Assembly: GCF_056712565.1 (NCBI RefSeq) | Contig: NZ_CM160072.1 | Length of the DNA stretch: 64,000 nt | Direction: 5' to 3' (one strand) | In this document: piece after piece, positions 1-64,000 of the stretch | Position numbering within the stretch: position 1 is the stretch's first letter | How the letters are laid out: each line of letters opens with the position of its first letter | Program-made: the position numbers and the translations under genes | The notes under the pieces: model-generated | What the model was told of the DNA's origin: nothing | Database searches by the model: none | The model's input: only the letters and a program-made list of their open reading frames with translations

Positions 1-10597: not shown

Positions 10598-11503
10598 CTA
10601 TATTTCCAGACACCTGTTATCACTTAACCCATTACTGGCTTGCTGCCGTAGATATTCCCGTGGCGAGCGATAACCCAGTGCACTATGCGGATGCCATTCG
10701 TTATAATGCTCGAACGCCTCTGCAAGGTTCTTTGCTGCCGTTAACCCGTCTGGTTTGGGCATGACACTGATGTAGTCACGCTTTATCGTTTTCACGAAGC
10801 TCTCTGCTATGCCGTTACTCTCCGGACTCCGCACCGCCGTGCTCTTCGGTTCAAGCCCCAACATCCGGGCAAACTGCCGTGTTTCATTAGCCCGGTAGCA
10901 TGAACCATTATCCGTCAGCCACTCTACTGGAGACGCCGGAAGCTCGTTGCCGAAGCGGCGTTCCACCGCTCCCAGCATGACGTCCTGTACTGTTTCACTG
11001 TTGAAGCCGCCCGTAGTGACCGCCCAGTGCAGTGCCTCACGGTCACAGCAGTCCAGCGCGAACGTGACTCGCAGTTTTTCTCCGTTATCACAGCGGAACT
11101 CGAACCCGTCAGAGCACCATCGCTGATTACTTTCTTTCACAGCCACTCTGCCTGTATGTGCCCGTTTCGATGGCGGTACAGCAGGTTTTCGCTCAAGCAA
11201 CAGCGCATTCTGGCGCATGATCCGGTAAACACGTTTGGCATTGATCGCAGGCATACCATCAAGTTCTGCCTGTCTGCGAAGCAGCGCCCATACCCGACGA
11301 TAACCATACGTGGGCAGCTCTCCGATAACATGGTGTATACGGAGAAGCACATCCGTATCATCAGTGTGACGACTGCGGCGGCCATCCATCCAGTCATCGG
11401 TTCGTCTGAGAATGACGTGCAACTGCGCACGCGACACCCGGAGACAACGGCTGACTAAGCTTACTCCCCATCCCCGGGCAATAAGGGCGCGTGCGCTATC
11501 CAC
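10598..11503 (-). CDS. insD: IS2 transposase InsD (orfB)
   Basis: 301-aa translation ([34 protein letters not shown]...) recognised as IS2 InsD. Confidence 0.85.
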
Positions 11504-11826
11504 TTTTTTGCCCGTCCATATTCAACGGCTTCTTTGAGGAGTTCATTTTCCATCGTTTTCTTGCCGAGCAGGCGCTGGAGTTCTTTAATCTGCTTCATGG
11601 CGGCAGCAAGTTCAGAGGCAGGAACAACCTGTTCTCCGGCGGCGACAGCAGTAAGACTTCCTTCCTGGTATTGCTTACGCCAGAGAAATAACTGGCTGGC
11701 TGCTACACCATGTTGCCGGGCAACGAGGGAGACCGTCATCCCTGGTTCAAAGCTCTGCTGAACAATTGCGATCTTTTCCTGTGTGGTACGCCGTCTGCGT
11801 TTCTCCGGTCCTAAGACATCAATCAT
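11461..11826 (-). CDS. insC: IS2 transposase InsC (orfA)
   Basis: [49 protein letters not shown]... recognised as IS2 InsC (121 aa). Confidence 0.85.
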
Positions 11827-11875
11827 CTGCTCTCCAATGACTAGTCTAAAAACTAGTATTAAGACTATCACTTAA

Positions 11876-12010
11876 ATAAGTGATAGTCCTGATACAAGTT
11901 TTTAGAGTAGTCATTAGTGAACAGATAATTGTTAACTTAGAACCAGTAAAATGCAAACGACGCACCACGCTGGGAAAATCGCTGCTATTCAGCAGAGTTT
12001 TGTACCGAGA
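11876..12010 (+). mobile_element. diverged IS2-like 5' fragment in mirror orientation (head-to-head with the IS2 copy)
   Basis: Sequence from 11876 mirrors the reverse complement of 11830..11875 with a few mismatches, and ORF 11880..12320 begins MIVLIQVFRVVISEQIIVNLEPVKCKRRTT, a diverged echo of the IS2 InsC leader [30 protein letters not shown]. Confidence 0.6.
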
Positions 12011-12548
12011 ATTGTGGCCAGCCACTTATTGCTCTCGCGTAAGCAGGTATCCCCATCGTTTACCAGTCCAGCACATCTTGTGGTCAGACAGAAGAAGAGC
12101 AAACTGTTACTGGACTCACTGCATGCATGGTGGAGAAAAATGCCACGCTATCCAAAAATCCAGACTGGGTGAATGGTTCAGCTGTGTACTGAATCAGTGG
12201 GGCGCACTCTGTTATTACAGTGTTGACGGTCAGGCGGAGGCAGACATAATGCCGCGGAAAAAGCCCTTTGTGCCATCTGTCTCGGAAATAAAAACTCTTA
12301 TGACCTTTGTCAAATATTAAGCCCAAAAAGACCTTACGCAGCTCCGGGAGCTTCGTTATATCGCGGATTAAAGAACCTGAAACAGTCAGACTGTATCTTG
12401 GATTTTACAAACTCTTATTCGGGGATTTTAGCCCCATGACGATTTACGCAGTGAGCTGGCCTCTTTCTACGTGCAGGTATTAGCGCATTCTGGCTTCCCT
12501 GAATTCTTTTACGAGGATCACTCATTCCGTGTCTGACTGCTTCAGGGT

Positions 12549-13682
12549 TTAATTTTGCTTCTGCTGACTGAATGATGATTGGGCAGCAAGTGCAATATCC
12601 CACATAAATCCAGTCAACTCACGAGCCACCGCCGTAATGGCTACTTGTGATTTTTTCCCTTTTGCTGTCAGACTTCGGTAACGAGAACACAATCGTTGTT
12701 GAGCTTTCCATGCAATATCTTTGGAATATTGTGTTACAGAGTCCGGTCGGTAATATATAAGCCATGCCCCAACTTTTGCAGGTGTACGATAAGACCAGGC
12801 GGCTTCGTAAAGCAGACGTCTCAGTTCGCTGTTTCCAACTTTTGTTATTCCTCTGGGACGAATACTGTTTCCACTGGAATATTCACCTGGCACCAGTCCC
12901 AGAAAAGCCATGAGCTGTTTGGGATTGGAAAATCGCGAAAAATCACCCAGTTCAGCAACCAGAGTTATTGCAATTAGCTGACCAACACCTTTAAGAGCCT
13001 GCAACTGGCAGACCAGATTGCACAGAGACCACTCAGGTAACAGGCGAGATATTTCCTGGTCGAGTTGAAGTATGCGATCTTCAATCTGCTCCAGACTTTG
13101 ACAATAGTGTTGAAAAGCAATCTGTTGAGATGGCTGACTAAATGATTGATTAGCTAACCAGGTTCGATGTTTTCCTGTCCAGTGCTTTCCTGCATAATGT
13201 TTGTCTGTTCGCAATAGCATGCTCAGAATTCGCTGTCGGGCAACTCTGCTGTCTCGTTTAGCTGCTGCACGGGCTCTGATTAGATCCCGCATAGCTTCAT
13301 GAGTCAGGTCAGGGATCCAGACAGGGGTAAGTTCTCCAGCCCGCAGTAACCTGGCGAGAGAAATTGCGTCCCGATGATCATTTTTGATTCTGTCTGTCGG
13401 TGATTTTGGTATGCGGGAAGGGGCAATAACCTGGCATTTTATATTCATCGCTGTGAGTTGATGATATAGCCCAAAACCACAGGGGCCAGCCTCATAGCAG
13501 GAAAGAATGTTTCCGTAAAGTCCCTGCAATTTCTGAAATAATCGACGTACAGCCTGGGCTTCGTTGTTAATCGTACCATAATAACGAACTTCGCCAAGCC
13601 GTTCAGGTGCAGCAATAGCAACCGCCAACGTTTCTTTATGCACATCCAGCCCGACGTAAGCCGCAATATTTTCCGAATGCAT
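12549..13682 (-). CDS. IS110-family transposase/recombinase
   Basis: 377 aa, N-terminal AAYVGLDVHKETLAVAI (DEDD RuvC-like fold) and C-terminal domain typical of the IS110 family. Confidence 0.8.
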   Translation of the reverse strand: MHSENIAAYVGLDVHKETLAVAIAAPERLGEVRYYGTINNEAQAVRRLFQKLQGLYGNILSCYEAGPCGFGLYHQLTAMNIKCQVIAPSRIPKSPTDRIKNDHRDAISLARLLRAGELTPVWIPDLTHEAMRDLIRARAAAKRDSRVARQRILSMLLRTDKHYAGKHWTGKHRTWLANQSFSQPSQQIAFQHYCQSLEQIEDRILQLDQEISRLLPEWSLCNLVCQLQALKGVGQLIAITLVAELGDFSRFSNPKQLMAFLGLVPGEYSSGNSIRPRGITKVGNSELRRLLYEAAWSYRTPAKVGAWLIYYRPDSVTQYSKDIAWKAQQRLCSRYRSLTAKGKKSQVAITAVARELTGFMWDIALAAQSSFSQQKQN

Positions 13683-13769
13683 GATGACCTCCTCTGGAAT
13701 ATCCCACCAATGCTATAGTGAGTATATAAAGGTCATATCATCTTTATGTTCTTCGGCGGCGAGCGCAGT

Positions 13770-13949
13770 GCACTGTTGTATGGGCTTATCGGCACTTGCC
13801 TTCTGAACGACATTGATCCGGAAGCGTATCTGCGCCATATCCTGAGCGTACTGCCGGAATAACCTTCCAACCGTATTGATGAACTCCTGCCATGGAACGT
13901 AGTTCTCACCAATAAATAAGCATCAATATGATTCTCCATTAACGCTTAC
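13770..13949 (+). mobile_element. IS66-family right-end remnant (transposase C-terminus with a 1-bp frameshift, plus terminal repeat)
   Basis: Plus-strand translation ALLYGLIGTCLLNDIDPEAYLRHILSVLPE then, after a frameshift, ...RIDELLPWNVVL; ends at a GTAAGCG-type terminus (about 13943..13949 on the complement); near-identical inverted copy at 47718..47878. Confidence 0.55.
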
Positions 13950-14057
13950 CTTTTCTCAGGCTATTTTTGCTTTTTTTTGCTTTTCCCCGCCACTTTATGG
14001 TGATTATCACATCAATATACATCGATAGATATTAACGTAACTGAAATGAGGTGAAGC

Positions 14058-15272
14058 ATGAAATTTGAACGCCATCATGAAATATTGAAACGACTCAGTA
14101 AATTCGGTTCTGTAAAAGTATCCGATCTGTCCAATAGCCTCAATGTAACGAAAGAAACTATTCGATCAGATCTTAATGAACTTGCCAGGCTTGGCTATCT
14201 GACTCGATGTCATGGCGGTGCTTTTATCGTCCTAGACTCGCTTGATACTATTGCGAAAAATGAAATCGCTTATGCGCTTGAAAATTATGATACAGCCCAG
14301 GGAATAAAAAAAGGCCACTCAACTATGAAAAGTCAAGTATGCGTTATTGGTTCGTTTAATGTTGATATCATCAGTTATTTGCCGAGGCTTCCCACTATCG
14401 GAGAATCGCTTCTGGCAAGTAATTTTATATTTTCACCGGGGGGAAAAGGCTGTAACCAAGCGCTGGCAGCAAGCTTTGCCGATACTGATGTTTATTTCAT
14501 AACAAAAGTAGGTACAGATCACTTTAGTGATTATGCGATCAACTTTATGAATTCGTCTAAGATTTATAAAAGTATAATTTATCAAACGAAAGAAACGCAA
14601 ACCGGAACTGCCACGATCCTTGTTAATGAAGGTACTGGCGATAATGTTATTGCGATCTATCCCGGTGCCAACATGACAATGTCGTCCGATGAAATAACTA
14701 TTCAGAAAGAAGCGATTATTAATTCTGATGTCATACTTCTGCAGCTCGAAACAAATTATACCGCTCTGCAACAAGCGATCACATTGGCGCAAAAAAACAG
14801 TATCCCGGTCATTATTAACCCGGCACCCTATAATGATATCGTCAACGAACTTATTCAGGATGTTGATTATATCACCCCCAATGAAACAGAAGCTGGTTTA
14901 CTGTCCGGCATAGACGTACACGATCTTGAATCAGCTAAACGAGCTGCAGAAGCTATCCACAATAAAGGGGTAAAAAACACGGTTATCACGCTCGGTAGCA
15001 AGGGCTCGCTCGCATTTGATGGCAAAAAATTCATTCATTCGCCAGCGTTTCCAGCGGTCGTTAAAAATACGGCAGGAGCCGGGGATGCTTTTAACGGCGC
15101 TCTGGCATCAGGACTTGCGAAAGGAAAATCACTGGAATCAGCACTGTGTTATGCCAGCGCCTTTGCATCCCTAGCGGTGGAGACAAGCAATGCTTCCGAC
15201 ATGCCTGAACATGAATCTGTGATACATCGAATTCAGAGTATACATTATCAGCAAACTATTTTTACGCATTAA
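14058..15272 (+). CDS. fusion protein: DeoR-type HTH regulator domain + ribokinase/PfkB-family sugar kinase
   Basis: N-terminal DeoR HTH (HEILKRLSKFGSVKVSDLSNSLNVTKETIRSDLNEL), then kinase domain with GG dipeptide (SPGGKGCNQA) and anion-hole motif NTAGAGDAFNGAL. Confidence 0.7.
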   Translation: MKFERHHEILKRLSKFGSVKVSDLSNSLNVTKETIRSDLNELARLGYLTRCHGGAFIVLDSLDTIAKNEIAYALENYDTAQGIKKGHSTMKSQVCVIGSFNVDIISYLPRLPTIGESLLASNFIFSPGGKGCNQALAASFADTDVYFITKVGTDHFSDYAINFMNSSKIYKSIIYQTKETQTGTATILVNEGTGDNVIAIYPGANMTMSSDEITIQKEAIINSDVILLQLETNYTALQQAITLAQKNSIPVIINPAPYNDIVNELIQDVDYITPNETEAGLLSGIDVHDLESAKRAAEAIHNKGVKNTVITLGSKGSLAFDGKKFIHSPAFPAVVKNTAGAGDAFNGALASGLAKGKSLESALCYASAFASLAVETSNASDMPEHESVIHRIQSIHYQQTIFTH

Positions 15273-15285
15273 GAAGGGACAGAGA

Positions 15286-16044
15286 ATGAATAACACCAAA
15301 AAATCACTAAAAGTGCTCTTTATTGGGGAATCCTGGCATATTCATATGATTCATTCAAAAGGATATGACAGTTTTACCTCAAGTAAATATGAAGAAGGTG
15401 CGACCTGGTTACTCCAATGTCTGAAAAATAGTCAGGTAGATGTCACCTATATGCCAGCACATACGGTACAAATTGCCTTCCCTGAAGATGTGGCACAGTT
15501 AGAACAATATGATGCCATCGTTATTAGTGATATTGGTAGTAATACTTTCCTGCTACAAAATGATACTTTTTATCAACTTCGCATAAAACCAAACGCTCTC
15601 GAACTGATTAAAGAATATGTGAATAACGGTGGTGGGTTATTGATGATTGGCGGCTATCTCTCATTCATGGGAATTGAAGCAAAAGCCAATTATAAAAATA
15701 CAGTTCTGGCTGATGTGCTCCCGGTTACGATGTTAGATGGTGACGATCGTGTCGAAAAACCAGAGGGTGTTATTGCACAGCCATCACAACCTGAACATCC
15801 AGTTATTAAAGGGTTCTCTGAATATCCTTTTTTCCTAGGTTATAACCGGGCGATCGCTAAAGAAAATGCTGAGGTGGTATTAACAATAAACAACGATCCA
15901 TTACTGGTCTTTGGTAACTATCACAACGGGAAAATAGCCTGCTTTATGAGTGACTGTTCACCGCACTGGGGTACACAGCAGTTTATGTCCTGGCCGTTCT
16001 ATACCGCGTTGTGGGTAAATATACTGACTCATATTGCAAGATAA
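15286..16044 (+). CDS. ThuA-like / class-I glutamine-amidotransferase-like protein (function unknown)
   Basis: 252-aa cytoplasmic protein; fold assignment by weak pattern recall only. Confidence 0.35.
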   Translation: MNNTKKSLKVLFIGESWHIHMIHSKGYDSFTSSKYEEGATWLLQCLKNSQVDVTYMPAHTVQIAFPEDVAQLEQYDAIVISDIGSNTFLLQNDTFYQLRIKPNALELIKEYVNNGGGLLMIGGYLSFMGIEAKANYKNTVLADVLPVTMLDGDDRVEKPEGVIAQPSQPEHPVIKGFSEYPFFLGYNRAIAKENAEVVLTINNDPLLVFGNYHNGKIACFMSDCSPHWGTQQFMSWPFYTALWVNILTHIAR

Positions 16045-16097
16045 TAATAATGGGGTAACTCCAGTTACCCCATTTACTATAATAGAAGGATTGATGT

Positions 16098-17063
16098 ATG
16101 AAAAAGAATAAGTACTCAACTCCCTTATGGATGCTTGCCACGATTCTTGCGGGTATGCTCTCCCCTATGCAATCAGCGGTGAATGGTCAATTAGGTCACT
16201 GGTTACAGGATGGTAATGCATGCGCAGTTATCTCCTTTGCCAGTGGTTTAGTCGTGATGTTTTTTATTATTATGGCGCGAAAAGAAACCCGGCAACAATT
16301 TGCGGCAATTCCTTCTCTGATTAAAAACCGAAAAGTTCCTCTCTGGAACTGGTTTGCCGGTCTCTGTGGAGCGATGGTGGTATTTTCTGAAGGCGCATCA
16401 GCCAGCGCACTCGGGGTCGCAACGTTTCAAACCGCACTGATCTCCGCGCTATTGCTGTCTGGTTTACTTTGCGATCGCTTTGGTATCGGTGTCGACGAGA
16501 AAAAATACTTTACCCCTTATCGCATCATCGGTGCATTATTTGCGGTTATTGCTACGATTTTTGTTGTGTCACCGCAGTGGCATTCTACCTCTTTCATCTT
16601 ACTTGCCATTCTTCCGTTCTTAGCTGGTTTGCTTGCAGGATGGCAGCCCGCTGGAAATGCAAAAGTAGCTGAAGCTACGGGATCCATGCTGGTTTCAATC
16701 ACCTGGAATTTCATCGTTGGATTTTGTGTTTTAGGCACAGCGCTAGCTATTCGTGTCGCATTAGGGCACGTCACTGTTCAATTACCAGATGTCTGGTGGA
16801 TGTATCTTGGCGGCCCGCTTGGACTAATGTCTATCGGTTTAATGGCCATTTTGGTCAGAGGTCTGGGGTTACTGATGCTGGGGGTTGCTTCAACGGCGGG
16901 CCAGTTACTGGGATCAGTATTGATTGACGTATTAATTCCATCGCTGGGCAATACCGTTTATCTGGTCACGATCATCGGAACACTGTTTGCACTGGTCGGT
17001 GCAATTGTTACCACTATTCCGGAATACAGAACCTCGAAAACAATGAAGAAAATGGAGGTATAA
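16098..17063 (+). CDS. polytopic inner-membrane transporter (DMT-like)
   Basis: 321 aa, about 10 hydrophobic helices, RBS-spaced 50 bp after the preceding gene. Confidence 0.5.
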   Translation: MKKNKYSTPLWMLATILAGMLSPMQSAVNGQLGHWLQDGNACAVISFASGLVVMFFIIMARKETRQQFAAIPSLIKNRKVPLWNWFAGLCGAMVVFSEGASASALGVATFQTALISALLLSGLLCDRFGIGVDEKKYFTPYRIIGALFAVIATIFVVSPQWHSTSFILLAILPFLAGLLAGWQPAGNAKVAEATGSMLVSITWNFIVGFCVLGTALAIRVALGHVTVQLPDVWWMYLGGPLGLMSIGLMAILVRGLGLLMLGVASTAGQLLGSVLIDVLIPSLGNTVYLVTIIGTLFALVGAIVTTIPEYRTSKTMKKMEV

Positions 17064-17065
17064 TC

Positions 17066-18100
17066 ATGAAAGATTATCTACAAACTGTGACGGGCCCCGT
17101 CGCCCGTGAAGATATGGGGCTAACACTTCCTCATGAACATCTGTTCAACGATCTTTCCTCTGTTGTGGATGCTCCTTGCTATCCTTTTTCACAACGGCTT
17201 GTTGATAAAAAAGTCACGGCAGAAATCCAGTGGGCATTAAAACACGATCCTTATTGCTGCGCTGATAATATGGACCGCAAACCTATTGAAGATGTGATCT
17301 TCGAAATTAATAACTTTATCTCGCTCGGTGGTCGCACCATTGTTGATGCCACAGGGTCTGAGTCTATCGGACGAGATGCGCAGGCATTACGAGAAGTCGC
17401 ATTAAAAACAGGTCTGAATATTGTTGCTTCCTCCGGTCCCTACCTGGAAAAATTTGAAAGCCAGAGAATTCATAAAACGGTTGATGAACTGGCGGCAACG
17501 ATCGATAAAGAATTGAATCAAGGGATTGGCGATACGGATATTCGTGCCGGAATGATCGGTGAAATAGGTGTCTCACCGACATTTACCGAAGCCGAGCATA
17601 ACAGCTTGCGGGCTGCCTCGCTGGCACAGATTAACAATCCTCATGTGGCGATGAATATTCACATGCCGGGCTGGCTTCGTCGCGGTGATGAAGTACTCGA
17701 CATTGTGTTAGGTGAAATGGGCGTCTCGCCAAATAAAGTCTCTCTCGCACACTCGGATCCGTCAGGAAAAGACGTGGCGTATCAGCGGAAAATGCTTGAT
17801 AAGGGTGTCTGGCTGGAATTCGACATGATTGGCCTAGACATTACCTTCCCGAAAGAGGGAATAGCGCCAGGGGTGCAGGAGACTGCCGATGCCGTCGCTC
17901 ATCTCATTGAGTTGGGATACGCCGATCAGCTTGTTCTCAGCCACGATGTCTTCCTTAAACAAATGTGGGCTAAAAATGGCGGTAATGGCTGGGGATTTGT
18001 TCCAGATGTTTTTCTGGCCTATCTGGCGGAGCGCGGCGTCGATAAAACGATCCTCAAAAAACTCTGTATCGATAATCCCGGACGATTATTGACCGCATAA
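17066..18100 (+). CDS. phosphotriesterase-family (PTER/Php-like) metal-dependent hydrolase
   Basis: N-terminal GLTLPHEHLFNDLS motif (metal-binding HxH of the phosphotriesterase/amidohydrolase family) and length about 344 aa. Confidence 0.7.
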   Translation: MKDYLQTVTGPVAREDMGLTLPHEHLFNDLSSVVDAPCYPFSQRLVDKKVTAEIQWALKHDPYCCADNMDRKPIEDVIFEINNFISLGGRTIVDATGSESIGRDAQALREVALKTGLNIVASSGPYLEKFESQRIHKTVDELAATIDKELNQGIGDTDIRAGMIGEIGVSPTFTEAEHNSLRAASLAQINNPHVAMNIHMPGWLRRGDEVLDIVLGEMGVSPNKVSLAHSDPSGKDVAYQRKMLDKGVWLEFDMIGLDITFPKEGIAPGVQETADAVAHLIELGYADQLVLSHDVFLKQMWAKNGGNGWGFVPDVFLAYLAERGVDKTILKKLCIDNPGRLLTA

Positions 18101-18106
18101 AACCAT

Positions 18107-18135
18107 TATCCCCCGGCACACTGCGCCGGGGGATG
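18107..18135. terminator. GC-rich hairpin (ccccggcacactgcgccgggg) between convergent units
   Basis: Inverted repeat read in sequence directly after the phosphotriesterase stop codon. Confidence 0.45.
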
Positions 18136-18140
18136 TCAAT

Positions 18141-18300
18141 TAATACCCCGCCGTTAAATCATCCACCAAGCGCGAGTCGGATGCGCCGTACAACTCACCA
18201 TCCGACCCAACCATAATGCTTTGCGTGCTGCCCATCGCCTCATTCAGCGCCACTTTCTGACCTTTTGCTTCCAGCAGCTTGAGCGTATCCGGACTAAACC
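18141..18300 (-). pseudogene. gamma-glutamyltransferase C-terminal fragment (about 53 codons)
   Basis: Reverse-complement translation ...KGQKVALNEAMGSTQSIMVGSDGELYGASDSRLVDDLTAGY* matches the conserved GGT C-terminus; the upstream part of the gene is absent. Confidence 0.6.
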
Positions 18301-18751
18301 CTTTTCAACACGCAGCTAGTCCGGCAACCACTGATGGTGGAAACGAGGCGCATTGGTCGCTTCGGCAACATTCATTCCACAATTGATGCTGTTCACCACC
18401 ATTTGCAGCACGGTAGTGATGATTCAGCTACCGGTAACAAAGTGAGTACATAAAGGCCATACTGTCACGAACAGTGCAAAAGTGGCTCTTCCGCAACCTA
18501 GGTGAAGATTTTCATGCCAGTGGACTCATTACCCTCCGCCTAAGTAGTTCAAATCCGGCTCGACCATACATCTGGCGTATCAGCACCTTCAGGCGATTTA
18601 CATGACCTTCGACAACACCATTACTCCAGCGACTGCTGATTGCCTCACATATAGCCGCAGCATCAGCTTCCATCCCCGCAGCTACGCACCGAAGTTCTGC
18701 TGAGCCGCTTTCGTGAACTCGAGTGAACCAGCTGCTTAGCTGTGATTTATT

Positions 18752-20131
18752 TTAGGTTTTCAGAATACGGTAGAACTCGAGTACCAGTTGCTGTGCTATT
18801 TTCAACTCCGGTTCTTTTTCACACATCAGACTAATAAATCGGGATGCATAATTTTCTTCGCCCCTGATTATTCTCCAGGGCATCAACCAGCGGCTTACCC
18901 GGGACACTGAAGGAAGTCTTGCGGCAGTAGTAACCGGTGGGTTCCAGCCTTTACGCCATTTGGCAACAGTATCCCTGACGATGGTTTCACTGCCTGTCCC
19001 CCCCTGGGCCACCATTTCCCGCCATATCCGGCTGGCATTATAATTACCACTTTCTCGTTGCTCTTTTAACCACTCCCTCCATGGGTCCAGAAGCCCTCGC
19101 TTTGGAGGCCGGGTTGACATTTCAGGGAATGTTCCTGAACGCACCCAGCGACTGACTGTCACTCGCGACAGGCCTGTAATACGGGATATTTCCCTGAAAC
19201 TACATCCCTTGTTATGCAGGGCCATAACCTCTGTCCAATGCTGATGCCGTTTTTTGCGGGTTTGCTGTTTAAGGCGTTCCGGACGACGGAGCGATGCTAC
19301 AGGCACAGATATTTCTGGCTCAGGTGATTTATTCAGTGATAACTCTCTGACAACAAGACGTATCAGAGGCATATGTCTGTACATCATTCGTTCAGGCTCA
19401 TCACCAATACTTTTTAGCAGGTGCCATCGATCGGCCACCTGTCTGGCCTGAGGTGCACCTTCACGTGCTGCTGTCGCATAGACTCCACTGCGATCACGCG
19501 AGACAACCTGTATTTCCGGATATTTTCTGAACCAGGTCGCCAGCGTACGCTGATCACGGCCGGGAAGCAGGACGAGGGGACGGTGAGTATCAAGATTGAC
19601 TATTAACATACCGCAGCAGTGGCCCCGATGCCACGCCCACTCATCAATACCGACATGAGGCGCGCCTGACTGTTTCGTCTCCGGGGTATTGATAACCCTG
19701 CGAAGAAGAGTATCAGCACTGCAACGGAGACCCGCTGCCGTTGCAGCCCGTTTTCCAGCCTCACCTCCAGCTATTAATCCCAGTTGACGTTGTAAATTTT
19801 GTAACGCCTGTGAAGACTGCTGGTGTGAACCGGCGAAGGGAGCAAGCGACTCGGCAAAAATTTTACGTTAACAAGCCGGGTTACGGCAGTACCAGTGGCG
19901 GACGGAAAATACAAGCCATAGCGTCTGCCCTGAGCAGGGTAGATGCTGTATCCGGCGCCGACGACAACTATGAACAGAGTCGCTACGCTTAAAGCATTCA
20001 GGACATTGTGCTGTTTTGCGTTTTCCGTGGAGATGGAGGGTTATACCGTCAGAGCTAATAATTTGTCGACTGCATCGCCATCCGCAAGGTAACTGTAGAA
20101 GTGTCTTAAGAGAGTGCATTGCGTTGCCCAT
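18752..20131 (-). pseudogene. degenerate ISL3-family transposase (fragments 18752..19609 and 19868..20131)
   Basis: N-terminal zinc-ribbon piece (CPECFKRSDSVHSCRRRRIQHLPCSGQ) and a central/C-terminal piece in another frame; no intact ORF. Confidence 0.55.
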
Positions 20132-20414
20132 AACTTAAAACAGCTTAGATCCTTGTTCGCCAGAAAGTTTCATCCATTTTCTTCCACCCAGGTTGCGGAA
20201 GAACCACTTTTCATCCGTCGTTGACAGATGTGAAGTATGCGGGAGAAAAAGTGAATATCTAACTGTAATAACTCAGACCGGTACGAGTACCCGGGACGTC
20301 TACAATCATTCAGGGCAAAGTGCTAAAATTTCTCTATCCCGGGATGCCCCTACCAACGCAGCACTCCCGGAGATATCATTACAGCTCTACAACTGATTTC
20401 CGCGACTGAACCGC

Positions 20415-20825
20415 TCAGTTCCTATCCTTCCAGTTGCCTTCCTGCAGCCCCCCCTCCCTGCTGTATACCCCGGTACCACAACGCGGGCAGCACTTTTCTC
20501 CTTCATAATCTTCGTCACACATCACACAAAACCACTTTCTCACCTTCACCGTATAATCCGGAACCGTCATACCCTGCAGATGCAAACGACGGGCCTCTTT
20601 CTCTGCCGGGTCAAGCCAGGTGCATCGCAGCAGGATTTTCTCAGCGACAGTCATCTGGTCATGTTCAAACCACGGTGGTTGTCCGTCATTGCCCCGCTGA
20701 AGTGTTAACGGGCATCCACAGGACACACAGCACAAAACGTCCTGGCGGTTGTGCTTCGCTGCTTCTTTCGCCGTAACAAAATGGCCTTTGCTGTCATTCG
20801 CCATATAACAGTTCAGAATTCGCAT
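20415..20825 (-). CDS. Cys-rich zinc-ribbon protein (paralog 2 of a tandem pair)
   Basis: AGGAGG 4 nt upstream of ATG at 20825; shares the pattern C-x2-C ... PWFEH ... C-x2-C with the upstream gene. Confidence 0.5.
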   Translation of the reverse strand: MRILNCYMANDSKGHFVTAKEAAKHNRQDVLCCVSCGCPLTLQRGNDGQPPWFEHDQMTVAEKILLRCTWLDPAEKEARRLHLQGMTVPDYTVKVRKWFCVMCDEDYEGEKCCPRCGTGVYSREGGLQEGNWKDRN

Positions 20826-21214
20826 ATTTCCTCCTGAGTTGTCCGGGGAATACTGAATCCTCCGGTCTGGCAGTGTGTGCAGTACCGCTCCCCATAATAA
20901 TCGTGGTGACATTGTCTGCAGTGCCAGCTGGCTTTACGCACCACGGGTAAGGCATCCGGTACGAATTGCTGCAGACGTTTAATCAACTGTATTTCTCTGC
21001 GCTCCGGCCTGACATAAGGGCACTGTTGACCGTGCTCTGTCAGCCTGTCGTCAGTGTGTTCAAACCAGGGAAGTTCAGTGTCGTATTGCGGATGGTATCT
21101 GAGTGCACTGCCACACAAGTGGCAGGTGTAGTGAGCATAAGGTGCGGCCTGTACAGTACGGGCGCCCGTCAGACGTCCGTTGCTATCAAGAGCGAGAAAG
21201 GATTTTGCGTACAT
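20813..21214 (-). CDS. Cys-rich zinc-ribbon protein (paralog 1 of a tandem pair)
   Basis: 133 aa, CHLCGSALRYHPQYDTELPWFEH ... CRQCHHDYYGERYCTHCQTG; stop overlaps the start of the next gene. Confidence 0.5.
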   Translation of the reverse strand: MYAKSFLALDSNGRLTGARTVQAAPYAHYTCHLCGSALRYHPQYDTELPWFEHTDDRLTEHGQQCPYVRPERREIQLIKRLQQFVPDALPVVRKASWHCRQCHHDYYGERYCTHCQTGGFSIPRTTQEEICEF

Positions 21215-21379
21215 AGTATATGTTCCTTACCGTCAGACGACACGCAGGCAACAGCCGTCCCGGTACGGGCAGCGTGGTCAGGTGTGAATGGCGGTTTCAG
21301 TTCAGTCTCATAAGGGAAAATCAGTGTGGTGGCCATGAACACGTCATCACACTGAAGTCAGATAACTCGTCTGTCTGGC

Positions 21380-21949
21380 TCAGCCACGACTGCAGCCAAA
21401 GTTGCGCTCACCGGTGCAGTGAGCTTTGGTATGCTCCTTCGCCAGATAGTCAGCACGTTCCAGCACTTGCTGAAAGCCGGTGTCATCATTACGCGCCAGC
21501 CACACCGCCGGCCAGGCCGGAAAATGCACCAGCGTGGCATGGCATCCGGCATCCACCCCCAGGGCACTGCACCAGGCCTGTTCAATCATTCCGGCCAGTG
21601 ATCCCGGAGCGCGGTAATCACCGGCACGACACCAGGTATCCCGGTTGACCAGCAGCATCAGATGATAGTGTTTTTTACCTTTGCACTCCCCAAACTCCCG
21701 GGCCCAGACGTAATGCAGAGTGGTGGGATGCACGCGTTTACCTTCCCGATGCTTACGTTTCTGGTAAGCGTCGATTCGGGCTTTCAGGGCATTGATGAAG
21801 CGGGATATCACAGCTGCGTCCGTTGCTGCCGGTACATCCGGGAAACGCAGGTCAACCCGCAATGCCGTCAGGCGGGGATGAACATTCAGTGCGTGCCGCA
21901 CTGTCTCACGAATACGTTGCTGCCAGAAGGGGTTGTATTTGTAGGTCAT
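21380..21949 (-). CDS. YagK/YfjJ-family (inovirus Gp2-like) prophage protein; alternative GTG start at 21985
   Basis: MTYKYNPFWQQRIRETV... recalled as the N-terminus of the cryptic-prophage YagK/YfjJ family; GGAG 8 nt upstream of ATG at 21949. Confidence 0.5.
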   Translation of the reverse strand: MTYKYNPFWQQRIRETVRHALNVHPRLTALRVDLRFPDVPAATDAAVISRFINALKARIDAYQKRKHREGKRVHPTTLHYVWAREFGECKGKKHYHLMLLVNRDTWCRAGDYRAPGSLAGMIEQAWCSALGVDAGCHATLVHFPAWPAVWLARNDDTGFQQVLERADYLAKEHTKAHCTGERNFGCSRG

Positions 21950-22145
21950 GGTTAAATCTCCGTATGGTTCATACGGAATAGCCACGTCGTAAAAAATGCG
22001 CAGAGTCCCTGAAGTGACCTCCGGCAGGGCACTGTCTCAGGCACTCTGTGATAACCCGAACGGTCGTCTCCGGACTGACGGTTGAATTTTCAGCGTTGTT
22101 TTTTTAATGTAAAAAACCGGTTACGGGTAAGGCTGTGAGGAGGGA

Positions 22146-22349
22146 GTGATGGTGATACGCAAAAAGAAGTGCAGGGACTGTGGAAACGCGATTACTCATA
22201 ATACAGTGTGTTGCCCGTATTGTGGTTCTGTCGACCCCTTCGGCTATTACCGGAATACAGACCGTATCGTTACCATACTGCTGGCACTGATTATTGTGGT
22301 CCTGCTGACTACTGTCAGCGTCAGTGTGTATATACTGTGTAGCTGGTGA
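22146..22349 (+). CDS. small zinc-ribbon membrane protein
   Basis: CRDCGNAITHNTVCCPYCGS followed by one hydrophobic helix (IVTILLALIIVVLLTTVSVSVYIL). Confidence 0.4.
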   Translation: MMVIRKKKCRDCGNAITHNTVCCPYCGSVDPFGYYRNTDRIVTILLALIIVVLLTTVSVSVYILCSW

Positions 22350-23528
22350 GATAACGGTTCATGTATCCCCTGAGCTGACAGTGTACCGGGTATATTAAGC
22401 GTAACCGACAGGTTCTCCTTCATACCATATTAAATTTTTCCAGGTATTGCCGCTGCCTTATTTCGTCCCATACAGGAAAACTCGTCTGGGTTTCTGACAA
22501 ATACGCGAAACTCACAGCCCCTCAATATCAACCACACGCCGTAAGCCGGTAATACCTGAAAATCAGTCTATTACCGCCCGCGCCTCCGTTACCGAACGCT
22601 CAGGTGACAAGACTGAAGCCAGCACGCACTCGTAAAATTTGCGGTCAGTTCTGCCAGCCGGTTGTCAACGGCAGAGTTAAAGGCTTCCAGCTCCGCAAGG
22701 GTAAGTTTATAACGCGTGTGGGAATTCACTTTTCCCGCGTCTCCTGACGTATTACGGGCTGCCACTTACCTGGTGTCCCGCAATACAGCCTTAGTGTTCC
22801 GTTATCGGGGATCCGGACGCACCGCAACAACCGGGGAAGTATTTCTGGTTAGAGCAGTGTCAAGAGGGATTTCTCAGCCCCTCACTCACCGGCTCAGTCT
22901 CAGGGCAGGAGCATTAATACGCTCAGTTCATGTCTTATACAGGAATGGGCATAGGGGGAGCTGGCGTGTCACTGCTGATTTTACGCATCAGCGTTCATGT
23001 ATTTGCACTCTGATACAGAATGCTTCACAGCGCTCTGTTACCGGAGAGATTTACTCTCTTAGGTTATTCTGGCAAATCCTTTACGTTACTCTCTGATGAC
23101 TTCTTATATTTATAATACCAATCAGACAACCTTATCCCATCGGTGATATCAGTCTCCTGCTCGCCAGGAACGGGCTGACTCACTGTAACCACCTCCGAAA
23201 ACAACTCTGCAATTATCAGAACGCCTGCTTCTCTCCCTGTCCTCACGAAAACTATCCCCTCTTTATCGCGCGTGCGTGCGGAAGCATCTTTTCGCACCCC
23301 CGTTACTTTATTCGTACCCCTTATAATGGGGTGTTAGCCAGCCAGACCCGGCATGATTACTGCCCCCAGTCGTCCATGATCCGGGGGGTGATGTCACCGG
23401 GTCTGGTGGGGCGCTGGTAACCGCTAATAGGGGTCAGGTCAGGCACTTTTGCCGGGACCGTCTGTAACGTGGATGCCGGTACCTGCTCCCCGTGGTTATC
23501 TGGTTAACCCATATACAAGGGAGACAGA

Positions 23529-24725
23529 ATGACCGAATCCAGCGATTACGAATCCGTCCAGGTCTTTATCGGCGTTGATGTCGGTAAAGATACGCATCAC
23601 GCTGTAGCCATTAATCGTTCAGGTAAACGCCTGTTCGATAAAGCATTACCCAACGACGAAAACAAACTCAGGTCGCTAATATCTGACCTGAAACAACATG
23701 GTCAGATACTGCTGGTTGTTGATCAGCCAGCTACCATCGGTGCGTTACCTGTCGCCGTTGCCCGCTCAGAAGGAGTCCTTGTCGGATACCTCCCTGGACT
23801 GGCCATGCGCCGCATAGCCGACTTACACGCCGGTGAAGCTAAAACTGATGCTCGTGACGCTGCCATCATTGCCGAAGCTGCCCGTACCCTGCCTCACGCG
23901 CTACGCACGCTGAAACTGGCTGACGAGCAAATCGCCGAACTCTCCATGCTCTGCGGCTTCGATGATGATCTTGCCGCACAGACAACGCAGGCCAGCAACC
24001 GTATCCGCGGCCTTCTGACCCAGATACATCCGGCACTGGAGCGCGTTCTCGGTCCGAGACTTGATCACCCGGCGGTACTCGATCTTCTCCAGCGATATCC
24101 CTCACCAGAAAAACTCGCTTCGCTGGGTGAGAAGAAGCTGGCAGCCCAGCTCTGCAAACTTGCGCCTCGTCTGGGTAAACGCCTTGCAGCAGACATAGCT
24201 CAGGCACTGGCCGAACAAACCGTCGTCGTTCCCGGCACGAATGCCGCTGCCGTAGTACTGCCACGTCTGGCACTCCAGCTCATCACGCTGCGTAAGCAAA
24301 GAGACGAGGTGGCGCTTGCGGTAGAACAGCGAGTTCTTGCTCACCCTCTTTACCCGGTCCTGACCAGTATGCCCGGAGTCGGTGTCAGGACCGCAGCCAG
24401 ACTCCTCACCGAGGTCGCCTGCCGCGCCTTCGCCTCTGTCGCACATCTCGCTGCTTATGCTGGCCTTGCGCCGGTAACTCGGCGATCCGGCTCGTCAATA
24501 CGCGGTGAGCATCCCTCGCGACGGGGTAATAAAGCTCTCAAACGGGCGTTGTTCCTGTCGGCCTTCGCCGCGCTCAGGGATCCGCTCTCCAGGGCTTACT
24601 ACACCCGCAAAATGAGTCAGGGAAAACGACACAATCAGGCGCTTATCGCCCTGGCGAGACGACGCTGCGACGTTCTGTTCGCCATGATGCGCGACGGGAC
24701 TTTTTATACCCCGCAGGCGTCATAA
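23529..24725 (+). CDS. IS110-family transposase/recombinase (second, unrelated copy)
   Basis: 398 aa, N-terminal VFIGVDVGKDTHHAVAI and C-terminal PGVGVRTAARLL motif typical of the IS110 family. Confidence 0.8.
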   Translation: MTESSDYESVQVFIGVDVGKDTHHAVAINRSGKRLFDKALPNDENKLRSLISDLKQHGQILLVVDQPATIGALPVAVARSEGVLVGYLPGLAMRRIADLHAGEAKTDARDAAIIAEAARTLPHALRTLKLADEQIAELSMLCGFDDDLAAQTTQASNRIRGLLTQIHPALERVLGPRLDHPAVLDLLQRYPSPEKLASLGEKKLAAQLCKLAPRLGKRLAADIAQALAEQTVVVPGTNAAAVVLPRLALQLITLRKQRDEVALAVEQRVLAHPLYPVLTSMPGVGVRTAARLLTEVACRAFASVAHLAAYAGLAPVTRRSGSSIRGEHPSRRGNKALKRALFLSAFAALRDPLSRAYYTRKMSQGKRHNQALIALARRRCDVLFAMMRDGTFYTPQAS

Positions 24726-24920
24726 CATGCTTGACAACTTAATAGGGGCACCCCCCGGGATTCCGCTACGGCTCTGCCATCGCAATCCCCCCGTTTATCT
24801 CCGGACAGCCAGATTCCCGATTATTTTTTACGTTTCTCCCCGGTTGTTATGCCGGTGAAGGTGGCGCGCTGTTTTCATGACCACACCGGCTGGTTTAACA
24901 ACATCCGGAGGAACATTCTC

Positions 24921-25127
24921 ATGGCTACCCCAGTTTCGCTGATGGATGACCAGATGGTCGACATGGCGTTTATCACTCAACTGACCGGCTTAACCGATAA
25001 GTGGTTTTACAAACTCATCAAAGTTGGGGGCTTTCCTGCCCCCATCAAAATGGGGCGCAGCTCCCGCTGGCTGAAAAGTGAAGTGGAAGCCTGGCTGCAG
25101 GCGCGTATTGCACAGTCCCGTCCGTAA
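24921..25127 (+). CDS. AlpA-family prophage transcriptional regulator
   Basis: Short HTH protein ...AFITQLTGLTDKWFYKLIKVGGFPAPIKMGRSSRWLKSEVEAWL typical of AlpA. Confidence 0.65.
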   Translation: MATPVSLMDDQMVDMAFITQLTGLTDKWFYKLIKVGGFPAPIKMGRSSRWLKSEVEAWLQARIAQSRP

Positions 25128-25205
25128 TTTTTAACCACTAACCCTTCGCCCAAAGCAGACGCAATCTCCGGCCTGCCGGCGGCGCTCTGCTGCCTGTTAT
25201 CCCCC

Positions 25206-25823
25206 GTGAGGAATATGAAAATGAAACAACAGTATCAGACCCGTTACGAGCTGCTCCATGAAAACTACCAGAAATGGCTGACCGGCTTCACCCGGCACGC
25301 CGTATCATGGGGCGTGTGTCATCCGAATATCTACTATTTCCATAATCTGACGCCCGGGTGGGTGTCATTCAATGGCGAAAAACCGGAGATTGCCATCGTT
25401 CCCCAGAGTCTGCACCGGCTGATTTATGGTCCGGACAAACGGAGCTCCCCGTCCCTGGATGATGATCTGGTGGTGAATTTATGCACCAGCGAACACCTGC
25501 TGATTCATCATCCGATGCTGGAAGGGATCCTGCTGTCTGAATGTGAGCGCCTGAAGCAACATTCTCTGGCAAACAAACTGATCAGCCTCTTCCGTCAGTT
25601 TGGCGGCACGGAGTTACGTCTCAAACTGGTCTGGCTCTGCTGGCTTGACTTAATGACCGGAAACAGCCTTGACGACTGGACGAAAAACCTGAAACACAAA
25701 TCAGAAAAAGATCTGGAGCAATGGATCATTGCACGTCAGGGTCAGAGTGAACCACTGACAAATCTGATGGATCAGTACGTGCTTATGGCATACCGTACAT
25801 CGGTTGATGCCGCTCACAGTTGA
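25206..25823 (+). CDS. hypothetical protein
   Basis: 205-aa ORF next to the alpA-like gene; no recognisable motif. Confidence 0.35.
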   Translation: MRNMKMKQQYQTRYELLHENYQKWLTGFTRHAVSWGVCHPNIYYFHNLTPGWVSFNGEKPEIAIVPQSLHRLIYGPDKRSSPSLDDDLVVNLCTSEHLLIHHPMLEGILLSECERLKQHSLANKLISLFRQFGGTELRLKLVWLCWLDLMTGNSLDDWTKNLKHKSEKDLEQWIIARQGQSEPLTNLMDQYVLMAYRTSVDAAHS

Positions 25824-26782
25824 TGTCTGATAACCACAGGGCTGGCAGCAGAAAACCAGCCCTGTGGTAAAATACAGTAATAGCGGCGTACATCAGGCAC
25901 GCCGCTCACTCGTCCACAGATCATATACGTCATTATACTGCGCGATAACGGAGGGCTTCAGCACCCGGTCATTTCTGAGCGGGTATGAATACCATTGATG
26001 ATGCGAAGCAGCCACGGGCAGAAACGTTCTTCACAACCAGGTGCCTCCATCTTCACTGCAGGCTGAATGTGCCGGCTTGTTATCCACCAGAAATGGTATG
26101 CTCCGGTACATGCATACCCCGGAGACTATAAACGCACTGAATCATAGCCTCCCACCTCAGCAGGAGGCAGTCAGCTTTCAGGCGGAAAAACGTTGCAGTT
26201 AAAGATCGTGAGAATCGCTGTTTCGTTGCATAGCAACCCGAACAGTTGTAGTTGAAACATTTTACCTGCATCAGCACATGGTCAGGCGCCGTCTGTATGG
26301 CGTGGAATACTGATGTTTCGGCTGATGGCAAGCCTCATTCTCTGTGGAAACAGGGGCGCGCATTAGCTTCTCAACCAGAGAGTGTCACAAAGACAAATAT
26401 TGCTGAAAATCGCATTCATCGTTCAGGCGTGAATGCCCGGAGACAAAAGCCGCTGTCCGCACAGCCCCCCTCTGATCTGAACAAAAAGCATACACACAAC
26501 AGGCTCACCTGACCCCGAAAAACCATAACTTCAGCAATACCAGTGACACCAGCACGTTACCTCAGTGCCACATCTTCAGACCGCGATCAATCTGAAATGT
26601 GACTATCGGGGCAATATCCCAGTTTTGTGGTACACGATAACCAGAAAACATCCCCTGAACCGCCAGCCAGAAAGACCGGCCACAAAAGGGTTAAGCTGAA
26701 ATCGTTTATGGATTACATCGACATATGCCTGGCAGAGAATGTCCGGAATGACGAGGTTATCTTTGCGGAGATTAAGGCAATG

Positions 26783-28922
<2,140 letters not shown>

Positions 28923-30146
28923 TCAACCACGCTGAATATCAAAGGAGAGCGTTACCGGTTAAAAGAGAAACGTAAAGCTGTGGTGATGACCCAAAACGCA
29001 ACGCCTGTCAGTGAGGATGAAATGGTGAAAAGCGGACAGCACCAGTAACGGAAGTATCTTAGCGGGTACGAAAATGGCAGGATCGTGACATTGACAGAAT
29101 ATCTCCTGATCATCCTGAATGACTGCAGTTGCTGTGGAAAAGTAAGCTGTCTCCACCCACGGCACGACTTAACAGGCATTCCGTAACTCCCCCAGACTTA
29201 CTATGACGCATTATCGGTGCACTTAAAACCGCAGACCGCATTGCGGGTGTTACTGCATGACAGTCTGACCGTATTGTGAGATGTCGGCAGGAACCGATGT
29301 CCGCGCAGGGGGGAACTTCCTGCAGTACCTGACGCTTCAAATAGTATTAACCGTAGGGCGTTGTTGGTTCCGGATCGCGGAAATGGGAGCACAGGTCTGC
29401 TACGGGGTGTACCTCTGACAGTAAATCCGGCTCGCTCATCTGACAGCCTCTCTCCCGGAAAAGACCAAAAATGAGATCGTCTCCTCAACAGCAGAGAAGA
29501 GGTCTTGACAGACAGGCTACATTGCATACGATTTATGAAGAAAAAGACAGCAAATATGGAGGTTATAGCGGAGAACACCCTACGAAATTCCTATGAAAAA
29601 CGATTGAAAAAAATATCAAATTCGATTCGTTTTTATATGCTTTTTGGGAACGTGGCGATGACGAACTGTTGCATGTGCAGAGGAGAATGCACCCGGAAGC
29701 ACCAGAATCATCCAGAAAGGCAGAACGATTACGCATCAAACCAGGAGACAGCAATATCAAGGTAATACACTGATTTAAAATGAATTTACAGCAATACGTG
29801 AAAACATTTTTTACTTAAAGGAGACAGATGCGCTGAAGAGAGTGCAGGTATTTTTATATAAAAATGAGAAGATTACGGGATATATATCCGGCACACTATG
29901 ACCGGAGAATACCAGTCAGGCTTAAAAAGACAATAAATACAGTGAGTTAAATACACAGAGAAAACGAAAACGTAGTATCAGAGGGTACATCTTACAACAG
30001 AGACTGAATTTCCGGTTTTTCATAACCGGCCATTCCGGAAAGTGCAGGCGGCCCGGAGCTCTTCTGACGCCAGTACCTGCCAGATTGTTCTGTACATTCT
30101 GTACATCATGTACGGAGGTTTTTGTTTGCTTTCTTAAAATCTGCAA

Positions 30147-31318
30147 ATGTGGGAAGAGCAGGTGAGGTGTATTGTGGGAAAGGAACTGGATGATATCTGC
30201 ACCAGCTGTCCGTATATCGATGCTATAAAACGGCACAAACAACAGCTCGGTGCCATAGAGGAATATACACAGTGGTTAAAAAAAGAACCACGGGCATCTT
30301 ATTTTTTTCTGTTCCGGCTGTATACCCGCATTCACAATACATTTTTCCCCAAAAAGCAACAACTCCCGTTCACTCCCGGTGGCACTCACTGCCCGGAACC
30401 TGATGTCACCCTTCGGGACTTAACGCTTTCCCCGGGCTACCACAGTGATTATGCCCCTCAACCCATTCCGGAGATGGACAGTTCTGCTGTTGTTCCCCCA
30501 ACTAATGAAAACACCTCGCCTCCGGAAGATACTCCCGACAACACTCCGGCCGGAGGCAATACCGGACAAGCGGAAAAGACCAGAAACTCAGGACTCACAC
30601 CCATTCCTGAAAAACGTTCAGGAATGCCCCCGGAACATCTGCGGTTTGCCACAGGGTTTCCACCGCAACCGAAGATTGCCGGTCCCAAAGGAAAGCCGAT
30701 GCGCACCGTGCATCCGGATAAAATCTACCGTGAAATTATATGGTTCTGCTCCGGTTACCTGCGGAAATCCGGACCAGAGGCTACGAGGACGATCATCAAC
30801 TCAATATTCTGTGAATGGGCCAGCATCTTCAATGATTACTCCTCCCCCTTTTCGTGGGTGGACAGCAGGGACAGTGAACAGTGTGACTGGTTATGGAACG
30901 CCATGCAGGTCCGGTGTGTGGGAACCCCGCTGAATCCCCTTACCCGGAGCAGAAATACTGGTTCGCCTGCGCCACGTTTGATAACTGGGAAGGCTGGAAT
31001 GAGCAACAGGTACAGTTTTTACTGGAAAGTAATCCCAGACGGAACAGAGCGAAGTTTACGCAGGCCTCCTTCCAGGCCCCCAGGATTCAGCATAAAGCGA
31101 TTCTTCTTGATGAGCTGAAAAGTGCCCGGGAGCAACAAAAAAGGCGTGATGAACGTGCTGATGGTTCCGTCCCGCTGAAACTGTCCGGAAAAATCCACAA
31201 ACAGCTTGAAAGTATTGCCCGAAGTCGTGGTGTCCTCCCAAAAAAACTGCTGAATGAAATGATTGAGCAGGCGTACCAGGACTTTGTGGCAAATGAGCAA
31301 CACAAGACACTGAGTTAA
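30147..31318 (+). pseudogene. hypothetical protein, apparently frameshifted (ORFs 30147..31118 and 30893..31318 overlap)
   Basis: Two overlapping ORFs in different frames; Pro/Thr-rich low-complexity stretch (NTSPPEDTPDNTPAGGNTGQ); basic C-terminal tail. Confidence 0.35.
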
Positions 31319-32159
31319 GGACCGCAGGGCCTCCGGTTACCGATTCTGCAGCATACACAACGAATGTGTCCGGCTCTTACCTGTGGGGGCCGCACTAAAG
31401 TTACGCATTGAGTATGAGTGGGTAATCCCGGATGAGAATATCCCGGTTTTTACACTATTCACTGAAGGTGCGACATATCATTCAGTCTCTCTGAATTCTT
31501 CATTTCAGTGGCCCCGGCTACAGTCGTTTAATCTCCTCCACGAACCGGGGCCGCAACTTGTTGTGTCAATACCAAATTGTTGGTCATTACTGTCTTGTGT
31601 CACTGGCGCTGACAAGTGAACTGAAATCCGCACCTTAATATTCTGACTGGCTGCGTACATTCATGGCATGAAGCGGCCGGAGCGGCTGAACTGAAGGTCC
31701 GTTGTGAGCGAACAGCGGACATTCACTACACATGGTTCAAACATGAACCGGAGCTTTATTGTCTAGCTGTCAGTGTACTGCGATTTACCCGCTCGGCTGT
31801 CCAGAAAATCGGTCTGAAATCCAGTCATTAAAGGGCCTTAGCCTGACATTAAGCAACTTGGTAGGCGGATAGATAATAGAAATAGGAATGCGCAGGTCTG
31901 TCATGTTGCCTAGAACGGTGACAAGCTGTCCGGTGCGAAATCATTCCGGCAGCGACAGGCTCATGTGTCAGCCCGACGCCCAGACCGTCAACGAGCATGT
32001 GGATCTGCGAGGCGTTATCGTTCGCAGCGATGTTAAAACGAACAATCTGCTCATCTTCTAGAAGCACAAGTGCTTTAATGACATTAAGGCGGTCTATATG
32101 TTGCATTACAGACTTCCTATTGATCTTTACCTGAGGCTGAAGCAACCACGTTAATCCGA

Positions 32160-32927
32160 CTATTTTTCGATTGCACCATCCACTATCACCATCGATCTTC
32201 CCTGAGCACAACGTTCAACTCTCCCGCGTACGCCGTATACCTGCGCAAGGCTCTCTGCATGGATCACCGTTTGCGGGTCGCCGCTGTCGATAAGTTTCCC
32301 CTCTTTCAGCATGATGACCTGGGCGGCATGCCGCAGTGCGATATTGATATCGTGTAAGACGACCAGCGTAACCATATTGCGTCTTCGCGTTTCGCGCGAT
32401 ACAACATCCATCACATGGAACTGATAATTGAGATCCAGCGCGCTCAGTGGTTCATCCAGCAATAATAATGCGGGGCGGCGAATAAGCGACTGTGCAAGCC
32501 CCACCAGCTGCTTCTGACCGCCGGACAGGCTATCGAGGTAGTTCATTGCCAGATGTGCGATGCCTAGCTCTTCGAGCAGCGCTATAGCCTGCGCCTGATT
32601 TTGCCCGGCGCCGGAGGCGCGCTGGGCGACAACCACCGACTCCAGCACCTGTAAATGCACGCCCTGCGGCAGGGACTGCGGCAGGAACACAACTTTTTCA
32701 GCCCGACGAGCAAACGGCAGCGATAAGAGATTCTCTTCATTCAGCCAGGCTTCGCCACTGGCGCGATTTAGCCCGGCCAGGGCGCGCAGTAGCGTTGATT
32801 TACCGCAGCCATTAGGCCCCAGCAGTACAGTGACTTCGCCGCGCGGCAGCGTAGAAATCGACAGATGCTCAATAATCCGCCGTTTGCCGTAACCGGCGCA
32901 CAGCGCATTAATCGTAAGCCCGCTCAT
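32160..32927 (-). CDS. ABC transporter ATP-binding protein (iron-siderophore/hemin FecE/HmuV-like)
   Basis: Walker A GPNGCGKST, signature LSGGQKQ, Walker B LLLLDEP. Confidence 0.85.
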   Translation of the reverse strand: MSGLTINALCAGYGKRRIIEHLSISTLPRGEVTVLLGPNGCGKSTLLRALAGLNRASGEAWLNEENLLSLPFARRAEKVVFLPQSLPQGVHLQVLESVVVAQRASGAGQNQAQAIALLEELGIAHLAMNYLDSLSGGQKQLVGLAQSLIRRPALLLLDEPLSALDLNYQFHVMDVVSRETRRRNMVTLVVLHDINIALRHAAQVIMLKEGKLIDSGDPQTVIHAESLAQVYGVRGRVERCAQGRSMVIVDGAIEK

Positions 32928-33982
32928 GACATACTCCCTCGATGACGCATTACAATGCTCAGAAAGAACGGAACGCCTACCAGCGAGGTAACAATTCCTA
33001 CCGGTAAAATGACACCGGGAATGATGTTCTTCGACGCTACCGAGGCCAGCGATAGCACCAGCCCACCGATAAGGATGCTTCCGGGCAAATAAAAGCGATG
33101 ATCTTCTCCCAGCAACAGGCGAGAAATATGCGGTGCAACCAGGCCAATAAAGCCAATTGGCCCCACAAACGCAACCGAAAGGGCCGCCAGCAGGCTGATG
33201 CGCAGCAGGGAACCCAGGCGCAAACGGCGAACATCAATGCCAAAACTCATCGCCCGCTCTTCGCCGAGGCGTAGCGCGGTAAGCTGCCAGGCACGACGCA
33301 GCGACCAGGGTAAAACAATCGCCATCGCCGCCGCCAGCACCGCCAGTTTCTCCCATGATGCGCGAGCCAGGCTGCCCATCGTCCAGAACACCAGGCCCTG
33401 CAAAGTATCTTCATCGGCGACAAACTGCATAATGGACACCAGCGCATTGAAGGTAAACACCAGCGCAATCCCAAACAGCACAACGCCCGACGTCGGCACG
33501 CGCGTCCAGCGGGTCAGACTATCGAGCAGCAGGGCGGACAGGAGCGCAAAAAGAAAAGCGTTTGCCGGTATAAACCCGCTTTCGGGAACGCCGGGAATAC
33601 CGATGCCCAGAACAATCGCCAGCGCTGCGCCAAAGGCCGCCGCCGACGAAACGCCAAGCGTAAACGGGCTGGCGAGGGAGTTATTCAGAATAGTTTGCAT
33701 CTCTGCCCCGGCCAAACCCAGCGCCATTCCTACCAGGAGCGCCATCAGCGCATAGGGCAAACGGATGTCCCAAACGATAACCCGCATGCCGTTAGTCGCC
33801 CCGGACGGATGCATCAAAGTCTTTATCAGCGAATGTAAAGGGAGCCCTGAGGGGCCGAGGGTGAAATCGAGCAGCAGCGAAGCAATGATAGCGATAAAAA
33901 TAACCGCCAGTATTACCAGACGCTGGCGAAAAAGCTGGCGATAGCGGTTCTCGACCGACAGCGTACTTTCCAATACAGTCAT
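32924..33982 (-). CDS. ABC transporter permease, FecCD family
   Basis: 352 aa polytopic membrane protein; 4-nt overlap with the ATPase gene. Confidence 0.8.
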   Translation of the reverse strand: MTVLESTLSVENRYRQLFRQRLVILAVIFIAIIASLLLDFTLGPSGLPLHSLIKTLMHPSGATNGMRVIVWDIRLPYALMALLVGMALGLAGAEMQTILNNSLASPFTLGVSSAAAFGAALAIVLGIGIPGVPESGFIPANAFLFALLSALLLDSLTRWTRVPTSGVVLFGIALVFTFNALVSIMQFVADEDTLQGLVFWTMGSLARASWEKLAVLAAAMAIVLPWSLRRAWQLTALRLGEERAMSFGIDVRRLRLGSLLRISLLAALSVAFVGPIGFIGLVAPHISRLLLGEDHRFYLPGSILIGGLVLSLASVASKNIIPGVILPVGIVTSLVGVPFFLSIVMRHRGSMS

Positions 33983-34000
33983 GGTTTTTCACAGCCTCCG

Positions 34001-34993
34001 TTAGCGCGGCGGATTGAGCACATCGCTCATCTGCGCATCGCTTAACGTCAGGCCAAAGAACTGCCGATAAAACTCACGCGTCTCTTTGCGTATATCCACA
34101 TCAGCAAATCGCGCAGGATAAAGCGTTTTCGCCAGCCACAAAAATTGCAGCGCCTCTTCGCTGGTTTCACGGCACCACCAGAACATTCCTTTCGGATTAA
34201 CGTAAACGCGATGATGAATGACCGCGTCCACGCTTGCCCACTGCGGAGAACTCAGAATGGCATCCGCGTCGCGCTTGTTCATCGCGATGATAACCGCCGG
34301 ATTGGCAGTGACAATTTTCTCCAGCGCGACTTCACCCGAACGATTTTGTTGATGCTCGCCAAACCAATTTTCAGCGATATTTTTGCCGCCGGCCAGGTCA
34401 ATCCAGTCCTGGTTTAGCGAGGGTCTACCGGTGGTGGTCAGCGGATTGCCCATACTGTGATAGAGCGACACGCGCTGTGACGCAGGAAGATCTTTCAGGC
34501 GCCCGGTGACCAGGGCCACGTTGCGATCGAAGTAGCGTTGATAGGCGAGCGCTTTTTGCTGCGCATCGGGCCCCAGCACCGCTGCCGTTTGCTGTACGCG
34601 CTGCGTTAACGCCCGCAGTGAATTCGCCTCAAACGCCAGCACCTGCACCCCAGCCTGTTTCAGCAACGCCTGTTGAGGCACTACCATATTCTGCGGTACA
34701 AAAAGCATATCGACCCCCAGCGCGATAATCTGTTCGGGATTGATTTCATGCCCGCTGTTTACGCTAACTGCTGCGACTTTCTCTATGCGCGGCAGGCTCT
34801 GGCGAAACAGGGGGATCCTTTTTGCAATCATCGAGGTTCCGACAATGTTATCGCCGTACCCCAGCATGGCAATAATGGTATTTTGCGCCGGCCACGGTGA
34901 CGCGATACGCACCTCCTTGTGCGTATTTTCTGCGTGCAGGCTGGCCGCCAGCAGCAGCGCCAGCAGCGGAAATAAACGGGAGAGTTTCATCAT
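34001..34993 (-). CDS. periplasmic iron-complex binding protein (ABC substrate-binding, class III)
   Basis: Signal peptide MMKLSRLFPLLALLLAASLHA; length and position between receptor and permease. Confidence 0.75.
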   Translation of the reverse strand: MMKLSRLFPLLALLLAASLHAENTHKEVRIASPWPAQNTIIAMLGYGDNIVGTSMIAKRIPLFRQSLPRIEKVAAVSVNSGHEINPEQIIALGVDMLFVPQNMVVPQQALLKQAGVQVLAFEANSLRALTQRVQQTAAVLGPDAQQKALAYQRYFDRNVALVTGRLKDLPASQRVSLYHSMGNPLTTTGRPSLNQDWIDLAGGKNIAENWFGEHQQNRSGEVALEKIVTANPAVIIAMNKRDADAILSSPQWASVDAVIHHRVYVNPKGMFWWCRETSEEALQFLWLAKTLYPARFADVDIRKETREFYRQFFGLTLSDAQMSDVLNPPR

Positions 34994-35000
34994 TTATCCA

Positions 35001-37166
35001 TCAGAAATCGAAGGTGACGGATGCACGCACTTCGCGGCCGCCGCCGATAAACGCACTTGGGGAACCGTTATCGCCATCGGTACCCGATGGGAAGATAGAA
35101 GCCCAGTAATGTTTATCAAACACGTTGTTTACCACCACGCGGAAAGTGGTTGGGACGTTGCTCACTTTCGTGGTGTAACGCGTTCCCAAATCCCATGTGG
35201 TATAGCTGCTGGCGTAAGAGGTGTTGGTATCGTTCGCCGCGCGTTTGCCCGTATAATGGACGTTAGCGCTGTAAACCCATTCCGGTATGGACGGCAAACT
35301 GTATTCCGCCAACAGATTGGCCTGCACTTTCGGCACGCCGACAACCTGTTTATTGCTGGTTGAGGCATTCGCCGTATCTTTCAGTTTCGGGTCGAGGAAG
35401 GTCACGCCGCTGTAAATATTCAGCCCCTGCCACACATTCCCGGCAGCGGTTAACTCAAGGCCGTTGTTAACCTGGTTACCCTGCTCTTTATACACGTTAT
35501 CCGTATCAAGATAGGCAAACGGACGTTCCAGTCGGAACAGCGCGGCGCCTAGATTCATCTCGCCGATGTCCGATTTTAGCCCCACTTCATACTGCTTGCT
35601 GCGATACGGGTTTAGCGTTTGACCGGCATTTTTTACGCTCTCATCCGTCGGTGCGGTACCGCCCTGCTCCAGCGAATCGGCATAGCTAACGTAGGCCATT
35701 GTGTTAGGGGTAATTTTATACATCAGCGCGGCGTTCGGACTTAAACCATTTTCATCAACCTGGTTCGTTTGATTACCGTGCTTATCGTAGTTTTTAGTCT
35801 GCAGCCAGCTCTGGCTGAGATAGAACATTGCCGACCACTGCGGCGTAAATGTCACCGTATCGCCGAGCGTAACGCTCTGCTGAGTATTTACGCTGGAGCG
35901 GTATCGCGGCCCGCCGGTGCGGATTTTGCCATCGCCCTGCTCATCTATCGCATCCGGGTGATACATATTTGTTGTACCCCAGCTATAGCTGGAACCTGTT
36001 CCTTTGGCACTATAAAGCGACCAGACATATCCCGTGGTAGAAAGTGACAGATCGTGGCCGATAGAGCCGGTATCAATATGACCATTCAGCCCGGCGGTGT
36101 TGCTCAGGACGCGAAAACGTCCGGCAGCGGTGGAATCCTTCATCGAACGAGAGATATCGCCCTGATTGTTGAGTATTTTACTGGAAACACTACGCATCGC
36201 GCGGTCAGCCTGCTGCCAGCCCACGCCAGCGTTCATGGACCAGTCGTCGTTAAAGTAGTGGATCAGGCGAGTGCTGATGGTATCGGTAGTGAGGTCGTTG
36301 CCCGCAGTGCTGAGCGCCAGATTTTTGTCCTTCGGATTCGGCGCAGACGGCAGTTTGACGTTCGGCCCATAGTTAAAGCTACCGACATAGCCTTTCTGGA
36401 TAAATTCGTAATGGCTGGCGTCGAGCTGTAGCTGAGTGCCCGGCTGAATATTCCAGTCGAGCGCAACGGAAACGAGTTTGCGACGCAGCGTGCTGTCATC
36501 CACATTGCCTTCCCCTTCCTGATCAAGCAGGTTCACGCGATAGCCAAACCGTTTGTTTTCATCAAAATGGCCACCCAGATCGGCATGGCCGGTAAACGCA
36601 CTGCGGCTTTGATAGCCCAGCGTCACTTTACGCAGCGTCTCTTCGGTTGGGCGCTTCGCCACGAAATTAAACTGCCCTGCTGGGCTCGCCGGGCCGTACA
36701 GCGCGCCGGTCAAACTGTTAAGCACATCCATGCGCTCAAGCATTTCCACCGGAAACGCGGTTGTTGAAACGATATTCAGCCCGTCCAGACGGCTGTTGGC
36801 CACCACGCTGCCCTGCATCCCCCGACTTTGCGGACGCCCGACATCCATTCCACCGCGCGCCTGCATTTGCGTACTGGGAGAGTATTTCAGCATCTCGCTG
36901 ACGCTTTGCGCCTGCTGATTTTCAATCATCTCTTTAGTAACAGTGGTGCTGGAATATGGTGTTTCGATCCAGGATTTCGTTCCCAGCGGGCCGACATCTA
37001 TATCGTTCGTTTTGAAACCGGCACCGGCGGCAGAATCGGTGGTGTCGGCGGCGGTGTTGCCCGTGACAATCATTTCATCTTCAGAAGTAGACGAGGCATG
37101 AGCATGAAGCGGTATGAAAGACGCTAATGCTGGCAAAAGCGCAGCGAAAGTTATTTGAGTTTTCAT
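35001..37166 (-). CDS. TonB-dependent outer-membrane siderophore/iron-complex receptor
   Basis: 721 aa; signal peptide, plug domain, C-terminal barrel ending in F; first gene of the four-gene uptake operon. Confidence 0.8.
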   Translation of the reverse strand: MKTQITFAALLPALASFIPLHAHASSTSEDEMIVTGNTAADTTDSAAGAGFKTNDIDVGPLGTKSWIETPYSSTTVTKEMIENQQAQSVSEMLKYSPSTQMQARGGMDVGRPQSRGMQGSVVANSRLDGLNIVSTTAFPVEMLERMDVLNSLTGALYGPASPAGQFNFVAKRPTEETLRKVTLGYQSRSAFTGHADLGGHFDENKRFGYRVNLLDQEGEGNVDDSTLRRKLVSVALDWNIQPGTQLQLDASHYEFIQKGYVGSFNYGPNVKLPSAPNPKDKNLALSTAGNDLTTDTISTRLIHYFNDDWSMNAGVGWQQADRAMRSVSSKILNNQGDISRSMKDSTAAGRFRVLSNTAGLNGHIDTGSIGHDLSLSTTGYVWSLYSAKGTGSSYSWGTTNMYHPDAIDEQGDGKIRTGGPRYRSSVNTQQSVTLGDTVTFTPQWSAMFYLSQSWLQTKNYDKHGNQTNQVDENGLSPNAALMYKITPNTMAYVSYADSLEQGGTAPTDESVKNAGQTLNPYRSKQYEVGLKSDIGEMNLGAALFRLERPFAYLDTDNVYKEQGNQVNNGLELTAAGNVWQGLNIYSGVTFLDPKLKDTANASTSNKQVVGVPKVQANLLAEYSLPSIPEWVYSANVHYTGKRAANDTNTSYASSYTTWDLGTRYTTKVSNVPTTFRVVVNNVFDKHYWASIFPSGTDGDNGSPSAFIGGGREVRASVTFDF

Positions 37167-37594
37167 GAATCACTGATCGTTATGTAAATATTTATATTAC
37201 GATCGGTGCATAGGCAAAATTATGATCCAGATCACACGTGAATGTAAGTTATTTACAAATTACGCTAACCTTCTGTCTCCGCTCTTTGCAGCATAAAAGT
37301 ATGGCGGCGCGTTGTTGAAAGCAGGAGCGGCCGGGTTGTCAGAAAGCTGGTTTGGACGCAAGTAATATATAACAACTCTGATTACCGCATACTGTCAGGA
37401 CAGTATCTACTTGAGCGTCCGCCTTTGGCACAAAGCGGACTGTCAGATTAGATTCAGACCTGTACTCATTAGCTGATACAAATCAGCCACATATACCTGC
37501 ATTCAAAATAATTTCAGAAAGATATTATCTCCGTGAATCCCCCGCCACCTTTCCGGTGCACGGGGTTTTGTCTTTTTTCACTGGGAATACATGT

Positions 37595-38029
37595 ATGAAT
37601 CCGTCTGATGCCATTGAGGCAATTGAAAAACCGCTCTCCTCCCTGCCTTACCCGATTTCCCGTCACATCCTGGAACATCTGCGCAAACTCACCCGTCACG
37701 AACCCGTGCCTGGCATTATGGGTAAAAGCGGGGCCGGTAAATCCTCACTCTGTAATGCACTGTTTCAGGGGGAGGTCACCCCGGTCAGTGCACTCATGAC
37801 AGTGCTTCCCGGACATGCCGCCATCCATCTGATGACACGCCTGCAGGACGAACTGCGCACGGAGTCTGTCCGCACTCAGACCCGTGAACAGTTTACCGGT
37901 GCGGTGGACCGGATATTTGACACGGCGGAGAGTGTCTGCATTGCCTCTGTTGCACGCACGGTTCTGCGCGCCGTCCGTGACTCGGTGGTCTCTGTTGCCC
38001 GCGCGGTATGGAACTGGATTTTCTTCTGA
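37595..38029 (+). pseudogene. yeeP: yeeP/yfjP-type prophage GTPase with an internal in-frame deletion of the GTPase core
   Basis: N-terminus with P-loop GIMGKSGAGKSSLCNALFQGEV and C-terminal tail ...VSVARAVWNWIFF are present, but the G3-G5 region is missing (145 aa instead of about 290). Confidence 0.55.
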
Positions 38030-38116
38030 ACCCGGTGGTGATGTACCAGGCTGTTGTTACAGATTTTTAACTCCATGAAAACACTATGCAAACGCAGCCA
38101 TACCCGGGGTGTCCCC

Positions 38117-38145
38117 TTGCGTTGTGTTCCTCAAGTTAATAGAAT
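38117..38145 (+). promoter_or_regulatory. candidate sigma70 promoter (-35 TTGCGT, 17-bp spacer, -10 TAGAAT) for the dynamin-like operon
   Basis: Hexamers read in sequence at 38117..38122 and 38140..38145. Confidence 0.45.
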
Positions 38146-38147
38146 AC

Positions 38148-38190
38148 ATCGATCGTTACTATTATATTGATCGTTATAAACGATCGTTTG
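38148..38190 (+). promoter_or_regulatory. cluster of three GATC (Dam) sites including the palindrome GATCGTTATAAACGATC, immediately downstream of the candidate -10
   Basis: GATC at 38151, 38169 and 38182; perfect palindrome at 38169..38185. Confidence 0.5.
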
Positions 38191-38246
38191 TAGTAAATGA
38201 CCTCCTCCGTGGTTGTCATGAAAATGCGTCTCAGGAAGGTTAAATA

Positions 38247-40631
38247 ATGCACGAAAAGAACATCGCCCTGCTTTGTGATGAAGCCGACCGACTTTTGCAA
38301 CTGAACATTAATCTGCTCCGGCAAATGGTTGAGGAGCCAGATGTGTTATCTGACAGTAAGAACGAAAACAGACTGCTTTTTGATAAACAGAAAGCACTGA
38401 AAAGAATTGAGGAGCTGGAGGGCGAACAAATCAAAACCGCCCGCAGGGAGATGGTGCTGGCTGTTGTCGGCACGATGAAAGCAGGCAAATCAACCACCAT
38501 CAACGCCATTGTGGGGCAGGAAATTCTGCCTAACCGTAACCGCCCCATGACCTCTGTACCGACGCTCATCCGCCACGTTCCCGGAAAAACTGAGCCGGTT
38601 CTCCATCTGGAACATATTCAGCCTGTCCGCAATTTATTAATCACACTGCAGGAAAAACTCGCCACCCCGGCAGGACAGCAGGTCGCACAGACCCTGCAGC
38701 AAACCGGGGATACCCGCGAACTGCTGGATATTCTGACGGATGATGGCTGGCTCAAAAATGAATACCACGGGGAGGAGGAAATCTTTACCGGACTGGCATC
38801 GTTAAACGATCTGGTTCGTCTTGCTGCGGCAATGGAGACTGAATTTCCTTTTGATGAATACGCAGAAGTGCAGAAACTGCCGGTGATCGACGTGGAATTC
38901 AGCCATCTGGTGGGGATGGATGCATGCCAGGGAACACTCACACTGCTGGATACCCCCGGCCCTAATGAGGCCGGACAACCGCAGATGGAAGTGATGATGC
39001 GGGATCAACTGCAGAAAGCCTCTGCGGTTCTGGCTGTGATGGATTACACCCAGATGAACTCAAAAGCGGATGAAGACGTCCGTAAAGAGCTTAATGCCAT
39101 TGCTGACGTATCAGCCGGCCGCCTGTTTGTACTGGTCAATAAATTTGATGAGAAAGACCGCAATGGCGATGGGGCAGATGCCGTACGCCAGAAAGTTCCG
39201 GCAATGCTGAACAGCGATGTGCTGCCCGCCTCCCGCGTTTATCCCGGATCCTCACGCCAGGCATACCTGGCTAACCGTGCGCTTCATGAGTTACGGAAAA
39301 ACGGAACCCTTCCTGTTGATGAAGCCTGGGTCGATGATTTTGTCAGGGAAGCCTTCGGTCGCATGAAAAAAGATTACGTCTGTAAAGACAGCGAACTGGC
39401 AACTGAAGGGGCGACAGACCTGTGGGAATGCTCACTTATCGATCAACTGATAACGGAAGTCATACTGAGTTCACACTCCAGAGCTGCGGCACTGGCGGTT
39501 GATTCTGCCGCCGCAAAACTGATGCAGAATGCAGAAAATATCAGTGAATACCTGTCGTTACGCCATCAGGGGCTGATGCAAAGTATTCAGTCACTGCAGG
39601 CGCATATCACCAGCCTGCTTGAGGATATCCGGGAAATAGCAGACTGTCAGGAGCAGGTGACCGCTGATGTCAGAATGGCCATGGAGGAGATCGATGCCAG
39701 AACCCGGGAATTACTGACGGGGGTCTGCACCTCACTGGAAGAGGAGCTGAATGACTATTTCAGAAGCGGTAAACGCAAAGAACAGCAAATGCTGGAGGAA
39801 GAAAATTCAGCGCAGCCCCGGGAGAGAAACGCATTCGCTTTCTTTCACGATATTTTCGGAACCGGAAATCAGCATGACAGGATGCGGGACTTTGATCCCG
39901 ACAGCCCCGAAATAAAATTCAGTGATCGCAGGGAAGCCCTTGAACTGATGACGCAAATCGAATCGACCGTGACCAGCCTGCACCGTGAGGCTGAAGCACA
40001 GTTCCGGCCTGAGCTGGAGAAAATCGTCAGCGGGATTGAAACAGGTTTTCGTGGCACGGCCCTGTACGCCACAGAAAACATTGCCGGTCGCATCAATACC
40101 CGCCTGGAGGATGAGGGCTTTACCGTAAAAATCAGTTTTCCGGCAGTCAGTCAGTTACAAACCCGGCTCGCGGTAAAAACAAATCTGAGTGCGCTTATGG
40201 AGGAAAGAACGGAGACCGTCACCCGTCGCCGTCGGCAGAGTGGTTTATGGGGAAAGATTTGTGGAGCGTTTGGCACCAGTGACTGGGGCTGGGAAACCTA
40301 TAAAGAGGATGTGAGCCGCAGTGTTATCAATATCAACACCGTCAGGAAGGAAGTTATGTCACTGACCCGGGCATATTTCGGGGAGCTGCAGGCATCCATT
40401 GAGCAGGATATTAACCAGCCCGTCCGCCAGGAAATCGATGCCTTTTTCTGCGCATTCAGGGAGAAAGTTGAACAACTGCGTAACACGCTGATTCAGAGCT
40501 CTGAAGATCATAAACGCGATCAGCAGGCACAGGAACGGCTTACCAGGCGACTTCAGGCATTAAATGAAAGGGTTCCTGAGCTCATTACTGACAGTAAGGC
40601 GCTGAGGGAAGAGCTGGAGACAATGCTGTGA
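38247..40631 (+). CDS. bacterial dynamin-like large GTPase (CrfC/YjdA-type)
   Basis: 794 aa; G1 GTMKAGKSTTINAIVG, G3 LLDTPGPNE, G4 LVNKFDEKD, long coiled-coil C-terminal half; RBS aggaagg 8 nt before ATG. Confidence 0.8.
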   Translation: MHEKNIALLCDEADRLLQLNINLLRQMVEEPDVLSDSKNENRLLFDKQKALKRIEELEGEQIKTARREMVLAVVGTMKAGKSTTINAIVGQEILPNRNRPMTSVPTLIRHVPGKTEPVLHLEHIQPVRNLLITLQEKLATPAGQQVAQTLQQTGDTRELLDILTDDGWLKNEYHGEEEIFTGLASLNDLVRLAAAMETEFPFDEYAEVQKLPVIDVEFSHLVGMDACQGTLTLLDTPGPNEAGQPQMEVMMRDQLQKASAVLAVMDYTQMNSKADEDVRKELNAIADVSAGRLFVLVNKFDEKDRNGDGADAVRQKVPAMLNSDVLPASRVYPGSSRQAYLANRALHELRKNGTLPVDEAWVDDFVREAFGRMKKDYVCKDSELATEGATDLWECSLIDQLITEVILSSHSRAAALAVDSAAAKLMQNAENISEYLSLRHQGLMQSIQSLQAHITSLLEDIREIADCQEQVTADVRMAMEEIDARTRELLTGVCTSLEEELNDYFRSGKRKEQQMLEEENSAQPRERNAFAFFHDIFGTGNQHDRMRDFDPDSPEIKFSDRREALELMTQIESTVTSLHREAEAQFRPELEKIVSGIETGFRGTALYATENIAGRINTRLEDEGFTVKISFPAVSQLQTRLAVKTNLSALMEERTETVTRRRRQSGLWGKICGAFGTSDWGWETYKEDVSRSVININTVRKEVMSLTRAYFGELQASIEQDINQPVRQEIDAFFCAFREKVEQLRNTLIQSSEDHKRDQQAQERLTRRLQALNERVPELITDSKALREELETML

Positions 40632-41533
40632 CTTCACCATTTATTCAACAAATTGCTGATAACCGGGTATGTCAGGTACTCACCTGTCTTCCTGAAAAAT
40701 TTGTGGTTGATTTCGCAAACGGAATCGATGTTGCACAGGAGCATATCCGCACGGCCGGAGAGCGCACGTTCTTCCGGCGTTTAAAAGAGGGACTGACCGG
40801 CGAAGGCGCTGCACGGCAGAATGCCATCAATGCTTCGGTTGCACAGGGCCTTGAGGCGTCCCTGCGCTGGCTGACGGAGCTGACAACGTCACTTGCCACC
40901 ACAAACTACGCGATTACCCGGGTAAACGACAGGGTCAGTTCACTGGTCAGTGATACTGCCAGGCTGGCGCATTATTCCGCAGATACACGGGAGCAGTTAC
41001 TCATCCTGGCCGATCAGGTTCACCATAAACTGAATCATCTTGAAGAAAAACTCCACCGTGTTGACCAGGTTCAGCGGGCGCAGTTACATCTTGAGCAGAT
41101 ATTCTCATGGTGGAGCGCCGGGCGATATGCGTCATTTTCCCCTGCCGGACGTTGTTATGTGGCGCTTGAAGAGCTTCGCTGGGGCGCGTTTGGTGATGTG
41201 ATACGTCAGGGCGAAACAGGCCAGGTTAACCAGCTACTGGATATTCTCAGACATAAAGCATTAACGCAGATGGCACAGGAGAGTGGCGGTAGTGCAACCG
41301 TGCGTCTGAACACTCTGGACTGGCTTGGTGGTCAGGGCCGGGAGCAGGCAGATAACGAGTGGCATGACGCGATTAACTGGCTGGGAGACTGGTGCAGTGA
41401 AGAGCAGCATCCGGTGATCTGGTCAACCACGCAGGCTGCAGAACACTTACCGGTTCGCATGCCTCGCCTCTGCTCTGCAGAACGCCTCTCTGAAAGTATG
41501 GTCGATGAAATATTTCAGAAGGGGGCTGCATGA
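40628..41533 (+). CDS. dynamin-associated partner protein (possibly YjcZ-like), function unknown
   Basis: 301 aa; GTG start overlapping the dynamin stop (GTGA overlap), implying translational coupling. Confidence 0.55.
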   Translation: MTSPFIQQIADNRVCQVLTCLPEKFVVDFANGIDVAQEHIRTAGERTFFRRLKEGLTGEGAARQNAINASVAQGLEASLRWLTELTTSLATTNYAITRVNDRVSSLVSDTARLAHYSADTREQLLILADQVHHKLNHLEEKLHRVDQVQRAQLHLEQIFSWWSAGRYASFSPAGRCYVALEELRWGAFGDVIRQGETGQVNQLLDILRHKALTQMAQESGGSATVRLNTLDWLGGQGREQADNEWHDAINWLGDWCSEEQHPVIWSTTQAAEHLPVRMPRLCSAERLSESMVDEIFQKGAA

Positions 41534-42600
41534 GTACAGAAATGAAAACGGGGCTGGTGCTGTCCGGTGGCGGGGCGGTGGGCGCTTATCAGGCGGGAGT
41601 GGTTAAGGCACTGGCAGAGTGTGGTACACAGATCAGCATGGTTTCAGGGGCCAGCATTGGCGCATTCAATGGTGCCATTATCGCGGCCTCTCCCGATCTG
41701 TCAGAAGCTGCCGTACGCCTGGAGGCGCTCTGGGATCATCTGGGGAATAATCAGGTGCTGTCGGTAAACCGATTGGTTTACTTTTCATTGCTGAAAAAAT
41801 TGTTCCAGGCAATGAACCTCTGCCAGATCCCCGGACGTGCAGGAGCACTGCTTACGACGCTTCTTCGCCATATATCGATACTCAACGGGTTTGACAATCT
41901 GATGGCTCAGCCGTTGTTGTCAGATGAGCCCCTGACAGCGCTGTTGGATCATTATCTTGATACTGATGCTCTGGCAGACGGGCTACCGCTGTATGTGTCG
42001 CTGTACCCCACAGAAGGGGGCATGCAGGATATTATTGACTGCATTCGTGCTGAACTGGGTGCCGGAACCACGAAAAACGCCGTTTTTCAGCATATCCAGA
42101 GCCTGCCCCGCGGACAGCAGAAAGAGGCTCTGCTTGCGTCAGCCGCGCTGCCCCTGCTGTTCCGTCCCCGTGAGGTTCAGGGGACAATGTTCGGTGATGG
42201 TGGTATGGGAGGATGGCGAAATATGCAGGGAAATACCCCTGTGACGCCTCTGGTCGATGCCGGATGCAATATGGTGATTGTGACGCATCTGAGTGACGGT
42301 TCTTTATGGGATCGCCAGGCTTTTCCGGACACCACAATCCTTGAGATCCGTCCCCGGAAAAGGCTGAAATATGCAGGTGATGGTGACAACAGCGGCGGTC
42401 TGCTCAGTTTCACGTTGGCACATACCGACGCCTGGCGTCAGCAGGGCTATGAAGACACGATGCTGACGATGGAGCATATCCGGAAACCGCTGGCAGCACG
42501 TCAGGTACTGTCCCGGTCAGAAACGGTGTTGCAGAAAAGTCTGGAGATAACGGAAGAGGCAGATTTGGCACTGAGAAACGCGATGGCCCGGATTAAATAA
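41530..42600 (+). CDS. patatin-like phospholipase
   Basis: 356 aa; glycine-rich oxyanion loop LSGGGAVGAYQAG, nucleophile elbow GASIG (GxSxG), catalytic-Asp DGG motif (FGDGGMGG); ATGA overlap with the preceding gene. Confidence 0.8.
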   Translation: MSTEMKTGLVLSGGGAVGAYQAGVVKALAECGTQISMVSGASIGAFNGAIIAASPDLSEAAVRLEALWDHLGNNQVLSVNRLVYFSLLKKLFQAMNLCQIPGRAGALLTTLLRHISILNGFDNLMAQPLLSDEPLTALLDHYLDTDALADGLPLYVSLYPTEGGMQDIIDCIRAELGAGTTKNAVFQHIQSLPRGQQKEALLASAALPLLFRPREVQGTMFGDGGMGGWRNMQGNTPVTPLVDAGCNMVIVTHLSDGSLWDRQAFPDTTILEIRPRKRLKYAGDGDNSGGLLSFTLAHTDAWRQQGYEDTMLTMEHIRKPLAARQVLSRSETVLQKSLEITEEADLALRNAMARIK

Positions 42601-42617
42601 AGACGCCCCAAAGAAAC

Positions 42618-42641
42618 GCCACCGCCTGTGGTGGTGTTTTT
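42618..42641 (+). terminator. rho-independent terminator after the patatin gene
   Basis: Hairpin gccaccgcctgtggtggtg followed by ttttt. Confidence 0.55.
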
Positions 42642-42930
42642 CCTGGCTGGTGTTATTGAAAATATTTTCAGATATATATTACCTGAGAGAAAGTTTTACC
42701 CCTCACCTGTCAATTCACTCACTGGAAATTTAATTATGCAATTACCTGTAAAGTTATTAATGAGCCTTATATCTCTGGTCAGCGTTATTGCACGTGCCGG
42801 GAAATATAAAAATTACATCCGGGATGAAATAAAATACTGGCGATATACATCATACAAGGGGGGGGAATTTCCGGAAGGTTTCACTGATGAGAAATTTTCC
42901 AGCGCCATTTACAACGGAAGAATATTTACA

Positions 42931-43413
42931 ATGAAACGTTTACATACCCTGATGTTATTTCTGGCGGTTCTGTTTACTGGCTTTAACGTGGAAGCAGCGA
43001 GCGTGAAACAAGCGCTCAGCTGCGACCCAAACGCCCGGGCTGAACAACCTGGAGCGTGTCCAACAACGTACGAGTTGTACGAAGGTGACGCTGCCTACAA
43101 AGCTGCGCTTGACAAAGCATTAAAACCGGTCGGACTGAGCGGCATGTTCGGTAAAGGCGGGTATATGGATGGCCCTGGCGGAAACGTAACGCCAGTAACC
43201 ATTAACGGTACAGTCTGGCTCCAGGGCGACGGTTGCAAAGCCAATACCTGCGGCTGGGACTTTATCGTAACACTCTATAACCCAAAAACCCATGAAGTCG
43301 TTGGCTACCGCTACTTTGGTTTAGATGACCCGGCCTACCTGGTTTGGTTCGGCGAAATTGGCGTGCATGAATTCGCGTATCTGGTGAAAAACTACGTAGC
43401 TGCGGTTAACTAA
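42931..43413 (+). CDS. secreted protein, possibly Ivy-like (inhibitor of vertebrate lysozyme) fold
   Basis: Signal peptide MKRLHTLMLFLAVLFTGFNVEA; Cys pair in GDGCKANTCGWDF reminiscent of the Ivy CKPHDCG loop; assignment tentative. Confidence 0.4.
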   Translation: MKRLHTLMLFLAVLFTGFNVEAASVKQALSCDPNARAEQPGACPTTYELYEGDAAYKAALDKALKPVGLSGMFGKGGYMDGPGGNVTPVTINGTVWLQGDGCKANTCGWDFIVTLYNPKTHEVVGYRYFGLDDPAYLVWFGEIGVHEFAYLVKNYVAAVN

Positions 43414-43428
43414 TTTAAGGAGTCTGTC

Positions 43429-43839
43429 ATGAAAACTTTTATCAAAACTTTACTCGTTGCTGTAACTATTCTGTTCTCTGTCTTCGCTACGGCGAAACAA
43501 GTAAAACTGCCAAACAACATCAAATACGTTAATACTACAGAGGCGTTTTCCTGTACTGAGATTGACGGTATGAATTGCCAGACGAAGAATCCGTTTAACT
43601 ATAAAGATAACAGCTATGTTTTCGTGCTTGAACGTGGTGGTGCCTGGTGTTACGACTACACTGTCTCGGTACTTAACCTGAAAACCGGGAAAGCACAGAT
43701 GCTCGAATACAAAGACAACCAGCTGTGCTCAGGTAGCAACAAACCGTTCTTCGAAATCAAAAATGGCGTACCGACGGTAGGAGTCATCGACACATCCGGA
43801 AAACCTGTCGTTGTGGCTCTGGACAAACTTAAAACCTGA
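43429..43839 (+). CDS. small secreted cysteine-containing protein, function unknown
   Basis: Signal peptide MKTFIKTLLVAVTILFSVFATA, 136 aa, RBS aaggag upstream. Confidence 0.5.
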   Translation: MKTFIKTLLVAVTILFSVFATAKQVKLPNNIKYVNTTEAFSCTEIDGMNCQTKNPFNYKDNSYVFVLERGGAWCYDYTVSVLNLKTGKAQMLEYKDNQLCSGSNKPFFEIKNGVPTVGVIDTSGKPVVVALDKLKT

Positions 43840-43980
43840 GGAGTAAACCATGCGTTTCTCTGCACATTATTAATATCAAAGGTAAATACAGCCCCAGCCA
43901 TTGTTGCCGGAAAGCCGCTTAATGCGTGGCTCGCCAGTGAAAGGCTTCTCAGACAATAAACCTCATTCATTTCACCCGTC

Positions 43981-44016
43981 AGGCCGCGTCTTCTCCGGGA
44001 GACGTGGCTTTTTTCA
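43981..44016 (+). terminator. rho-independent terminator after the secreted-protein pair
   Basis: Hairpin around ccgcgtcttctccgggagacgtgg followed by cttttttc. Confidence 0.5.
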
Positions 44017-44059
44017 TTTATTACACCAGTAAATCTTAACCACCGATAAGGAGCAAAGT

Positions 44060-44881
44060 ATGCGATTAGCAAGTCGTTTTGGTTATGCTGCAAACCAGAT
44101 ACGTCGTGACCGTCCACTGACACATGAAGAGCTGATGCACCATGTGCCGGGGATTTTCGGGGAAGAGAAACACACGTCCCGAAGCCAGAACTATACGTAC
44201 ATCCCCACCATCACCGTACTGGAAAATCTGCAGCGGGAAGGCTTTCAGCCGTTCTTCGCCTGCCAGACCCGTGTGCGCGACCAGAGCCGCCGGGAATATA
44301 CCAAACATATGCTGCGTCTGCGGCGGGCCGGACAGATAACCGGTCAGCATGTGCCTGAAATTATTCTGCTCAACTCCCATGACGGTTCATCCAGCTACCA
44401 GATGTTACCCGGATATTTTCGTGCCATTTGTACCAATGGCCTGGTCTGCGGTCAGTCGCTGGGAGAAGTCCGGGTGCCACACCGGGGAAACGTGGTGGAC
44501 AGGGTCATAGAAGGTGCTTACGAAGTGGTGGGCGTGTTTGACCTGATTGAGGAAAAGCGTGATGCCATGCAGTCGCTGGTCCTGCCGCCACCGGCACGCC
44601 AGGCGCTGGCACAGGCGGCGCTGACTTACCGTTATGGTGATGAACATCAGCCCGTCACCACTACCGACATTCTGACGCCACGACGCCGGGAGGATTACGG
44701 TAAGGACCTGTGGAGTGCTTATCAGACCATCCAGGAGAATATGCTGAAAGGCGGGATTTCCGGTCGCAGTGCCAGAGGAAAACGTATCCATACCCGGGCC
44801 ATTCACAGCATCGATACCGACATTAAGCTCAACCGGGCGTTGTGGGTGATGGCAGAAACGCTGCTGGAGAGCCTGCGCTGA
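44060..44881 (+). CDS. DUF932-family cryptic-prophage protein (YfjQ-like)
   Basis: 273 aa; position and size match the DUF932 gene preceding the antirestriction/RadC genes in CP4-57-type elements. Confidence 0.5.
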   Translation: MRLASRFGYAANQIRRDRPLTHEELMHHVPGIFGEEKHTSRSQNYTYIPTITVLENLQREGFQPFFACQTRVRDQSRREYTKHMLRLRRAGQITGQHVPEIILLNSHDGSSSYQMLPGYFRAICTNGLVCGQSLGEVRVPHRGNVVDRVIEGAYEVVGVFDLIEEKRDAMQSLVLPPPARQALAQAALTYRYGDEHQPVTTTDILTPRRREDYGKDLWSAYQTIQENMLKGGISGRSARGKRIHTRAIHSIDTDIKLNRALWVMAETLLESLR

Positions 44882-44971
44882 TACCGTTTCCCTGAAAGCG
44901 CAGTCCTGTTCACGGCTGTCCCTTCCCCCAGACATTCCACCATTCATTTACTTTTTATAAGGAATAATCTC

Positions 44972-45457
44972 ATGACAACCTCTTCGCATAATTCCACCAC
45001 ACCTTCTGTTTCCGTGGCCGCTGCATCAGGGAATAACCAGTCTCAGTTGGTTGCCACTCCCGTCCCTGATGAACAGCGCATCAGCTTCTGGCCGCAGCAT
45101 TTTGGCCTCATTCCACAGTGGGTCACCCTGGAGCCCCGTGTCTTCGGCTGGATGGACCGTCTGTATGAAGACTACTGCGGTGGTATCTGGAATCTGTACA
45201 CCCTGAACAACGGTGGCGCATTTATGGCACCCGAACCGGATGACGATGATGACGAAACATGGGTACTGTTCAATGCCATGAACGGTAACCGCGCTGAAAT
45301 GAGCCCGGAAGCCGCCGGCATTGCTGCCTGTCTGATGACGTACAGTCATCACGCCTGCCGTACGGAGTGTTATGCCATGACGGTTCATTATTACCGTCTG
45401 CGGGATTACGCCCTGCAACATCCGGAATACGACGCCATTATGCGCATCATTGACTGA
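44972..45457 (+). CDS. antirestriction protein (KlcA/ArdB-like, YfjX/YafX family)
   Basis: 161 aa; conserved position upstream of the RadC-like gene; family assigned from recall of WPQHFGLIPQW-type motifs. Confidence 0.55.
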   Translation: MTTSSHNSTTPSVSVAAASGNNQSQLVATPVPDEQRISFWPQHFGLIPQWVTLEPRVFGWMDRLYEDYCGGIWNLYTLNNGGAFMAPEPDDDDDETWVLFNAMNGNRAEMSPEAAGIAACLMTYSHHACRTECYAMTVHYYRLRDYALQHPEYDAIMRIID

Positions 45458-45472
45458 AAGGGGGCAGGAACA

Positions 45473-45949
45473 ATGCAACAGATTTCCTTTCTGCCCGGAG
45501 AGATGACGCCCGGCGAGCGCAGTCTCATTCTGCGGGCCCTGAAAACCCTGGACCGTCATCTTCATGAACCCGGTGTGGCCTTCACCTCCACCCGTGCGGC
45601 ACGGGAATGGCTGATTCTGAACATGGCGGGACTGGAGCGTGAAGAATTCCGGGTGCTATATCTGAATAACCAGAATCAGCTGATTGCCGGTGAAACCCTC
45701 TTCACCGGCACCATCAACCGCACGGAAGTCCATCCCCGGGAAGTGATTAAATGCGCCCTGTATCACAATGCCGCAGCCGTGGTGCTGGCACACAATCACC
45801 CGTCCGGTGAAGTCACACCCAGTAAGGCAGACCGGCTTATCACCGAACGTCTGGTACAGGCACTGGGCCTGGTGGATATCCGGGTGCCGGACCATCTGAT
45901 AGTCGGTGGCAGCCAGGTTTTCTCCTTTGCGGAACACGGCCTGCTTTAA
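45473..45949 (+). CDS. yeeS: RadC-like JAB/MPN-domain protein
   Basis: JAMM motif HNHPSGEVTPSKAD; 158 aa. Confidence 0.8.
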   Translation: MQQISFLPGEMTPGERSLILRALKTLDRHLHEPGVAFTSTRAAREWLILNMAGLEREEFRVLYLNNQNQLIAGETLFTGTINRTEVHPREVIKCALYHNAAAVVLAHNHPSGEVTPSKADRLITERLVQALGLVDIRVPDHLIVGGSQVFSFAEHGLL

Positions 45950-46017
45950 CCCGTCACCGCCACAATCACATCACACCTGTTTTCACTTTTATCTTCTGTC
46001 TTCAAAGGTATCCTATT

Positions 46018-46239
46018 ATGAAAATTATCACCCGTGGTGAAGCCATGCGTATTCACCAACAACATCCGACATCCCGTCTTTTTCCGTTCTGTACCGGTAA
46101 ATACCGCTGGCACGGCAGTGCTGAAGCGTATACCGGTCGTGAAGTGCAGGATATTCCCGGTGTGCTGGCCGTGTTTGCTGAACGCCGTAAGGACAGTTTT
46201 GGCCCGTATGTCCGACTGATGAGCGTCACCCTGAACTGA
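46018..46239 (+). CDS. yeeT: DUF987 prophage protein YeeT-like
   Basis: 73-aa ORF at the conserved position before the cbeA/cbtA pair. Confidence 0.6.
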   Translation: MKIITRGEAMRIHQQHPTSRLFPFCTGKYRWHGSAEAYTGREVQDIPGVLAVFAERRKDSFGPYVRLMSVTLN

Positions 46240-46312
46240 GTGGGAATTCTGATGAGCAGAATTATCGCCACCACCGGACCATTCTTAACCGATTTTCTGT
46301 AGGGATTTTATC

Positions 46313-46681
46313 GTGTCAGACACACTCCCCGGGACAACACTTCCCGACGACAATCACGACCGCCCCTGGTGGGGGCTACCCTGCACCGTGACGCCCTGTT
46401 TCGGCGCCCGTCTGGTGCAGGAGGGTAACCGGTTGCATTACCTTGCCGACCGTGCCGGTATCAGAGGCCTGTTCAGCGATGCAGATGCGTACCACCTGGA
46501 CCAGGCCTTTCCGTTGCTGATGAAACAACTGGAGCTCATGCTCACCAGTGGTGAACTCAGCCCCCGCTATCAGCATACCGTCACGCTGTATGCGAAAGGA
46601 CTGACCTGCGAAGCCGATACCCTGGGCTCCTGTGGTTACGTTTATCTGGCTGTTTATCCGACGCCCGAAATGAAAAATTAA
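46313..46681 (+). CDS. cbeA: cytoskeleton-bundling-enhancing antitoxin CbeA (YeeU)
   Basis: 122 aa, directly upstream of the CbtA-like toxin gene; size and context match. Confidence 0.7.
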   Translation: MSDTLPGTTLPDDNHDRPWWGLPCTVTPCFGARLVQEGNRLHYLADRAGIRGLFSDADAYHLDQAFPLLMKQLELMLTSGELSPRYQHTVTLYAKGLTCEADTLGSCGYVYLAVYPTPEMKN

Positions 46682-46769
46682 CTCTCCAGAATAGCCTTCT
46701 GCTACGGCCTGGTGTTTTCACCACGCAACTTTCCCATTTTTATATCTGCATATCAGGAAAATCTTCAGT

Positions 46770-47144
46770 ATGAAAACATTACCTGTATTACCCGGGCAGG
46801 CGGCCAGTTCTCGCCCGTCTCCTGTTGAAATCTGGCAGATACTGCTGTCCCGACTGCTGGACCAGCACTACGGCCTCACACTGAATGACACACCGTTTGC
46901 CGATGAACGTGTGATTGAGCAGCATATTGAGGCAGGCATTTCACTGTGTGATGCGGTGAACTTTCTCGTGGAAAAATACGCGCTGGTGCGTACCGACCAG
47001 CCGGGATTCAGCGCCTGTACCCGCACTCAGTTAATAAACAGCATCGATATCCTCCGGGCTCGCAGGGCGACCGGCCTGATGACCCGCGACAATTACAGAA
47101 CGGTAAATAACATTACCCTGGGTAAGTATCCGGAGGCGAAATGA
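46770..47144 (+). CDS. cbtA: cytoskeleton-binding toxin CbtA (YeeV)
   Basis: 124 aa; position after cbeA and overlapping yeeW start. Confidence 0.7.
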   Translation: MKTLPVLPGQAASSRPSPVEIWQILLSRLLDQHYGLTLNDTPFADERVIEQHIEAGISLCDAVNFLVEKYALVRTDQPGFSACTRTQLINSIDILRARRATGLMTRDNYRTVNNITLGKYPEAK

Positions 47145-47335
47145 TGACACTGGAAGCCGACAGCGTTAACGTACAGGCGCTGGATATGGGGCACATTGTC
47201 GTTGACATTGATGGTGTTAATATCACTGAACTGATTAATAAGGCCGCTGAAAACGGTTATTCACTCCGCGTGGTGGATGGCCGTGACTCTACCGAAACAC
47301 CGGCAACTTATGCCAGCCCTCACCAGTTGCTGTAA
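47141..47335 (+). CDS. yeeW: small prophage protein YeeW
   Basis: 64-aa ORF overlapping the cbtA stop by 4 nt. Confidence 0.55.
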   Translation: MMTLEADSVNVQALDMGHIVVDIDGVNITELINKAAENGYSLRVVDGRDSTETPATYASPHQLL

Positions 47336-47490
47336 GACAATGCAGTGATACAGGGTATAGTGCCATTAACCACAGAAACAGCACTGTTGTCCTGTATTAA
47401 GCAGGCAAGAGAAGATGTCCTTACCCTGCGCCATCTGCAGCTTCTGCACCAGAACCGGTGAATCTCACTCAACAGGCTTCATTTCCCCTG

Positions 47491-47521
47491 ACGCCAGCCT
47501 GAATACAGCTGGCGTTTTCAT
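47491..47521 (+). terminator. rho-independent terminator after the cbeA-cbtA-yeeW unit
   Basis: Hairpin acgccagcctgaatacagctggcgt followed by tttcattt. Confidence 0.55.
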
Positions 47522-47717
47522 TTATAAACAGAAAGGAAAACCGATAATAATGGAATGGACGCCCCGACCATGAAGCAACGGTAGGATATTACTGATAAAC
47601 CTTCCAGTGGAGGTGCGTTATGGCCGTTTTAACGATTAGCATTGACCTGACAAAAAATGAATTCCAAATCCACGGTCTGGGTAGGAACAGAAAAATCTAA
47701 GCTCAGAAAACGGATTA

Positions 47718-47878
47718 AAGTAAGCGTCAACGGAGCACCGTATTGACGCTTATTTATTGGTGAGAACTACGTTCCATGGCAGGAGTTCGTCAACACGGTT
47801 GGAGGGCCATTCCGGCAGTATGCTCAGAATATGGCGCAGATACGCTTCCGGATCGATACCGTTCAGACGGCAGGTGCC
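47718..47878 (-). mobile_element. IS66-family right-end remnant (in-frame transposase C-terminus plus terminal repeat), inverted copy of 13770..13949
   Basis: Reverse-complement translation GTCRLNGIDPEAYLRHILSILPEWPSNRVDELLPWNVVL; GTAAGCG terminus at 47718. Confidence 0.55.
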
Positions 47879-47889
47879 TGCTTTTCCGG

Positions 47890-48132
47890 CAACAAGCAGG
47901 AATCTCAGCGCTGAAGCAGGAATTAGAGGTAAAAACGCCCTACCGGGCCATGAATCACCCGGTCATTGGAGTAGTAACCAAAGCAGATTTAGCCAGCATG
48001 GAACAAATATCTTTGGTGAAAAGTTGGTTACGGGAAGCTGGAGCGCACAACGTGTTAGTAACCAGTGCAGTTAATAACAATGGAGTTACAGAACTTTTTG
48101 CCTTGCTGCATACAGAAGAAGGCTGTTGTTAA
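47890..48132 (+). pseudogene. yoeF: EutP/PduV-like GTPase C-terminal fragment (yoeF)
   Basis: ...NHPVIGVVTKADLASMEQISLVKSWLREAGAHNVLVTSAVNNNGVTELFALL resembles the C-terminus of EutP/PduV; no N-terminal P-loop present. Confidence 0.55.
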
Positions 48133-48187
48133 TTTCGATTGGTTCTCAGATGAGAATGATGACGGTGATACACAGATAAGAATCAAT

Positions 48188-48216
48188 GAGCAATGAGGGT
48201 TGCCGGGCAACCCTCA
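48188..48216. terminator. hairpin (aatgagggttgccgggcaaccctcatt) downstream of yeeX
   Basis: Perfect inverted repeat read in sequence. Confidence 0.45.
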
Positions 48217-48232
48217 TTGAATAAAACGGGAA

Positions 48233-48562
48233 TTACTTCGCTTCGCCGTTTTTCATTTCGCCCATAGCTTTCAGCTTTTTGGAGATATCGCGGCGTTCTT
48301 TGGAGAGCTCGGCATTTTTGATGATGTAATCGTCAACGCGATCTTCATAGTCACCTTTCATGCTGGCGATGATGCCCTGGATTGCTTCAACGCTCATCCC
48401 TGGCTTGATGTAATCGCTCAGGTTGTCCAGCAACAGGACGCGCTTCTGGTTGTCACGGATCTTTTTCTCAACGTCCTGAATTTCACGTTGCAGTTTGTTC
48501 TTACGACGGAACAGACGAACAAATTCCAGTACGTCCTGGAATGAAGGCTTGGTAGTTTCCAT
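48233..48562 (-). CDS. yeeX: UPF0265 protein YeeX
   Basis: [42 protein letters not shown]... 109 aa. Confidence 0.9.
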
Positions 48563-48733
48563 TTTTATACCCCTGATAATGTGAGAGTCGGATTCGTTTA
48601 AGCAACCGCTATTCGTTAGGGCCAACATTACTCATAGCTGCCGCAGATGACAATGCTTTTATCCCTTTTCACTATCATACCCTTTATCCTTGCTGAATCG
48701 AAGCAGCAGCAAGATGATTCTGAAGTTCAGGAA

Positions 48734-49792
48734 TTATTTGCGCAAGGCCCGGCAAATCAGATTCGATAGCAACTCAAGCTGATGTGCCGTTTCCATGTTC
48801 AGCCACACATAACCATAGATTGGTGTTTCCACGACTTTCAGATCATGGTGGTTATCGAGCAACTGACGCAGCTCTTCCACAGCATCGTTCAATTTTTCCG
48901 TATTGGCAAAAACCGGCTGCGGATTACCTTCGTACAGCGCATGAACAAGGCTCAGCAGTATTTGCTGCATCATGTGCTGGGTATCACGAAGTTTTTGCGC
49001 GTTCAATAACACGAAATGGCTGGGGCGCGTGGCCCAGTATGCATTGATTTGCAACTCCAGCATACAAACCAGATTGCGATTAATGGTCTGGATACCTTCA
49101 TATATCGATTTGGGAATACGGGTTTCTTTGCTGGCGGGCGCAATCAGCCCACGCATTTTCACGGCATCGGTCAGCAGTTTTTGTAGATGGCTTTCCAGAC
49201 GTGGGCGTTCGAGTAAGTTCGGTGAGAATGCAGATTGATAGACCCGATTATACTCGGTCAGACTTTTCGCCAGTTGAATGCGCCAGTGGATGAACGCCCG
49301 TTGTGGCCAGATACCGGTAAACAACATTGCCAGTAAAGAGCCGAGGATCACATCGCCGCTTCGCCATAACGCCGTATCAATTTCACCTGTCGGGGAACCC
49401 ACAACAATTGCCAGCGTCACCCCAATCAATAATCCTTGATACGGTTTCTTGCCCAGCGCCAGCCAACCGCAAAGAAACATCGCCGCCGCGCACCAGACTA
49501 ACATCAGCGGTAACGAAATTAACTCCAGTTGCAGAGCGATAAGACCTAAAATCGAACCCAACACCGTACCGCCAATACGTTCGAAGGCACGAGGGACAAC
49601 GTTCCCCCAGAACGAGATTGGCCCCATAATCACCACCATGGTGACCAGCGGCCAGGTGCTTTCCGGGATAGTAAACAGGCGGATAATGAGAAAAGTGAGC
49701 AGGAATGCCAGCGCGACCCGAGTACCATGCACAATGCGGTAATGGCGGTATACCCGGATTTCAAACGGGCTTAATGACTTATCGGCACGCAC
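48734..49792 (-). CDS. yeeA: inner-membrane protein YeeA (FUSC-like)
   Basis: 352 aa, N-terminal polytopic membrane domain. Confidence 0.85.
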   Translation of the reverse strand: MRADKSLSPFEIRVYRHYRIVHGTRVALAFLLTFLIIRLFTIPESTWPLVTMVVIMGPISFWGNVVPRAFERIGGTVLGSILGLIALQLELISLPLMLVWCAAAMFLCGWLALGKKPYQGLLIGVTLAIVVGSPTGEIDTALWRSGDVILGSLLAMLFTGIWPQRAFIHWRIQLAKSLTEYNRVYQSAFSPNLLERPRLESHLQKLLTDAVKMRGLIAPASKETRIPKSIYEGIQTINRNLVCMLELQINAYWATRPSHFVLLNAQKLRDTQHMMQQILLSLVHALYEGNPQPVFANTEKLNDAVEELRQLLDNHHDLKVVETPIYGYVWLNMETAHQLELLSNLICRALRK

Positions 49793-49989
49793 GCAGAAAC
49801 TCCGTAATGAAGATTAAAAGCGCTCATAACACATCTGTCGGCCAGAAGGCGCGCCTCTGAGTTATCCGACGGACATACCGGGAACAGTGTAATTTCCCGG
49901 CAGGAGCGAAAAATTTGAAAGGCGCATCTTACTCTTTTCGCTTTCAAAAAAAGAGTGGTCTTCGCGTCAACACACCGCCCTGAGATGAA

Positions 49990-50463
49990 TTAGTGATGTT
50001 TTGGCTGCACCGCAACATACATTTCGATATCCCAGTACCCATCTTCCGCGCCATTGTTCAAGTAAACCTCGAAGCAGGGCTTTGGTAACATTTCATAGGC
50101 ACTGTCCTGCAAGAGGCTATTAAAGAACTGATACCAGGGTTTAGCAAAATCATCACCGACTACACGAGCCACCGCCACCGCATACTGACCACCTGAAATT
50201 TCTGTCAGAATGACGCCCTCACTGTTTTCGGGGAGCGTAAAGTTATTCGGCACCGTCACGACGGTGTCGCAGCGTAATTTTTCGGCGGGTGTTTCATCTG
50301 GATTGTCGTAATAGACAGCAACCCACTCCTTCGGCACAATATTTTTGCTATCTATCCACATCATCAACTGCTCAAAGCCTTTCTTTACCGTCTGTTCCCA
50401 CGGGCCAACGAGATGGAAACCTGCAACGGTACGTTTATCTTCCTGCTTAATCTCGTAGTTCAT
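49990..50463 (-). CDS. sbmC: DNA gyrase inhibitor SbmC (GyrI)
   Basis: [36 protein letters not shown]... 157 aa. Confidence 0.9.
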
Positions 50464-50477
50464 GACGCCCCCATTAA

Positions 50478-50497
50478 TACTGTTTTTATATACAGTA
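50478..50497. promoter_or_regulatory. LexA (SOS) box upstream of sbmC
   Basis: tactgtttttatatacagta = CTGT-N8-ACAG palindrome just upstream of the sbmC start codon. Confidence 0.75.
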
Positions 50498-50581
50498 TAG
50501 TTGCAATATTAAAACCACAAGGAATGAGTGTTGATTATGCGAGCAGATTCGCACTCCTGCCAGTCTGCTGCAAAAGAAAGG

Positions 50582-51754
50582 TCAGTCCTTATGGTGGAAA
50601 TAATCACTCAGCCGGGAAAACATGCTGCCTTCCCCGACAGATTCCAGGGTAACCAGCGGCCAGTGCGCCACCTGTTTATCACGGTCGTAAAGTTCAATTT
50701 CCCCTACCCGCTGATGGGCGCTAATTGGCGCGGTGAGTTCTTTACCATCAAGGGTATATTTGGCTTTGATATGTGGAATTTCGGCTTTCGGTAGCACCAT
50801 CCAGAACTCTTGTTCCGTTCCCAGGGCGATATTTTCTTTATCGCCATACCAGATGCGTTCCGTACCAACCTTTTTCCCACGGTGCAAAATTTGCACCGTA
50901 GTAAAGTTTTGTTGACCCCAACGCAGTAATTTTCTTGCCTCTTCCTCACGACCTTTTGCGCTGTCAGCCCCCATTACCACTGCAATGAGACGACGCTGCC
51001 CATCTACAGCCGAAGCAATGAGATTAAACCCGGCACCAGAAGTATGACCCGTTTTCAGGCCGTCAACATTCATGGTTTTATCCCACAATAACCCGTTACG
51101 GTTTTGCTGGGTGATACCGTTCCAGGTGAGGCTTTTCTCACTGTACATATGATAAAACTCGGGCTCGCCGTGGATGATAGCGCGAGAAAGCACAGCTAAA
51201 TCATAAGCCGAGCTATGCTGGCCAGGTGCATCCAGACCATGCACTGTTTCAAAATGCGTATCCTTGAGATGCAGCTTCTCGGCATAGTTGTTCATCATTT
51301 CAACAAACTGCCGTTGCCCACCGGCAATATAGTCAGCCAGTGCAACACAAGCGTCATTTCCGGAATCCACAATTAAACCACGGCTTAAATCACGTACCGA
51401 TACGCGATCGCCCTCTTTCAAAAACATCAGTGAAGAACCGACAAACACCGGATTATCTTTCGCCCACGCATCACGCCCCACGGTGACAATATCGTCTGGC
51501 GTAATGCGATGACTATCGATAGCGCGATCCACGACATAGCCCGTCATCAGCTTTGTCAGGCTGGCGGGATTGCGCTGTTGATGCTCATTACCCGCGGTGA
51601 GAATCTGACCGGTGGTGTAATCCATCAATACCCAGGACCCGGCATGAATCTCTGGAGGTTGAGGTGAAAAAGGAATGTTTTCCGCCGCAAAACCAGACGA
51701 TAAATTAAAAACGAACAAAGAAGCAGCAATAATAAGACGGCGTTTCAACAGCAA
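50582..51754 (-). CDS. dacD: D-alanyl-D-alanine carboxypeptidase DacD (PBP6b)
   Basis: Signal peptide, active-site SxxK (PASLTK), SGN and KTG motifs. Confidence 0.9.
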   Translation of the reverse strand: MLLKRRLIIAASLFVFNLSSGFAAENIPFSPQPPEIHAGSWVLMDYTTGQILTAGNEHQQRNPASLTKLMTGYVVDRAIDSHRITPDDIVTVGRDAWAKDNPVFVGSSLMFLKEGDRVSVRDLSRGLIVDSGNDACVALADYIAGGQRQFVEMMNNYAEKLHLKDTHFETVHGLDAPGQHSSAYDLAVLSRAIIHGEPEFYHMYSEKSLTWNGITQQNRNGLLWDKTMNVDGLKTGHTSGAGFNLIASAVDGQRRLIAVVMGADSAKGREEEARKLLRWGQQNFTTVQILHRGKKVGTERIWYGDKENIALGTEQEFWMVLPKAEIPHIKAKYTLDGKELTAPISAHQRVGEIELYDRDKQVAHWPLVTLESVGEGSMFSRLSDYFHHKD

Positions 51755-51956
51755 ACCCTCAGGAGTTTCAAATAGCTGTTCTTTTTACGGAAATACTTAT
51801 GAACTGGCTGGAATAAAGTGCAAGAAAATGTGACTACCCTCTCATTTTTATCTGACATGATCTGTTGCCACTCGCTGCCAAATTGTCGCGCTAAAGCTGA
51901 TTAGCACGGTGATATTTGATACTCTGGCAGACAGCAGAAACAACGGATTTAACCTA

Positions 51957-53384
51957 ATGATGAATGACGGTAAGCAACAATCTACCTTTTTGTTTCACGA
52001 TTACGAAACCTTTGGCACGCACCCCGCGTTAGATCGCCCTGCACAGTTCGCAGCCATTCGCACCGATAGCGAATTCAATGTCATCGGCGAACCCGAAGTC
52101 TTTTACTGCAAGCCCGCGGATGACTATTTACCCCAGCCTGGAGCAGTATTAATTACCGGTATTACCCCGCAGGAAGCTCGGGCGAAAGGAGAAAACGAAG
52201 CCGCATTTGCCGCCCGTATTCACTCGCTTTTTACCGTACCGAAGACCTGTATTCTGGGCTACAACAATGTGCGTTTCGACGACGAAGTCACACGCAACGT
52301 TTTTTATCGTAATTTCTACGATCCTTACGCCTGGAGCTGGCAGCATGATAACTCGCGCTGGGATTTACTGGATGTTATGCGTGCCTGTTATGCCCTGCGC
52401 CCGGAAGGAATAAACTGGCCTGAAAATGATGACGGTCTACCGAGCTTTCGCCTTGAGCATTTAACCAAAGCGAATGGTATTGAACATAGCAACGCCCACG
52501 ATGCGATGGCTGATGTGTACGCCACTATTGCGATGGCGAAACTGGTAAAAACGCGTCAGCCACGCCTGTTTGATTATCTCTTTACCCATCGTAATAAACA
52601 CAAACTGATGGCGTTGATTGATGTTCCGCAGATGAAACCCCTGGTTCACGTTTCCGGAATGTTTGGGGCATGGCGCGGCAATACCAGCTGGGTGGCACCG
52701 CTGGCGTGGCATCCTGAAAATCGCAATGCCGTAATTATGGTGGATTTGGCAGGAGACATTTCGCCATTACTGGAGCTGGATAGCGACACATTGCGCGAGC
52801 GTTTATATACCGCAAAAGCCGATCTTGGCGATAACGCCGCCGTTCCGGTTAAGCTGGTGCATATCAATAAATGTCCGGTACTGGCCCAGGCGAATACGCT
52901 ACGCCCGGAAGATGCCGACCGACTGGGAATTAATCGTCAGCATTGCCTCGATAACCTAAAAATTCTGCGTGAAAATCCGCAAGTGCGTGAAAAAGTGGTG
53001 GCGATATTCGCGGAAGCCGAACCGTTTACGCCTTCAGAGAACGTGGATGCACAGCTTTATAATGGCTTTTTCAGTGACGCCGATCGTGCAGCAATGAAAA
53101 TTGTGCTGGAAACCGAGCCGCGTAATTTACCGGCACTGGATATCACTTTTGTTGATAAACGAATTGAAAAACTGTTGTTCAATTATCGAGCGCGCAACTT
53201 CCCGGGGACGCTGGATTATGCCGAGCAGCAACGCTGGCTGGAGCACCGCCGCCAGGTCTTCACGCCAGAGTTTTTGCAGGGCTACGCTGATGAATTGCAG
53301 ATGCTGGCACAACAGTATGCCGATGACAAAGAGAAAGTGGCGCTGTTAAAAGCGCTTTGGCAGTACGCGGAAGAGATCGTCTGA
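51957..53384 (+). CDS. sbcB: exodeoxyribonuclease I
   Basis: MMNDGKQQSTFLFHDYETFGTHPALDRPAQFAAIRTD...; 475 aa from ATG at 51957. Confidence 0.9.
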   Translation: MMNDGKQQSTFLFHDYETFGTHPALDRPAQFAAIRTDSEFNVIGEPEVFYCKPADDYLPQPGAVLITGITPQEARAKGENEAAFAARIHSLFTVPKTCILGYNNVRFDDEVTRNVFYRNFYDPYAWSWQHDNSRWDLLDVMRACYALRPEGINWPENDDGLPSFRLEHLTKANGIEHSNAHDAMADVYATIAMAKLVKTRQPRLFDYLFTHRNKHKLMALIDVPQMKPLVHVSGMFGAWRGNTSWVAPLAWHPENRNAVIMVDLAGDISPLLELDSDTLRERLYTAKADLGDNAAVPVKLVHINKCPVLAQANTLRPEDADRLGINRQHCLDNLKILRENPQVREKVVAIFAEAEPFTPSENVDAQLYNGFFSDADRAAMKIVLETEPRNLPALDITFVDKRIEKLLFNYRARNFPGTLDYAEQQRWLEHRRQVFTPEFLQGYADELQMLAQQYADDKEKVALLKALWQYAEEIV

Positions 53385-53393
53385 AACAAAAAA

Positions 53394-53420
53394 GCCGGAG
53401 CGACAAACTCCGGCTTTTTG
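53394..53420. terminator. bidirectional rho-independent terminator between sbcB and plaP
   Basis: aaaaaa-gccggagcgacaaactccggc-ttttt. Confidence 0.75.
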
Positions 53421-53457
53421 AGATTTACCGGATGATTATGTCATCCGGTTTGTAAGA

Positions 53458-64000: not shown

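Follow-up and report, generated by a model that had tools for sequence, protein, structure and literature searches.

In the 64,000-nucleotide stretch of DNA analysed here (the window), the operon that corresponds to c2518-c2515 of E. coli CFT073 is best explained as a ModE-repressed TonB/ABC system for the scavenging of molybdenum or tungsten, a prediction to which we assign a probability of roughly 65%. The palindrome in front of its receptor gene reads as a near-perfect and widely conserved site for ModE, a regulator that senses molybdate, and therefore molybdenum, and not iron, is the probable switch of the operon. If so, pathogenic E. coli may possess in it an unrecognised way of taking molybdenum across the outer membrane.

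The operon consists of four co-directional open reading frames on the minus strand, which encode a TonB-dependent receptor (c2518, C_RS11950; 35001..37166; Pfam Plug and TonB_dep_Rec_b-barrel), a class III periplasmic substrate-binding protein (34001..34993, between c2518 and c2516; Pfam Peripla_BP_2), a FecCD-family type II ABC permease (c2516; 32924..33982; Pfam FecCD, 4.8e-82) and an ABC transporter ATPase (c2515; 32160..32927; Pfam ABC_tran). Reading frames and domains agree on this layout, with a single permease and a single ATPase, as proposed in an earlier sequence-only reading of the same DNA. The acquired origin suggested there is also borne out: the region is 100% identical to CFT073 2352303-2358703 and belongs to an island that is inserted beside cobU and has IS elements close by. 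The label of iron-complex uptake given to the operon is only the generic annotation of the family; the regulatory signal that is conserved speaks instead for control by molybdate.

The published consensus for E. coli ModE is ATCGNTATATA-[N6]-TATATANCGAT (PMC545781), and positions 37176..37203 agree with it at 18 of 20 positions; on the minus strand, which is the direction of transcription, the predicted operator reads ATCGTAATATA-AATATT-TACATAACGAT. No other place in the 64 kb matches with three mismatches or fewer, the next-best score in the window being 14/20, while the K-12 sites scored in the same way reach 16/20 (moaA) and 17/20 (dmsA). Being the only consensus match of the window, found in none of 100 shuffles and kept across genera, the palindrome is beyond chance, and it is very probably a ModE operator. 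The inverted repeat noticed in the sequence-only reading lies here, 9-38 nt upstream of the receptor ATG at 37166, and its two arms were found as described (GATCGTTA at 37175-37182 and TACGATC at 37198-37204), but the spacer is of 15 nt and not 16. The full palindrome in E. coli extends over 37171..37208 and takes in two GATCs, with two arms of 19 nt (37171-37189 and 37190-37208) that are 84% complementary and have no spacer between them.

The K-12 modA operator, taken from the genome, is CGTTATATT-GTCGCC-TACATAACG, and the c2518 palindrome is CGTAATATA-AATATT-TACATAACG. The two share the dyad, the N6 spacing and an identical right half, both are found just upstream of the ATG of the first gene, and each stands in front of an uptake system, an arrangement that fits repression by the metal being imported. 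However, the c2518 site is nearer to the consensus (18/20 against 16/20 for modA), and its ATCG/CGAT ends form in E. coli two Dam sites that the modA operator does not have. The transport systems also differ, since the c2518 operon combines a TonB-dependent receptor with a type II importer (FecCD/Peripla_BP_2), whereas modABC encodes the type I importer ModABC.

The comparison covered 21 orthologous loci, representing about 20 genera: the E. coli window, 16 orthologous leaders (73-94% receptor identity) and 4 more distant loci. All of them retain the 24-bp core CGTAATATA-N6-TAyATAACG in an equivalent place in front of the receptor gene. In the window and the 16 orthologous leaders the ModE-like site scores 16-19/20, and in 15 of these 17 its position is fixed, from -37/-39 to -10/-12 relative to the ATG. 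The best ModE match of the locus (16-18/20) is upstream of the receptor gene also in Parahaliea, Providencia, Mixta and Pantoea. When the palindromes are aligned, the core columns are conserved at 90% or more, compared with 30-60% in the flanks. The Brenneria genes for the receptor and the binding protein adjoin those of a xanthine-dehydrogenase-type molybdoenzyme and XdhC.

Upstream of the putative operator, positions 37221..37236, reading TGTGATCTGGATCATA on the minus strand, match the consensus of CRP/FNR-family activators; in E. coli the match is 9/10 for CRP and 8/10 for FNR, and in several other genera it is 9/10 for FNR. The centre of this site is 39 bp upstream of the centre of the ModE site in the window and in 12 of the 16 orthologous leaders, and the same spacing with good matches (8-9/10) is present in two of the four more distant loci. 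Parahaliea and Mixta have only a weak version of the site (6/10), and the comparison of orthologous leaders found it absent from both those of Serratia. Placing the activator centre (37228.5) at -41.5, according to class II geometry, predicts a transcription start near 37187 and a -10 hexamer, TAATAT, at 37194..37199 on the minus strand, inside the left ModE half-site. Since the activator site is exactly 39 bp upstream, the ModE site would lie over the predicted -10 and start (about -16 to +12), that is, in the position of a repressor. A promoter scan offered the alternative CTTACA-18-CATAAT at 37248-37219, which is not conserved in other genera.

In the mechanism that we propose, a CRP/FNR-family activator placed one class II distance upstream would drive the receptor promoter. 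Under an ample intracellular supply of molybdate (or tungstate), ModE-molybdate would occupy the operator and turn the operon off, while scarcity of molybdenum would allow its expression. The TonB-dependent receptor would then carry the metal, most likely in chelated form, for instance as a catecholate complex, through the outer membrane, and a type II ABC importer similar to MolBC-A and Yiu would move it over the inner membrane. Repression of the operon by molybdate appears likely, and for a physiological role in molybdenum or tungsten uptake we judge the odds to be about even.

The proteins themselves have relatives on both the molybdenum and the iron side. The molybdate/tungstate type II importer MolBC-A of H. 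influenzae (HI1470-HI1472) has the same architecture, with a class III binding protein, one FecCD permease and one ATPase. In a sequence search of the PDB the binding protein of our operon retrieved 4ovk (4e-24) and then MolA (HI_1472, 3psa; 5.9e-16), and its AlphaFold model (pLDDT 88.7) gave the same order with Foldseek, 4ovk being first and MolA second (TM 0.74, 24% identity). MolA, which binds molybdate and tungstate in H. influenzae, is thus the second-nearest of its solved relatives, whether sequence or modelled fold is compared; YiuA (iron/catecholate) and CeuE (nickel chelate), however, follow close behind in Foldseek and are almost equally similar. The permease is nearer to the heme permeases HmuU (5e-49) and BhuU (2.5e-48) than to MolB/HI1471 (2.6e-40), with BtuC at 2.5e-34. 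The MolBC-A literature that we examined holds no mention of a TonB-dependent receptor gene alongside it. The same four-gene layout is known from YiuABC-YiuR and the siderophore systems of the FemA/BauA type, which share with c2518 a receptor in TIGR01783 and a binding-protein fold like that of YiuA. On the evidence of its sequence, c2518 belongs to this siderophore-receptor subfamily (NCBIfam TIGR01783, 287.9 bits against a cut-off of 223.5), and its nearest solved structures are FemA, BauA and the enantio-pyochelin receptor. Those systems are Fur-regulated, whereas the c2518 operon has no Fur box and a Fur occupancy near background, and carries instead the conserved predicted ModE operator.

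These relationships leave some room for a different cargo: the ModE site could be real while the operon imports a ferric siderophore, so that ModE would couple iron supply to the molybdenum status of the cell, possibly because synthesis of the molybdenum cofactor needs Fe-S enzymes. The receptor subfamily, with FemA and BauA nearest, agrees with this explanation, and so does the resemblance of the binding protein to YiuA, known with iron and catecholate fragments. In APEC, mutants of c2515 and c2516 are reported to show poor growth in the presence of dipyridyl and a lower iron content (PMC8075096); the published primers for these genes map to the ATPase frame (32908-32927) and the permease frame (33953), respectively. 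In Providencia, moreover, a Fur-like box (16/19) stands beside the ModE-like site. However, the position of the site implies that the operon is shut off under ample molybdate, as would suit molybdenum uptake but not an iron supply for synthesis of the cofactor. The Fur motif is not conserved, being at background level in 20 of the 21 leaders, and the CFT073 genes listed as responding to loss of fur or to iron limitation do not include c2518-c2515. We therefore regard iron import under ModE control as unlikely.

A classical iron operon repressed by Fur, with a Fur box that was missed and a palindrome that is incidental, is more doubtful still and in our estimate very unlikely. The family annotation as iron-complex transport and the iron phenotypes of the APEC mutants would suit it, and Fur ChIP-seq in CFT073 gives a weak peak at 2357547, which is position 37244 of the window and lies about 15 bp further upstream than the CRP/FNR-like site. 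Its summit is 39.1, though, in a list whose floor is 14, and real iron promoters reach 500-5300, 10 to 100 times more; by Fur ChIP-exo no CFT073 peak was found between 2322254 and 2470784. The best Fur match of the leader is 12/19, a score reached by 34% of shuffles, while the hma promoter in the same window has a box of 16/19, and so we concur with the sequence-only reading that the leader holds no convincing Fur box. The evidence for Fur at the c2518 promoter is weak, the genes are missing from the regulon and expression tables examined, and the conservation of the palindrome is far too high for an incidental sequence.

It had also been suggested that the palindrome, through its GATCs, is a Dam-methylation-sensitive or shared operator tying the operon to the neighbouring dynamin operon. 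The observations behind this idea are real. Four GATCs fall within 60 bp of the c2518 leader (37175, 37201, 37224 and 37230), the first and second flanking the palindrome (37175-37178 and 37201-37204) and the others included in the CRP/FNR-type site, and the 10-mer TGATCGTTAT is found at 37174 and again at 38168, with no other copy on the plus strand of the window. The second copy is part of the dynamin-operon leader, where positions 38140..38184 of the plus strand align with the regulatory regions of K-12 agn43 (flu) and O157 cah and thus resemble a true Dam/OxyR switch: the sequence is homologous, it has a -10-like TAGAAT at 38140-38145, and its three GATCs (38151, 38169, 38182) are invariant in the alignment, spaced 18 + 13 nt against 19 + 13 in K-12 flu. 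However, this leader carries the best OxyR match of the window (16/20 at 38148) and only 14/20 for ModE, whereas the c2518 palindrome scores 18/20 for ModE and 12/20, the background level, for OxyR; the palindrome also differs in its dyad (28 bp between the outer ATCG and CGAT) and has no homology to the agn43 region. Its flanking GATCs are poorly conserved among the 17 leaders (left 11/17, right 3/17) and occur together only in E. coli, where they result from a chance G and C next to the ATCG...CGAT ends of the ModE consensus. The sequence of the dynamin leader descends from the agn43/cah family and is present in 1985 genomes, compared with only about 900 for the iron-type operon, and therefore the two do not form a unit. 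As a conserved mechanism, the Dam or shared-operator link is largely refuted, and we give it only a slight chance of being correct; the caveat that the common 10-mer may be a coincidence was well placed, as its copies belong to different elements. The word GATCGTTA has three copies on the plus strand of the 64 kb and none of its complement, close to the chance expectation, and the copies fall in two different operator types. Both ModE and OxyR are grouped among proteins with LysR-type DNA-binding domains (PMC11672702), a kinship that, we infer, may explain the common ATCGTTAT-like half-site.

Finally, a hairpin in the 5' leader, formed by RNA or DNA and acting on translation, stability or attenuation in place of a protein site, is highly improbable. 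The RNA of 37215-37150 (minus strand) does fold into a hairpin at -10.2 kcal/mol (z-score -2.67). However, it has no match in Rfam, and the stem core displays no compensatory change across 17 distinct sequences, 16 of which have an A.A mismatch at one symmetric position. In most genera the outer pairs of the stem are disrupted and, if transcription starts near 37187 as predicted, half of the palindrome would stay untranscribed.

The leader of the TonB-dependent receptor gene c2518, the first gene of the uptake operon c2518-c2515, carries an inverted repeat which the sequence-only reading had described with a spacer of 16 nt, 10 to 40 bp upstream of the receptor start. The repeat is present and lies upstream of the ATG, with GATCGTTA at 37175-37182 and TACGATC at 37198-37204, but the spacer is of 15 nt and the distance from the start is of 9-38 nt. 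The 10-mer TGATCGTTAT is indeed shared with the leader of the neighbouring dynamin-like operon (copies at 37174 and 38168). As had also been stated, no convincing Fur box was found at the c2518 promoter when the window and 21 orthologous leaders were searched with the 19-mer consensus; the best match in the leader is 12/19, which is background and is equalled by 34% of shuffles. Since the repeat, the recurrence of the 10-mer and the absence of a Fur box were all checked, the first observation was, apart from these distances, correct. A repeat search gave a longer palindrome, with arms of 19 nt each at 37171-37189 and 37190-37208, 84% complementary.

This palindrome is best explained as a predicted ModE operator. 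The stretch 37176-37203 matches the E. coli ModE consensus, ATCGNTATATA-N6-TATATANCGAT (PMC545781), at 18 of 20 positions, and it is the only site with three mismatches or fewer in the 64 kb (shuffles 0/100), the next best site in the window scoring 14/20. Known ModE targets reach similar or lower values on the same scoring, namely 16/20 for modA and moaA and 17/20 for dmsA. The modA operator of K-12, as read from the genome, is CGTTATATT-GTCGCC-TACATAACG; its spacing is the same, its right half is identical to that of the c2518 site and, like the latter, it is located just upstream of the ATG.

Leaders of receptor orthologues, one genome per species, were aligned from Pseudocitrobacter, Cedecea, Kluyvera, Pluralibacter, Klebsiella, Citrobacter, Intestinirhabdus, Leclercia, Serratia, Brenneria and Enterobacter. 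When the E. coli window is aligned with 16 orthologous loci, conservation reaches 90% or more in every column of the 24-bp core CGTAATATA-N6-TAyATAACG but only 30-60% in the columns flanking it, and the distance between site and ATG is fixed (-37/-39 to -10/-12) in 15 of the 17 sequences. Four more distant loci, in Parahaliea, Providencia, Mixta and Pantoea, were reached via the binding protein, and in each of them the best ModE match of the locus (16-18/20) is again upstream of the receptor gene. The phylogenetic footprint thus comprises 21 loci from about 20 genera, with ModE scores of 16-19/20, each being the top match of its locus. In two genomes, Citrobacter koseri NCTC10786 and Enterobacter sp. 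EA-1, the receptor frame is broken into several ORFs, which are pseudogenes or assembly frameshifts; the ModE-like site upstream is kept in both, with a spacer of 7 nt in the latter.

Upstream of the palindrome, E. coli has a CRP/FNR-family site, TGTGATCTGGATCATA, matching CRP at 9/10 and FNR at 8/10 positions, and in several other genera the FNR match rises to 9/10. Measured from centre to centre, this site precedes the ModE site by exactly 39 bp in the E. coli window and in 12 of 16 orthologous leaders, and by 40 bp in two more; good matches at 39 bp were found again in Providencia and Pantoea. The chance of a score of at least 8/10 at one fixed position is about 4e-4. If the CRP/FNR site is taken as class II at -41.5, the hexamer TAATAT (37199-37194), which is invariant and lies inside the left ModE half-site, would be the -10 element, with transcription inferred to start near 37187. 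From such a start, ModE would cover about -16 to +12, a repressor position comparable to that of the modA operator. A second promoter obtained by scanning, CTTACA-18-CATAAT (37248-37219), was kept as a second possibility only, because its -10 is not conserved; with it, the operator would span about +9 to +36, also a repressive position. Under either of the two candidate promoters the ModE-like site overlaps or follows the predicted start. On the favoured reading, ModE bound to the palindrome would repress a CRP/FNR-activated promoter when molybdate is sufficient.

The genes behind this promoter are all on the minus strand and were assigned from ORFs and domains: the receptor c2518 (35001-37166), a Peripla_BP_2 binding protein (34001-34993), the FecCD permease c2516 (32924-33982) and the ABC ATPase c2515 (32160-32927). 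Pfam and NCBIfam assign a siderophore-type TonB-dependent receptor (287.9 bits against TIGR01783, cut-off 223.5) next to a Peripla_BP_2/FecCD/ATPase importer. Genome comparison showed that window 32000-38400 is 100% identical to CFT073 2352303-2358703, CFT073 positions being obtained by adding 2320303 to those of the window, and the region is found nearly unchanged in about 900 of 5426 complete E. coli genomes. The island to which it belongs adjoins cobU and contains IS elements, hma and a CP4-44-like module, and the G+C content of the operon is 55% versus 49.7% for the window.

In Pseudocitrobacter, Kluyvera, Pluralibacter, Klebsiella and Citrobacter the orthologous locus is chromosomal, with a pnuC-zitB-ybgS-aroG run upstream, and in four of these five, Kluyvera being the exception, gpmA comes after the complete operon. 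The operon is located between aroG and gpmA in several Enterobacteriaceae, while in K-12 gpmA comes directly after aroG. The Pseudocitrobacter receptor is 94% identical to c2518. Given this chromosomal aroG-side locus in related genera, the E. coli copy seems to have come in from one of their kind on the island. K-12 yoeA was considered as a remnant of the c2518 operon and rejected, being an IS2-disrupted remnant of the hma receptor. In Serratia, Brenneria, Providencia, Mixta and Pantoea the ModE-like site is followed by the receptor and binding-protein genes alone, a permease and an ATPase of their own being absent, and in Mixta and Pantoea this pair comes after a separate two-permease ABC operon.

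If a ModE operator represses the operon under sufficient molybdate, then the simplest reading of the operon would be a system that scavenges molybdenum or tungsten and whose step at the outer membrane depends on TonB. We tentatively propose, with a probability of roughly 0.4, that c2518-c2515 and the orthologues in Enterobacterales and in at least one marine gammaproteobacterium represent an unrecognised system of TonB-dependent molybdenum or tungsten acquisition, probably as a chelate (a "molybdophore"). Its repressor would be ModE-molybdate and its activator a CRP/FNR-family regulator, and B2 ExPEC and Nissle 1917 would have acquired it on an island. As the ends of the E. coli operator became also Dam sites, ModE binding could be methylation-sensitive and individual cells could differ in expression. 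Every mechanistic step beyond what the sequences themselves show is a prediction.

Passage of molybdate across the Gram-negative outer membrane is generally taken to be passive, with ModABC regarded as the route of high-affinity uptake. Nitrate, DMSO and TMAO reductases and formate dehydrogenases use molybdenum as their cofactor metal; these molybdoenzymes fuel the blooms of enterobacteria in gut inflammation, and tungstate-based microbiota editing is directed against them. Were our proposal true, active scavenging of molybdenum would take place in enterobacteria, among them uropathogenic and avian pathogenic E. coli and the probiotic strain Nissle 1917, and a gene set counted among the UPEC/APEC "iron receptors" and tied to APEC virulence (PMC8075096) would be re-annotated. 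In a literature search of incomplete coverage, no publication was found that connects c2518, or a TonB-dependent receptor, with ModE or molybdate; the ModE/molybdate prediction is simple to test.

The main alternative is that the operon imports an iron chelate under ModE control. In an APEC study, c2515 and c2516 were linked to growth in the presence of dipyridyl, to the iron content of the cells and to virulence; neither regulation nor molybdenum was within its scope (PMC8075096). The receptor belongs to the siderophore-receptor subfamily, its closest solved relatives being FemA, BauA and the enantio-pyochelin receptor. Among solved structures, the binding protein is most closely related to 4ovk, a Veillonella protein that is uncharacterised, and next, at 5.9e-16, to MolA (HI_1472), which binds molybdate/tungstate for the type II importer MolBC-A. 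An AlphaFold model of the binding protein (pLDDT 88.7) gave the same ranking by fold, with a TM of 0.74 for MolA; H. pylori CeuE (nickel chelate) and YiuA (iron/catecholate) are close behind, and the scores of these two and of uncharacterised proteins are almost equal to that of MolA. The permease is not closest to MolB: HmuU (5e-49) and BhuU (2.5e-48) precede HI1471 (2.6e-40). Searches with binding protein, permease and receptor therefore do not separate molybdate, nickel-chelate and iron-catecholate relatives, and homology was set aside as a guide to the substrate. Gene context is mildly supportive of a molybdenum role, as in Brenneria the receptor and binding-protein genes adjoin those for the large subunit of a xanthine-dehydrogenase-type molybdoenzyme and for XdhC.

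Classical regulation by Fur was evaluated with the hma (c2482) promoter as positive control, where a Fur box of 16/19 was found at window 1840 (1834-1858). Large Fur ChIP-seq and ChIP-exo peaks lie about 120 bp from this box in CFT073 and are assigned to hma (PMC7157518, PMC10164565). Near c2518 the ChIP-seq data contain a weak summit of 39.1 at 2357547 (window 37244), on a scale where genuine iron promoters reach 500-5300 and the list floor is about 14 (PMC7157518 Table S5A). In this region ChIP-exo peaks fall at 2321495 and 2322254, and then there is none until 2470784; the second is assigned to C_RS11765 and coincides with the hma ChIP-seq summit (PMC10164565, with supplement). Moreover, c2518-c2515 are absent from the CFT073 regulon and expression tables that we compared, and the ModE reading, if true, would explain their absence from the Fur regulon. 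Orthologous leaders score 11-13/19 for Fur, except that of Providencia burhodogranariea, the only one with a match above background: here a ModE-like site (16/20) with a Fur-like box (16/19) immediately after it spans about -201 to -158 relative to the annotated receptor start, and this lineage may have dual metal control.

It had also been suggested that the repeat might be a shared or Dam-sensitive operator linking the uptake and dynamin-like operons, and this was not borne out. The ModE consensus ends in ATCG...CGAT, flanked in E. coli by G and C; among the 17 sequences the left GATC occurs in 11 and the right one in 3, both together only in two E. coli sequences, and the two GATCs within the CRP/FNR-type site vary likewise. 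An OxyR/Dam operator at c2518 was rejected, as the OxyR consensus reaches only 12/20 (background), the GATCs are not conserved and there is no homology to agn43. The dynamin leader is present in 1985 of the 5426 complete E. coli genomes, versus about 900 for the uptake operon, which marks them as separate elements. A DNA-binding domain of LysR type is ascribed to ModE as well as to OxyR (PMC11672702), and the common word ATCGTTAT may reflect this.

A leader RNA element was likewise rejected, the hairpin (-10.2 kcal/mol, z -2.67) having neither covariation support nor an Rfam match: its stem shows no compensatory changes, an A.A mismatch is conserved in 16 of 17 sequences, and Rfam gave nothing at E up to 1, nor at gathering score in 10 related loci. 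No riboswitch was found in the Negativicutes homologues, which at 24-28% identity are too distant to inform function. To our knowledge, from a comparison by eye, the spacing or half-sites of TyrR, Zur, NsrR and PurR-type operators do not fit the palindrome either.

The dynamin leader (38100-38246) precedes an operon (38247-42600) encoding dynamin-like, YjcZ/RdcB-like and patatin-like proteins, and shares homology with the agn43 (flu) and cah regulatory region. Its GATCs at 38151, 38169 and 38182 align with three GATCs of flu/cah and are invariant in 5 of 5 sequences, divergent copies included. The OxyR consensus is matched here at 16/20, the best in the window (K-12 flu, 14/20), while the ModE consensus is matched at only 14/20, and a -10-like TAGAAT is found at 38140-38145. 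The dynamin-like operon is thus predicted to be phase-variable through an agn43-type Dam/OxyR switch; a literature search found no paper on dynamin with OxyR and Dam. Between the two operons, the region 37417-38029 contains a truncated yeeP-like GTPase ORF (37556-38029), annotated as hypothetical in CFT073, and the segment just upstream of it, about 37417-37559, is found again ahead of GTPase genes in over 4000 E. coli genomes. Short palindromes, ATACTGTC-AG-GACAGTAT and TCCGCCTTTGgcaCAAAGCGGA, were seen by eye at about 37389-37440, between the receptor promoter and the yeeP-like fragment.

Follow-up and report, generated by a model that had tools for sequence, protein, structure and literature searches.

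An internally deleted yeeP-type GTPase gene at the head of a CP4-44-like island module in Escherichia coli CFT073

The truncated gene and its surroundings

The window, by which the whole analysed stretch of 64,000 nucleotides is meant, is identical to positions 2,320,304-2,384,303 of the E. coli CFT073 chromosome and covers the island between cobU and tmaR (yeeX), which occupies the same chromosomal site as the cryptic prophage CP4-44 in K-12. Within this island, the ORF under study (Table 1) reveals 100% identity to C_RS25995 / WP_001069647.1 of CFT073, a product that is labelled 'hypothetical protein' in this strain and 'GTPase family protein' in some other genomes. The deduced protein has the family-like start MNPSDAIEAIEK and the P-loop GKSGAGKS, extends up to the residues GEVTPVS and from there passes straight to ALMTVLP, and it ends with the C-terminal tail VVSVARAVWNWIFF of the GTPase family. 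Homology to paralogous island modules, which are present in thousands of genomes, starts at approximately 37493-37501, roughly 95 nt 5' of the ATG, and the alignment with the corresponding locus of an O145 strain is near-identical from about position 37500. This leader contains a terminator-like hairpin (37539-37565; -18.4 kcal/mol, z = -1.9) followed by a T-run (to 37578), approximately 20-30 nt 5' of the start codon. An analogous upstream hairpin, which is stronger (z = -3.8) and unrelated in sequence, was detected at K-12 yfjP.

Downstream of the ORF, a cassette encoding a dynamin-family protein, a YjcZ/RdcB-family protein and a patatin-like phospholipase was identified, the first gene of which begins 217 nt behind the ORF, in line with the first-pass annotation that had placed the truncated gene immediately upstream of a dynamin-like cassette. 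In K-12, the dynamin-family and YjcZ/RdcB-family proteins have the paralogs RdcA (YjdA) and RdcB (YjcZ), which have been described as a GTPase system partnering the diguanylate cyclase DgcE (PMC6510439). The patatin gene is followed by two hypothetical genes, a DUF932 gene, an antirestriction gene, yeeS, yeeT, cbeA, cbtA and yeeW, i.e. by the CP4-44 backbone. A comparison of the CFT073 annotation with CP4-44, CP4-57 and CP4-6 of K-12 showed that the ORF comes first in the backbone order GTPase - (cargo) - DUF932 - antirestriction - RadC/JAB - DUF987 - CbeA/CbtA. The description of the gene as the left anchor of a CP4-44-like module is reasonable, as the module homology begins close to its start codon and the CP4-44 backbone order follows; the island itself extends 37 kb farther to the left, up to cobU. 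PADLOC yielded only weak LeoBC and 'Effector' hits, concerning the full-length GTPase, dynamin and patatin genes, and no system was assigned.

The island also harbors two genes for TonB-dependent receptors (2021-4168 and 35001-37166). The receptor gene adjoining the truncated ORF is part of a separate FecCD-type ABC transporter cluster (32161-37166), of which yoeA is the K-12 remnant. Since hma corresponds to c2482 (PMC2736566) and c2484 has been described as 'YbdM' (PMC2978726), the receptor gene next to the truncated ORF was considered as hma and rejected; 'YbdM' fits the IbrB-like gene beside the left receptor, which thus appears to be hma.

Table 1. Features of the truncated GTPase gene and the adjoining part of the island (window coordinates)
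Feature	Position	Strand	Basis or remark
Conserved leader of the GTPase module	37493..37594	+	Paralogous island modules homologous from here
Truncated yeeP-type GTPase ORF	37595..38029	+	ATG to TGA, 144 codons and stop; derived by in-frame deletion from a 290-aa gene
Retained G1/P-loop codons GKSGAGKS, residues 43-50	37721..37744	+	Motif search; family alignment
Deletion junction, sole remaining copy of the 8-bp direct repeat GGTCAGTG	37783..37790	+	Alignments
12 substitutions private to deletion-bearing alleles	37792..37933	+	Allele table
Spacer between remnant and dynamin-family gene, 217 nt	38030..38246	+	Homologous to the agn43 (flu) regulatory region
Downstream cargo	38247..42600	+	Annotation and profile matches
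Dynamin-family protein	38247-40631	+	CrfC/YjdA paralog, 550 bits, below the 1146-bit equivalog cut-off
YjcZ/RdcB-family protein	40628-41533	+	Annotation and profile matches
Patatin-like phospholipase	41530-42600	+	Annotation and profile matches

The deletion, its junction and the lost catalytic core

The ORF matched its own protein cluster with an E-value of 4.5e-87, and 'YfjP family GTPase' was among the names of the hits. Over the retained residues, identity amounts to 94% with the syntenic O145 ortholog, 46% with YfjP and 42% with YkfA, while the length of the ORF, 144 aa, falls far short of the approximately 287-310 aa of the family. A comparison of syntenic E. coli loci revealed a full-length gene of 873 nt, coding for a 290-aa 'GTPase family protein', between the same flanks in O145 RM9872, ETEC1749 and other strains. 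In the two named strains it lies directly 5' of the same dynamin/RdcB-like/patatin cassette, and in O145 RM9872 the annotation moreover places this full-length gene at the same cobU-tmaR site. In CE10 and further strains, a 'GTPase family protein' gene beside the dynamin gene was matched in two pieces over a span of about 1,238 bp, whereas C10 possesses at that place a near-full-length copy that is frameshifted. Most of the 5,426 complete E. coli genomes contain an 873-nt 'GTPase family protein' gene to which the ORF matched in two pieces.

Alignment of the window with the O145 locus disclosed a single gap of exactly 438 bp with near-identity on either side, and one internal gap was likewise found when the ORF was aligned with YfjP and YkfA of K-12 (287 aa each). 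The first-pass annotation had proposed an internally deleted yeeP-type GTPase gene which keeps the N-terminal P-loop region and the C-terminal tail but has lost about 140 residues in an in-frame fusion. Both alignments bear this out; the exact loss amounts to 146 codons (residues 66-211 of 290). Thus, the 144-codon ORF is a deletion derivative of the full-length island GTPase gene. In the full-length alleles, the octamer GGTCAGTG bounds the gap at both ends (CACCCC GGTCAGTG ATGTT and TACGCT GGTCAGTG CGCTC), at gene positions 189 and 627 of the FORC_081 allele, and a single copy has remained at the junction. The offset of 438 bp between the two copies is divisible by three and both are read in the same frame (PVS|D and LVS|A), so that 146 codons disappeared without a frameshift. 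Repeated 8-mers are not rare in this gene (19 in one allele); GGTCAGTG therefore explains the junction and is not remarkable in itself. The additional assertion that the neighbourhood has been rearranged by deletion goes too far, because the deletion is strictly intragenic and both flanks are collinear with the full-length loci. The upstream TonB-receptor/ABC cluster, IS elements and the presence of either flu or the dynamin cassette as cargo are differences of the neighbourhood that go back to separate events.

One might suppose that the ORF is a naturally short member of the family, since it has a proper start and stop codon and is annotated as an intact CDS. Apart from the syntenic full-length ortholog, the database searches argue strongly against this supposition. 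Among 1.84 billion representative proteins, 1,215 relatives were detected; those listed at 30-44% identity comprise 286-330 aa and were aligned across residues 8-289, while every short form in the databases is an E. coli fragment that shares over 90% identity with the family. As even the distant relatives are full-length proteins of approximately 290-310 aa, the 144-aa ORF does not represent a natural short form, and a naturally short protein can be dismissed with near certainty.

To what extent the deletion affects the GTPase is evident from an alignment of 30 full-length family members with identities down to 30%. Sixteen residues are invariant in this alignment, six of which are retained in the P-loop region (G43, G46, G48, K49, S50, N54), while ten fall into the deleted segment (D90, P92, G93, E96, Y104, Y108, D116, W120, R127, P159) together with the nearly invariant residues T71, Q153, D155 and K156. 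When a complete G domain is defined by the motifs G1-G5 (GxxGxGKS, T, DxPG, xQxDK, SA), the ORF has kept G1 alone. Switch I (G2, T71), DxPG (G3, D90-G93), xQxDK (G4, Q153-K156) and G5 (A197-A200) were all located within residues 66-211. Consistent with this loss, the remnant scored 18.9 bits against Pfam MMR_HSR1 (cut-off 21.9), with only sub-threshold matches of the P-loop, and it was recognised neither by NCBIfam and PHROG nor by any other family, defence-system or phage-protein model searched. By contrast, the full-length ortholog passed the cut-offs of both MMR_HSR1 (49 bits) and Dynamin_N (31.9 bits) as well as the NCBIfam threshold. Judging from the motifs lost, the remnant cannot act as a GTPase of the YeeP/YkfA/YfjP family, and neither GTP binding nor hydrolysis is predicted for it.

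The AlphaFold model of the full-length protein (pLDDT 92) begins with two N-terminal helices, strand 1, the P-loop and helix 1, followed by strands 2-6 with their helices (residues 75-200) and four C-terminal helices. On this model, the deletion spans from switch I to the middle of helix 206-216 and removes strands 2-6, i.e. five of the six core strands, along with helices 2-4. The helices at either terminus and strand 1 together with the P-loop are retained. For the remnant itself, helices at residues 3-14, 19-33, 73-82, 90-114 and 118-143 were predicted with a pLDDT of 80-90 (pTM 0.68), and the P-loop remnant alone was poorly predicted (56-69).

YfjP of CP4-57, YkfA of CP4-6 and the 290-aa proteins WP_001069811.1/WP_001069813.1 of O145 RM9872 and ETEC1749 are homologous to the N-terminal 65 and the C-terminal 79 residues of the ORF and occupy the same position at the head of the island backbone. 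Other than the ORF with its single motif G1, they possess a complete G domain (MMR_HSR1 49-58 bits, Dynamin_N above the cut-off). In sequence comparisons, the full-length family matched the TRAFAC GTPases Era, Der and MnmE; its G domain aligns with residues 14-182 of Era. In the full-length model, the G domain is flanked by N- and C-terminal helices as in the immunity-related (p47/IRG) GTPases, and a Foldseek search with this model gave Irga6/IIGP1, Irgb6/Irgb10 and GM4951 as best matches (E about 5e-10, TM about 0.55), ahead of Era, which was matched by the G domain alone (rmsd 3.5 A over 190 columns). Identities between the full-length family and IRG, Era, MnmE or Der amount to 16-23% at a TM of about 0.5, and the window remnant lacks the G domain. 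The models thus point to a resemblance in fold of the full-length family to the p47 GTPases and not to membership in that group.

A second decayed member of the family is yeeP of K-12 (b1999), a pseudogene of CP4-44 which lies at the same locus (cobU to tmaR/yeeX), is 91% identical in its C-terminal half and borders the yeeS-yeeT-cbeA-cbtA-yeeW backbone on the left, itself preceded by TonB-receptor remnants. The possibility that both genes share one lesion was rejected. K-12 yeeP is truncated at its 5' end, where the first approximately 106 codons including the start and the P-loop are gone while G4 and G5 are kept, and it has neither the junction nor the private substitutions described below, whereas in the window allele start and P-loop are preserved and residues 66-211 are missing. 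The cargo differs as well, namely flu (Ag43)-yeeR in K-12 and the dynamin/RdcB-like/patatin genes in the window. Taken together, the ORF very probably represents a decayed allele from the family of yeeP, ykfA and yfjP, whose genes open the conserved backbone of CP4-44/CP4-6/CP4-57-type islands in E. coli. A literature search on the function of yeeP, ykfA and yfjP produced list-type mentions only.

Spread, origin and route of the deletion

The occurrence of the deletion was determined with a 48-nt junction probe, the arms of which are too short to match full-length genes at the E-value used. The probe hit 1,015 sites distributed over 920 of the 5,426 complete E. coli genomes, with a single site on a plasmid record, and the junction is therefore neither a product of chance nor an assembly artefact. 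Carriers include CFT073, Nissle 1917, ATCC 25922, SE15, JJ1887 and EC958; the allele is common in uropathogenic-type strains. A second deleted allele (WP_001069809.1), which is 96% identical, resides before the dynamin gene in another island arrangement, in strains E5 and APEC E956. In this second arrangement, an integrase gene and three further genes are inserted upstream, and it has its own deleted GTPase gene and dynamin/YjcZ/patatin cassette. Nissle 1917 contains both copies, the second one being frameshifted and accompanied by a complete second cassette (CP007799 270782-287075).

The window allele and the E5/E956 alleles have 12 substitutions in common that are absent from the four full-length alleles used for comparison. 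They lie exclusively 2-143 nt 3' of the junction, while there is none in the 188 nt on its 5' side. A block of 145 nt behind the junction is at least 97.9% identical in 921 records (794 + 127), which equals the number of records with the junction, and every other record listed shows an identity of 92.2% or less. Since junction and private signature occur in the same number of records, the deletion arose once. It is highly improbable that the GGTCAGTG pair is a hotspot at which the same event took place many times. Such recurrence could draw on the conservation of the repeat pair in all full-length alleles examined and on the finding that the deleted allele is present in both island arrangements, some genomes having it at two separate loci; against it stand the 12 substitutions next to the junction, which all deleted alleles examined have in common, and the coincidence of signature and junction across the 5,426 genomes with its sharp drop in identity beyond the carriers.

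The remaining differences between the two deleted variants match some full-length allele, e.g. a C10-like 3' end in E5, and in protein P0011 the N-terminus of a different paralog is joined to the deleted body. Evidently, the terminal parts of the allele were swapped through recombination between paralogs.

The following course of events is most likely. A single deletion joined the two in-frame copies of GGTCAGTG and removed the 438 bp between them; either two copies recombined illegitimately, or the event was a microhomology-mediated or slipped-strand deletion. The in-frame loss preserved start, P-loop and stop, for which reason annotation pipelines call the remnant an intact gene for a 'hypothetical protein'. 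Subsequently, the deleted allele was inherited along with the adjacent dynamin/RdcB-like/patatin cassette and copied to the second island type, its ends being partly overwritten through recombination with full-length paralogs.

Whether one or two gene copies took part in the deletion is a matter of the private block, which exhibits a dS of about 0.28 and an omega of 0.16-0.26, compared to a dS of about 0.09 for the same codons of the full-length alleles. Such values look more like prolonged divergence with purifying selection than like neutral decay or clustered repair errors, and a mutation shower at the repair junction is an unlikely source of the block in view of its density of 8% and its synonymous excess. 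Two readings fit a block that starts at the junction. The deletion may have been generated by illegitimate recombination at the 8-bp microhomology between an O145-like 5' partner and a diverged 3' partner, in place of slippage within one copy. We regard this route as possible but tentative. It would account for the abrupt shift in divergence at the junction (0 private substitutions in 188 nt on the 5' side versus 12 in 143 nt on the 3' side) and for the substitution pattern of the 3' block. However, the same picture would result if the 5' arm had been converted afterwards as far as the heterology, and no full-length donor with the signature was found in the genomes, plasmids or protein hits searched. 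Exact-pattern scans of species-representative genomes gave no hits, plasmids contained nothing above 91% besides one deleted copy, among the records listed for the 5,426 E. coli genomes nothing fell between 92.2% and 97.9%, and protein hits covering the C-terminus reached 92% at best. The locus offers a clean natural case of in-frame microhomology deletion, with flanks that paralog recombination reshaped afterwards. The junction is, in addition, a handy single-origin marker for following the cassette across lineages.

Fate of the remnant and the switch-like spacer

The remnant is most likely without function, because its catalytic core is absent, further-decayed copies exist and decay is frequent in this family. 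A few carriers show additional damage, i.e. frameshifts (P0022, P0025), extra in-frame losses (P0007, P0010, P0017) or a truncation (P0028), and elsewhere in the family K-12 yeeP is 5'-truncated and the C10 copy frameshifted. An independent in-frame loss, of 109 residues between 9-bp repeats (TTCCGTCTG), was noticed in the database protein P0008 (181 aa). For the internal deletions of P0009, P0012 and P0018, no convincing microhomology was detected and they may be artefacts, which leaves P0008 as the only convincing case.

On the other hand, the clusters of the 144-aa protein contain about 925 member sequences compared to a handful of disrupted ones, and the ORF is open in two island variants that have diverged by 4%. 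These data raise the question of a functional derivative, in which a helix-only product of 144 aa folds and, for instance, binds or poisons full-length paralogs of the same genome. The helices that make up the helical domain of the full-length model, two at the N-terminus and three at the C-terminus, are left, and with the confidence reached for them a folded helical product is conceivable. However, the model of the remnant is driven by the full-length alignment and the packing of its helices may be inherited from the full-length proteins. In favor of the derivative, CFT073 has four further places matching the gene region. The frame is open in most of the 920 genomes, yet the carriers have diverged too little for this to carry much information, and several carriers, including Nissle 1917 with its second copy, are frameshifted or further deleted. 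A dN/dS below 1 (0.38 between the two deleted alleles; 0.16-0.26 over the 48 codons after the junction) would also favor a functional product, but these values are based on 13-17 differences and are confounded by recombination. Most differences between the alleles match full-length alleles and look as if they were imported by recombination from functional ones. Considering also that no family, defence-system or phage-protein model recognises the remnant, a functional derivative is improbable. A more specific version, according to which the remnant is a 'stalk'-like, helix-only IRG-like derivative kept to modulate full-length paralogs or the neighbouring dynamin-like machinery, is very doubtful; if true, it would explain why the frame is open in about 17% of the complete E. 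coli genomes and travels with the cassette.

The remnant has consequences for annotation. In approximately 920 complete E. coli genomes, including CFT073, Nissle 1917, ATCC 25922 and ST131 strains, it is mis-annotated as an intact CDS. This 'hypothetical protein' or 'GTPase family protein' CDS is what is left of a gene stripped of its catalytic core, and it ought to carry a pseudogene or partial-gene flag. For the maintenance of the island and its dynamin/RdcB-like/patatin cargo, the backbone GTPase is not required. All in all, a known island GTPase family has here a decayed gene of an ordinary kind, and the current understanding of this family is unchanged.

A feature of the context, and not of the deletion itself, is the spacer between the remnant and the dynamin-family gene. 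Its core (38139-38186) comprises TAATAGAAT and, thereafter, three GATC sites at 38151, 38169 and 38182, whose spacing of 18 and 13 compares to 19 and 13 in K-12 agn43. TAATAGAAT and the GATC sites align column for column with the upstream regions of K-12 agn43 and FORC_081 Ag43, and the motif is conserved in all six dynamin-cassette loci examined. Scored against the OxyR consensus, positions 38148-38184 agreed at 16 of 20 positions, the top match on the + strand of the 64-kb window, while K-12 agn43 reached 14 of 20. The homology to agn43 stops just past the third GATC, so that the GTPase gene and the switch form a conserved left module, behind which the cargo, either Ag43 or the dynamin cassette, is exchanged. 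It is conceivable from this similarity that the dynamin/RdcB-like/patatin operon may be phase-variable by means of a putative Dam/OxyR switch. In full-text literature searches, no publication connecting the cassette to OxyR, Dam or agn43 was found. In E5, E956 and O145 RM9872, the dynamin gene behind the spacer is split by IS21- or IS3-family elements.

Follow-up and report, generated by a model that had tools for sequence, protein, structure and literature searches.

To our knowledge, textbooks describe Dam/OxyR phase variation of E. coli for exactly one gene family, Ag43. In Salmonella, opvAB is linked to phage resistance. In the agn43 system (flu, including the agn43-yeeR-irmA arrangement), three GATC sites fall within one OxyR operator that covers the transcription start, and a polycistronic unit is driven from it. 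Switches of this class are defined by GATC methylation that prevents OxyR from binding and by bound OxyR that keeps Dam out; their expression is heritable and reversible, being locked OFF in dam mutants and locked ON in oxyR mutants. It was shown experimentally that in agn43-yeeR-irmA the downstream genes are read as one OxyR-repressed operon, and 5' RACE in EC958 placed the start of the agn43 operon about 228 nt 5' of the ATG (PMC4807369). In constructs that included the leader, the agn43 regulatory region makes T7 RNAP, CFP, and SgrS reporters switch heritably (PMC4872104). The other described systems are arranged differently. In the Salmonella gtr/opvAB systems, three or four OxyR half-sites with paired GATC sites are located upstream of the promoter or overlap its -35 element, and activating occupancy alternates with repressing occupancy, while the pap-type Dam/Lrp systems contain two GATC sites about 102 bp apart, located in two sets of Lrp sites that precede the promoter, and employ a PapI-like co-regulator (PMC2909390).

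The locus considered here is found in a 64-kb stretch of DNA, the whole of which is called the window. The region of the locus matches E. coli Nissle 1917 with 100% identity. The first-pass annotation of the window had placed the locus at the CP4-44 position of flu and had pointed to a promoter followed by three GATC sites as a possible phase-variation switch. The location was confirmed: a yeeP remnant is found upstream, and yeeS-yeeT-cbeA-cbtA-yeeW, then tmaR-yeeA-sbmC, follow downstream. It is probable, by homology to agn43 as far as switching is concerned, that positions 38117-38185 constitute an agn43-type Dam/OxyR epigenetic phase switch heading the five-gene operon at 38247-43839. The mechanism is familiar; what is new is the regulated operon and the behaviour of the switch as part of a cassette. 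Full-text searches found no literature linking the dynamin/RdcB-like/patatin operon, or the fusion that places it behind the switch, to agn43, Dam, OxyR, or phase variation.

Homology to the agn43 and cah switches

The alignment to the K-12 agn43/flu regulatory region, which the first-pass annotation had suggested as a check, was run and gave a homologous -35/-10 pair and GATC layout. The agn43-type architecture suspected there is borne out more widely, as the same layout is present in the alignments of K-12 flu, NCTC10444 agn43, and O157 cah. Common to these three and the window are a TTG-type -35 element, a 17-nt spacer, the block TAATAGAAT, GATC-I six bases past the -10 element, and GATC-II and GATC-III 13 bp apart; all four switches are located directly 3' of an island GTPase gene. 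The distance from GATC-I to GATC-II is 18 bp in the window vs. 19 bp in agn43 of K-12.

In the window, the GTPase gene is a 5'-truncated, yeeP-like remnant (37556..38029, plus strand), forming the conserved left flank. It is annotated as a hypothetical protein in Nissle; full-length GTPase genes are found there in other strains. When aligned to K-12 yeeP-isrC-flu, the region shows ~96% identity through the 3' end of yeeP, collapsing right past the stop codon. Re-alignment to K-12 over the ~55-bp core of the switch gives TAATAGAATA.A.CGATC, then CTATT.TAT.GATCGTT, then CGATCG. The spacer upstream of the switch (38030..38116, plus strand) is unrelated to that of K-12, whereas its first ~45 bp past the stop codon are identical to the O157:H7 GTPase-cah intergenic region, which bridges the window and K-12. 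O157 cah also shares CTTGCGT at -35, GTTAATAGAATA at -10, and all three GATC sites. Judged from these alignments, the homology of the window switch to the agn43/cah switch family is not in doubt, and the window switch is classed by sequence as a diverged allele nearer to the O157 cah upstream region, not as the K-12 allele. The earlier idea that the flu regulatory region was kept and the coding region replaced is essentially right, in that the switch is fused to the end of a cah-dynamin spacer; the retained allele is closer to the O157 cah upstream region than to K-12 flu.

The -35 hexamer TTGCGT (38117..38122, plus strand) is the same in six sampled fusion alleles and in strain MP1; its counterparts in the alignment are CTTGCGT in O157 cah and TTGTCC in K-12 flu. 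The -10 hexamer TAGAAT (38140..38145, plus strand), inside the conserved block, is invariant in all alleles examined, including those found without a pattern criterion (K-12, O157, NCTC10444, and the fusion alleles). Direct reading of the sequence gives a 17-nt spacer between the two. The promoter TTGCGT-17-TAGAAT is thus present as annotated at first, but calling it near-consensus was too strong: the -35 element matches TTGACA at 3/6 positions and the -10 element its consensus at 5/6, and the pair was not called by a generic promoter scan. The promoter is credible because it is homologous to the mapped agn43 promoter, and not by its consensus strength. A weaker candidate called by the same scan, TTAATA-18-TATTAT, overlaps the operator and was given no weight.

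The three Dam sites were confirmed in the sequence at the positions given before, 38151, 38169, and 38182. GATC-I (38151..38154), GATC-II (38169..38172), and GATC-III (38182..38185), all three invariant in the alleles examined, are located 6, 24, and 37 nt 3' of TAGAAT, respectively. The sequence GATCGTTATAAACGATC forms a perfect palindrome of 17 bp (38169-38185). The earlier wording, in which one site or the "middle two" lay inside it, needs correction: GATC-II and GATC-III form its left and right ends. From 37230 to 38151 there is no GATC. By itself, the triplet is within chance expectation, with three GATC triplets within 40 bp in the window vs. 2.3 +/- 1.6 in 200 dinucleotide shuffles, and at least three in 38% of these. 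Another such triplet of the window is located in coding sequence, at 61825-61842.

The proposal that the GATC cluster is fortuitous, or that the palindrome forms a hairpin serving the upstream GTPase gene as terminator or attenuator, can draw on these numbers, as such triplets arise by chance about twice per 64 kb, and on a generic scan that marks 38168-38186 as terminator-like. However, the homology to the agn43 and cah switches speaks against it, and the alignments effectively refute it. Moreover, the score of the OxyR motif described below is obtained in 1% of shuffles, the hairpin has three G-C pairs and a poor T-run, the leader fold has z = -1.6, and the true terminator of island sites in which no operon is inserted looks different. 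We consider this proposal barely conceivable. Two related candidates were rejected. For a riboswitch or attenuator, the predicted leader fold is not unusual (the same z = -1.6), and the hairpin that the palindrome can form simply follows from the OxyR dyad. For an IsrC-type sRNA locus, an Rfam search of 36500-39000 returned no RNA family, while the control, the K-12 leader, gave IS102 with 252.6 bits.

A predicted OxyR operator over the transcription start

Transcription is predicted, by homology, to start at the G of GATC-I (38151, plus strand), because the K-12 isrC/agn43 leader is annotated from this G, 6 nt after TAGAAT. The 37 bp at 38148-38184 read ATCGATCGTTACTAT-TATATTG-ATCGTTATAAACGAT and match the OxyR consensus ATAGnTnnnAnCTAT-N7-ATAGnTnnnAnCTAT at 16/20 specified positions, the top score in the 64 kb (runner-up, 14/20). 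This score was reached in 2/200 shuffled windows (1%). From the consensus match, a single OxyR tetramer operator, ATCGaTcgtTaCTAT-tatattg-ATCGtTataAaCGAT, is predicted at 38148..38184, covering the start site and the three GATC sites. Fusion alleles score 15-16/20, and agn43-type alleles, including the K-12 operator, score 14/20. Within 1 kb of the operator, no second OxyR-like site of at least 14/20 was found, and the exact 37-mer is unique in the window even when up to 3 mismatches are allowed. Unlike the GATC cluster alone, the OxyR motif overlapping the triplet is beyond chance. A single repressor-type OxyR site over all GATC sites is the arrangement given for agn43 in PMC2909390, and as an in silico motif match such a site is present here.

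Fusion of the switch to a five-gene operon

In O157:H7 and NCTC10444, the order is GTPase gene, switch, cah or agn43, a 110-bp spacer, and then the same dynamin operon that is found in the window. The window has neither the autotransporter gene nor its ~200-nt IS102/IsrC leader. These two are typical of the family and are not part of the switching mechanism. The switch is joined to the last ~46 bp of the cah/agn43-dynamin spacer, about 46 bp 5' of the dynamin ATG. The fusion junction CCTCCT (38200..38205, plus strand), whose breakpoint is ambiguous by a few bases, marks the point where homology to the cah/agn43 leader ends and homology to the cah-dynamin spacer begins. The proximal leader of the dynamin cassette (38203..38246, plus strand), with the ribosome-binding site AGGAAGG at 38233-38239, shows a single mismatch over 44 bp when compared with the 3' end of the O157 cah-dynamin spacer. 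There is no sign of a further promoter, because the 46 bp from junction to ATG are too short and the NCTC10444 agn43-dynamin spacer has no promoter-like site; a terminator-like site was not found in that spacer either. With neither promoter nor terminator in the spacer, the operon is most simply read from the switch in both arrangements.

The first gene (38247..40631, plus strand) encodes a dynamin-family GTPase, a paralogue of CrfC/YjdA/RdcA (RefSeq, dynamin family). Its NCBIfam CrfC score of 551 bits is below the 1146-bit equivalog cutoff, and because of this it is assigned by sequence as a CrfC paralogue and not an orthologue. It also has a distant match to BDLP 2j68 and a weak PADLOC match to LeoBC (E = 4e-6, 24 bits, no stretch passing alone), with no LeoA match. 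The second gene (40628..41533, plus strand), which overlaps the first by 4 bp, is an RdcB-family protein by RefSeq annotation only, with no PADLOC or NCBIfam match at the thresholds used. The third (41530..42600, plus strand), with a 4-bp overlap with the second, encodes a patatin-like phospholipase according to annotation and profile searches. Two hypothetical proteins follow: gene 4 (42736..43413, plus strand, in RefSeq; the open reading frame list permits an earlier GTG start at 42628), whose equivalent in MP1 belongs to a co-regulated five-gene unit, and gene 5 (43429..43839, plus strand; open reading frame list and RefSeq). A strong intrinsic terminator with a 13-bp stem and a T-run (43981..44010, plus strand) closes the unit upstream of the DUF932 gene, which is at 44060. 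PADLOC identified no convincing known defence system among the operon proteins.

Proposed switching and conservation of the switch

By homology to agn43, the following mechanism can be proposed. The sigma-70 promoter TTGCGT-17-TAGAAT would direct transcription from about 38151, and an OxyR tetramer site at 38148-38184, containing all three GATC sites, would lie over this start. In the OFF state, the GATC sites would be unmethylated, and bound OxyR would block both RNA polymerase and Dam. In the ON state, Dam would methylate the GATC sites after replication, OxyR would be excluded, and the five-gene operon would be transcribed. Both states would be heritable, and the population would be a mix of ON and OFF lineages. 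OxyR binding, its sensitivity to methylation, and switching are all carried over to the window element from agn43. The switch is taken to be independent of its cargo, because heterologous reporters switch under the agn43 region and because other genes follow the switch in Citrobacter and Enterobacter. With the 18-bp GATC spacing and the ~200-nt leader absent, the switching rates or even bistability could differ from those of agn43. The main texts of the EC958 methylome and SMRT phasing papers contain no locus-level lists of unmethylated GATC sites.

DNA searches found the dynamin gene in 2472/5426 complete E. coli genomes and the 217-bp fusion in 1985/5426. Its carriers include ST131, 55989, and Nissle 1917, and it is also present in E. 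albertii; a protein search with the dynamin returned mostly near-identical E. coli entries. Six fusion alleles, five of E. coli and one of E. albertii, were aligned. The intergenic length of 217 bp and the junction are identical in all six, and from this we conclude that the fusion arose once and then spread. About one-third of E. coli strains probably express this putative membrane/phage-defence operon in a heritable fraction of cells only.

The three GATC sites and the -35 and -10 elements are unchanged in the six fusion alleles and MP1. Of the 217 columns, 24 vary among the six alleles, with six of the variable columns in the 37-bp operator and none past 38200. The six in the operator leave every GATC untouched (P = 0.076), five of them being at N positions of the OxyR motif (P = 0.059); the operator overall is no less variable than its flanks. 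Taken alone, the conservation within the fusion alleles is suggestive and marginal.

This marginal constraint is one of the arguments for regarding the element as a degenerate or locked agn43 relic, in which the homologous promoter and OxyR site persist without heritable bistability, the operon being either OxyR-repressed and mostly OFF, or constitutively ON with the GATC sites fully methylated. The other arguments are the GATC-I to GATC-II distance of 18 instead of 19 bp, an operator nearer to the consensus, which could favour OxyR strongly, and the absence of the IS102 leader. On the other hand, the three GATC sites, the -35, and the -10 are invariant although the alleles differ at 24/217 positions and come from two species, and the expression data for MP1 considered next do not fit a locked element. 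A relic is judged unlikely, and a functional switch of the agn43 type is preferred.

Expression of the operon in strain MP1

In 2026, RNA-seq data were published for the commensal E. coli MP1, comparing the wild type with a strain from which the Kapi1 prophage had been deleted, with two colonies of each (PMC12922286). In both media, no set of genes was up-regulated in the lysogen more strongly than the five-gene cluster SID94_19700-19720; its up-regulation was independent of medium and did not track the lytic-lysogenic behaviour of the phage (PMC12922286). The authors described the regulation of the cluster as undescribed and proposed cross-talk with the prophage; phase variation was not considered (PMC12922286). 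Inspection of the MP1 region revealed that SID94_19700-19720 are the dynamin, RdcB-like, and patatin genes and two hypothetical genes. A GTPase gene is located exactly 217 bp upstream of the cluster, and the region between is the same fusion, ~94% identical, with the -35, the -10, and the three GATC sites intact. The flanking GTPase and DUF932 genes are outside the named cluster. A large difference confined to the five-gene unit, arising between isogenic lineages and seen in both media, is what a locked element would not give.

The authors' reading of their data as prophage cross-talk (PMC12922286) corresponds to a conventional responsive operator, in which OxyR or another factor answers a cue, for instance oxidative stress or the presence of the prophage, the MP1 result is a true trans effect of Kapi1, and the GATC sites are incidental. 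The canonical consensus spacing of the OxyR operator would be compatible with this, and a second homologous dynamin operon of MP1, in PAI-aspV, also seemed up-regulated; however, this signal was flagged for multi-mapping by the authors themselves (PMC12922286). The independence from medium and from phage behaviour noted above is not what such an operator predicts. Kapi1 has no annotated methyltransferase, by which a phage-encoded Dam was also rejected as the cause of the result, and no obvious regulator of OxyR or Dam. The other locus singled out as up in lysogens in every condition is hyxRAB (PMC12922286), and hyxR is a phase-variable gene under the invertible element hyxS (PMC6083910), which again argues against a trans effect. 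Finally, phase switching has been proven for the homologous agn43 operator. A responsive operator is, in our assessment, very improbable, a judgement tempered by the two colonies per strain. Differences in phase state between lineages are a documented pitfall in work on agn43 (PMC3764049), and a clonal difference in phase state is the most economical explanation of the MP1 data.

The switch in a fixed island slot

A pattern search across species, using one genome per species and with ~0.03 chance matches expected, found five loci. In E. albertii, the same fusion is present, with a dynamin only 90% identical in protein. Citrobacter braakii, C. amalonaticus, and Enterobacter wuhouensis have a GTPase ~58-60% identical; after its gene come the same switch, genes for two small proteins with signal peptides, and DUF932. 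The fifth match, on a 1.6-kb contig that is labelled as a Collinsella MAG, has a cah-type switch. As the pattern required the GATC sites, their conservation in the loci so found, including the four cross-species ones, is by construction, whereas synteny and the differing cargo are not. A PDB sequence search with the two small Citrobacter cargo proteins, in which a likeness to IrmA was considered, gave no matches.

In K-12, CP4-57 (yfjP|yfjQ) and CP4-6 (ykfA|yafZ) have 91 bp from the GTPase gene to DUF932, with a terminator hairpin between, and represent the empty slot. The terminator before DUF932 at these empty sites is analogous to that of the window at 43981-44010. The different cargos and the empty slots indicate that switch and cargo travel together, forming a cassette that is located between two conserved genes of the island. 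A broader proposal can be put forward tentatively, as one that has a fair number of points in its favour and is still somewhat more likely to need revision than not. According to it, the agn43-type switch heads a swappable phase-variable cassette in a fixed GTPase-DUF932 slot of CP4-like islands across Enterobacteriaceae, a slot that may be empty or hold adhesins, small secreted proteins, or the dynamin/patatin genes. The dynamin/RdcB-like/patatin operon would then be a costly anti-phage or membrane-remodelling system, which E. coli, including Nissle 1917 and ST131, would bet-hedge via Dam/OxyR, keeping only a subpopulation armed. In addition, the near-canonical spacing of the operator might tie the ratio of ON to OFF cells to the redox state of OxyR.

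Implications and comparison with known systems

The analysis indicates an agn43-type switch as the direct controller of an unrelated five-gene operon in 1985 of the 5426 complete E. coli genomes and in E. albertii. Bulk transcriptomic, proteomic, and phenotypic studies of the operon would be confounded by the phase state of the colonies used, and the 2026 paper is apparently affected. The operon is a candidate for a role in phage defence or membrane remodelling, and epigenetic bet-hedging of it would parallel Salmonella opvAB. Since the agn43 switch occurs with more than one kind of cargo at a single island slot, the evolution of portable epigenetic switches can be tested directly.

Among known systems, the cargo shares broad families with RdcA/RdcB (YjdA/YjcZ, CrfC), as seen from the CrfC score of 551 bits and the RdcB-family annotation. 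However, the cargo dynamin is below the CrfC equivalog cutoff and so falls outside that system, and the MP1 cargo proteins are only ~30% identical to core RdcAB (PMC12922286). To those bacterial dynamins that have been linked to defence against phages (LeoA/LeoBC "Eleos", B. subtilis DynA), there is a likeness at the level of the family and the weak LeoBC match. Compared to both RdcA/RdcB and the Leo-type dynamins, the cargo has an added patatin phospholipase.

As for the switch, the pap-type systems differ from it: the GATC spacings in the window are 18 and 13 bp, and the sites are 3' of the -10 element, which separates the locus from that class. With Salmonella gtr/opvAB, the window locus would share the use of Dam and OxyR, GATC sites in OxyR half-sites, and a horizontally acquired cargo (PMC2909390). 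However, it has two half-sites, forming one predicted tetramer site, located after the -10 element as in agn43, and it does not belong to the gtr/opvAB type. The likeness to agn43 consists of homologous sequence, the same site after an island GTPase gene, and the same promoter layout. The cargo is an autotransporter in agn43 and the dynamin-like/RdcB-like/patatin operon in the window; agn43 has the ~200-nt IS102/IsrC leader with a terminator, which the window does not have. The GATC-I to GATC-II distance of 19 bp and operator score of 14/20 in agn43 compare with 18 bp and 16/20 in the window, closer to the OxyR consensus, and the K-12 upstream spacer is unrelated. The closest upstream sequence is that of O157:H7 cah, which also has CTTGCGT at -35 and the same dynamin-RdcB-patatin operon downstream. 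In the O157 operator, the CTAT quarter-site is lost and AACAG is found instead, and in O157:H7, cah and its leader are located between the switch and the dynamin operon, which in the window directly follows the switch.

The island slot and its cargo

The dynamin cassette and its switch occupy an island position that lies, in two paralogous islands of K-12, between directly neighbouring genes. In CP4-57, the GTPase gene yfjP is followed by the DUF932 gene yfjQ with 91 bp between them (10575-10665 of the fetched locus L017), and in CP4-6, ykfA is followed by yafZ, likewise with 91 bp between them (13007-13097 of L018); in both islands a terminator hairpin lies between the GTPase and DUF932 genes. 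These intervals are the "empty" form of the slot, which in the window is filled by the switch and cargo. Upstream of the switch, the window retains a GTPase gene remnant (37556-38029), 5'-truncated as is the yeeP pseudogene of K-12, whereas the GTPase gene that other strains carry here is intact and 873 bp long. In Nissle and K-12 the left part of the island is shared (TonB-dependent receptor/yoeA and yeeP'), and the differences begin at the yeeP stop codon.

Spacers were also compared between two loci in which the dynamin cassette follows an autotransporter gene. The agn43-dynamin spacer of NCTC10444 (L013, 4391-4500) and the cah-dynamin spacer of O157:H7 (L003, 3935-4044) are alike through GCTCATTG and diverge completely past it. 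This divergence point coincides exactly with the fusion junction of the window, which points to an edge of the dynamin cassette at which recombination has recurred.

The same type of switch is also found with other cargo. In Citrobacter braakii (L007, 3977-5155), and likewise in L009 and L010, an agn43-type switch (TTGCCC, TAGAAT, three GATCs, and an OxyR match of 14/20) lies downstream of a diverged island GTPase gene. Here the switch drives a pair of small proteins with signal peptides (154 and 157 aa), after which comes DUF932. A PDB sequence search with the C. braakii proteins gave zero matches for either, and therefore a relation to IrmA was not detectable. The cah operator of O157:H7 (L003, about 820-870) keeps all three GATCs; however, AACAG stands at the position of the CTATT quarter-site of agn43 and the window, and because of this replacement its OxyR site may be weakened. 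A cah-type switch, together with the 3' end of an E. coli-type GTPase gene (94% amino acid identity), is also present on a 1.6-kb contig labelled as an actinobacterial Collinsella sp. MAG (JAIJJM010000733.1), which is almost certainly mis-binned Enterobacteriaceae DNA.

Operon copies and a possible internal terminator

Searches of the Nissle 1917 genome (NZ_CP022686.1) with the 217-bp intergenic region and with the 5' part of the dynamin gene each gave two places. A second copy is present elsewhere in this genome, outside the window, possibly with its own switch; two homologous operons were also reported for MP1 (PMC12922286). Downstream of the patatin gene and ahead of gene 4, at 42620-42636, lies a hairpin that has a T-run (CACCGCCTGTGGTGGTG TTTTTCC). 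This element may act as a partial terminator inside the operon, although all five operon genes were reported to be co-regulated in MP1 (PMC12922286).

Other GATC clusters in the window

The most tightly spaced GATC triplet of the window (61825-61842, 17 bp) sits inside a coding sequence with a HisB-like translation, and for this reason it most likely reflects coding constraint rather than regulation. Four further GATCs (37175, 37201, 37224, and 37230) fall within 59 bp of AT-rich DNA, at 37175-37233, directly upstream of the minus-strand TonB-dependent receptor gene (35001-37166). This cluster could be a Dam-sensitive operator, for Fur or another regulator, or alternatively could have arisen by chance. 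In the sci1 T6SS promoter, a Fur site and a GATC overlap, and a Dam-sensitive Fur operator at 37175-37233 would resemble that arrangement.

Follow-up and report, generated by a model that had tools for sequence, protein, structure and literature searches.

A set of three overlapping genes, encoded in a stretch of 64,000 nucleotides of contig NZ_CM160072.1 (assembly GCF_056712565.1; hereafter the window), is, judged by sequence comparison, a real, conserved, widespread, horizontally mobile and self-contained three-protein module. It comprises a dynamin-like GTPase, a small adaptor and a patatin-like phospholipase, and is best explained as a cytoplasmic lipase module that is gated by its GTPase and expressed in a bistable manner, with a proposed role of the conflict or abortive-infection type, a reading to which a probability of roughly 0.45 is given. 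The module may thus be a defence or membrane-stress device, its defence role being plausible but unproven. A sensor/effector logic in which the GTPase controls the lipase is the most economical reading. The features of the locus are listed below.

37595..38029, plus strand: remnant of a YeeP/YkfA-type GTPase gene, the backbone gene preceding the cargo slot
38117..38145, plus strand: sigma-70 promoter, homologous to the agn43/cah promoter
38151, 38169 and 38182 (38151..38185), no strand: three GATC (Dam) sites, predicted OxyR-binding/phase-variation switch
38247..40631, plus strand: gene 1, dynamin-like GTPase, paralogue of RdcA/CrfC/YjdA, 794 aa
40628..41533, plus strand: gene 2, RdcB/YjcZ-family adaptor, 301 aa, GTG start
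41530..42600, plus strand: gene 3, cytoplasmic patatin-like phospholipase, 356 aa
42612..42646, plus strand: terminator-like hairpin and T-run 3' of gene 3 (terminator scan and RNA folding), possibly leaky
42736..43413, plus strand: ORF4, annotated CDS, small protein that has hydrophobic segments; an accessory gene of the E. coli-type cassette
43429..43839, plus strand: ORF5, annotated CDS, small protein with a signal-like segment at the N-terminus
43981..44020, plus strand: strong terminator-like site at the end of the five-gene block, with a stem of 13 pairs (7 GC pairs) and a T-run

A preliminary description of this DNA had proposed three translationally coupled genes, and the ORF list of the window gives exactly that set at 38247..42600. 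Genes 1 and 2 overlap in GTGA (40628-40631) and genes 2 and 3 in ATGA (41530-41533), as read from the sequence, and PGAP calls the identical three CDS in E. coli Nissle 1917, whose sequence matches the window at 100% identity in this region. The terminator placed after gene 3 is also real. The terminator scan locates a hairpin at 42620-42636 followed by a T-run, with a folding energy of -21.5 kcal/mol (z = -3.7) that none of 200 shuffles equals. This hairpin may be leaky, with read-through into ORF4 and ORF5, since a published RNA-seq study describes a five-gene cluster that is induced together; the site at 43981-44010 scores as the stronger terminator in the scan. ORF4 is kept in the divergent cassette of strain 10 and missing from the O157-type cassette. 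It has no NCBIfam, PADLOC or significant Pfam match, and no family has been assigned to ORF5 in family searches including PADLOC.

The unity of the module is evident from its distribution. In a one-genome-per-species scan for YjcZ-family loci, all 29 loci of the YjcZ subfamily of the cassette, spanning Gamma- and Betaproteobacteria, have the same genes, colinear and tightly coupled, as far as the contig extends. The dynamin gene is full-length in 24 of them and cut by the contig end in four, and the remaining locus (L026) begins with the YjcZ gene. Gaps between the genes range from -8 to +18 nt at every locus, and the sequence identities of the three proteins are correlated between loci (r = 0.96). 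The same architecture has been identified in Methylomonas, Pseudomonas, Allochromatium, Pectobacterium, Klebsiella and Yersinia, and the module also occurs in Gallionella; hosts that include Pseudomonas, Chromatiales, Methylococcales and Betaproteobacteria lie far outside the Enterobacteriaceae, the family in which RdcA was linked to DgcE. The third gene is a patatin at every locus of the subfamily, with no swapping of the effector. Within E. coli the cassette is found in 2442 genomes, about 45% of the complete ones, in up to 5 copies per genome.

The candidate promoter noted earlier at 38117..38145 resolves into a -35 hexamer TTGCGT (38117-22), a spacer of 17 nt and a -10 hexamer TAGAAT (38140-45), although this pair is absent from the list of a generic promoter scan. 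What had been missed is its homology to the Ag43-type Dam/OxyR switch. Both hexamers can be aligned with those preceding K-12 flu and O157 cah, the -35 being the same as in O157 cah and the -10 invariant across 5 aligned copies. The three GATC sites just 3' of the -10 are all invariant, with equal spacing, in two dynamin-linked and three Ag43-family-linked copies, and 35-37 of 47 nt of the switch region are identical to agn43 alleles. In 64 kb this three-GATC pattern has a single occurrence, where 0.01 would be expected. The alignment thus identifies the promoter region as a homologue of the agn43/cah Dam/OxyR phase-variation switch, with predicted OxyR binding, and this epigenetic switch is predicted to make expression of the cassette bistable in E. 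coli. The switch takes up the same slot as that of agn43, in the same family of elements. Here, however, the switch precedes an operon for cytoplasmic enzymes and not an autotransporter adhesin, and in place of the long agn43 leader there is an unrelated one of about 60 nt. A junction census set against the 2442 cassette-bearing genomes of E. coli places the cassette directly behind the switch in 1984 and, in 635, behind a complete cah/agn43 gene at a distance of 110 bp; no promoter or terminator motif is found within these 110 bp. No Ag43-type switch was found upstream of the module in the other taxa examined; as the module is kept there, the Ag43 link is specific to the E. coli element. The presence of the switch alters the design needed for expression and phenotype tests.

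The product of gene 1 has a Dynamin_N domain (1.2e-17 in Pfam) and motifs G1 (GTMKAGKST), G2 (Thr102), G3 (DTPG) and G4 (NKFD) that are invariant in 26 homologues, which bears out its earlier description as a dynamin-like GTPase. Its AF2 model (pLDDT 78) shows the G-domain and helical stalk of the dynamin superfamily. The best Foldseek matches are BDLP (2j69; 2.8e-13 over the full length), SynDLP, IniA and mitofusins, and Cj-DLP and LeoA are also among the structural matches. A β-hairpin is predicted at the tip of the stalk (residues 652-695), where the confidence of the model is modest. The lipase-linked clade has at the tip a polybasic and aromatic motif, TVTRRRRxxGxWGxxCxWFxTDDWGWE, which is lost in the clade of soluble RdcA and so differs systematically between the two clades. 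This tip may target the membrane.

The full-length similarity to these membrane-active proteins (BDLP, SynDLP, IniA, Cj-DLP and LeoA), the stalk-tip motif and the published literature on DynA and LeoA are consistent with a non-killing role in membrane remodelling, repair or vesiculation, in which the dynamin would seal the membrane and the lipase would supply lysolipids or remove damaged lipids. Such a role is considered unlikely. A patchy spread on mobile elements, phase-variable or WYL control and multiple copies fit housekeeping repair poorly, and the characterised paralogue RdcA is a soluble, regulatory protein and not a membrane remodeller (Pfiffer et al. 2019, PMC6510439).

Gene 2, previously referred to as an anonymous partner, belongs to the RdcB/YjcZ family. 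PF13990 covers its full length (2.5e-71), it shares 31% identity with K-12 RdcB, also over the full length, and PGAP labels it 'RdcB family'. Its AF2 model is all-helical, with no specific fold match. Gene 1 is 34% identical to K-12 RdcA over its full length and matches NF007368 at full length with 550.7 bits, below the equivalog cut-off of 1146 bits, values that identify it as a paralogue of RdcA/CrfC/YjdA and not an equivalog. Because gene 1 is an RdcA paralogue and gene 2 a member of the RdcB/YjcZ family, the nearest characterised system is, by homology, rdcAB, which controls c-di-GMP, and not LeoABC/Eleos. In E. coli K-12, RdcA and RdcB activate the diguanylate cyclase DgcE; binding of RdcA to RdcB and to the membrane MASE1 domain is limited to the state without bound GTP, and rdcAB is part of the flagellar regulon (PMC6510439). 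The two systems share a dynamin-like GTPase gene followed immediately 3' by a coupled YjcZ-family gene, which here starts within the stop of gene 1, and the invariant GTPase motifs contain the Lys and Thr residues that were mutated in RdcA. They differ in that rdcAB has two genes, the lipase gene being present at none of 50 core enterobacterial rdcAB loci, one per species, and at all 29 accessory loci. Core rdcAB is single-copy in 5404 of 5426 E. coli genomes (99.6%), whereas the cassette is accessory and stands behind the Ag43-type switch. The core enterobacterial rdcAB looks like a patatin-less offshoot of the module that was rewired to DgcE.

The homology to a pair with proven DgcE activation, together with the Ag43 switch shared in E. 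coli and the proximity to cah/agn43, also suggests that the pair could dock on a MASE1-type sensor, DgcE or another, and tune c-di-GMP in aggregating Ag43-ON cells while the lipase adjusts lipids. This biofilm function is rather improbable, as the module is conserved in taxa without the switch, core rdcAB is already present in nearly all E. coli genomes, and the resemblance to RdcAB amounts to only about 30-34% identity with a different stalk tip.

The assignment of gene 3 as a patatin with GxSxG and DGG motifs has been confirmed (PF01734, 7.3e-25 in Pfam), and both the GASIG (Ser42) and the DGG (Asp223) motifs are invariant in 30 homologues. The oxyanion motif reads GGGAVG in place of the usual GGGx[R/K]G. 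Lysine (GGGAKG) is present in 24 of 30 relatives, GGGA[V/I]G being limited to Enterobacterales copies, and this loss of the basic residue could mean attenuated lipase activity. CapV-type patatin effectors of CBASS share with gene 3 a cytoplasmic location, the patatin fold and a Ser-Asp dyad, and gene 3, like them, would need an upstream activator; unlike CBASS, the cassette has no cyclase or nucleotide-sensing gene. CBASS itself was rejected, there being no CD-NTase match in the five genes between the promoter and DUF932. The CapV model NF041079 gives 18.3 bits against a cut-off of 200, over the N-terminal 70 residues only.

The lost lysine, plasmid copies truncated by IS1 and a setting rich in IS elements and pseudogenes would suit decaying passenger DNA of the CP4-44-like element, now functionless in E. 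coli. This is very improbable, as all three ORFs have remained intact, with 95-100% conservation in >2400 genomes, the catalytic residues are all invariant, the switch is conserved and the genes are strongly transcribed in MP1 according to published data. A secreted virulence phospholipase with the GTPase pair as its chaperone or regulator is scarcely credible, for although the nearest solved structures to gene 3 are PlpD, VipD and ExoU and the locus lies in an island of ExPEC/O157 strains, only the catalytic motifs are similar, gene 3 has no hydrophobic or TM-type segment over the Kyte-Doolittle TM threshold, N-terminus included, the operon has no secretion system and the module is widespread in environmental non-pathogens (Methylomonas, Gallionella, Allochromatium).

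In the GTPase-gated lipase reading, the RdcA-like GTPase and the RdcB-like adaptor would form a complex, as has been shown for the K-12 paralogues, and this complex would gate the co-translated cytoplasmic lipase at the inner membrane. GTP may keep the switch off and the nucleotide-free form engage a membrane partner. Since by analogy with RdcA it is the nucleotide-free form that engages the partner, a collapse of the GTP pool or of the membrane state under stress or infection could release the lipase to hydrolyse inner-membrane phospholipids. A conflict or abortive-infection-type function in a phase-ON subpopulation is proposed as the most likely role. The complex, its gating by GTP and its binding to the membrane are transferred by analogy from paralogues of 31-34% identity. 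In favour of this explanation were counted the unity of the module, the catalytic motifs, the analogy with RdcAB, the lipase as cognate output, the putative membrane-targeting tip, the switch, the tight control at other loci and the conflict context.

Comparison with K-12 places the locus at the position of flu in CP4-44, as had been proposed, so that the cassette fills the cargo slot of a CP4-44-like element. The preceding ORF (37595..38029) is a 'hypothetical protein' in PGAP; over its 3' part it shares >90% identity with the K-12 yeeP pseudogene, and strain 10 has an intact 873-nt GTPase gene in its place. The genuine coupled module and the CP4-44 slot thus stand from the preliminary description, as does the lack of a name in PADLOC, whereas the 'defence-island context' is not supported in this window. 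The antirestriction, RadC and CbtA/CbeA genes belong to the backbone of the element, and none of 10 neighbouring proteins tested in the window has a PADLOC match. The PADLOC run that had been suggested (PADLOC-DB v2) names no system for the cassette and gives weak partial matches, to LeoBC (4e-6) and to a CBASS lipase (9.5e-5, N-terminus only). The three-gene combination is accordingly unnamed there, but the operon has already been noted, as a proposal, as a "putative dynamin phage defense system" (PMC12922286, 2026).

Eleos or 'Dynamins' (LeoA and LeoBC; Millman et al. 2022) resembles the cassette in its island-borne dynamin-superfamily GTPase, with LeoA among the structural matches. It has two consecutive dynamin-like GTPase genes, unlike the single one here (Dynamin_N in gene 1 only). 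An assignment to Eleos/LeoABC was rejected: LeoBC matches with 24 bits (E = 4e-6) and no stretch passing alone, and LeoA has no match.

Against the GTPase-gated lipase reading were counted the weak PADLOC matches, the 10 window neighbours free of known defence genes, the 29% adjacency to defence genes, the constant effector, the lost basic residue of the oxyanion motif, the reliance on analogy with distant paralogues and the lack of a homologue among 50,697 phage records. Elsewhere, 5 of 17 loci adjoin BREX (BrxC), type I RM, Juk (JukAB/McrB-like) or PDC-S24 genes, and the corresponding adjacency for dynamin (Eleos) operons is higher, at 60%, in Millman et al. WYL/WCX regulators occur next to the module in 9 of 25 contexts, and integrases, ICE TraD and CP4-like backbones have been identified near other loci of the module.

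Three translationally coupled genes had been described at this locus from the sequence, and they are found as such, the GTGA and ATGA overlaps between them being legible. The genes and the two small ORFs that follow them are:

38247..40631, gene 1, dynamin-like GTPase
40628..41533, gene 2, RdcB/YjcZ family
41530..42600, gene 3, patatin-like lipase
42736..43413, ORF4, small ORF
43429..43839, ORF5, small ORF

The earlier dynamin and patatin assignments are borne out by Pfam (Dynamin_N 1.2e-17, Patatin 7.3e-25), and the terminator proposed after gene 3 is a stable hairpin (-21.5 kcal/mol, z = -3.7) that is also listed by the terminator scan. The region 37500-44100 is identical to the chromosome of E. 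coli Nissle 1917, where PGAP names the three products 'dynamin family protein', 'diguanylate cyclase regulator RdcB family protein' and 'patatin-like phospholipase family protein'. The proposed equivalence to the site of flu in K-12 CP4-44 also holds: the cassette occupies the flu slot, at the same chromosomal site and among the same backbone genes, with a yeeP-like remnant upstream and DUF932, an antirestriction gene, yeeS, yeeT, cbeA, cbtA, yeeW and then tmaR-yeeA-sbmC-dacD downstream.

The candidate promoter of the preliminary description aligns with the flu/agn43 and cah regulatory regions and, by this homology, is a predicted Ag43-type switch. The -35 element TTGCGT is the same as that of cah, the -10 element TAGAAT is common to the cassette, flu/agn43 and cah, and the three GATC sites of agn43 have aligned counterparts at 38151, 38169 and 38182. 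Over a 47-nt core, 35-37 of the 47 nucleotides are identical to agn43 alleles, and in five aligned copies (2 dynamin-linked and 3 linked to the Ag43 family) the three GATC sites, the -10 and the -35 core are invariant. The 64-kb window contains the triple-GATC pattern a single time, where 0.01 occurrences would be expected. In K-12 the start of this pattern coincides with the 5' end annotated for isrC, the leader of agn43; an Rfam scan of 37800-38500 gave no match to IsrC or to any other RNA. In agn43, OxyR bound over the GATC sites represses, and Dam methylation blocks OxyR, which results in heritable ON and OFF states (PMC3764049, PMC2909390). By sequence homology, OxyR binding and phase variation are predicted for the switch of the cassette as well. 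The YeeP-type GTPase gene at 37595-38029, directly upstream, has an internal deletion (435 nt versus the intact 873 nt in O157 and in strain 10, which carries a divergent cassette copy), and the switch itself is still intact.

A census of junctions in E. coli revealed the switch leading into the dynamin gene in 1984 genomes, and a complete cah/agn43 gene followed after 110 bp by the dynamin gene in 635 genomes. Since the 110-bp spacer contains no promoter or terminator motif, the adhesin and the lipase module may form one phase-variable transcription unit in the cah-linked genomes. An O157:H7 example of this arrangement is L004:3090-11647. Simple deletion of cah was ruled out as the origin of the switch-dynamin junction, the two leaders bearing no relation in sequence. 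Within the searchable literature no paper was found that ties the Ag43 switch to a dynamin operon, nor one that joins GATC/OxyR or patatin with bacterial dynamins. Budvicia aquatica has four GATC sites (L017:3894-3942) some 590 nt upstream of its dynamin gene, grouped into two pairs 13 nt apart in a layout like that of gtr/opvAB. The array shows no sequence relationship to the Ag43 switch and may have arisen separately as a Dam-dependent control on this module.

The NCBIfam model of CrfC (also known as YjdA or RdcA) matches gene 1 over its entire length at 550 bits, the cut-off being 1146, and gene 1 shares 34% identity with K-12 RdcA. Gene 2 matches the YjcZ family of Pfam over its full length (2.5e-71) and is 31% identical to K-12 RdcB/YjcZ. 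On the basis of these similarities the cassette is assigned as a paralogue of the rdcAB operon with an added lipase gene. A YjcZ alignment was used to search a set of genomes with one representative for each species, and gene content at the resulting 79 loci was determined by tblastn. The loci split cleanly into 29 with three genes and 50 with two. In the three-gene group, whose YjcZ proteins are 34-98% identical to that of the window, the order dynamin, YjcZ, patatin is colinear wherever the contig allows. This group covers Pantoea, Erwinia, Budvicia, eight Pseudomonas, Allochromatium, Thiodictyon, Macromonas, Aquaspirillum, Comamonadaceae, Gallionella, Paenacidovorax, HdN1 and others, and independent look-ups showed an identical arrangement in Methylomonas, Pectobacterium, Klebsiella, Yersinia and metagenomes. 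The two-gene group is found only in Enterobacteriaceae and has dynamin and YjcZ genes (YjcZ 32-36% identical to the window) without a patatin gene.

The dynamin gene is full-length in 24 of the 29 three-gene loci and cut by a contig end in 4; the one other locus, L026, begins at the YjcZ gene. Intergenic gaps range from -8 to +18 nt throughout the three-gene loci, the three proteins rise and fall together in identity from locus to locus (r = 0.96), and no swapping of the effector at the third position was seen among the 29 loci. A midpoint-rooted neighbour-joining tree of the concatenated proteins 1 and 2, computed without bootstrap, places the two-gene clade as sister to the Budvicia three-gene system, inside the three-gene diversity; such nesting of rdcAB is suggestive only. 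Among the 5426 genomes of E. coli the core rdcAB is single copy in 5404, and the three-gene cassette is present in 2442 with up to five copies.

Some variants of the module were also encountered. Methylomonas koyamae (L005:8617-8916) has an extra ORF of 99 aa between the dynamin and YjcZ genes, which gave no Pfam match and is found also on an independent metagenomic contig (L006). On IncR/IncF plasmids of Klebsiella and Enterobacter (L099:6977-9004 and L100:6773-9004) the YjcZ protein is 62% identical and the dynamin gene is 5'-truncated by IS1; these copies, one of them mis-annotated as 'dGTPase', were set aside as truncated passengers. Resequencing of E. coli ATCC 25922 listed 'mutations' in crfC (122), rssA (75) and yeeP (10) (PMC7696260), a pattern that mis-mapping of reads between paralogous cassette copies, rather than real mutation, would produce.

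We tentatively propose, with a probability of roughly 0.25, that the cassette represents a new anti-phage or stress-triggered abortive family in which the GTPase senses GTP or the membrane state and the YjcZ adaptor unleashes the patatin on the inner membrane, that E. coli arms only an epigenetically chosen subpopulation by means of the Ag43 switch, and that RdcA/RdcB is a domesticated, lipase-less descendant. The gene architecture, conservation, catalytic motifs, fold and switch homology are established here. In the steps suggested to follow, a GTPase-adaptor complex at the inner membrane would gate the lipase with GTP or the membrane state as the trigger, membrane lipids would be hydrolysed in phase-ON cells, and the role could be one in conflict or abortive infection. 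Such a complex, and its nucleotide-free docking on a membrane partner, are known for the paralogues only: K-12 RdcA is a dimer that binds RdcB, and only while it is not GTP-bound does it activate DgcE by docking on the MASE1 domain in the membrane (PMC6510439). Homology to this pair is one ground for the rival view of the cassette as a regulator of c-di-GMP or biofilm formation tied to Ag43, in which the lipase would adjust membrane lipids.

A protective function in membrane repair or vesiculation is a rival to which the fold of gene 1 lends itself. The AF2 model (pLDDT 78) combines a G domain with very long stalk helices, into which a beta-hairpin is inserted at residues 652-695, and Foldseek relates it over its whole length to the dynamin superfamily, with BDLP (2.8e-13) followed by SynDLP, IniA, mitofusins, Cj-DLP and LeoA. 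Membership of Eleos/LeoABC is rejected, there being a single GTPase and weak HMM matches. Gene 3 has the Ser-Asp dyad. The gene 2 model is all-helical, and the structure search with it gave no specific relative. A secreted virulence lipase is brought to mind by the closest solved structures of gene 3, namely PlpD, VipD and ExoU, which are matched through the catalytic motifs only; no hydrophobic segment above the Kyte-Doolittle transmembrane threshold is present in any of proteins 1-3. Against decaying cargo, which a setting rich in IS elements and pseudogenes might suggest, speak the GTPase motifs G1-G4 and the lipase motifs GxSxG and DGG, all invariant across the family.

The stalk-tip hairpin of the lipase-linked clade (gene 1 residues ~657-685, window 40215-40300) has the motif TVTRRRRxxGxWGxxCxWFxTDDWGWE. 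RdcA orthologues have lost its polybasic run together with the Cys and the first Trp, a difference that separates the two clades, and the tip may have a lipid- or lipase-binding role. The oxyanion-hole motif of gene 3 (residues 16-18, window 41575-41583) is GGGAVG, and is GGGAKG in relatives outside Enterobacterales (24/30); the basic residue is replaced by V/I in the Enterobacterales branch only, and the catalytic Ser and Asp stay invariant.

The view that the three-gene combination is unnamed is upheld, as PADLOC has no model for such a system and the three proteins give weak partial matches only. Membership of CBASS/CapV was rejected by PADLOC and NCBIfam profile searches. The defence-island context claimed in the preliminary description is not supported in the window, where PADLOC found no match among 10 neighbouring proteins. 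The lack of a PADLOC model, the silence of those 10 neighbours, the absence of a gene 2 homologue from phage records and the constant effector are counted against a defence role.

The flanks of the module in other genomes were surveyed with 70 ORFs from 17 three-gene loci, defence matches being counted within 6 kb. Strong matches were found in 5 of the 17 loci:

Pantoea eucrina: BrxC (1385 bits)
P. putida: type I RM methyltransferase and specificity subunit, directly downstream
Erwinia: JukA/JukB directly downstream, a McrB-like gene beyond, and a SNF2-like helicase pair upstream
Pantoea conspicua: the same SNF2-like helicase pair as Erwinia
HdN1: PDC-S24 (592 bits), directly downstream

Nine of 25 contexts have a neighbouring regulator of the WYL/WCX class, which controls BREX (BrxR) and CBASS (CapW), and in 3 of them it is immediately adjacent or divergent. 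Other contexts are integrase islands, one ICE, CP4-like elements and some plain metabolic neighbourhoods. Several PADLOC leads were discarded as false positives, 'mad3' being an MsbA-like ABC exporter and 'mad8' an ICE TraD by NCBIfam, and 'RTasPolA' probably PolA itself as judged by protein length and match position. Taken together, these contexts suggest a link to conflict loci that seems genuine, though moderate. Such a link would suit a defence system that guilt-by-association screens fail to detect, and equally another tightly regulated, costly function.

The hyxR gene is under the control of a FimX-invertible promoter. In E. coli MP1, two islands carry homologous operons ('dynamin, RdcB-family, phospholipase') that are strongly up in Kapi1 lysogens, in all media and independently of the lysis-lysogeny decision, alongside hyxRAB of PAI-X; the authors label them a putative dynamin phage-defence system and cite the hyxRAB work as 'epigenetic regulation' (PMC12922286). 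As both gene sets are known or predicted to be phase-variable, the lysogen and non-lysogen stocks may have been clones in different phase states, rather than differing by prophage cross-talk; this pitfall is documented for agn43 (PMC3764049). The five co-induced genes of MP1 are probably the three genes and two small ORFs of the window block, and would therefore imply read-through of the hairpin at 42620. The small ORFs (42736-43839) have signal-like hydrophobic N-termini and follow the lipase gene only in the cassette type of E. coli and strain 10, not in that of O157 or other genera. Searches of ORF4 and ORF5 against Pfam, NCBIfam and PADLOC gave nothing significant, the match to Ivy, a lysozyme inhibitor, having E = 0.46.

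The cassette is unnamed and its function only predicted; it is akin to the RdcAB GTPase partner system and to dynamin-like island cargo. Its gene content was already in print in 2026 (PMC12922286). Within the searchable literature, the recognition of the lipase-containing form as the widespread one, the clade-specific tip motif and the link to the Ag43 Dam/OxyR switch appear to be new. Some 45% of complete E. coli genomes carry the cassette, Nissle 1917, ExPEC and O157:H7 among them and frequently with more than one copy, and it recurs across Proteobacteria. If the proposed abortive, phase-variable lipase is the right reading, it offers an evolutionary origin for the RdcA/RdcB pair with a lipase as the likely ancestral output, a second, non-adhesin class of cargo for the Ag43 Dam/OxyR regulon, and a new control logic for a membrane-destroying enzyme that combines GTP state with epigenetic bet-hedging. 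The ON/OFF state of the locus can confound comparisons of phenotype or RNA-seq between clones, and functional screens with the native promoter may have overlooked the system because most cells are OFF.

Two further gene sets were observed in the window. About 30 kb upstream of the cassette, at 6958-8810 (-), an IbrB-like (ParB-type) gene overlaps a gene of the PAPS-reductase family, constituting an IbrA/IbrB-type pair. At 51759-52277 (-) an orphan gene of the ClbS/DfsB family of four-helix bundles, to which colibactin self-resistance belongs, adjoins by annotation an ISEc53 copy between sbmC and dacD.

Follow-up and report, generated by a model that had tools for sequence, protein, structure and literature searches.

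Ivy proteins (E. coli YkfE, P. aeruginosa PA3902; Pfam family PF08816) are periplasmic lysozyme inhibitors encoded by a core chromosomal gene, and to our knowledge inhibitors of this type have so far been regarded as bacterial. In lysozyme-inhibiting Ivy, the loop CKPHDC, whose histidine and aspartate contact the active site of lysozyme, is described in PMC4262234, which cites Abergel 2007, as strictly conserved and essential for inhibition. Lytic transglycosylases are also inhibited by Ivy proteins (PMC10139938). A phage protein, Spackle of T4, is made early in infection and inhibits the tail lysozyme in the periplasm, which leads to superinfection exclusion (PMC7677548).

Here we describe two small genes in an E. 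coli island. The first, ORF1, encodes a divergent relative of the Ivy lysozyme inhibitors that had not been annotated as such. Close to half of complete E. coli genomes contain the pair, labelled only 'hypothetical protein', and a predicted Ivy fold provides ORF1 with a concrete, testable biochemical hypothesis.

Layout and probable jumbo-phage origin of the locus

The window, i.e. the whole stretch of DNA that was analysed, comprises 64,000 nucleotides. ORF1 (42931-43413, 160 aa) and ORF2 (43429-43839, 136 aa) are adjacent on its plus strand, where an earlier note had placed two small secreted cysteine-containing proteins at 42931-44016; both reading frames were confirmed. The pair lies in an E. 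coli island of the CP4-44 type, flanked by the terminator of a dynamin-like/RdcB-like/patatin operon on one side and by a DUF932 gene on the other. The earlier description of a separate unit downstream of the dynamin/patatin operon is supported by two terminator-like hairpins on the plus strand. One of them (42617..42641, with hairpin and tail at 42620-42641) has a stem of seven pairs (42620-42636) and a TTTTT tail, lies directly 3' of the patatin stop codon (42600), and sets the block apart from the patatin operon; its sequence is conserved in islands of the L003 type. The other (43981..44016; 13 pairs followed by a T-run) resembles an intrinsic terminator and is part of the backbone of the island; it precedes the DUF932 gene and lies in a region (43929-44060) that is 94.7% identical to L003-type islands. 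The true start of the unit is at about 42650, and a stub of a third gene at 43850-43873 forms part of it. Both proteins had also been called AT-rich; this holds for ORF2 (42.8% GC), as it does for the upstream spacer (39.4%), but not for ORF1 (51.3%, compared with 49.7% for the window). A search of 42400-44300 against Rfam found no RNA family.

The NCBI pipeline model of ORF1 (WP_001362823.1) starts at 42736 and has 225 aa. Its extra 65 codons (42736..42930, plus strand) are the 5' remnant of a different, third secreted-protein gene, ORF0, joined in frame to ORF1; the remnant is 44% identical over 63 aa to the ORF0 of L003, which is intact at 180 aa. The fusion was produced by a deletion of ~0.7 kb that removed the native upstream region of ORF1. 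All unfused ORF1 homologues start with MKRL. If translation did begin at 42736, the second hydrophobic stretch might halt translocation as a stop-transfer anchor, so that the Ivy domain would stay in the cytoplasm.

We infer that the block from ~42650 to 43873 is a fragment of ~1.2 kb from an operon of SPN3US/Seoulvirus-like jumbo phages, lodged in the island. It is colinear with a conserved operon of jumbo phages whose genomes are roughly 220-225 kb in size. In metagenomic and IMG/VR contigs of up to 225 kb, this operon encodes YfjT, a 131-aa protein, the Ivy-like protein, the ORF2-like protein, proteins of 129, 158 and 202 aa, and an SMC-like protein, an order that is syntenic with SPN3US gp086-gp080. 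Window positions 42920-43869 align contiguously with one of the phage contigs, L007, at 69% nucleotide identity (the blastn alignment reaches L007 position 8940). Homology to L007 and to a second phage contig, L018, continues through the ORF2 stop codon, the ribosome-binding site GGAGTAAACC and the first ~7 codons of the next gene, and then ends. These codons belong to an eight-codon stub, MRFSAHY* (43850..43873, plus strand), which is the start of the gene for the 129-aa ORF2 paralogue (phrog_5248) and marks the right end of the phage-derived block.

The left end is marked by a promoter-like motif (42655..42690, plus strand; core TCAGATATATATTAC at 42668-42682), which aligns with sequence ~64 nt upstream of the first array gene in L007 and L018. 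One TATATTAC heads the array in every phage locus. The extended motif occurs six times in SPN3US, always on the plus strand, in intergenic sequence, and ~65 nt upstream of a gene. A literature search for TATATTAC returned nothing relevant; AT-rich early-promoter motifs are known from jumbo phages (PMC7598289, PMC11512511), and by analogy with these the motif is probably a phage promoter. We considered transcription of the island genes from this motif by an injected phage RNA polymerase and dropped the idea for want of support, as the early transcription of jumbo phages is believed to proceed in a compartment apart from the host chromosome.

A tblastn search of cultured phages in GenBank gave no match to ORF1, and in SPN3US the slot of the Ivy-like gene holds a paralogue of the ORF2 family. 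The direction of transfer appears to have been from phage to island. The earlier note had listed 'unrelated cargo' as one option, and in one sense this came closest to the truth, as the genes are a captured phage fragment. Lytic jumbo phages would not be expected to deposit DNA in host chromosomes; the colinear island fragment, with its promoter-like motif and gene stubs, documents gene flow of this kind. It further suggests that phages and islands share a pool of small periplasmic proteins, which includes YfjT of the K-12 prophage CP4-57.

The two exported proteins

Signal peptides had been claimed for both proteins, and both N-termini are indeed Sec-like on inspection. They read MKRLHTLMLFLAVLFTGFNVEA/AS in ORF1 and MKTFIKTLLVAVTILFSVFATA/KQ in ORF2, and each combines a basic n-region with a hydrophobic core (Kyte-Doolittle value, 2.8) and small residues at -3/-1. 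A Shine-Dalgarno-like TAAGGAG precedes ORF2. Four cysteines per protein are conserved in all or nearly all alleles, and ORF1 looks like a Sec-exported periplasmic protein with predicted disulphide bonds C31-C43 and C102-C107.

The cysteine loop of ORF1 had been called reminiscent of Ivy, and the resemblance turned out to reflect real homology and a common fold. On its own, ORF1 scores below the thresholds of both Ivy models, PF08816 (13.8 bits, cut-off 21; E=0.067) and NCBIfam NF007443 (13.2 bits against 180; E=0.06), although both alignments place the loop in register, as does a sub-threshold alignment to the Ivy structure 1GPQ. A first homologue search with a word index retrieved E. coli and Shigella sequences only, and phmmer matches to IMP dehydrogenase in the PDB were judged to be due to chance. 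The link to Ivy emerged only from an exhaustive search of 1.84 billion proteins with a profile of the E. coli clade, which found 58 proteins. The Pfam Ivy model matches 27 of the 34 aligned members of this profile family, and all ten of the closest distant relatives pass its gathering score. With the extended profile, E. coli Ivy (1GPQ/1XS0) was found at 4e-12 and 4PS6/1UUZ at about 1e-9; an hhalign comparison of the E. coli-clade alignment with E. coli Ivy gave E=3.9e-4 over 81 columns. Membership of ORF1 in the Ivy family is thus transitive and rests on homology at the profile level, since the protein alone stays below the Pfam threshold that its ten closest distant relatives pass. Around two of the distant Ivy-like relatives (P0097 and P0103), the neighbouring genes are ordinary chromosomal ones.

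An AlphaFold2 model of ORF1, built from the 34-sequence alignment, has a pLDDT of 93.8 and a pTM of 0.88. When the model was compared with the PDB using Foldseek, the top eight matches were all Ivy entries (4PS6, 1UUZ, 1GPQ, 1XS0; TM scores of 0.56-0.73, E values from 2e-5 to 4e-3), and the ninth match had E=1.2. ORF1 is therefore predicted to have the three-dimensional fold of Ivy. The BFVD library of viral structures contains no Ivy-like structure matching this model at E<=0.001.

C102 and C107 of ORF1 do not vary within the clade and hardly vary in the wider family, and three independent alignments pair them precisely with C57 and C62 of E. coli Ivy. The loop of the window allele reads CKANTC, compared with CKPHDC in Ivy, so that only the two cysteines and the lysine are kept; the proline is lost, the histidine that binds the catalytic site is replaced by asparagine and the aspartate by threonine. 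Other alleles have CKAHAC (in L003-type islands), CKANAC, CKSNAC or CKSDAC, i.e. N, H or D at the histidine position. The histidine is kept in 24 of 29 distant relatives, mostly as CE[AP]HNC. To judge from the sequence, inhibition of lysozyme by ORF1 is plausible. Inhibition of vertebrate lysozyme by the window allele cannot be assumed, because CKANTC lacks the histidine and aspartate of CKPHDC; given that most distant relatives keep the histidine, the function of the loop may be altered or lost in this allele.

ORF2 belongs to a phage family, phrog_8968 (E=9.1e-44; residues 1-129 against profile positions 1-131 of 135), whose members are confined to E. coli islands and jumbo phages of the SPN3US type. 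Homologues with 29-37% identity are present in 38 jumbo phages. C50, G70, C74 and C100 are invariant in members from islands and from phages, two paralogous groups of the latter included, and the protein is predicted to be periplasmic, all-β and four-cysteine. The earlier note had suggested that both proteins could inhibit lysozyme or a phage endolysin; for ORF2, no similarity to the known inhibitor families Ivy, MliC/PliC, PliG or PliI was detected. The only match in Pfam was SH3b_T (E=0.11, a single member). The designed protein ThreeFoil was the sole PDB match of the ORF2 profile (full-sequence E=5.5e-4), but this match is made up of three weak repeats that are individually non-significant, and we rejected it. 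The ORF2 and Ivy-like families are unrelated to each other (hhalign probability, 1%).

Function of the pair and competing explanations

The explanation we favour, with a probability of roughly 60%, is that the block is a captured fragment of a jumbo-phage operon and that ORF1 is a periplasmic inhibitor of a peptidoglycan-cleaving enzyme. ORF1 would be exported by the Sec machinery, after which its disulphides would form, and its C-K-x-x-x-C loop would enter the substrate cleft of the enzyme in the manner of Ivy. Candidate targets are lysozymes and lytic transglycosylases. Since phages carry the family and the loop departs from CKPHDC, a muramidase or transglycosylase of phage or bacterial origin in the periplasm seems likelier than a vertebrate C-type lysozyme. 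Like T4 Spackle, ORF1 might stop cell-wall penetration by an incoming phage, or it might restrain lysis enzymes; its role is possibly phage exclusion. ORF2 would probably be another, independent periplasmic binding protein of the same toolkit, and a partner of neither ORF1 nor the patatin.

A bolder proposal, which we regard as improbable, is that SPN3US-like phages have an early operon whose exported products guard or remodel the host periplasm, that its Ivy-fold member inhibits a phage enzyme that pierces the cell wall and would thus be a structurally new superinfection-exclusion factor of the Spackle kind, and that E. coli islands have repeatedly captured the fragment as an entry defence against these phages. 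Nucleus-forming jumbo phages evade DNA-targeting immunity. If phage entry is indeed blocked by the proteins, the defence islands carrying the dynamin-like/patatin operon would gain a periplasmic layer. The closest ORF1 relatives lie in an operon of ~220-kb jumbo phages, which suggests that these phages use the Ivy scaffold in the periplasm.

The predicted fold, the in-register cysteine loop and its conserved lysine would also be expected of a second, accessory inhibitor of vertebrate C-type lysozyme, a functional paralogue of chromosomal Ivy that helps E. coli to withstand host lysozyme in the gut or at extraintestinal sites and whose link to phages is incidental. Some island alleles even retain the histidine (CKAHAC, L003-type), and host-associated E. 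coli, B2 strains among them, commonly carry the genes. We nevertheless consider this quite improbable: the window allele departs from the loop reported as essential in PMC4262234, the loop varies among alleles at the histidine position, and the closest relatives are found in lytic jumbo phages, which have nothing to gain from resisting animal lysozyme. More has to be said about whether the block does anything at all, as it could be inert cargo, a decaying phage fragment with little or no expression in E. coli and no current function. The flanking phage genes are truncated or degraded, deletion of the native upstream region has left ORF1 in an awkward fusion, and ORF2 has been lost from some islands. 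Moreover, no sigma-70-like promoter was detected on the plus strand upstream of the pair, where the sole promoter-like element resembles a motif for a phage polymerase. Against this stand the wide distribution and the state of the genes. Of 5426 complete E. coli genomes, 2332 carry ORF1 and 2365 carry ORF2 (~43%); Nissle 1917, uropathogenic strains and O157 are among the carriers, and the reading frames are intact in protein clusters of 477, 1706 and 1133 members, i.e. representing hundreds to thousands of sequences. Pairwise dN/dS values of 0.12-0.25 for ORF1 and ORF2 (0.17-0.22 for island alleles) indicate that both are real genes under purifying selection, which may have acted mainly in phages before capture. 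The GC and GC3 contents of the window allele of ORF1 have risen towards E. coli values, which points to a long stay in E. coli during which the frame remained open. On balance, we believe it unlikely that the block is without function. Both genes are annotated as hypothetical throughout the E. coli carriers, no discussion of the protein accession numbers of the pair was found in the literature, and ORF1, ORF2, ORF0 and the proteins of the phage array have no match in PADLOC-DB 2.0 at E<=0.01.

The earlier note had also raised the idea that the small proteins confer immunity to the adjacent lipase. In favour of a role as periplasmic immunity or regulatory partners of the patatin-like phospholipase or the dynamin-like system, the block always lies directly downstream of the patatin gene in E. 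coli islands. PMC12922286 describes homologous dynamin/RdcB-like/phospholipase operons as strongly induced in Kapi1 lysogens, with 'five genes' on one island. However, the idea fails on co-occurrence. Seven phage contigs carry the pair with neither patatin nor dynamin nearby, L003-type islands keep the patatin and Ivy-like genes but have no ORF2, and in another island (L016) the pair is present although no patatin gene was called. The patatin protein has no Pfam domain besides patatin and no obvious N-terminal export signal on inspection, and it is therefore probably cytoplasmic, whereas both small proteins are probably exported. A terminator-like hairpin separates the patatin gene from the pair, and the block differs from the patatin operon in origin and GC content. 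As there is no fixed association between the pair and the patatin gene, the idea of lipase immunity is unsupported, and we consider a partnership of this kind highly improbable.

Comparison with known inhibitors

ORF1 and Ivy are both Sec-exported periplasmic proteins of similar size, with a five-stranded antiparallel β-sheet that has helices on its sides (in ORF1, as seen in the predicted model). Both have a six-residue, disulphide-closed loop in the same position, followed by a glycine (CKPHDCG in Ivy, CKANTCG in ORF1). Sequence identity is only 18-21%, however, and ORF1 differs from Ivy by an additional segment at the N-terminus that brings a second conserved disulphide (C31...C43-P) and is common to a 'C...CPY / CExHNC' subfamily. 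The genetic setting is also different: jumbo phages and mobile islands in the case of ORF1, the core chromosome in the case of Ivy.

The nearest counterparts of ORF2 are proteins of SPN3US. Together with their homologues, gp083, gp084 and gp085 make up phrog_8968, to which ORF2 belongs, and phrog_5248. ORF2 and gp084 have the same length (136 aa), the same cysteine pattern and the same position in the operon, but ORF2 shares only 29-37% identity with proteins of cultured phages. With MliC/PliC, PliG and PliI it has in common that all are small, exported, mostly β-stranded and disulphide-containing (in ORF2, as predicted).

The comparison of ORF1 with T4 Spackle (gp61.3), the inhibitor of the tail lysozyme gp5, is one of functional analogy only. 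Both are small phage proteins with a signal peptide and disulphides that are exported to the host periplasm (in ORF1, as predicted); Spackle is the product of an early gene, and the phage array containing the ORF1 relatives is headed by a motif resembling an early promoter. Spackle is an α-helical bundle whose binding site lies beside the cleft and whose effect is allosteric, and it is evolutionarily unrelated to inhibitors of the Ivy type (PMC7677548), whereas ORF1 is predicted to have the α/β fold of Ivy.

Gene content and neighbourhood

As the earlier note had described, ORF1 (42931-43413, 160 aa) and ORF2 (43429-43839, 136 aa) encode two small, predicted secreted, cysteine-containing proteins. 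Both N-termini appear typical of Sec signal peptides, and each protein contains four cysteines conserved across alleles. Pairwise dN/dS values of 0.12-0.25 (five ORF1 alleles, four ORF2 alleles) indicate purifying selection and show that both are genuine protein-coding genes. Their proposed status as a separate unit is supported by two terminator-like hairpins, one with a T-run 3' of the patatin stop codon (42620-42641) and the other downstream of ORF2 (43981-44016). The AT-richness attributed to the pair is seen in ORF2 (42.8% GC) and the upstream spacer (39.4%), but not in ORF1 (51.3%, compared with 49.7% for the window). A 155-aa minus-strand ORF (43656-44123) covers the end of ORF2 and the spacer beyond it; in related islands the site holds nothing but short, dissimilar ORFs (L003 8455-8547 and 8687-8914), and the 155-aa ORF is most likely spurious.

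The window is part of a CP4-44-type island and is 100% identical to E. coli Nissle 1917 and related B2 strains. The gene order is TonB-dependent receptor, truncated small GTPase, dynamin-like protein (794 aa), YjcZ/RdcB-like protein, patatin-like phospholipase, ORF1 and ORF2, followed by DUF932, an antirestriction gene, RadC/YeeS, YeeT and CbeA/CbtA. The dynamin-like, YjcZ/RdcB-like and patatin genes (38247-42600) look translationally coupled, with 4-bp overlaps at both junctions (40628-40631 and 41530-41533). In PADLOC, the dynamin-like product has a weak match (E=4e-6) to LeoBC of the Eleos defence system. A 2026 paper places homologous dynamin/RdcB-like/phospholipase operons among the most induced genes in Kapi1 lysogens and suggests that they serve in defence (PMC12922286). 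The 157-aa ORF that precedes the dynamin-like gene (37556-38029) begins like a P-loop GTPase but appears to be cut short, since islands L006 and L016 have GTPases of 243-290 aa at this position; it is probably a pseudogene. In islands L002 and L005 (653-4996), the dynamin-like gene is interrupted by an IS21-family insertion (rve and IstB genes), which disables the neighbouring operon in these islands but leaves the Ivy-like gene intact.

Of 5426 complete E. coli genomes, 2332 contain ORF1 and 2365 contain ORF2, in two main allele groups, and every copy is annotated 'hypothetical protein'. The 160-aa Ivy-like protein of the L003-type islands (P0007; H69 in the genome survey) is named 'DNA polymerase III subunit gamma/tau' in some public records, evidently a mis-annotation. 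The suggestion that the two proteins provide immunity against the adjacent lipase is not supported: the pair occurs in phages without patatin and in one island with no called patatin gene, and L003-type islands retain patatin and the Ivy-like gene with ORF2 missing. ORF1 and ORF2 are also separable from each other, because phage SPN3US has ORF2-family genes and no Ivy-like gene, and the L003 islands have the Ivy-like gene and no ORF2. The two genes lie side by side through inherited synteny, which is no evidence of joint action.

A jumbo-phage operon and its probable capture by E. coli islands

ORF2 has no match in Pfam, NCBIfam, PADLOC or the PDB; it matches phrog_8968, a phage family with no assigned function, with E=9e-44. 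By tblastn, 38 jumbo phages that infect Salmonella, Erwinia, Escherichia or Proteus have homologues of 29-37% identity; SPN3US, SEGD1, phiEaH2 and Asesino are among them. These phages contain three tandem ORF2 paralogues (gp085, gp084 and gp083 in SPN3US), which have C50, G70, C74 and C100 in common. A profile search revealed no relatives beyond the E. coli islands and these jumbo phages.

GenBank phages yielded no ORF1 homologue, and the BFVD viral structure library no Ivy-fold protein. The metagenomic contig L007 (64 kb) encodes a homologue of 61% identity (P0014) within an array ordered YfjT, YfjT, 131-aa protein (phrog_9424), Ivy-like, ORF2-like, 129-aa ORF2 paralogue (phrog_5248), phrog_8115, phrog_9964 and SbcC/SMC-like. 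The array is syntenic with SPN3US gp086-gp080 (protein identity, 31-59%). It recurs in a second lineage (L018; ORF1 71% identical) and in five IMG/VR viral contigs of 107-225 kb. Their nearest cultured relatives are the Erwinia phages Asesino and phiEaH2 (SMC-like protein 68-69% identical). The array opens with one or two YfjT-family genes (Pfam PF27224; L007 6598-7551; L018 6106-6567; L027-L031 5106-5558), and this family takes its name from a gene in CP4-57, a prophage of E. coli K-12. A wider pool of small exported proteins therefore seems to be common to CP4-type islands and SPN3US-like phages.

The window (42920-43869) and L007 (8001-8940) can be aligned without a break at 69% nucleotide identity. 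The homology extends beyond the end of ORF2, taking in the ribosome-binding site and ~7 initial codons of the gene that follows in the phage, and stops there, leaving an 8-codon stub of that gene in the window (43850-43873). On the left side of the block, just after the patatin terminator, lies a promoter-like motif (42655-42690, core TCAGATATATATTAC) that aligns with sequence located ~64 nt before the array's first gene in the phages. TATATTAC heads the array as a single copy in every phage locus. The extended motif of ~24 nt, TCAGATATATATTAC-Y-TAGGTGAG, has its window copy at 42668-42690 and occurs six times in the complete SPN3US genome (NC_027402.1, positions 56299, 65418, 94244, 113991, 165692 and 223282; loci L021-L024), in all six cases on the plus strand, between genes and ~65 nt upstream of hypothetical genes. 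It probably represents a class of phage promoter. Jumbo-phage early promoters are AT-rich and read by the virion RNA polymerase (PMC7598289, PMC8244752, PMC11512511), and since the motif agrees with this pattern, it may be an early promoter in the SPN3US-like group.

That the block is a captured piece of a jumbo-phage operon is well supported. The islands have truncated flanking genes together with a phage-specific motif and the phages have intact arrays, which argues for transfer from phage to island. L003-type E. coli islands keep other parts of the array: they have an intact ORF0 (L003 7098-7640), the Ivy-like gene and a 131-aa gene in degraded form, without ORF2. ORF0 encodes a 180-aa signal-peptide protein with several cysteines and has no match in Pfam, PHROG or PADLOC; the phage contigs showed no homologue of it and have YfjT genes in its place. 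Relative to these islands, the window has a ~0.7-kb deletion that fuses the first 65 ORF0 codons (42736-42930) in frame to ORF1, which accounts for NCBI's 225-aa gene model. Translation from 42736 is predicted to yield a protein with two hydrophobic segments. The native region upstream of ORF1 is deleted in the window, and no sigma-70-like promoter was detected upstream on the plus strand; these features make expression and export of the window allele less certain. In a neighbour-joining tree, most island ORF1 alleles group together in one clade, next to two phage clades. In P0005 and P0006, the fused N-terminus of the islands is joined to a phage-type body, which suggests further recombination or capture. 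The GC content of the Ivy-like gene is 45-47% in phages and L003-type islands but has reached 51% in the window, which would fit amelioration towards the composition of the host.

ORF1 as a member of the Ivy family

The identity and origin of the pair are somewhat surprising. ORF1 alone falls below threshold against Ivy in Pfam (E=0.067) and NCBIfam (E=0.06). An exhaustive search of 1.84 billion representative proteins, with a profile built from 13 sequences of the E. coli clade, gave 58 matches. The distant ones (21-32% identity) have in common a second N-terminal cysteine pair and a loop that is mostly C-E-[AP]-H-N-C. Pfam Ivy matches 27 of the 34 aligned family proteins, and all ten nearest distant relatives exceed its gathering score. 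Against the PDB, the combined family profile retrieved E. coli Ivy (1GPQ, 1XS0) with E=4e-12 and P. aeruginosa Ivy (4PS6, 1UUZ) with ~1e-9. The E. coli-clade alignment alone matched E. coli Ivy in hhalign with E=3.9e-4 over 81 columns; the Ivy sequence used agrees with the PDB alignments. The AlphaFold2 model of ORF1 (pLDDT 93.8, pTM 0.88) was compared with the PDB by Foldseek, the check proposed in the earlier note: the top eight matches were all Ivy structures (TM 0.56-0.73), and no non-Ivy match had E < 1. The assignment of ORF1 to the Ivy family, through profile-level homology and the modelled fold, is thus well supported.

Several distant Ivy-like relatives (P0094, P0095, P0130, P0125 and P0135) are fusions of the Ivy-like domain with others. 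Three share a conserved cysteine-containing C-terminal domain of ~170 aa (weak DUF7908), another has a caspase-like Peptidase_C14 domain, and in one DnaJ and zinc-ribbon domains lie N-terminal to the Ivy-like domain.

The resemblance of the ORF1 Cys-loop to that of Ivy-type inhibitors holds in part. The modelled fold, the predicted export signal and the loop position are Ivy-like, and CKPHDC-G of Ivy aligns with CKANTC-G of ORF1 in every alignment. The loop chemistry differs, as the window allele of ORF1 lacks the proline, histidine and aspartate of CKPHDC; other alleles have CKAHAC, CKANAC, CKSNAC or CKSDAC. According to PMC4262234, citing Abergel et al. 2007, inhibition depends on CKPHDC, and the loop is strictly conserved among 30 members of the family. 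From sequence and model, we rate ORF1 as a likely Ivy-fold protein with an altered loop, residing in a jumbo-phage operon and captured by bacterial islands.

By analogy, ORF1 would use its disulphide loop to bind the cleft of an enzyme that cleaves peptidoglycan. Inhibition by Ivy proteins is also reported for bacterial lytic transglycosylases (PMC10139938), and the possible targets therefore extend beyond vertebrate lysozyme. Because ORF1 has its closest relatives in lytic phages and a loop other than CKPHDC, we favour a phage or bacterial muramidase or transglycosylase as the putative target. The effect might then be analogous to that of T4 Spackle, an early phage protein that inhibits the tail lysozyme in the periplasm and so confers superinfection exclusion (PMC7677548).

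Follow-up and report, generated by a model that had tools for sequence, protein, structure and literature searches.

A run of small genes at positions 44060–47521 of the window (the whole 64-kb stretch of DNA analysed) adjoins a dynamin-RdcB-patatin cassette, raising the question of what kind of element these genes belong to and whether they tell us anything about the function of their neighbours. The original prediction named their content as DUF932, antirestriction, RadC-like, yeeT, cbeA/cbtA and yeeW, and every one of these families was recovered: the interval holds seven co-oriented plus-strand ORFs, each scoring above its curated Pfam cut-off (Table 1). The 3.46 kb module is 100% identical to E. 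coli CFT073, Nissle 1917, ATCC 25922 and further strains, and the RefSeq annotation of CFT073 lists the same genes, in an island that occupies the slot between cobU and tmaR(yeeX)-yeeA-sbmC-dacD-sbcB, as CP4-44 does in K-12. This identity across strains and the dN/dS ratios given below confirm a real seven-gene module, far beyond chance; it is also an already known one, composed of ordinary, intact genes annotated in RefSeq. Taking the best explanation as a whole, we consider it highly probable that 44060–47521 is the conserved end module of 'CP4' (P4-integrase-type) genomic islands, in the form of the CFT073 allele of the CP4-44 / GI-CFT073-cobU locus.

Table 1. Coordinates (window numbering) of the module genes, of the remnants and hairpins at its ends, and of the adjoining context.
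Feature	Position	Strand	Evidence and remarks
DUF905 3' remnant	43905..43959	+	Left edge of conserved module; N1454 DNA homology starts here
13-pair hairpin then T-run, terminator-like (candidate)	43981..44010	+	Terminator scan; just 5' of DUF932 ribosome-binding site
DUF932 protein (YfjQ/YafZ family), 273 aa	44060..44881	+	Pfam DUF932 8e-49
ArdB/KlcA-family antirestriction protein, 161 aa	44972..45457	+	Pfam Antirestrict PF03230 9e-36
yeeS, RadC-like JAB-only protein, 158 aa	45473..45949	+	Pfam RadC (JAB) 4e-44
yeeT, DUF987 protein, 73 aa	46018..46239	+	Pfam DUF987 2e-39
cbeA (yeeU), type IV antitoxin, 122 aa	46313..46681	+	Pfam CbeA_antitoxin 5e-54
cbtA (yeeV), cytoskeleton-binding toxin, 124 aa	46770..47144	+	Pfam CbtA_toxin 1e-57
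yeeW, N-terminal third of DUF5983 gene	47141..47335	+	Pfam DUF5983_N 2e-29; overlaps cbtA stop by 4 nt
DUF957 C-terminal remnant	47369..47461	+	tblastn to residues 36-65 of intact 65-aa DUF957; PGAP pseudogene
Hairpin (~47491-47513) and T-run	47491..47521	+	Likely transcript end, predicted from sequence
IS66-family transposase remnant	47720..47887	-	IS66 matches to query 951-1031; PGAP partial transposase; at truncated right end (context)
EutP/PduV remnant (yoeF)	47950..48132	+	Pfam PduV-EutP 6e-13, profile C-terminal part only; PGAP; chromosomal flank (context)

The originally predicted bounds hold at the right and need moving at the left: position 47521 sits on the T-run after a hairpin, just past the DUF957 remnant, and the conserved block reaches about 155 bp further left than predicted, to ~43905, inside the DUF905 remnant. 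This remnant matches the last ~55 nt of the DUF905 coding sequence of E. coli N1454, stop codon included, and in other E. coli copies homology breaks at window ~43902–43929 (query ~2373–2400). The hairpin that follows it is conserved, being near-identical in N1454. At the other end, the segment 47440–47540 folds at -26.2 kcal/mol (z -2.3) and homology with the intact N1454 module stops at 47548; an Rfam scan of 42500–48800 returned no match. The seven genes look like one co-oriented transcription unit. A sigma-70 promoter scan upstream of DUF932 gave no convincing site, the count of promoter-like sites equalling shuffle expectation, and we therefore infer the single operon from gene spacing and from the homologous CP4-57 set, which has been described as one operon (PMC10846083).

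Alignment with K-12 bore out the proposed kinship with CP4-44/CP4-57/CP4-6-type elements; each of the three K-12 sets aligns with our proteins and agrees in gene order, and the failure to align that had been named as grounds for dropping the assignment did not occur. In CP4-44, yeeS-yeeT-cbeA-cbtA-yeeW (b2002–b2006) occupy the same slot, with cobU on one side and yeeX-yeeA-sbmC-dacD on the other; they are orthologues of the module genes (96–100% amino acid identity), and the DNA is collinear at 98% over window positions 45497–51201 (5.7 kb), into yeeX-yeeA-sbmC-dacD. CP4-44 also shares the right end of truncated yeeW, DUF957', IS66' and yoeF. It differs on the left, where isrC-flu-yeeR lie directly upstream of a YeeS that is 10 aa shorter, without DUF932 and ArdB, whereas CFT073 has a yeeP fragment, the dynamin-RdcB-patatin cassette, two hypothetical genes, the DUF905 remnant, DUF932 and ArdB. 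CP4-57 (lfgABCDE, that is yfjX-yfjY-ypjJ-yfjZ-ypjF, plus yfjQ) and CP4-6 (yafX-ykfG-ykfH-yafW-ykfI plus yafZ) hold the same families in the same order, namely ArdB, JAB, DUF987, antitoxin and toxin with DUF932 upstream. Their sets are paralogues, only 57–80% identical in amino acids, with several cargo genes between DUF932 and ArdB and an antitoxin-toxin spacer of 20 nt rather than the 88 nt found here (PMC5371832).

The E. coli N1454 island end, which abuts tRNA-Ser (serX), offers an intact counterpart at 87–92% DNA identity from 43908 to 47548. Its order is DUF905-DUF932-ArdB-JAB-DUF987-...-YeeU-CbtA-DUF5983-DUF957, and it differs from our copy in carrying a further gene of 227 aa that separates DUF987 from the antitoxin, full DUF5983 (162 aa) and DUF957 (65 aa) genes, and DUF4942. 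Here, YeeW aligns to residues 5–59 of the 162-aa intact DUF5983 protein, only DUF5983_N being matched in Pfam, and a ~470-bp deletion relative to N1454, between 47278 and 47379, joins yeeW to the DUF957 remnant.

These comparisons bear on the label 'cryptic prophage' given originally and on the suggestion to look for an integrase and att sites. No tRNA gene was found in the 64-kb window, the RefSeq annotation of the CFT073 island and its flanks lists no integrase, and the island annotation contains no phage structural, regulation or replication gene and no relaxase, oriT, tra, mob or T4SS; PHROG matches of the module proteins fall only in accessory or unknown families. As this copy is missing DUF4942, a tRNA/att site and an integrase, we replace 'prophage' with an immobile relic, which is how the element in this strain reads from its sequence: integrase-less and deleted at its right end. 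CP4-44 was likewise reported to be without an integrase and unable to excise, whereas CP4-57 and CP4-6, unlike this relic, keep an integrase and can excise (PMC5371832).

An immobile relic could be a functionless, decaying remnant whose ORFs are intact only because it is young, and the truncated right end, the absent integrase, the IS remnants flanking the element and the dN/dS of yeeW (about 0.55–0.62) agree with this. The other six genes, by contrast, give dN/dS of 0.06–0.22 against orthologous and paralogous copies, even where dS exceeds 1, no catalytic or binding motif has been lost, and the phylogroup-distant K-12 and CFT073 retain 98% DNA identity with their ORFs preserved, which makes decay highly improbable. 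To judge by these ratios, purifying selection maintains the six intact genes. The module is also widespread: of 5426 complete E. coli genomes, 4292 cover 80% or more of it, and the number of places per genome has a median of 3 and reaches 17.

What, then, might the genes do? In the explanation that we favour, YeeT and the type IV pair CbeA/CbtA would form a maintenance half. YeeT is 100% identical to its K-12 counterpart, CbeA 95.9% and CbtA 99.2%; CbeA matches the YeeU structure PDB 2H28 at 3e-81, and the pair shows antitoxin-then-toxin gene order with scores far above the Pfam cut-offs (PF06154, 181.6 bits against 27; PF06755, 193 bits against 25). By analogy, CbtA would bind FtsZ and MreB, stopping division and elongation, and its translation keeps R15, required for binding MreB, and F65, required for binding FtsZ (PMC5624674). 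CbeA would counter CbtA via the filaments and not via the toxin, so that loss of the island would be penalised. Toxicity has been shown for CbtA and its paralogues, as has neutralisation by the partner antitoxins (PMC5371832; PMC5624674); the K-12 protein, 99% identical to ours, is toxic on expression and is neutralised without being bound by its antitoxin, and by analogy the same may be expected here. For an element no longer able to excise, an addiction or stabilisation role is moot.

The remaining three intact genes, DUF932, ArdB and the RadC-like JAB gene yeeS, would make up an entry or establishment half, drawn from families common to conjugative-plasmid leading regions. ArdB matches a crystallised ArdB (PDB 2WJ9, E 6e-95, near-identity over residues 30–161), KlcA (2KMG, E 1e-17) and a PHROG family named 'anti-restriction protein' (1e-60). 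In 2010, Serfiotis-Mitsa et al. reportedly found that type I restriction is relieved in vivo by CFT073 ArdB (2WJ9) and by KlcA. By analogy, the protein would block type I restriction in vivo, and it is the sole module member with a demonstrated anti-defence role, known from a paralogue. YeeS (98% identical to K-12 YeeS; PDB 2QLC, 2e-25) has an intact JAMM motif in translation (H-N-H-PSGEVTP-S-KA-D; H-x-H-x7-S-x2-D pattern, AHNHPSGEVTPSKAD). Of the 212 positions in the RadC model it matches only 88–211, which leaves it without the N-terminal part found in canonical RadC; with this partial match and 157.5 bits against the 180-bit cut-off of NF000642, a canonical chromosomal RadC (YicR-type) was rejected. 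YeeS would instead be a Zn metalloprotease, as proposed for its CP4-57 paralogue YfjY/LfgB, a JAB protease that degrades MqsA; by its authors' account, the LfgB protease evidence is weak, the protein being insoluble and a contaminating protease not excluded (PMC10846083).

The same proteins could have been domesticated as a host stress module, in which the JAB protease tunes antitoxin or RpoS levels, CbtA/CbeA affect oxidative-stress survival and biofilm, and host use accounts for retention. Purifying selection fits this proposal, as does the right end cbtA-yeeW-DUF957', for which 3346 records show 99% identity or more and 3745 of the 5426 genomes at least 80% coverage, a pattern fitting vertical inheritance; moreover, lfgB deletion sensitises K-12 to H2O2 (PMC10846083), and deletion of three toxin genes lowers its oxidative-stress resistance (PMC5371832). 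These phenotypes, however, come from CP4-57 paralogues or multi-gene K-12 deletions and not from this copy, those for acid and heat are modest (PMC10846083), and the multiple divergent copies per genome, together with presence on plasmids, point to selection on mobile elements. We regard domestication as rather unlikely.

With antirestriction and toxin-antitoxin genes beside the dynamin cassette, the whole neighbourhood had been read as a defence/counter-defence island, in which the antirestriction and toxin-antitoxin functions act with the cassette or inform on it. Some observations lean that way: patatin, DUF932 and ArdB are contiguous in 1791 of 5426 genomes, and module-bearing islands can hold defence cargo (type I R-M and DarTG in N1454, abpAB and rnlAB in CP4-57). 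PADLOC also recorded two weak, sub-threshold similarities: the dynamin resembled LeoBC, from the LeoA/LeoBC 'Dynamins' defence system, at E 4e-6 and 24 bits, with no single stretch passing, and the patatin resembled a phospholipase effector at E 9.5e-5. For the cassette these scores lie far below a usable level, and PADLOC matched none of the seven module proteins. Against a functional unit, the cassette-module junction is a recombination breakpoint inside DUF905, indicating that cassette and module have separate histories, and a terminator-like hairpin lies between them. Elsewhere the same module follows other cargo: in K-12 it comes after Ag43 (flu)-yeeR, and in N1454 it follows IrmA/DUF905, downstream of Ag43 and a type I R-M/DarTG cluster. 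The second cassette gene belongs by RefSeq name to the RdcB family of diguanylate-cyclase regulators, and the rest of the island, as annotated in CFT073, carries iron uptake, sugar-metabolism and IS genes. The defence reading is thus only weakly supported, and a functional defence island of module plus cassette is improbable; the module cannot serve as evidence that the dynamin-patatin cassette is a defence system. What the module marks is only the backbone of a mobile element, which has taken up different cargoes by recombination, and not the function of its neighbours. As a discovery the CP4 end module carries little weight, since what we see here is K-12 CP4-44 in its CFT073 form, and earlier work has dealt with the toxin-antitoxin pair, with ArdB and with the JAB paralogue.

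The leading regions of conjugative plasmids cluster anti-restriction, methyltransferase, SSB and toxin-antitoxin genes (PMC11541004), and the module resembles these anti-defence islands in its co-oriented small genes, combining antirestriction (KlcA/ArdB), a toxin-antitoxin pair and uncharacterised families. In the conjugative plasmids inspected, the leading regions contain relatives of DUF932, ArdB, RadC-JAB and DUF4942, as well as of DUF905 and Hha. RadC-JAB occurs in 2334 plasmids (71% conjugative), and a Klebsiella plasmid carries it upstream of the relaxase gene, together with DUF4942, Hha and antirestriction genes in one run. At least 5000 plasmids, of which 89% are conjugative, carry DUF932 homologues (about 62% identical); in two IncF plasmids inspected, the gene lies between hok and the SLT/oriT/traM region, with ssb, DUF905 and psiB. 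The locus differs from leading regions in that oriT, relaxase, ssb and psiB are absent from it (CFT073 annotation), and in its pair, CbtA/CbeA as against Hok/Sok or HigBA; CbtA is rare on plasmids, with only 66. It is possible, and we propose it tentatively, that the left half (DUF905', DUF932, ArdB and RadC-JAB, plus DUF4942 in intact copies) is the chromosomal-island counterpart of a conjugative-plasmid leading region, with DUF932 as an uncharacterised factor in establishment or anti-defence. CP4-type islands would then travel, or have travelled in the past, as single-stranded DNA mobilised by conjugation, with this gene set expressed early for establishment; as the island is annotated without relaxase, oriT or T4SS, such a role would here be historical at best.

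DUF932 is itself a very widespread mobile-element protein without a solved fold: no solved-structure relative was found for its AF2 model (pLDDT 94.2), and the same fold recurs in at least 35 uncharacterised phage proteins. The family comprises 5283 clusters at 50% identity and is present in many phages. Our copy is 74% identical to K-12 YfjQ and YafZ (dN/dS 0.11–0.13), and residues C124, N126 and H141 are invariant, with H83, R86, R88, E100 and H107 near-invariant. Because it adjoins oriT in the two IncF plasmids, DUF932 is a reasonable target for work on leading-region anti-defence.

The seven co-oriented, plus-strand open reading frames at 44060–47521, DUF932 through yeeW, all scored well above the Pfam curated cut-offs, and each belongs to the family that the original prediction had assigned to it. 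The 3.46-kb module is 100% identical in E. coli CFT073, Nissle 1917, ATCC 25922 and further strains, and RefSeq carries the identical gene set under identical names at this locus; because all of it is annotated or published, the locus was already known. The module is close to universal in E. coli: 4292 of 5426 complete genomes contain 80% or more of its length, at a median of 3 and a maximum of 17 places per genome (8 in CFT073).

Module genes and the remnants to their right (window positions), with amino acid identity to the counterparts in three K-12 elements
Feature	Position	Strand	Pfam E	CP4-44	CP4-57	CP4-6	Remark
DUF932	44060–44881	+	8e-49	absent	74%	74%	
Antirestriction (ArdB), PF03230	44972–45457	+	9e-36	absent	69%	68%	
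RadC-like JAB (YeeS)	45473–45949	+	4e-44	98%	77%	80%	
DUF987 (YeeT)	46018–46239	+	2e-39	100%	64%	66%	
CbeA antitoxin	46313–46681	+	5e-54	95.9%	67%	65%	
CbtA toxin	46770–47144	+	1e-57	99.2%	64%	57%	
DUF5983 N-terminal domain (YeeW)	47141–47335	+	2e-29	98.4%	none	none	
DUF957 remnant	47369–47461						residues 36–65
IS66 remnant	~47720–47887						right of module
EutP/PduV remnant (yoeF)	47950–48132						right of module

The window corresponds approximately to CFT073 2,320,304–2,384,303 (coordinate offset 2,320,303), with cobU at its start and the his operon at its finish. The island between cobU and tmaR(yeeX)-yeeA-sbmC-dacD-sbcB, which in CFT073 is called GI-CFT073-cobU, occupies the slot of the cryptic element CP4-44 in K-12, and the window is collinear with K-12 at 98–99% over 1–2393 and 45497–51201. 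Between these collinear stretches K-12 contains yeeP', isrC, flu, yeeR and then a shortened yeeS, whereas CFT073 contains a yeeP fragment, the dynamin-RdcB-patatin cassette, two hypothetical genes, DUF932 and ArdB. The fragment (37783–38032), which shares 92% identity with the yeeP pseudogene of K-12, closely precedes the dynamin gene; therefore, the cassette, DUF932 and ArdB hold the position of isrC-flu-yeeR in K-12. Unlike K-12, the window lacks isrC. A cobalamin-biosynthesis (cbiP-like) remnant at 501–644 lies beside cobU and the yoeF remnant beside yeeX, with the island between them, which suggests that the island sits at the former site of a Salmonella-type cob/pdu cluster.

Alignment with the K-12 counterparts had been named as the test that could refute the assignment to a conserved CP4-type module; when it was run, all seven proteins aligned, so no such failure was found. 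The assignment is correct. Gene order is common to all three K-12 elements, in agreement with the description of Wen et al. (PMC5371832). Along 45473–47335, CFT073 and K-12 diverge at synonymous sites in a mosaic fashion (dS of 0.12 for yeeS, 0.04 for yeeT, 0.16 for cbeA, 0.02 for cbtA and 0 for yeeW), a pattern suggestive of recombination, or of gene conversion, between the several paralogues that each genome carries.

An intact copy in E. coli N1454, adjacent to tRNA-Ser (serX), served as the reference for setting the edges of the module. The conserved block starts at ~43905, in the 3'-terminal ~55 nt of a DUF905 gene, a remnant with its stop codon at 43957–43959; the junction between cassette and module is therefore a recombination breakpoint and not an operon boundary common to both. 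A GC-rich hairpin of 13 pairs, followed by a T-run (43981–44010) and conserved in N1454, separates the DUF905 remnant from DUF932, whose ribosome-binding site follows directly; it could be a DUF905 terminator or a DUF932 regulatory element. At the right end, the N1454 copy continues from CbtA into DUF5983 (162 aa), DUF957 (65 aa), DUF4942 and then the tRNA, whereas the window keeps only residues ~5–59 of DUF5983 (yeeW) and the C-terminal part of DUF957, with a ~470-bp deletion between the two remnants relative to N1454. Homology with the intact copy stops at 47548, and 3346 records match the truncated right end at 99% identity or more. The N1454 copy also has an extra 227-aa hypothetical gene in the DUF987-antitoxin interval (4846–5529 of the N1454 stretch L006; window point 46276–46285), which is missing from the window and from K-12.

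The original prediction had called this a cryptic-prophage tail module; the prophage part of that label is only partly supported. A tRNA scan found none within the 64-kb window, and no integrase is annotated in the island or its flanks. A repeat search of 43400–48300 returned no att-like direct repeat, only short repeats at chance level. The lack of a tRNA and of an annotated integrase fits the report that CP4-44 is without an integrase and unable to excise (PMC5371832).

Gaps between the genes are only 15–90 nt, cbtA and yeeW overlap by 4 nt, and a hairpin lies on either side of the gene set (the one before DUF932 and another at ~47491–47520); from this we infer that the module is a single transcription unit. 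No promoter could be assigned, because a consensus scan returned as many sites as expected from shuffled sequence. Rfam found nothing in the module, either at the gathering threshold (whole window) or at E up to 5 (42500–48800), radC and STAXI-type RNA motifs included; the sole match, to an IRES at E 3.9, was put down to chance. Beyond the island, Rfam matches at the gathering threshold were ordinary chromosomal features, the sRNA STnc240 (54963–55037, minus strand) and the histidine operon leader (57776–57899, plus strand). The overlap of the DUF5983 start with the cbtA stop is seen both in the truncated gene (47141–47144) and in the intact N1454 gene (L006 6381–6384); it would imply translational coupling to the toxin, in which case the toxin-antitoxin pair could have a third member in full-length DUF5983.

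DUF932, ArdB, JAB, DUF987, CbeA and CbtA have dN/dS values of 0.06–0.22 (Nei-Gojobori), a range that holds against close copies (dS 0.1–0.6) and distant ones (dS above 1), and the yeeW fragment has values of 0.55–0.62 by the same method, as expected of a remnant. In translation, CbtA has both residues through which it binds MreB and FtsZ, R15 and F65 (PMC5624674), and the JAB protein retains the JAMM motif H-N-H-PSGEVTP-S-KA-D. The latter matches the canonical RadC model in its C-terminal JAB part only and falls below the RadC equivalog cut-off, and thus is a JAB-only protein and not a YicR-type RadC; RadC was the sole match of the module proteins among NCBIfam profiles. The ArdB core is nearly identical to the crystallised 2WJ9 (E 6e-95), with KlcA (2KMG) related, and CbeA matches the YeeU structure 2H28.

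Each step of the mechanism that we propose is drawn from homologues. ArdB would relieve type I restriction in vivo, as Serfiotis-Mitsa et al. in 2010 reportedly found for ArdB family proteins, and its near-identity to 2WJ9 is consistent with this antirestriction role. CbeA would counter CbtA through the cytoskeletal filaments and not through contact with the toxin; Masuda et al. in 2012 reportedly found that it bundles the filaments instead. CbtA would itself bind FtsZ and MreB and so block both division and elongation, as has been described (PMC5624674); toxicity, neutralised in each case by the partner antitoxin, is also described for its paralogues YkfI and YpjF (PMC5371832). Finally, YeeS may act as a JAB protease like its CP4-57 paralogue YfjY/LfgB, reported to degrade the antitoxin MqsA with the authors' caveat that the protein was insoluble and a contaminating protease not strictly excluded; the five-gene set yfjXY-ypjJ-yfjZ-ypjF is described there as one operon (PMC10846083).

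Module and cassette had further been read together as a defence/counter-defence island, and this reading is supported only in part and unlikely. Such islands can hold defence cargo, as with type I restriction-modification and DarTG in N1454 and abpAB and rnlAB in CP4-57, and the patatin-to-DUF932 junction was found in 1791 genomes. However, PADLOC returned zero matches for the module proteins and weak ones for the cassette, namely dynamin to LeoBC (E 4e-6, 24 bits, no stretch passing alone) and patatin to a phospholipase effector (E 9.5e-5), while the middle cassette gene is named in RefSeq as an RdcB family diguanylate-cyclase regulator. Moreover, elsewhere the island contains genes for TonB receptors, an iron ABC transporter and sugar metabolism, ibrAB-like genes and numerous IS elements, and the same module lies downstream of Ag43-yeeR in K-12 and of Ag43-IrmA-DUF905 in N1454. 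The presence of the module supports a reading as mobile-element cargo only, not as defence.

In N1454, the serX island combines an Ag43 gene and the intact module with the type I restriction-modification cluster (17897–27532 of the N1454 stretch L015), whose S and R subunit genes are separated by the inserted DarT/DarG pair. In the left part of the window's island, RefSeq pairs an IbrB-like gene with a PAPS-reductase (IbrA-like) gene (4539–6391, minus strand). Between the patatin gene and the module, a 136-aa hypothetical protein (43429–43839) has no Pfam family and matches phrog_8968 (E 9e-44), a phrog of unknown function.

Because its families recur in plasmid leading regions, the left half of the module looks like an establishment set of leading-region type. 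Plasmid records numbered at least 5000 for DUF932 (at ~62% amino acid identity; 89% conjugative), 2334 for RadC-JAB (71% conjugative) and 66 for CbtA (about half conjugative), and the toxin-antitoxin half appears specific to chromosomal islands. Four plasmids were inspected by hand. In two of IncF type the leading region carries the DUF932 gene, with hok on one side and the SLT gene/oriT/traM on the other, and with ssb, DUF905 and psiB as neighbours; a Serratia MOBF plasmid offers a setting similar in appearance, and in a Klebsiella plasmid the JAB gene precedes the relaxase gene, among a series of genes that includes DUF4942, Hha and antirestriction genes. It is established that leading regions serve as anti-defence islands in which antirestriction, methyltransferase, SSB and toxin-antitoxin genes are mixed (PMC11541004). 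No oriT, relaxase or T4SS is annotated in the cobU-yeeX island, and we offer the plasmid link as resemblance and hypothesis, not as membership.

DUF932, a very common mobile-element protein, is the one loose end worth keeping. The literature yielded no functional study of DUF932, YfjQ or YafZ, and in a Nissle paper a yfjQ copy features only for its differential expression. A word-indexed protein search, with identities of at least 62% and mostly at least 74% among the 120 matches listed, was unsuited to deep alignment; an exhaustive representative search returned 5283 clusters at 50% identity (E up to 1e-3). In an 86-sequence alignment P30, C124, N126, H141 and G231 are invariant, and the near-invariant positions include H83, R86, R88, E100, N105 and H107. 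No sequence match to DUF932 was found in the PDB, and Foldseek against the PDB found no solved structure resembling the AlphaFold2 model built on that alignment (pLDDT 94.2, pTM 0.89; best E 0.059, TM below 0.25). In BFVD the model matched only DUF932, DUF945 and TIGR03299 phage proteins, and at least 35 phage proteins, none of them characterised, share the fold. Two distant homologues lie on phage-like metagenomic contigs, one with a RadC gene 5 kb off; these contigs speak neither for nor against the plasmid link of DUF932.

What the first reader, a model, noticed from the sequence alone, without database searches (positions are those of the whole stretch)
53385..53457. sbcB and plaP separated by only a 74-bp terminator-containing gap: yeeD/yeeE absent
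In the K-12 arrangement as I recall it, yeeD and yeeE (thiosulfate-uptake-related) lie between sbcB and plaP. Here the two genes are convergent and separated only by a bidirectional terminator, so this strain lacks that pair or carries it elsewhere.
Basis: partly seen in the sequence, partly recalled or inferred. Interest (0 to 1): 0.3.

Follow-up and report, generated by a model that had tools for sequence, protein, structure and literature searches.

The report
Common tsuBA-less sbcB–plaP junction allele
This E. coli strain lacks the two thiosulfate-uptake genes that K-12 carries between sbcB and plaP, but about a fifth of sequenced E. coli and most related genera have the same tight junction, so the finding is real and ordinary.

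Summary
sbcB (51957-53384, +) and plaP (53458-54816, -) converge across a 73-bp gap, not 74. The gap holds one strong bidirectional intrinsic terminator and a second hairpin. No yeeD/yeeE (now tsuB/tsuA) homologue occurs anywhere in the 64-kb window.

Its conclusion that the strain lacks the pair is supported, and "carried elsewhere" is not.
- Of 5,426 complete E. coli genomes, about 1,210 carry this junction and 4,209 carry tsuA.
- The two sets add up to almost the whole collection, even when searched with sensitive blastn.

The allele is not strain-specific or recent.
- The window matches ST95-type ExPEC genomes exactly.
- ST131-named and Nissle genomes have the identical spacer.
- A diverged version sits in about 170 genomes, including strain 042.
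- Escherichia whittamii has a version 93% identical.
- Salmonella enterica and 44 of 72 Enterobacteriaceae species are also "empty", with the same conserved terminator beside plaP.

Where tsuA is present, its divergence tracks that of sbcB. I read this as an old resident cassette lost repeatedly, but the direction is not settled. A 2011 paper already reported B2-type strains lacking yeeD/yeeE. Interest is low.

The parts
51957..53384 (+). sbcB (exodeoxyribonuclease I), 475 aa, stop codon TGA at 53382-53384
   Evidence: It scores 814 bits against NCBIfam NF008746. tblastn shows 99.2% identity to K-12 SbcB over 475 aa. The same sequence is annotated sbcB in the Nissle record.
53385..53387 (.). 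Empty site. In K-12-type genomes the ~1.47-kb cassette (own hairpin, tsuB/yeeD, tsuA/yeeE, tsuA promoter region) lies here, between the sbcB stop and the A-tract of the conserved terminator. IS200C inserts at this same point in many genomes that carry the junction.
   Evidence: Comparison of the window with K-12 locus L001. IS200C insertion in EC69.
53388..53419 (.). Bidirectional intrinsic terminator shared by sbcB and plaP: A6, stem GCCGGAGC, loop, stem ACTCCGGC, T5
   Evidence: It folds at -18.3 kcal/mol (+ strand) and -19.6 kcal/mol (- strand), with z-scores of -5.6 and -5.1. The motif AAAAAAACCGGAG...CTCCGGTTT lies next to plaP in nearly all of the roughly 70 Enterobacteriaceae loci examined, both with and without the cassette, and in Salmonella.
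53428..53448 (.). Second hairpin, CCGGATGA-TTATG-TCATCCGG, in the plaP 3' untranslated region. It has no U-tract. It is specific to the Escherichia empty-site allele.
   Evidence: It folds at about -14 kcal/mol with z-scores of -5 to -6. It is present in the B2-type, 042-type and E. whittamii spacers. K-12-type retains only GATGATTATG, fused to the plaP stop, so the two differ by a 22-bp indel between GATTATG repeats.
53458..54816 (-). plaP (yeeF), putrescine/proton symporter, 452 aa. Its stop codon is TTA on the + strand at 53458-53460.
   Evidence: tblastn shows 99.6% identity to K-12 PlaP. It is annotated plaP in the matching RefSeq records. NCBIfam gives only APC-family hits below cut-off.

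Best explanation
The window comes from an ST95-type ExPEC E. coli (phylogroup B2 from general knowledge). It carries the usual "empty-site" allele of the sbcB-plaP intergenic region for that lineage.

**Anatomy.** K-12-type strains have a 1.47-kb cassette immediately after the sbcB stop codon. The cassette holds a small hairpin, tsuB/yeeD, tsuA/yeeE and their promoter-operator region. Here that cassette is cleanly absent. The convergent genes sbcB and plaP therefore both end at the one conserved A6-stem-T5 terminator, which in K-12 serves plaP alone.

**Origin (inferred).** The allele is an old deletion haplotype, not a recent event in this strain. It was inherited vertically in this lineage. 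It also occurs, in diverged form, in strain-042-type E. coli and in Escherichia whittamii. It sometimes moves between lineages by homologous recombination together with the neighbouring his/O-antigen region.

**Consequence (inferred, not shown).** The cell lacks the TsuA/TsuB thiosulfate uptake route and must rely on the CysPUWA sulfate/thiosulfate ABC system.
For: **Shown**
- Anatomy and fold of the gap.
- Comparison with the K-12 locus.
- 1,210-1,212 of 5,426 complete genomes share the junction. 1,040 of them have a spacer at least 99% identical to the window.
- The spacer is identical in Nissle 1917 and in ST131-named genomes.
- 25 kb of the window is 100% identical to ExPEC XM, ST95-32 and an APEC O2:K1:H7 strain.
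- tsuA DNA is present in exactly 4,209 genomes by both megablast and blastn, complementary to the junction holders.

**Evidence that the allele is old**
- A homologous spacer with both hairpins is 95% identical in strain 042 and about 170 other genomes, whose flanks carry K-12-like plaP and yeeY alleles.
- The E. whittamii spacer is 93% identical, while its flanks are only about 91% identical.
- The K-12-type plaP-side spacer aligns to the B2-type spacer at only about 55%.

**Evidence for loss, not gain**
- Across 20 species that carry the cassette at this site, pairwise tsuA distances track sbcB distances (r = 0.84, mean ratio 1.00, no anomalously close pair). dacD against sbcB gives r = 0.87.
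- The cassette GC content is 50.4%, the same as its flanks.
- No direct or inverted repeats bound the cassette.
- The left boundaries of empty sites differ between genera, from 3 to about 100 nt after the sbcB stop.

**Evidence for recombinational spread**
- An O157:H16 genome carries the B2-type spacer at 100% identity.
- PMC3158064 reports yeeD/yeeE missing in B2 O157:H45 and O157:H39 strains and in a phylogroup-A O157:H16 strain that received a large his/O-antigen fragment.

**Function**
- PMC11073785 shows that an MG1655 strain deleted for cysPUWA and yeeE cannot grow on thiosulfate unless it is given both yeeE and yeeD.
Against: **The direction of change is not proven**
- Empty sites are the majority among Enterobacteriaceae species (44 of 72).
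- Empty sites include Salmonella enterica and E. whittamii. On simple parsimony within Escherichia and Salmonella, the empty site could therefore be ancestral and the cassette re-acquired by non-B2 E. coli.
- The empty-site spacer contains no remnant of the cassette.
- I could not examine E. albertii, E. fergusonii, E. marmotae or E. ruysiae.

**Other gaps**
- I did not type phylogroups. "B2" and "D" rest on strain names plus general knowledge and on PMC3158064. Phylogroups F and G were not resolved: fetched the wrong regions and one search found no record.
- The absence of tsuAB elsewhere in the actual source genome is inferred from population counts, not from that genome itself.
- The presence of cysPUWA in this strain was not checked.
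Confidence: 0.85

Rival explanations
1. The tight sbcB-terminator-plaP junction is the ancestral Escherichia/Salmonella state. The lineage leading to phylogroups A, B1 and E (K-12, W, Sakai) gained or regained the tsuBA cassette by homologous recombination from a related species. On this reading this lineage never lost anything.
For: - Salmonella enterica and E. whittamii are empty, as are two E. coli haplotypes with independently diverged spacers.
- 44 of 72 species are empty.
- The K-12-type plaP-side spacer is far more diverged from the empty-type spacers (about 55%) than E. whittamii's is (93%), as expected for an imported haplotype.
- The K-12-type spacer looks like a 22-bp deletion derivative of the empty-type hairpin-2 region.
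- The region is a documented recombination hot spot next to the his/O-antigen region (PMC3158064).
- Strain CUWW06 shows a wholesale replacement of this region.
Against: - tsuA divergence between E. coli and 19 other species matches sbcB divergence (ratio 1.0, r = 0.84), with no close donor.
- Cassette GC equals flank GC.
- There are no mobile-element features.
- The sbcB 3' end of K-12 shows no donor-like divergence. Its variants there are shared with the empty 042-type allele.
- Within-E. coli diversity of tsuA (95-100%) is typical for the species.
Confidence: 0.3
2. The cassette was deleted recently, in this strain or clone only.
For: A clean junction with no cassette remnant is what a simple deletion would leave.
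Against: - 1,040 complete genomes from many named lineages (ST95-type, ST131-named, Nissle) have a spacer at least 99% identical to the window's.
- Diverged homologous spacers exist in strain 042-type genomes and in E. whittamii.
Confidence: 0.01
3. yeeD/yeeE have been relocated elsewhere in the genome, or the junction is an assembly artefact.
For: Only 64 kb of the source genome could be inspected directly.
Against: - The number of genomes with any tsuA-like DNA is 4,209 at both megablast and blastn sensitivity. That is complementary to the roughly 1,210 junction holders and nearly equal to the 4,212 genomes in which sbcB and plaP are not contiguous.
- The same junction is present in over a thousand independently finished genomes.
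Confidence: 0.02

Closest known systems
E. coli K-12 sbcB-tsuB(yeeD)-tsuA(yeeE)-plaP locus (b2011-b2014)
   Same: - The flanking genes, their order and their orientation are the same: dacD, sbcB, plaP, yoeI, yeeY, yeeZ, yoeB-yefM, hisL.
- The flanks are 98.1-98.3% identical.
- A homologous CCGGAGC/ACTCCGG terminator sits beside plaP.
   Different: - The 1.47-kb cassette is absent.
- The sbcB stop is TGA, not TAA.
- The terminator loop is 5-7 nt, not 14 nt.
- There is an extra 22 bp that forms hairpin 2.
- One terminator serves both genes.
yeeD/yeeE-less O157:H45, O157:H39 and O157:H16 strains described by Iguchi et al. 2011 (PMC3158064)
   Same: - yeeD and yeeE are absent between sbcB and yeeF(plaP).
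- One strain has an IS200-like insertion at the junction.
- The absence is associated with B2 backgrounds and is transferred with the O-antigen region.
- An O157:H16 genome in RefSeq has the window's spacer at 100% identity.
   Different: That paper noted the absence in passing. It gave no junction anatomy, population frequency or cross-genus comparison.
Salmonella enterica and Escherichia whittamii sbcB-plaP junctions
   Same: - sbcB and plaP are convergent, with no tsuBA, and the conserved CCGGAG terminator lies next to plaP.
- The E. whittamii spacer is 73 bp and 93% identical, and it includes hairpin 2.
   Different: The Salmonella gap is 135 bp. It has unrelated, REP-like sequence between the sbcB stop and the terminator, and it has no hairpin 2.

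Membership tests
Rho-independent (intrinsic) bidirectional terminator | A stable GC-rich stem-loop | tested here: met
   An 8-bp GC-rich stem, extended by A:U pairs, folds at -18.3 and -19.6 kcal/mol on the two strands. None of 200 shuffles folds as well.
Rho-independent (intrinsic) bidirectional terminator | A U-tract 3' of the stem on both transcribed strands | tested here: met
   T5 at 53415-53419 serves the sbcB transcript. A6 at 53388-53393, read as U6 on the - strand, serves the plaP transcript.
Rho-independent (intrinsic) bidirectional terminator | Position just downstream of the stop codons of two convergent genes, conserved in relatives | tested here: met
   It lies 3 nt after the sbcB stop and 38 nt after the plaP stop. 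The motif is conserved next to plaP in nearly all of about 70 loci from many genera.
Rho-independent (intrinsic) bidirectional terminator | Transcripts actually end there in vivo | not testable with these tools
   This needs Term-seq or 3' RACE.
TsuA/TsuB (YeeE/YeeD) thiosulfate uptake locus | A YeeE/YedE-family membrane protein gene (PF04143) is present | tested here: not met
   tblastn of K-12 YeeE against the whole window gives a best E-value of 1.7.
TsuA/TsuB (YeeE/YeeD) thiosulfate uptake locus | A TusA-like YeeD partner gene is present | tested here: not met
   tblastn of K-12 YeeD against the whole window gives a best E-value of 8.4.
Mobile element or genomic-island excision scar | Target-site duplication, terminal repeats, or an integrase or transposase associated with the variable segment | tested here: not met
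   No direct or inverted repeats bound the K-12 cassette. The cassette encodes only tsuB and tsuA. Its GC content is 50.4%, the same as its flanks.
Shared, lineage-wide empty-site allele | The same junction sequence occurs in many independent genomes | tested here: met
   1,210 genomes have the spacer. 1,040 of them are at least 99% identical. The 25-kb context is 100% identical in ST95-type ExPEC genomes.
Shared, lineage-wide empty-site allele | Restricted to phylogroup B2 | tested here: not met
   A diverged version occurs in strain 042 and about 170 other genomes with K-12-like flank alleles. The B2-type version also occurs in an O157:H16 genome. Formal phylogroup typing was not done.

The most novel reading that the evidence does not exclude
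The presence or absence of tsuBA at this one intergenic site may be a very old polymorphism that crosses species boundaries. Both haplotypes would predate the split between E. coli and E. whittamii. The same either/or state recurs in Citrobacter, Kluyvera, Kosakonia and other genera. On this reading it is kept by niche-dependent selection on thiosulfate scavenging and reshuffled by recombination around the O-antigen hot spot. ExPEC B2 lineages would then be natural TsuAB-null strains.
Probability: 0.15. Interest if true: 0.4.

Novelty: already known. Interest (0 to 1): 0.1.

Why it matters
It matters little as a discovery. The gene-content difference is visible in every annotated B2 genome and was noted in print in 2011.

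It has some practical value. Work on TsuA/TsuB thiosulfate uptake has used K-12, and roughly a fifth of sequenced E. coli are natural nulls. These include ST95-type ExPEC, ST131-named genomes and the probiotic Nissle 1917. Anyone studying sulfur assimilation or gut thiosulfate use in those strains should know that only the CysPUWA route can be expected.

The patchy pattern at one fixed site across genera is a neat small example of recurrent loss in a recombination-prone region.

Tried and rejected
- **Pattern scan for terminators.** It missed the obvious terminator. Folding was used instead.
- **Rfam search of the spacer.** It returned only a chance Thr-leader hit (18.6 bits against a gathering score of 55). 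There is no known RNA family here.
- **Donor-like divergence in the K-12 flanks.** I found none. The K-12 variants in the last 120 bp of sbcB are shared with the empty 042-type allele, so the left breakpoint lies within the last few bases around the stop codon.
- **Repeats or atypical GC around the cassette.** I found none, so I rejected a mobile-element origin.
- **Reference strains of phylogroups D and F fetched by accession.** UMN026 is not in the collection. The IAI39 and SMS-3-5 coordinates guessed from the K-12 map landed in the wrong regions. I abandoned this, so the state in phylogroups F and G is unknown.
- **Genome-contig scan with SbcB.** I recovered Salmonella through a protein look-up. 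The other Escherichia species remain unexamined.
- **Literature search for an explicit statement that B2 lacks yeeE.** It found only PMC3158064.

Full report
**What is in the sequence**

ORF listing, family scans and tblastn identify the following genes:
- sbmC at 49990-50463 (-) and dacD at 50582-51754 (-).
- sbcB at 51957-53384 (+). It scores 814 bits against NF008746 and is 99% identical to K-12 SbcB.
- plaP at 53458-54816 (-), 99.6% identical to K-12 PlaP.
- yeeY (-) and then the yeeZ, yoeB and yefM ORFs (-), followed by the start of the his operon from 57907.

The stop codons of sbcB (TGA, 53382-53384) and plaP (TTA on the + strand, 53458-53460) are 73 bp apart.

The gap holds two hairpins.
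- The first is A6-GCCGGAGC-loop-ACTCCGGC-T5 at 53388-53419. It folds at -18.3 kcal/mol on the + strand and -19.6 kcal/mol on the - strand, and no shuffle of 200 folds as well. It has a U-tract in both directions, so it is a textbook bidirectional intrinsic terminator.
- The second is CCGGATGA-TTATG-TCATCCGG at 53428-53448, at about -14 kcal/mol, with no U-tract.

The crude terminator scan missed the first hairpin. Rfam finds nothing real in the gap.

**yeeD/yeeE are absent**

K-12 YeeD, K-12 YeeE and the whole K-12 cassette DNA find nothing in the 64-kb window.

Comparison of the two loci places the difference precisely.
- In K-12 about 1.47 kb sits between the sbcB stop and the A-tract of a CCGGAGC/ACTCCGG terminator next to plaP.
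- That segment holds a CCTCCGCCG/CGGCGGAGG hairpin, tsuB, tsuA and about 125 bp of AT-rich promoter-operator sequence.
- In the window that segment is missing, and the terminator follows the sbcB stop after 3 nt.

**Not elsewhere, and not special to this strain**

Counts over 5,426 complete RefSeq E. coli genomes:

| Measure | Genomes |
|---|---|
| sbcB end and plaP end in one contiguous place | 1,212 |
| Carry the spacer itself | 1,210 |
| Spacer at least 99% identical to the window | 1,040 |
| Have tsuB-tsuA DNA (megablast) | 4,209 |
| Have tsuA DNA (word-11 blastn) | 4,209 |

The sets are complementary. The 4,212 genomes in which sbcB and plaP are not contiguous almost equal the 4,209 tsuA holders. 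Junction holders therefore lack the genes altogether, and there is no diverged copy down to roughly 65-70% DNA identity.

The last 25 kb of the window is 100% identical to ExPEC XM, PU-1, ST95-32 and an APEC O2:K1:H7 strain, and 99.2% identical to Nissle 1917. The window is therefore from an ST95-type ExPEC. That this lineage is phylogroup B2 is general knowledge, not something I tested. ST131-named genomes and Nissle have the identical spacer.

**The allele is old**

- A second version of the same spacer, with both hairpins and five differences, is found at 100% identity in strain 042 and more than 60 listed genomes, and in about 170 genomes in all. These genomes have K-12-like PlaP and YeeY proteins, so they are not B2 recombinants.
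- Escherichia whittamii (cryptic clade II) has a 73-bp spacer 93% identical to the window's. Its flanks are about 91% identical, so this is normal interspecies divergence. It shares two variants with the 042-type.
- The K-12-type sequence between the terminator and the plaP stop aligns with the empty-type at only about 55%. It looks like a 22-bp deletion derivative of the hairpin-2 region, between two GATTATG repeats.
- The flanking genes show only ordinary 1-3% divergence between B2 and K-12, right up to the stop codons.

**Across the family**

A scan of GTDB species representatives with SbcB gave 72 species in which both sbcB and plaP could be seen.
- 44 have a gap of 170 bp or less.
- 20 have tsuB-tsuA at exactly this site. 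They include Citrobacter amalonaticus, C. youngae, Kluyvera, Kosakonia cowanii, Pseudocitrobacter, Superficieibacter, Lelliottia, Trabulsiella and others.
- 8 carry other cargo. One example is an EF-G paralogue in a Raoultella-like genome.
- Citrobacter has both the empty and the cassette-bearing state.

Salmonella enterica is empty, with a 135-bp gap and the same CCGGAG terminator. The AAAAAAACCGGAG...CTCCGGTTT terminator is next to plaP in nearly all of these loci, with or without the cassette.

**Direction of change**

For loss:
- Among cassette-bearing species, pairwise tsuA distances track sbcB distances (r = 0.84, mean ratio 1.00, lowest ratio 0.80). That is as good as dacD against sbcB (r = 0.87).
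- Cassette GC (50.4%) equals flank GC.
- No repeats bound the cassette.
- The left boundaries of empty sites differ between genera.

I read this as an old resident cassette lost repeatedly.

For gain or regain in non-B2 E. coli:
- The nearest outgroups I could see, E. whittamii and Salmonella, are empty.
- The K-12-type spacer is strongly diverged from the empty-type spacers.

I put loss at roughly 0.6-0.65 and regain at about 0.3. E. albertii, E. fergusonii and the other cryptic clades could not be retrieved.

**Recombination**

An O157:H16 genome has the B2-type spacer at 100% identity. PMC3158064 (2011) reported the following:
- Three O157 strains lack yeeD and yeeE: two B2 strains (H45 and H39) and one phylogroup-A H16 strain that had received a large his/O-antigen fragment.
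- One of them has an IS200-like insertion between sbcB and yeeF.

So the absence, its link with B2 and its transfer by recombination are already in the literature.

**Function**

PMC11073785 shows that an MG1655 strain deleted for cysPUWA and yeeE cannot use thiosulfate as its sole sulfur source unless it is given both yeeE and yeeD. By inference, junction holders have only the CysPUWA route. I did not check cysPUWA in this strain.

**Verdict**

The feature is an ordinary, common and previously reported gene-content polymorphism. Interest is low.

Noticed in passing
window 53384/53385-53387; locus L085 2001-2715: IS200C (712 bp) is inserted directly after the sbcB stop codon, just before the terminator A-tract, in EC69 and other genomes. 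In a ranked sample of junction holders, 22 of 60 rows match only from the first spacer base onward. Several of these are ST131-named strains. This suggests that about a third of holders carry the insertion.
   Followed up: partly
loci L005-L084 (plaP): PlaP falls into two classes across genera: 96-100% or 85-90% protein identity to E. coli, and 87-89% or 80-84% at the DNA level. The classes do not follow genus or cassette state. Pairwise plaP distances correlate poorly with sbcB distances (r = 0.48, Spearman 0.18). This suggests old allele classes or exchange of plaP between genera.
   Followed up: partly
locus L086 (E. coli CUWW06, NZ_CP182139.1): One E. coli genome has a diverged sbcB-tsuB-tsuA-plaP segment (plaP 89% DNA identity to the window). 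yeeY and yoeB-yefM are not annotated in it, and a phage-type integrase lies upstream of sbcB. It looks like a replacement from another species.
   Followed up: no
locus L004 (E. coli HH45) 4001-4853: tsuA is reduced to a fragment annotated as a pseudogene and tsuB is shortened. This is an independent, ongoing decay of the cassette in a K-12-type background.
   Followed up: no
locus L001 3886-3922 (K-12, upstream of tsuA): There is an imperfect palindrome, AATAACCAAATTCTCTAA / TTAGAACAAATGGTTATT, in the tsuA promoter region. A similar motif (AACCAAA..TCTAA...GGTTATTAAT) recurs upstream of tsuA in most other genera. It is probably a regulator binding site.
   Followed up: no
window 53433-53461; L001 3990-4008: A 22-bp indel next to the plaP stop lies between GATTATG/GATTA(C/T)G direct repeats. 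The empty-type alleles have both copies and form hairpin 2. K-12-type has one copy, fused to the stop codon.
   Followed up: partly
loci L031, L033, L035, L054, L057, L067, L068 (between sbcB and plaP): In Raoultella-, Klebsiella- and Enterobacter-like species the same intergenic site holds a different 2.7-3.0-kb insert. In L031 it encodes a 700-aa elongation-factor-G paralogue. The site therefore accepts various cargo.
   Followed up: partly
window ~50464-50484; locus L002 1-1600 (Nissle 1917): Nissle 1917 matches the window only from about 100 bp beyond the 3' end of dacD onward. On the far side it has a ClbS/DfsB-family gene and an ISEc53 transposase where the window has sbmC.
   Followed up: no
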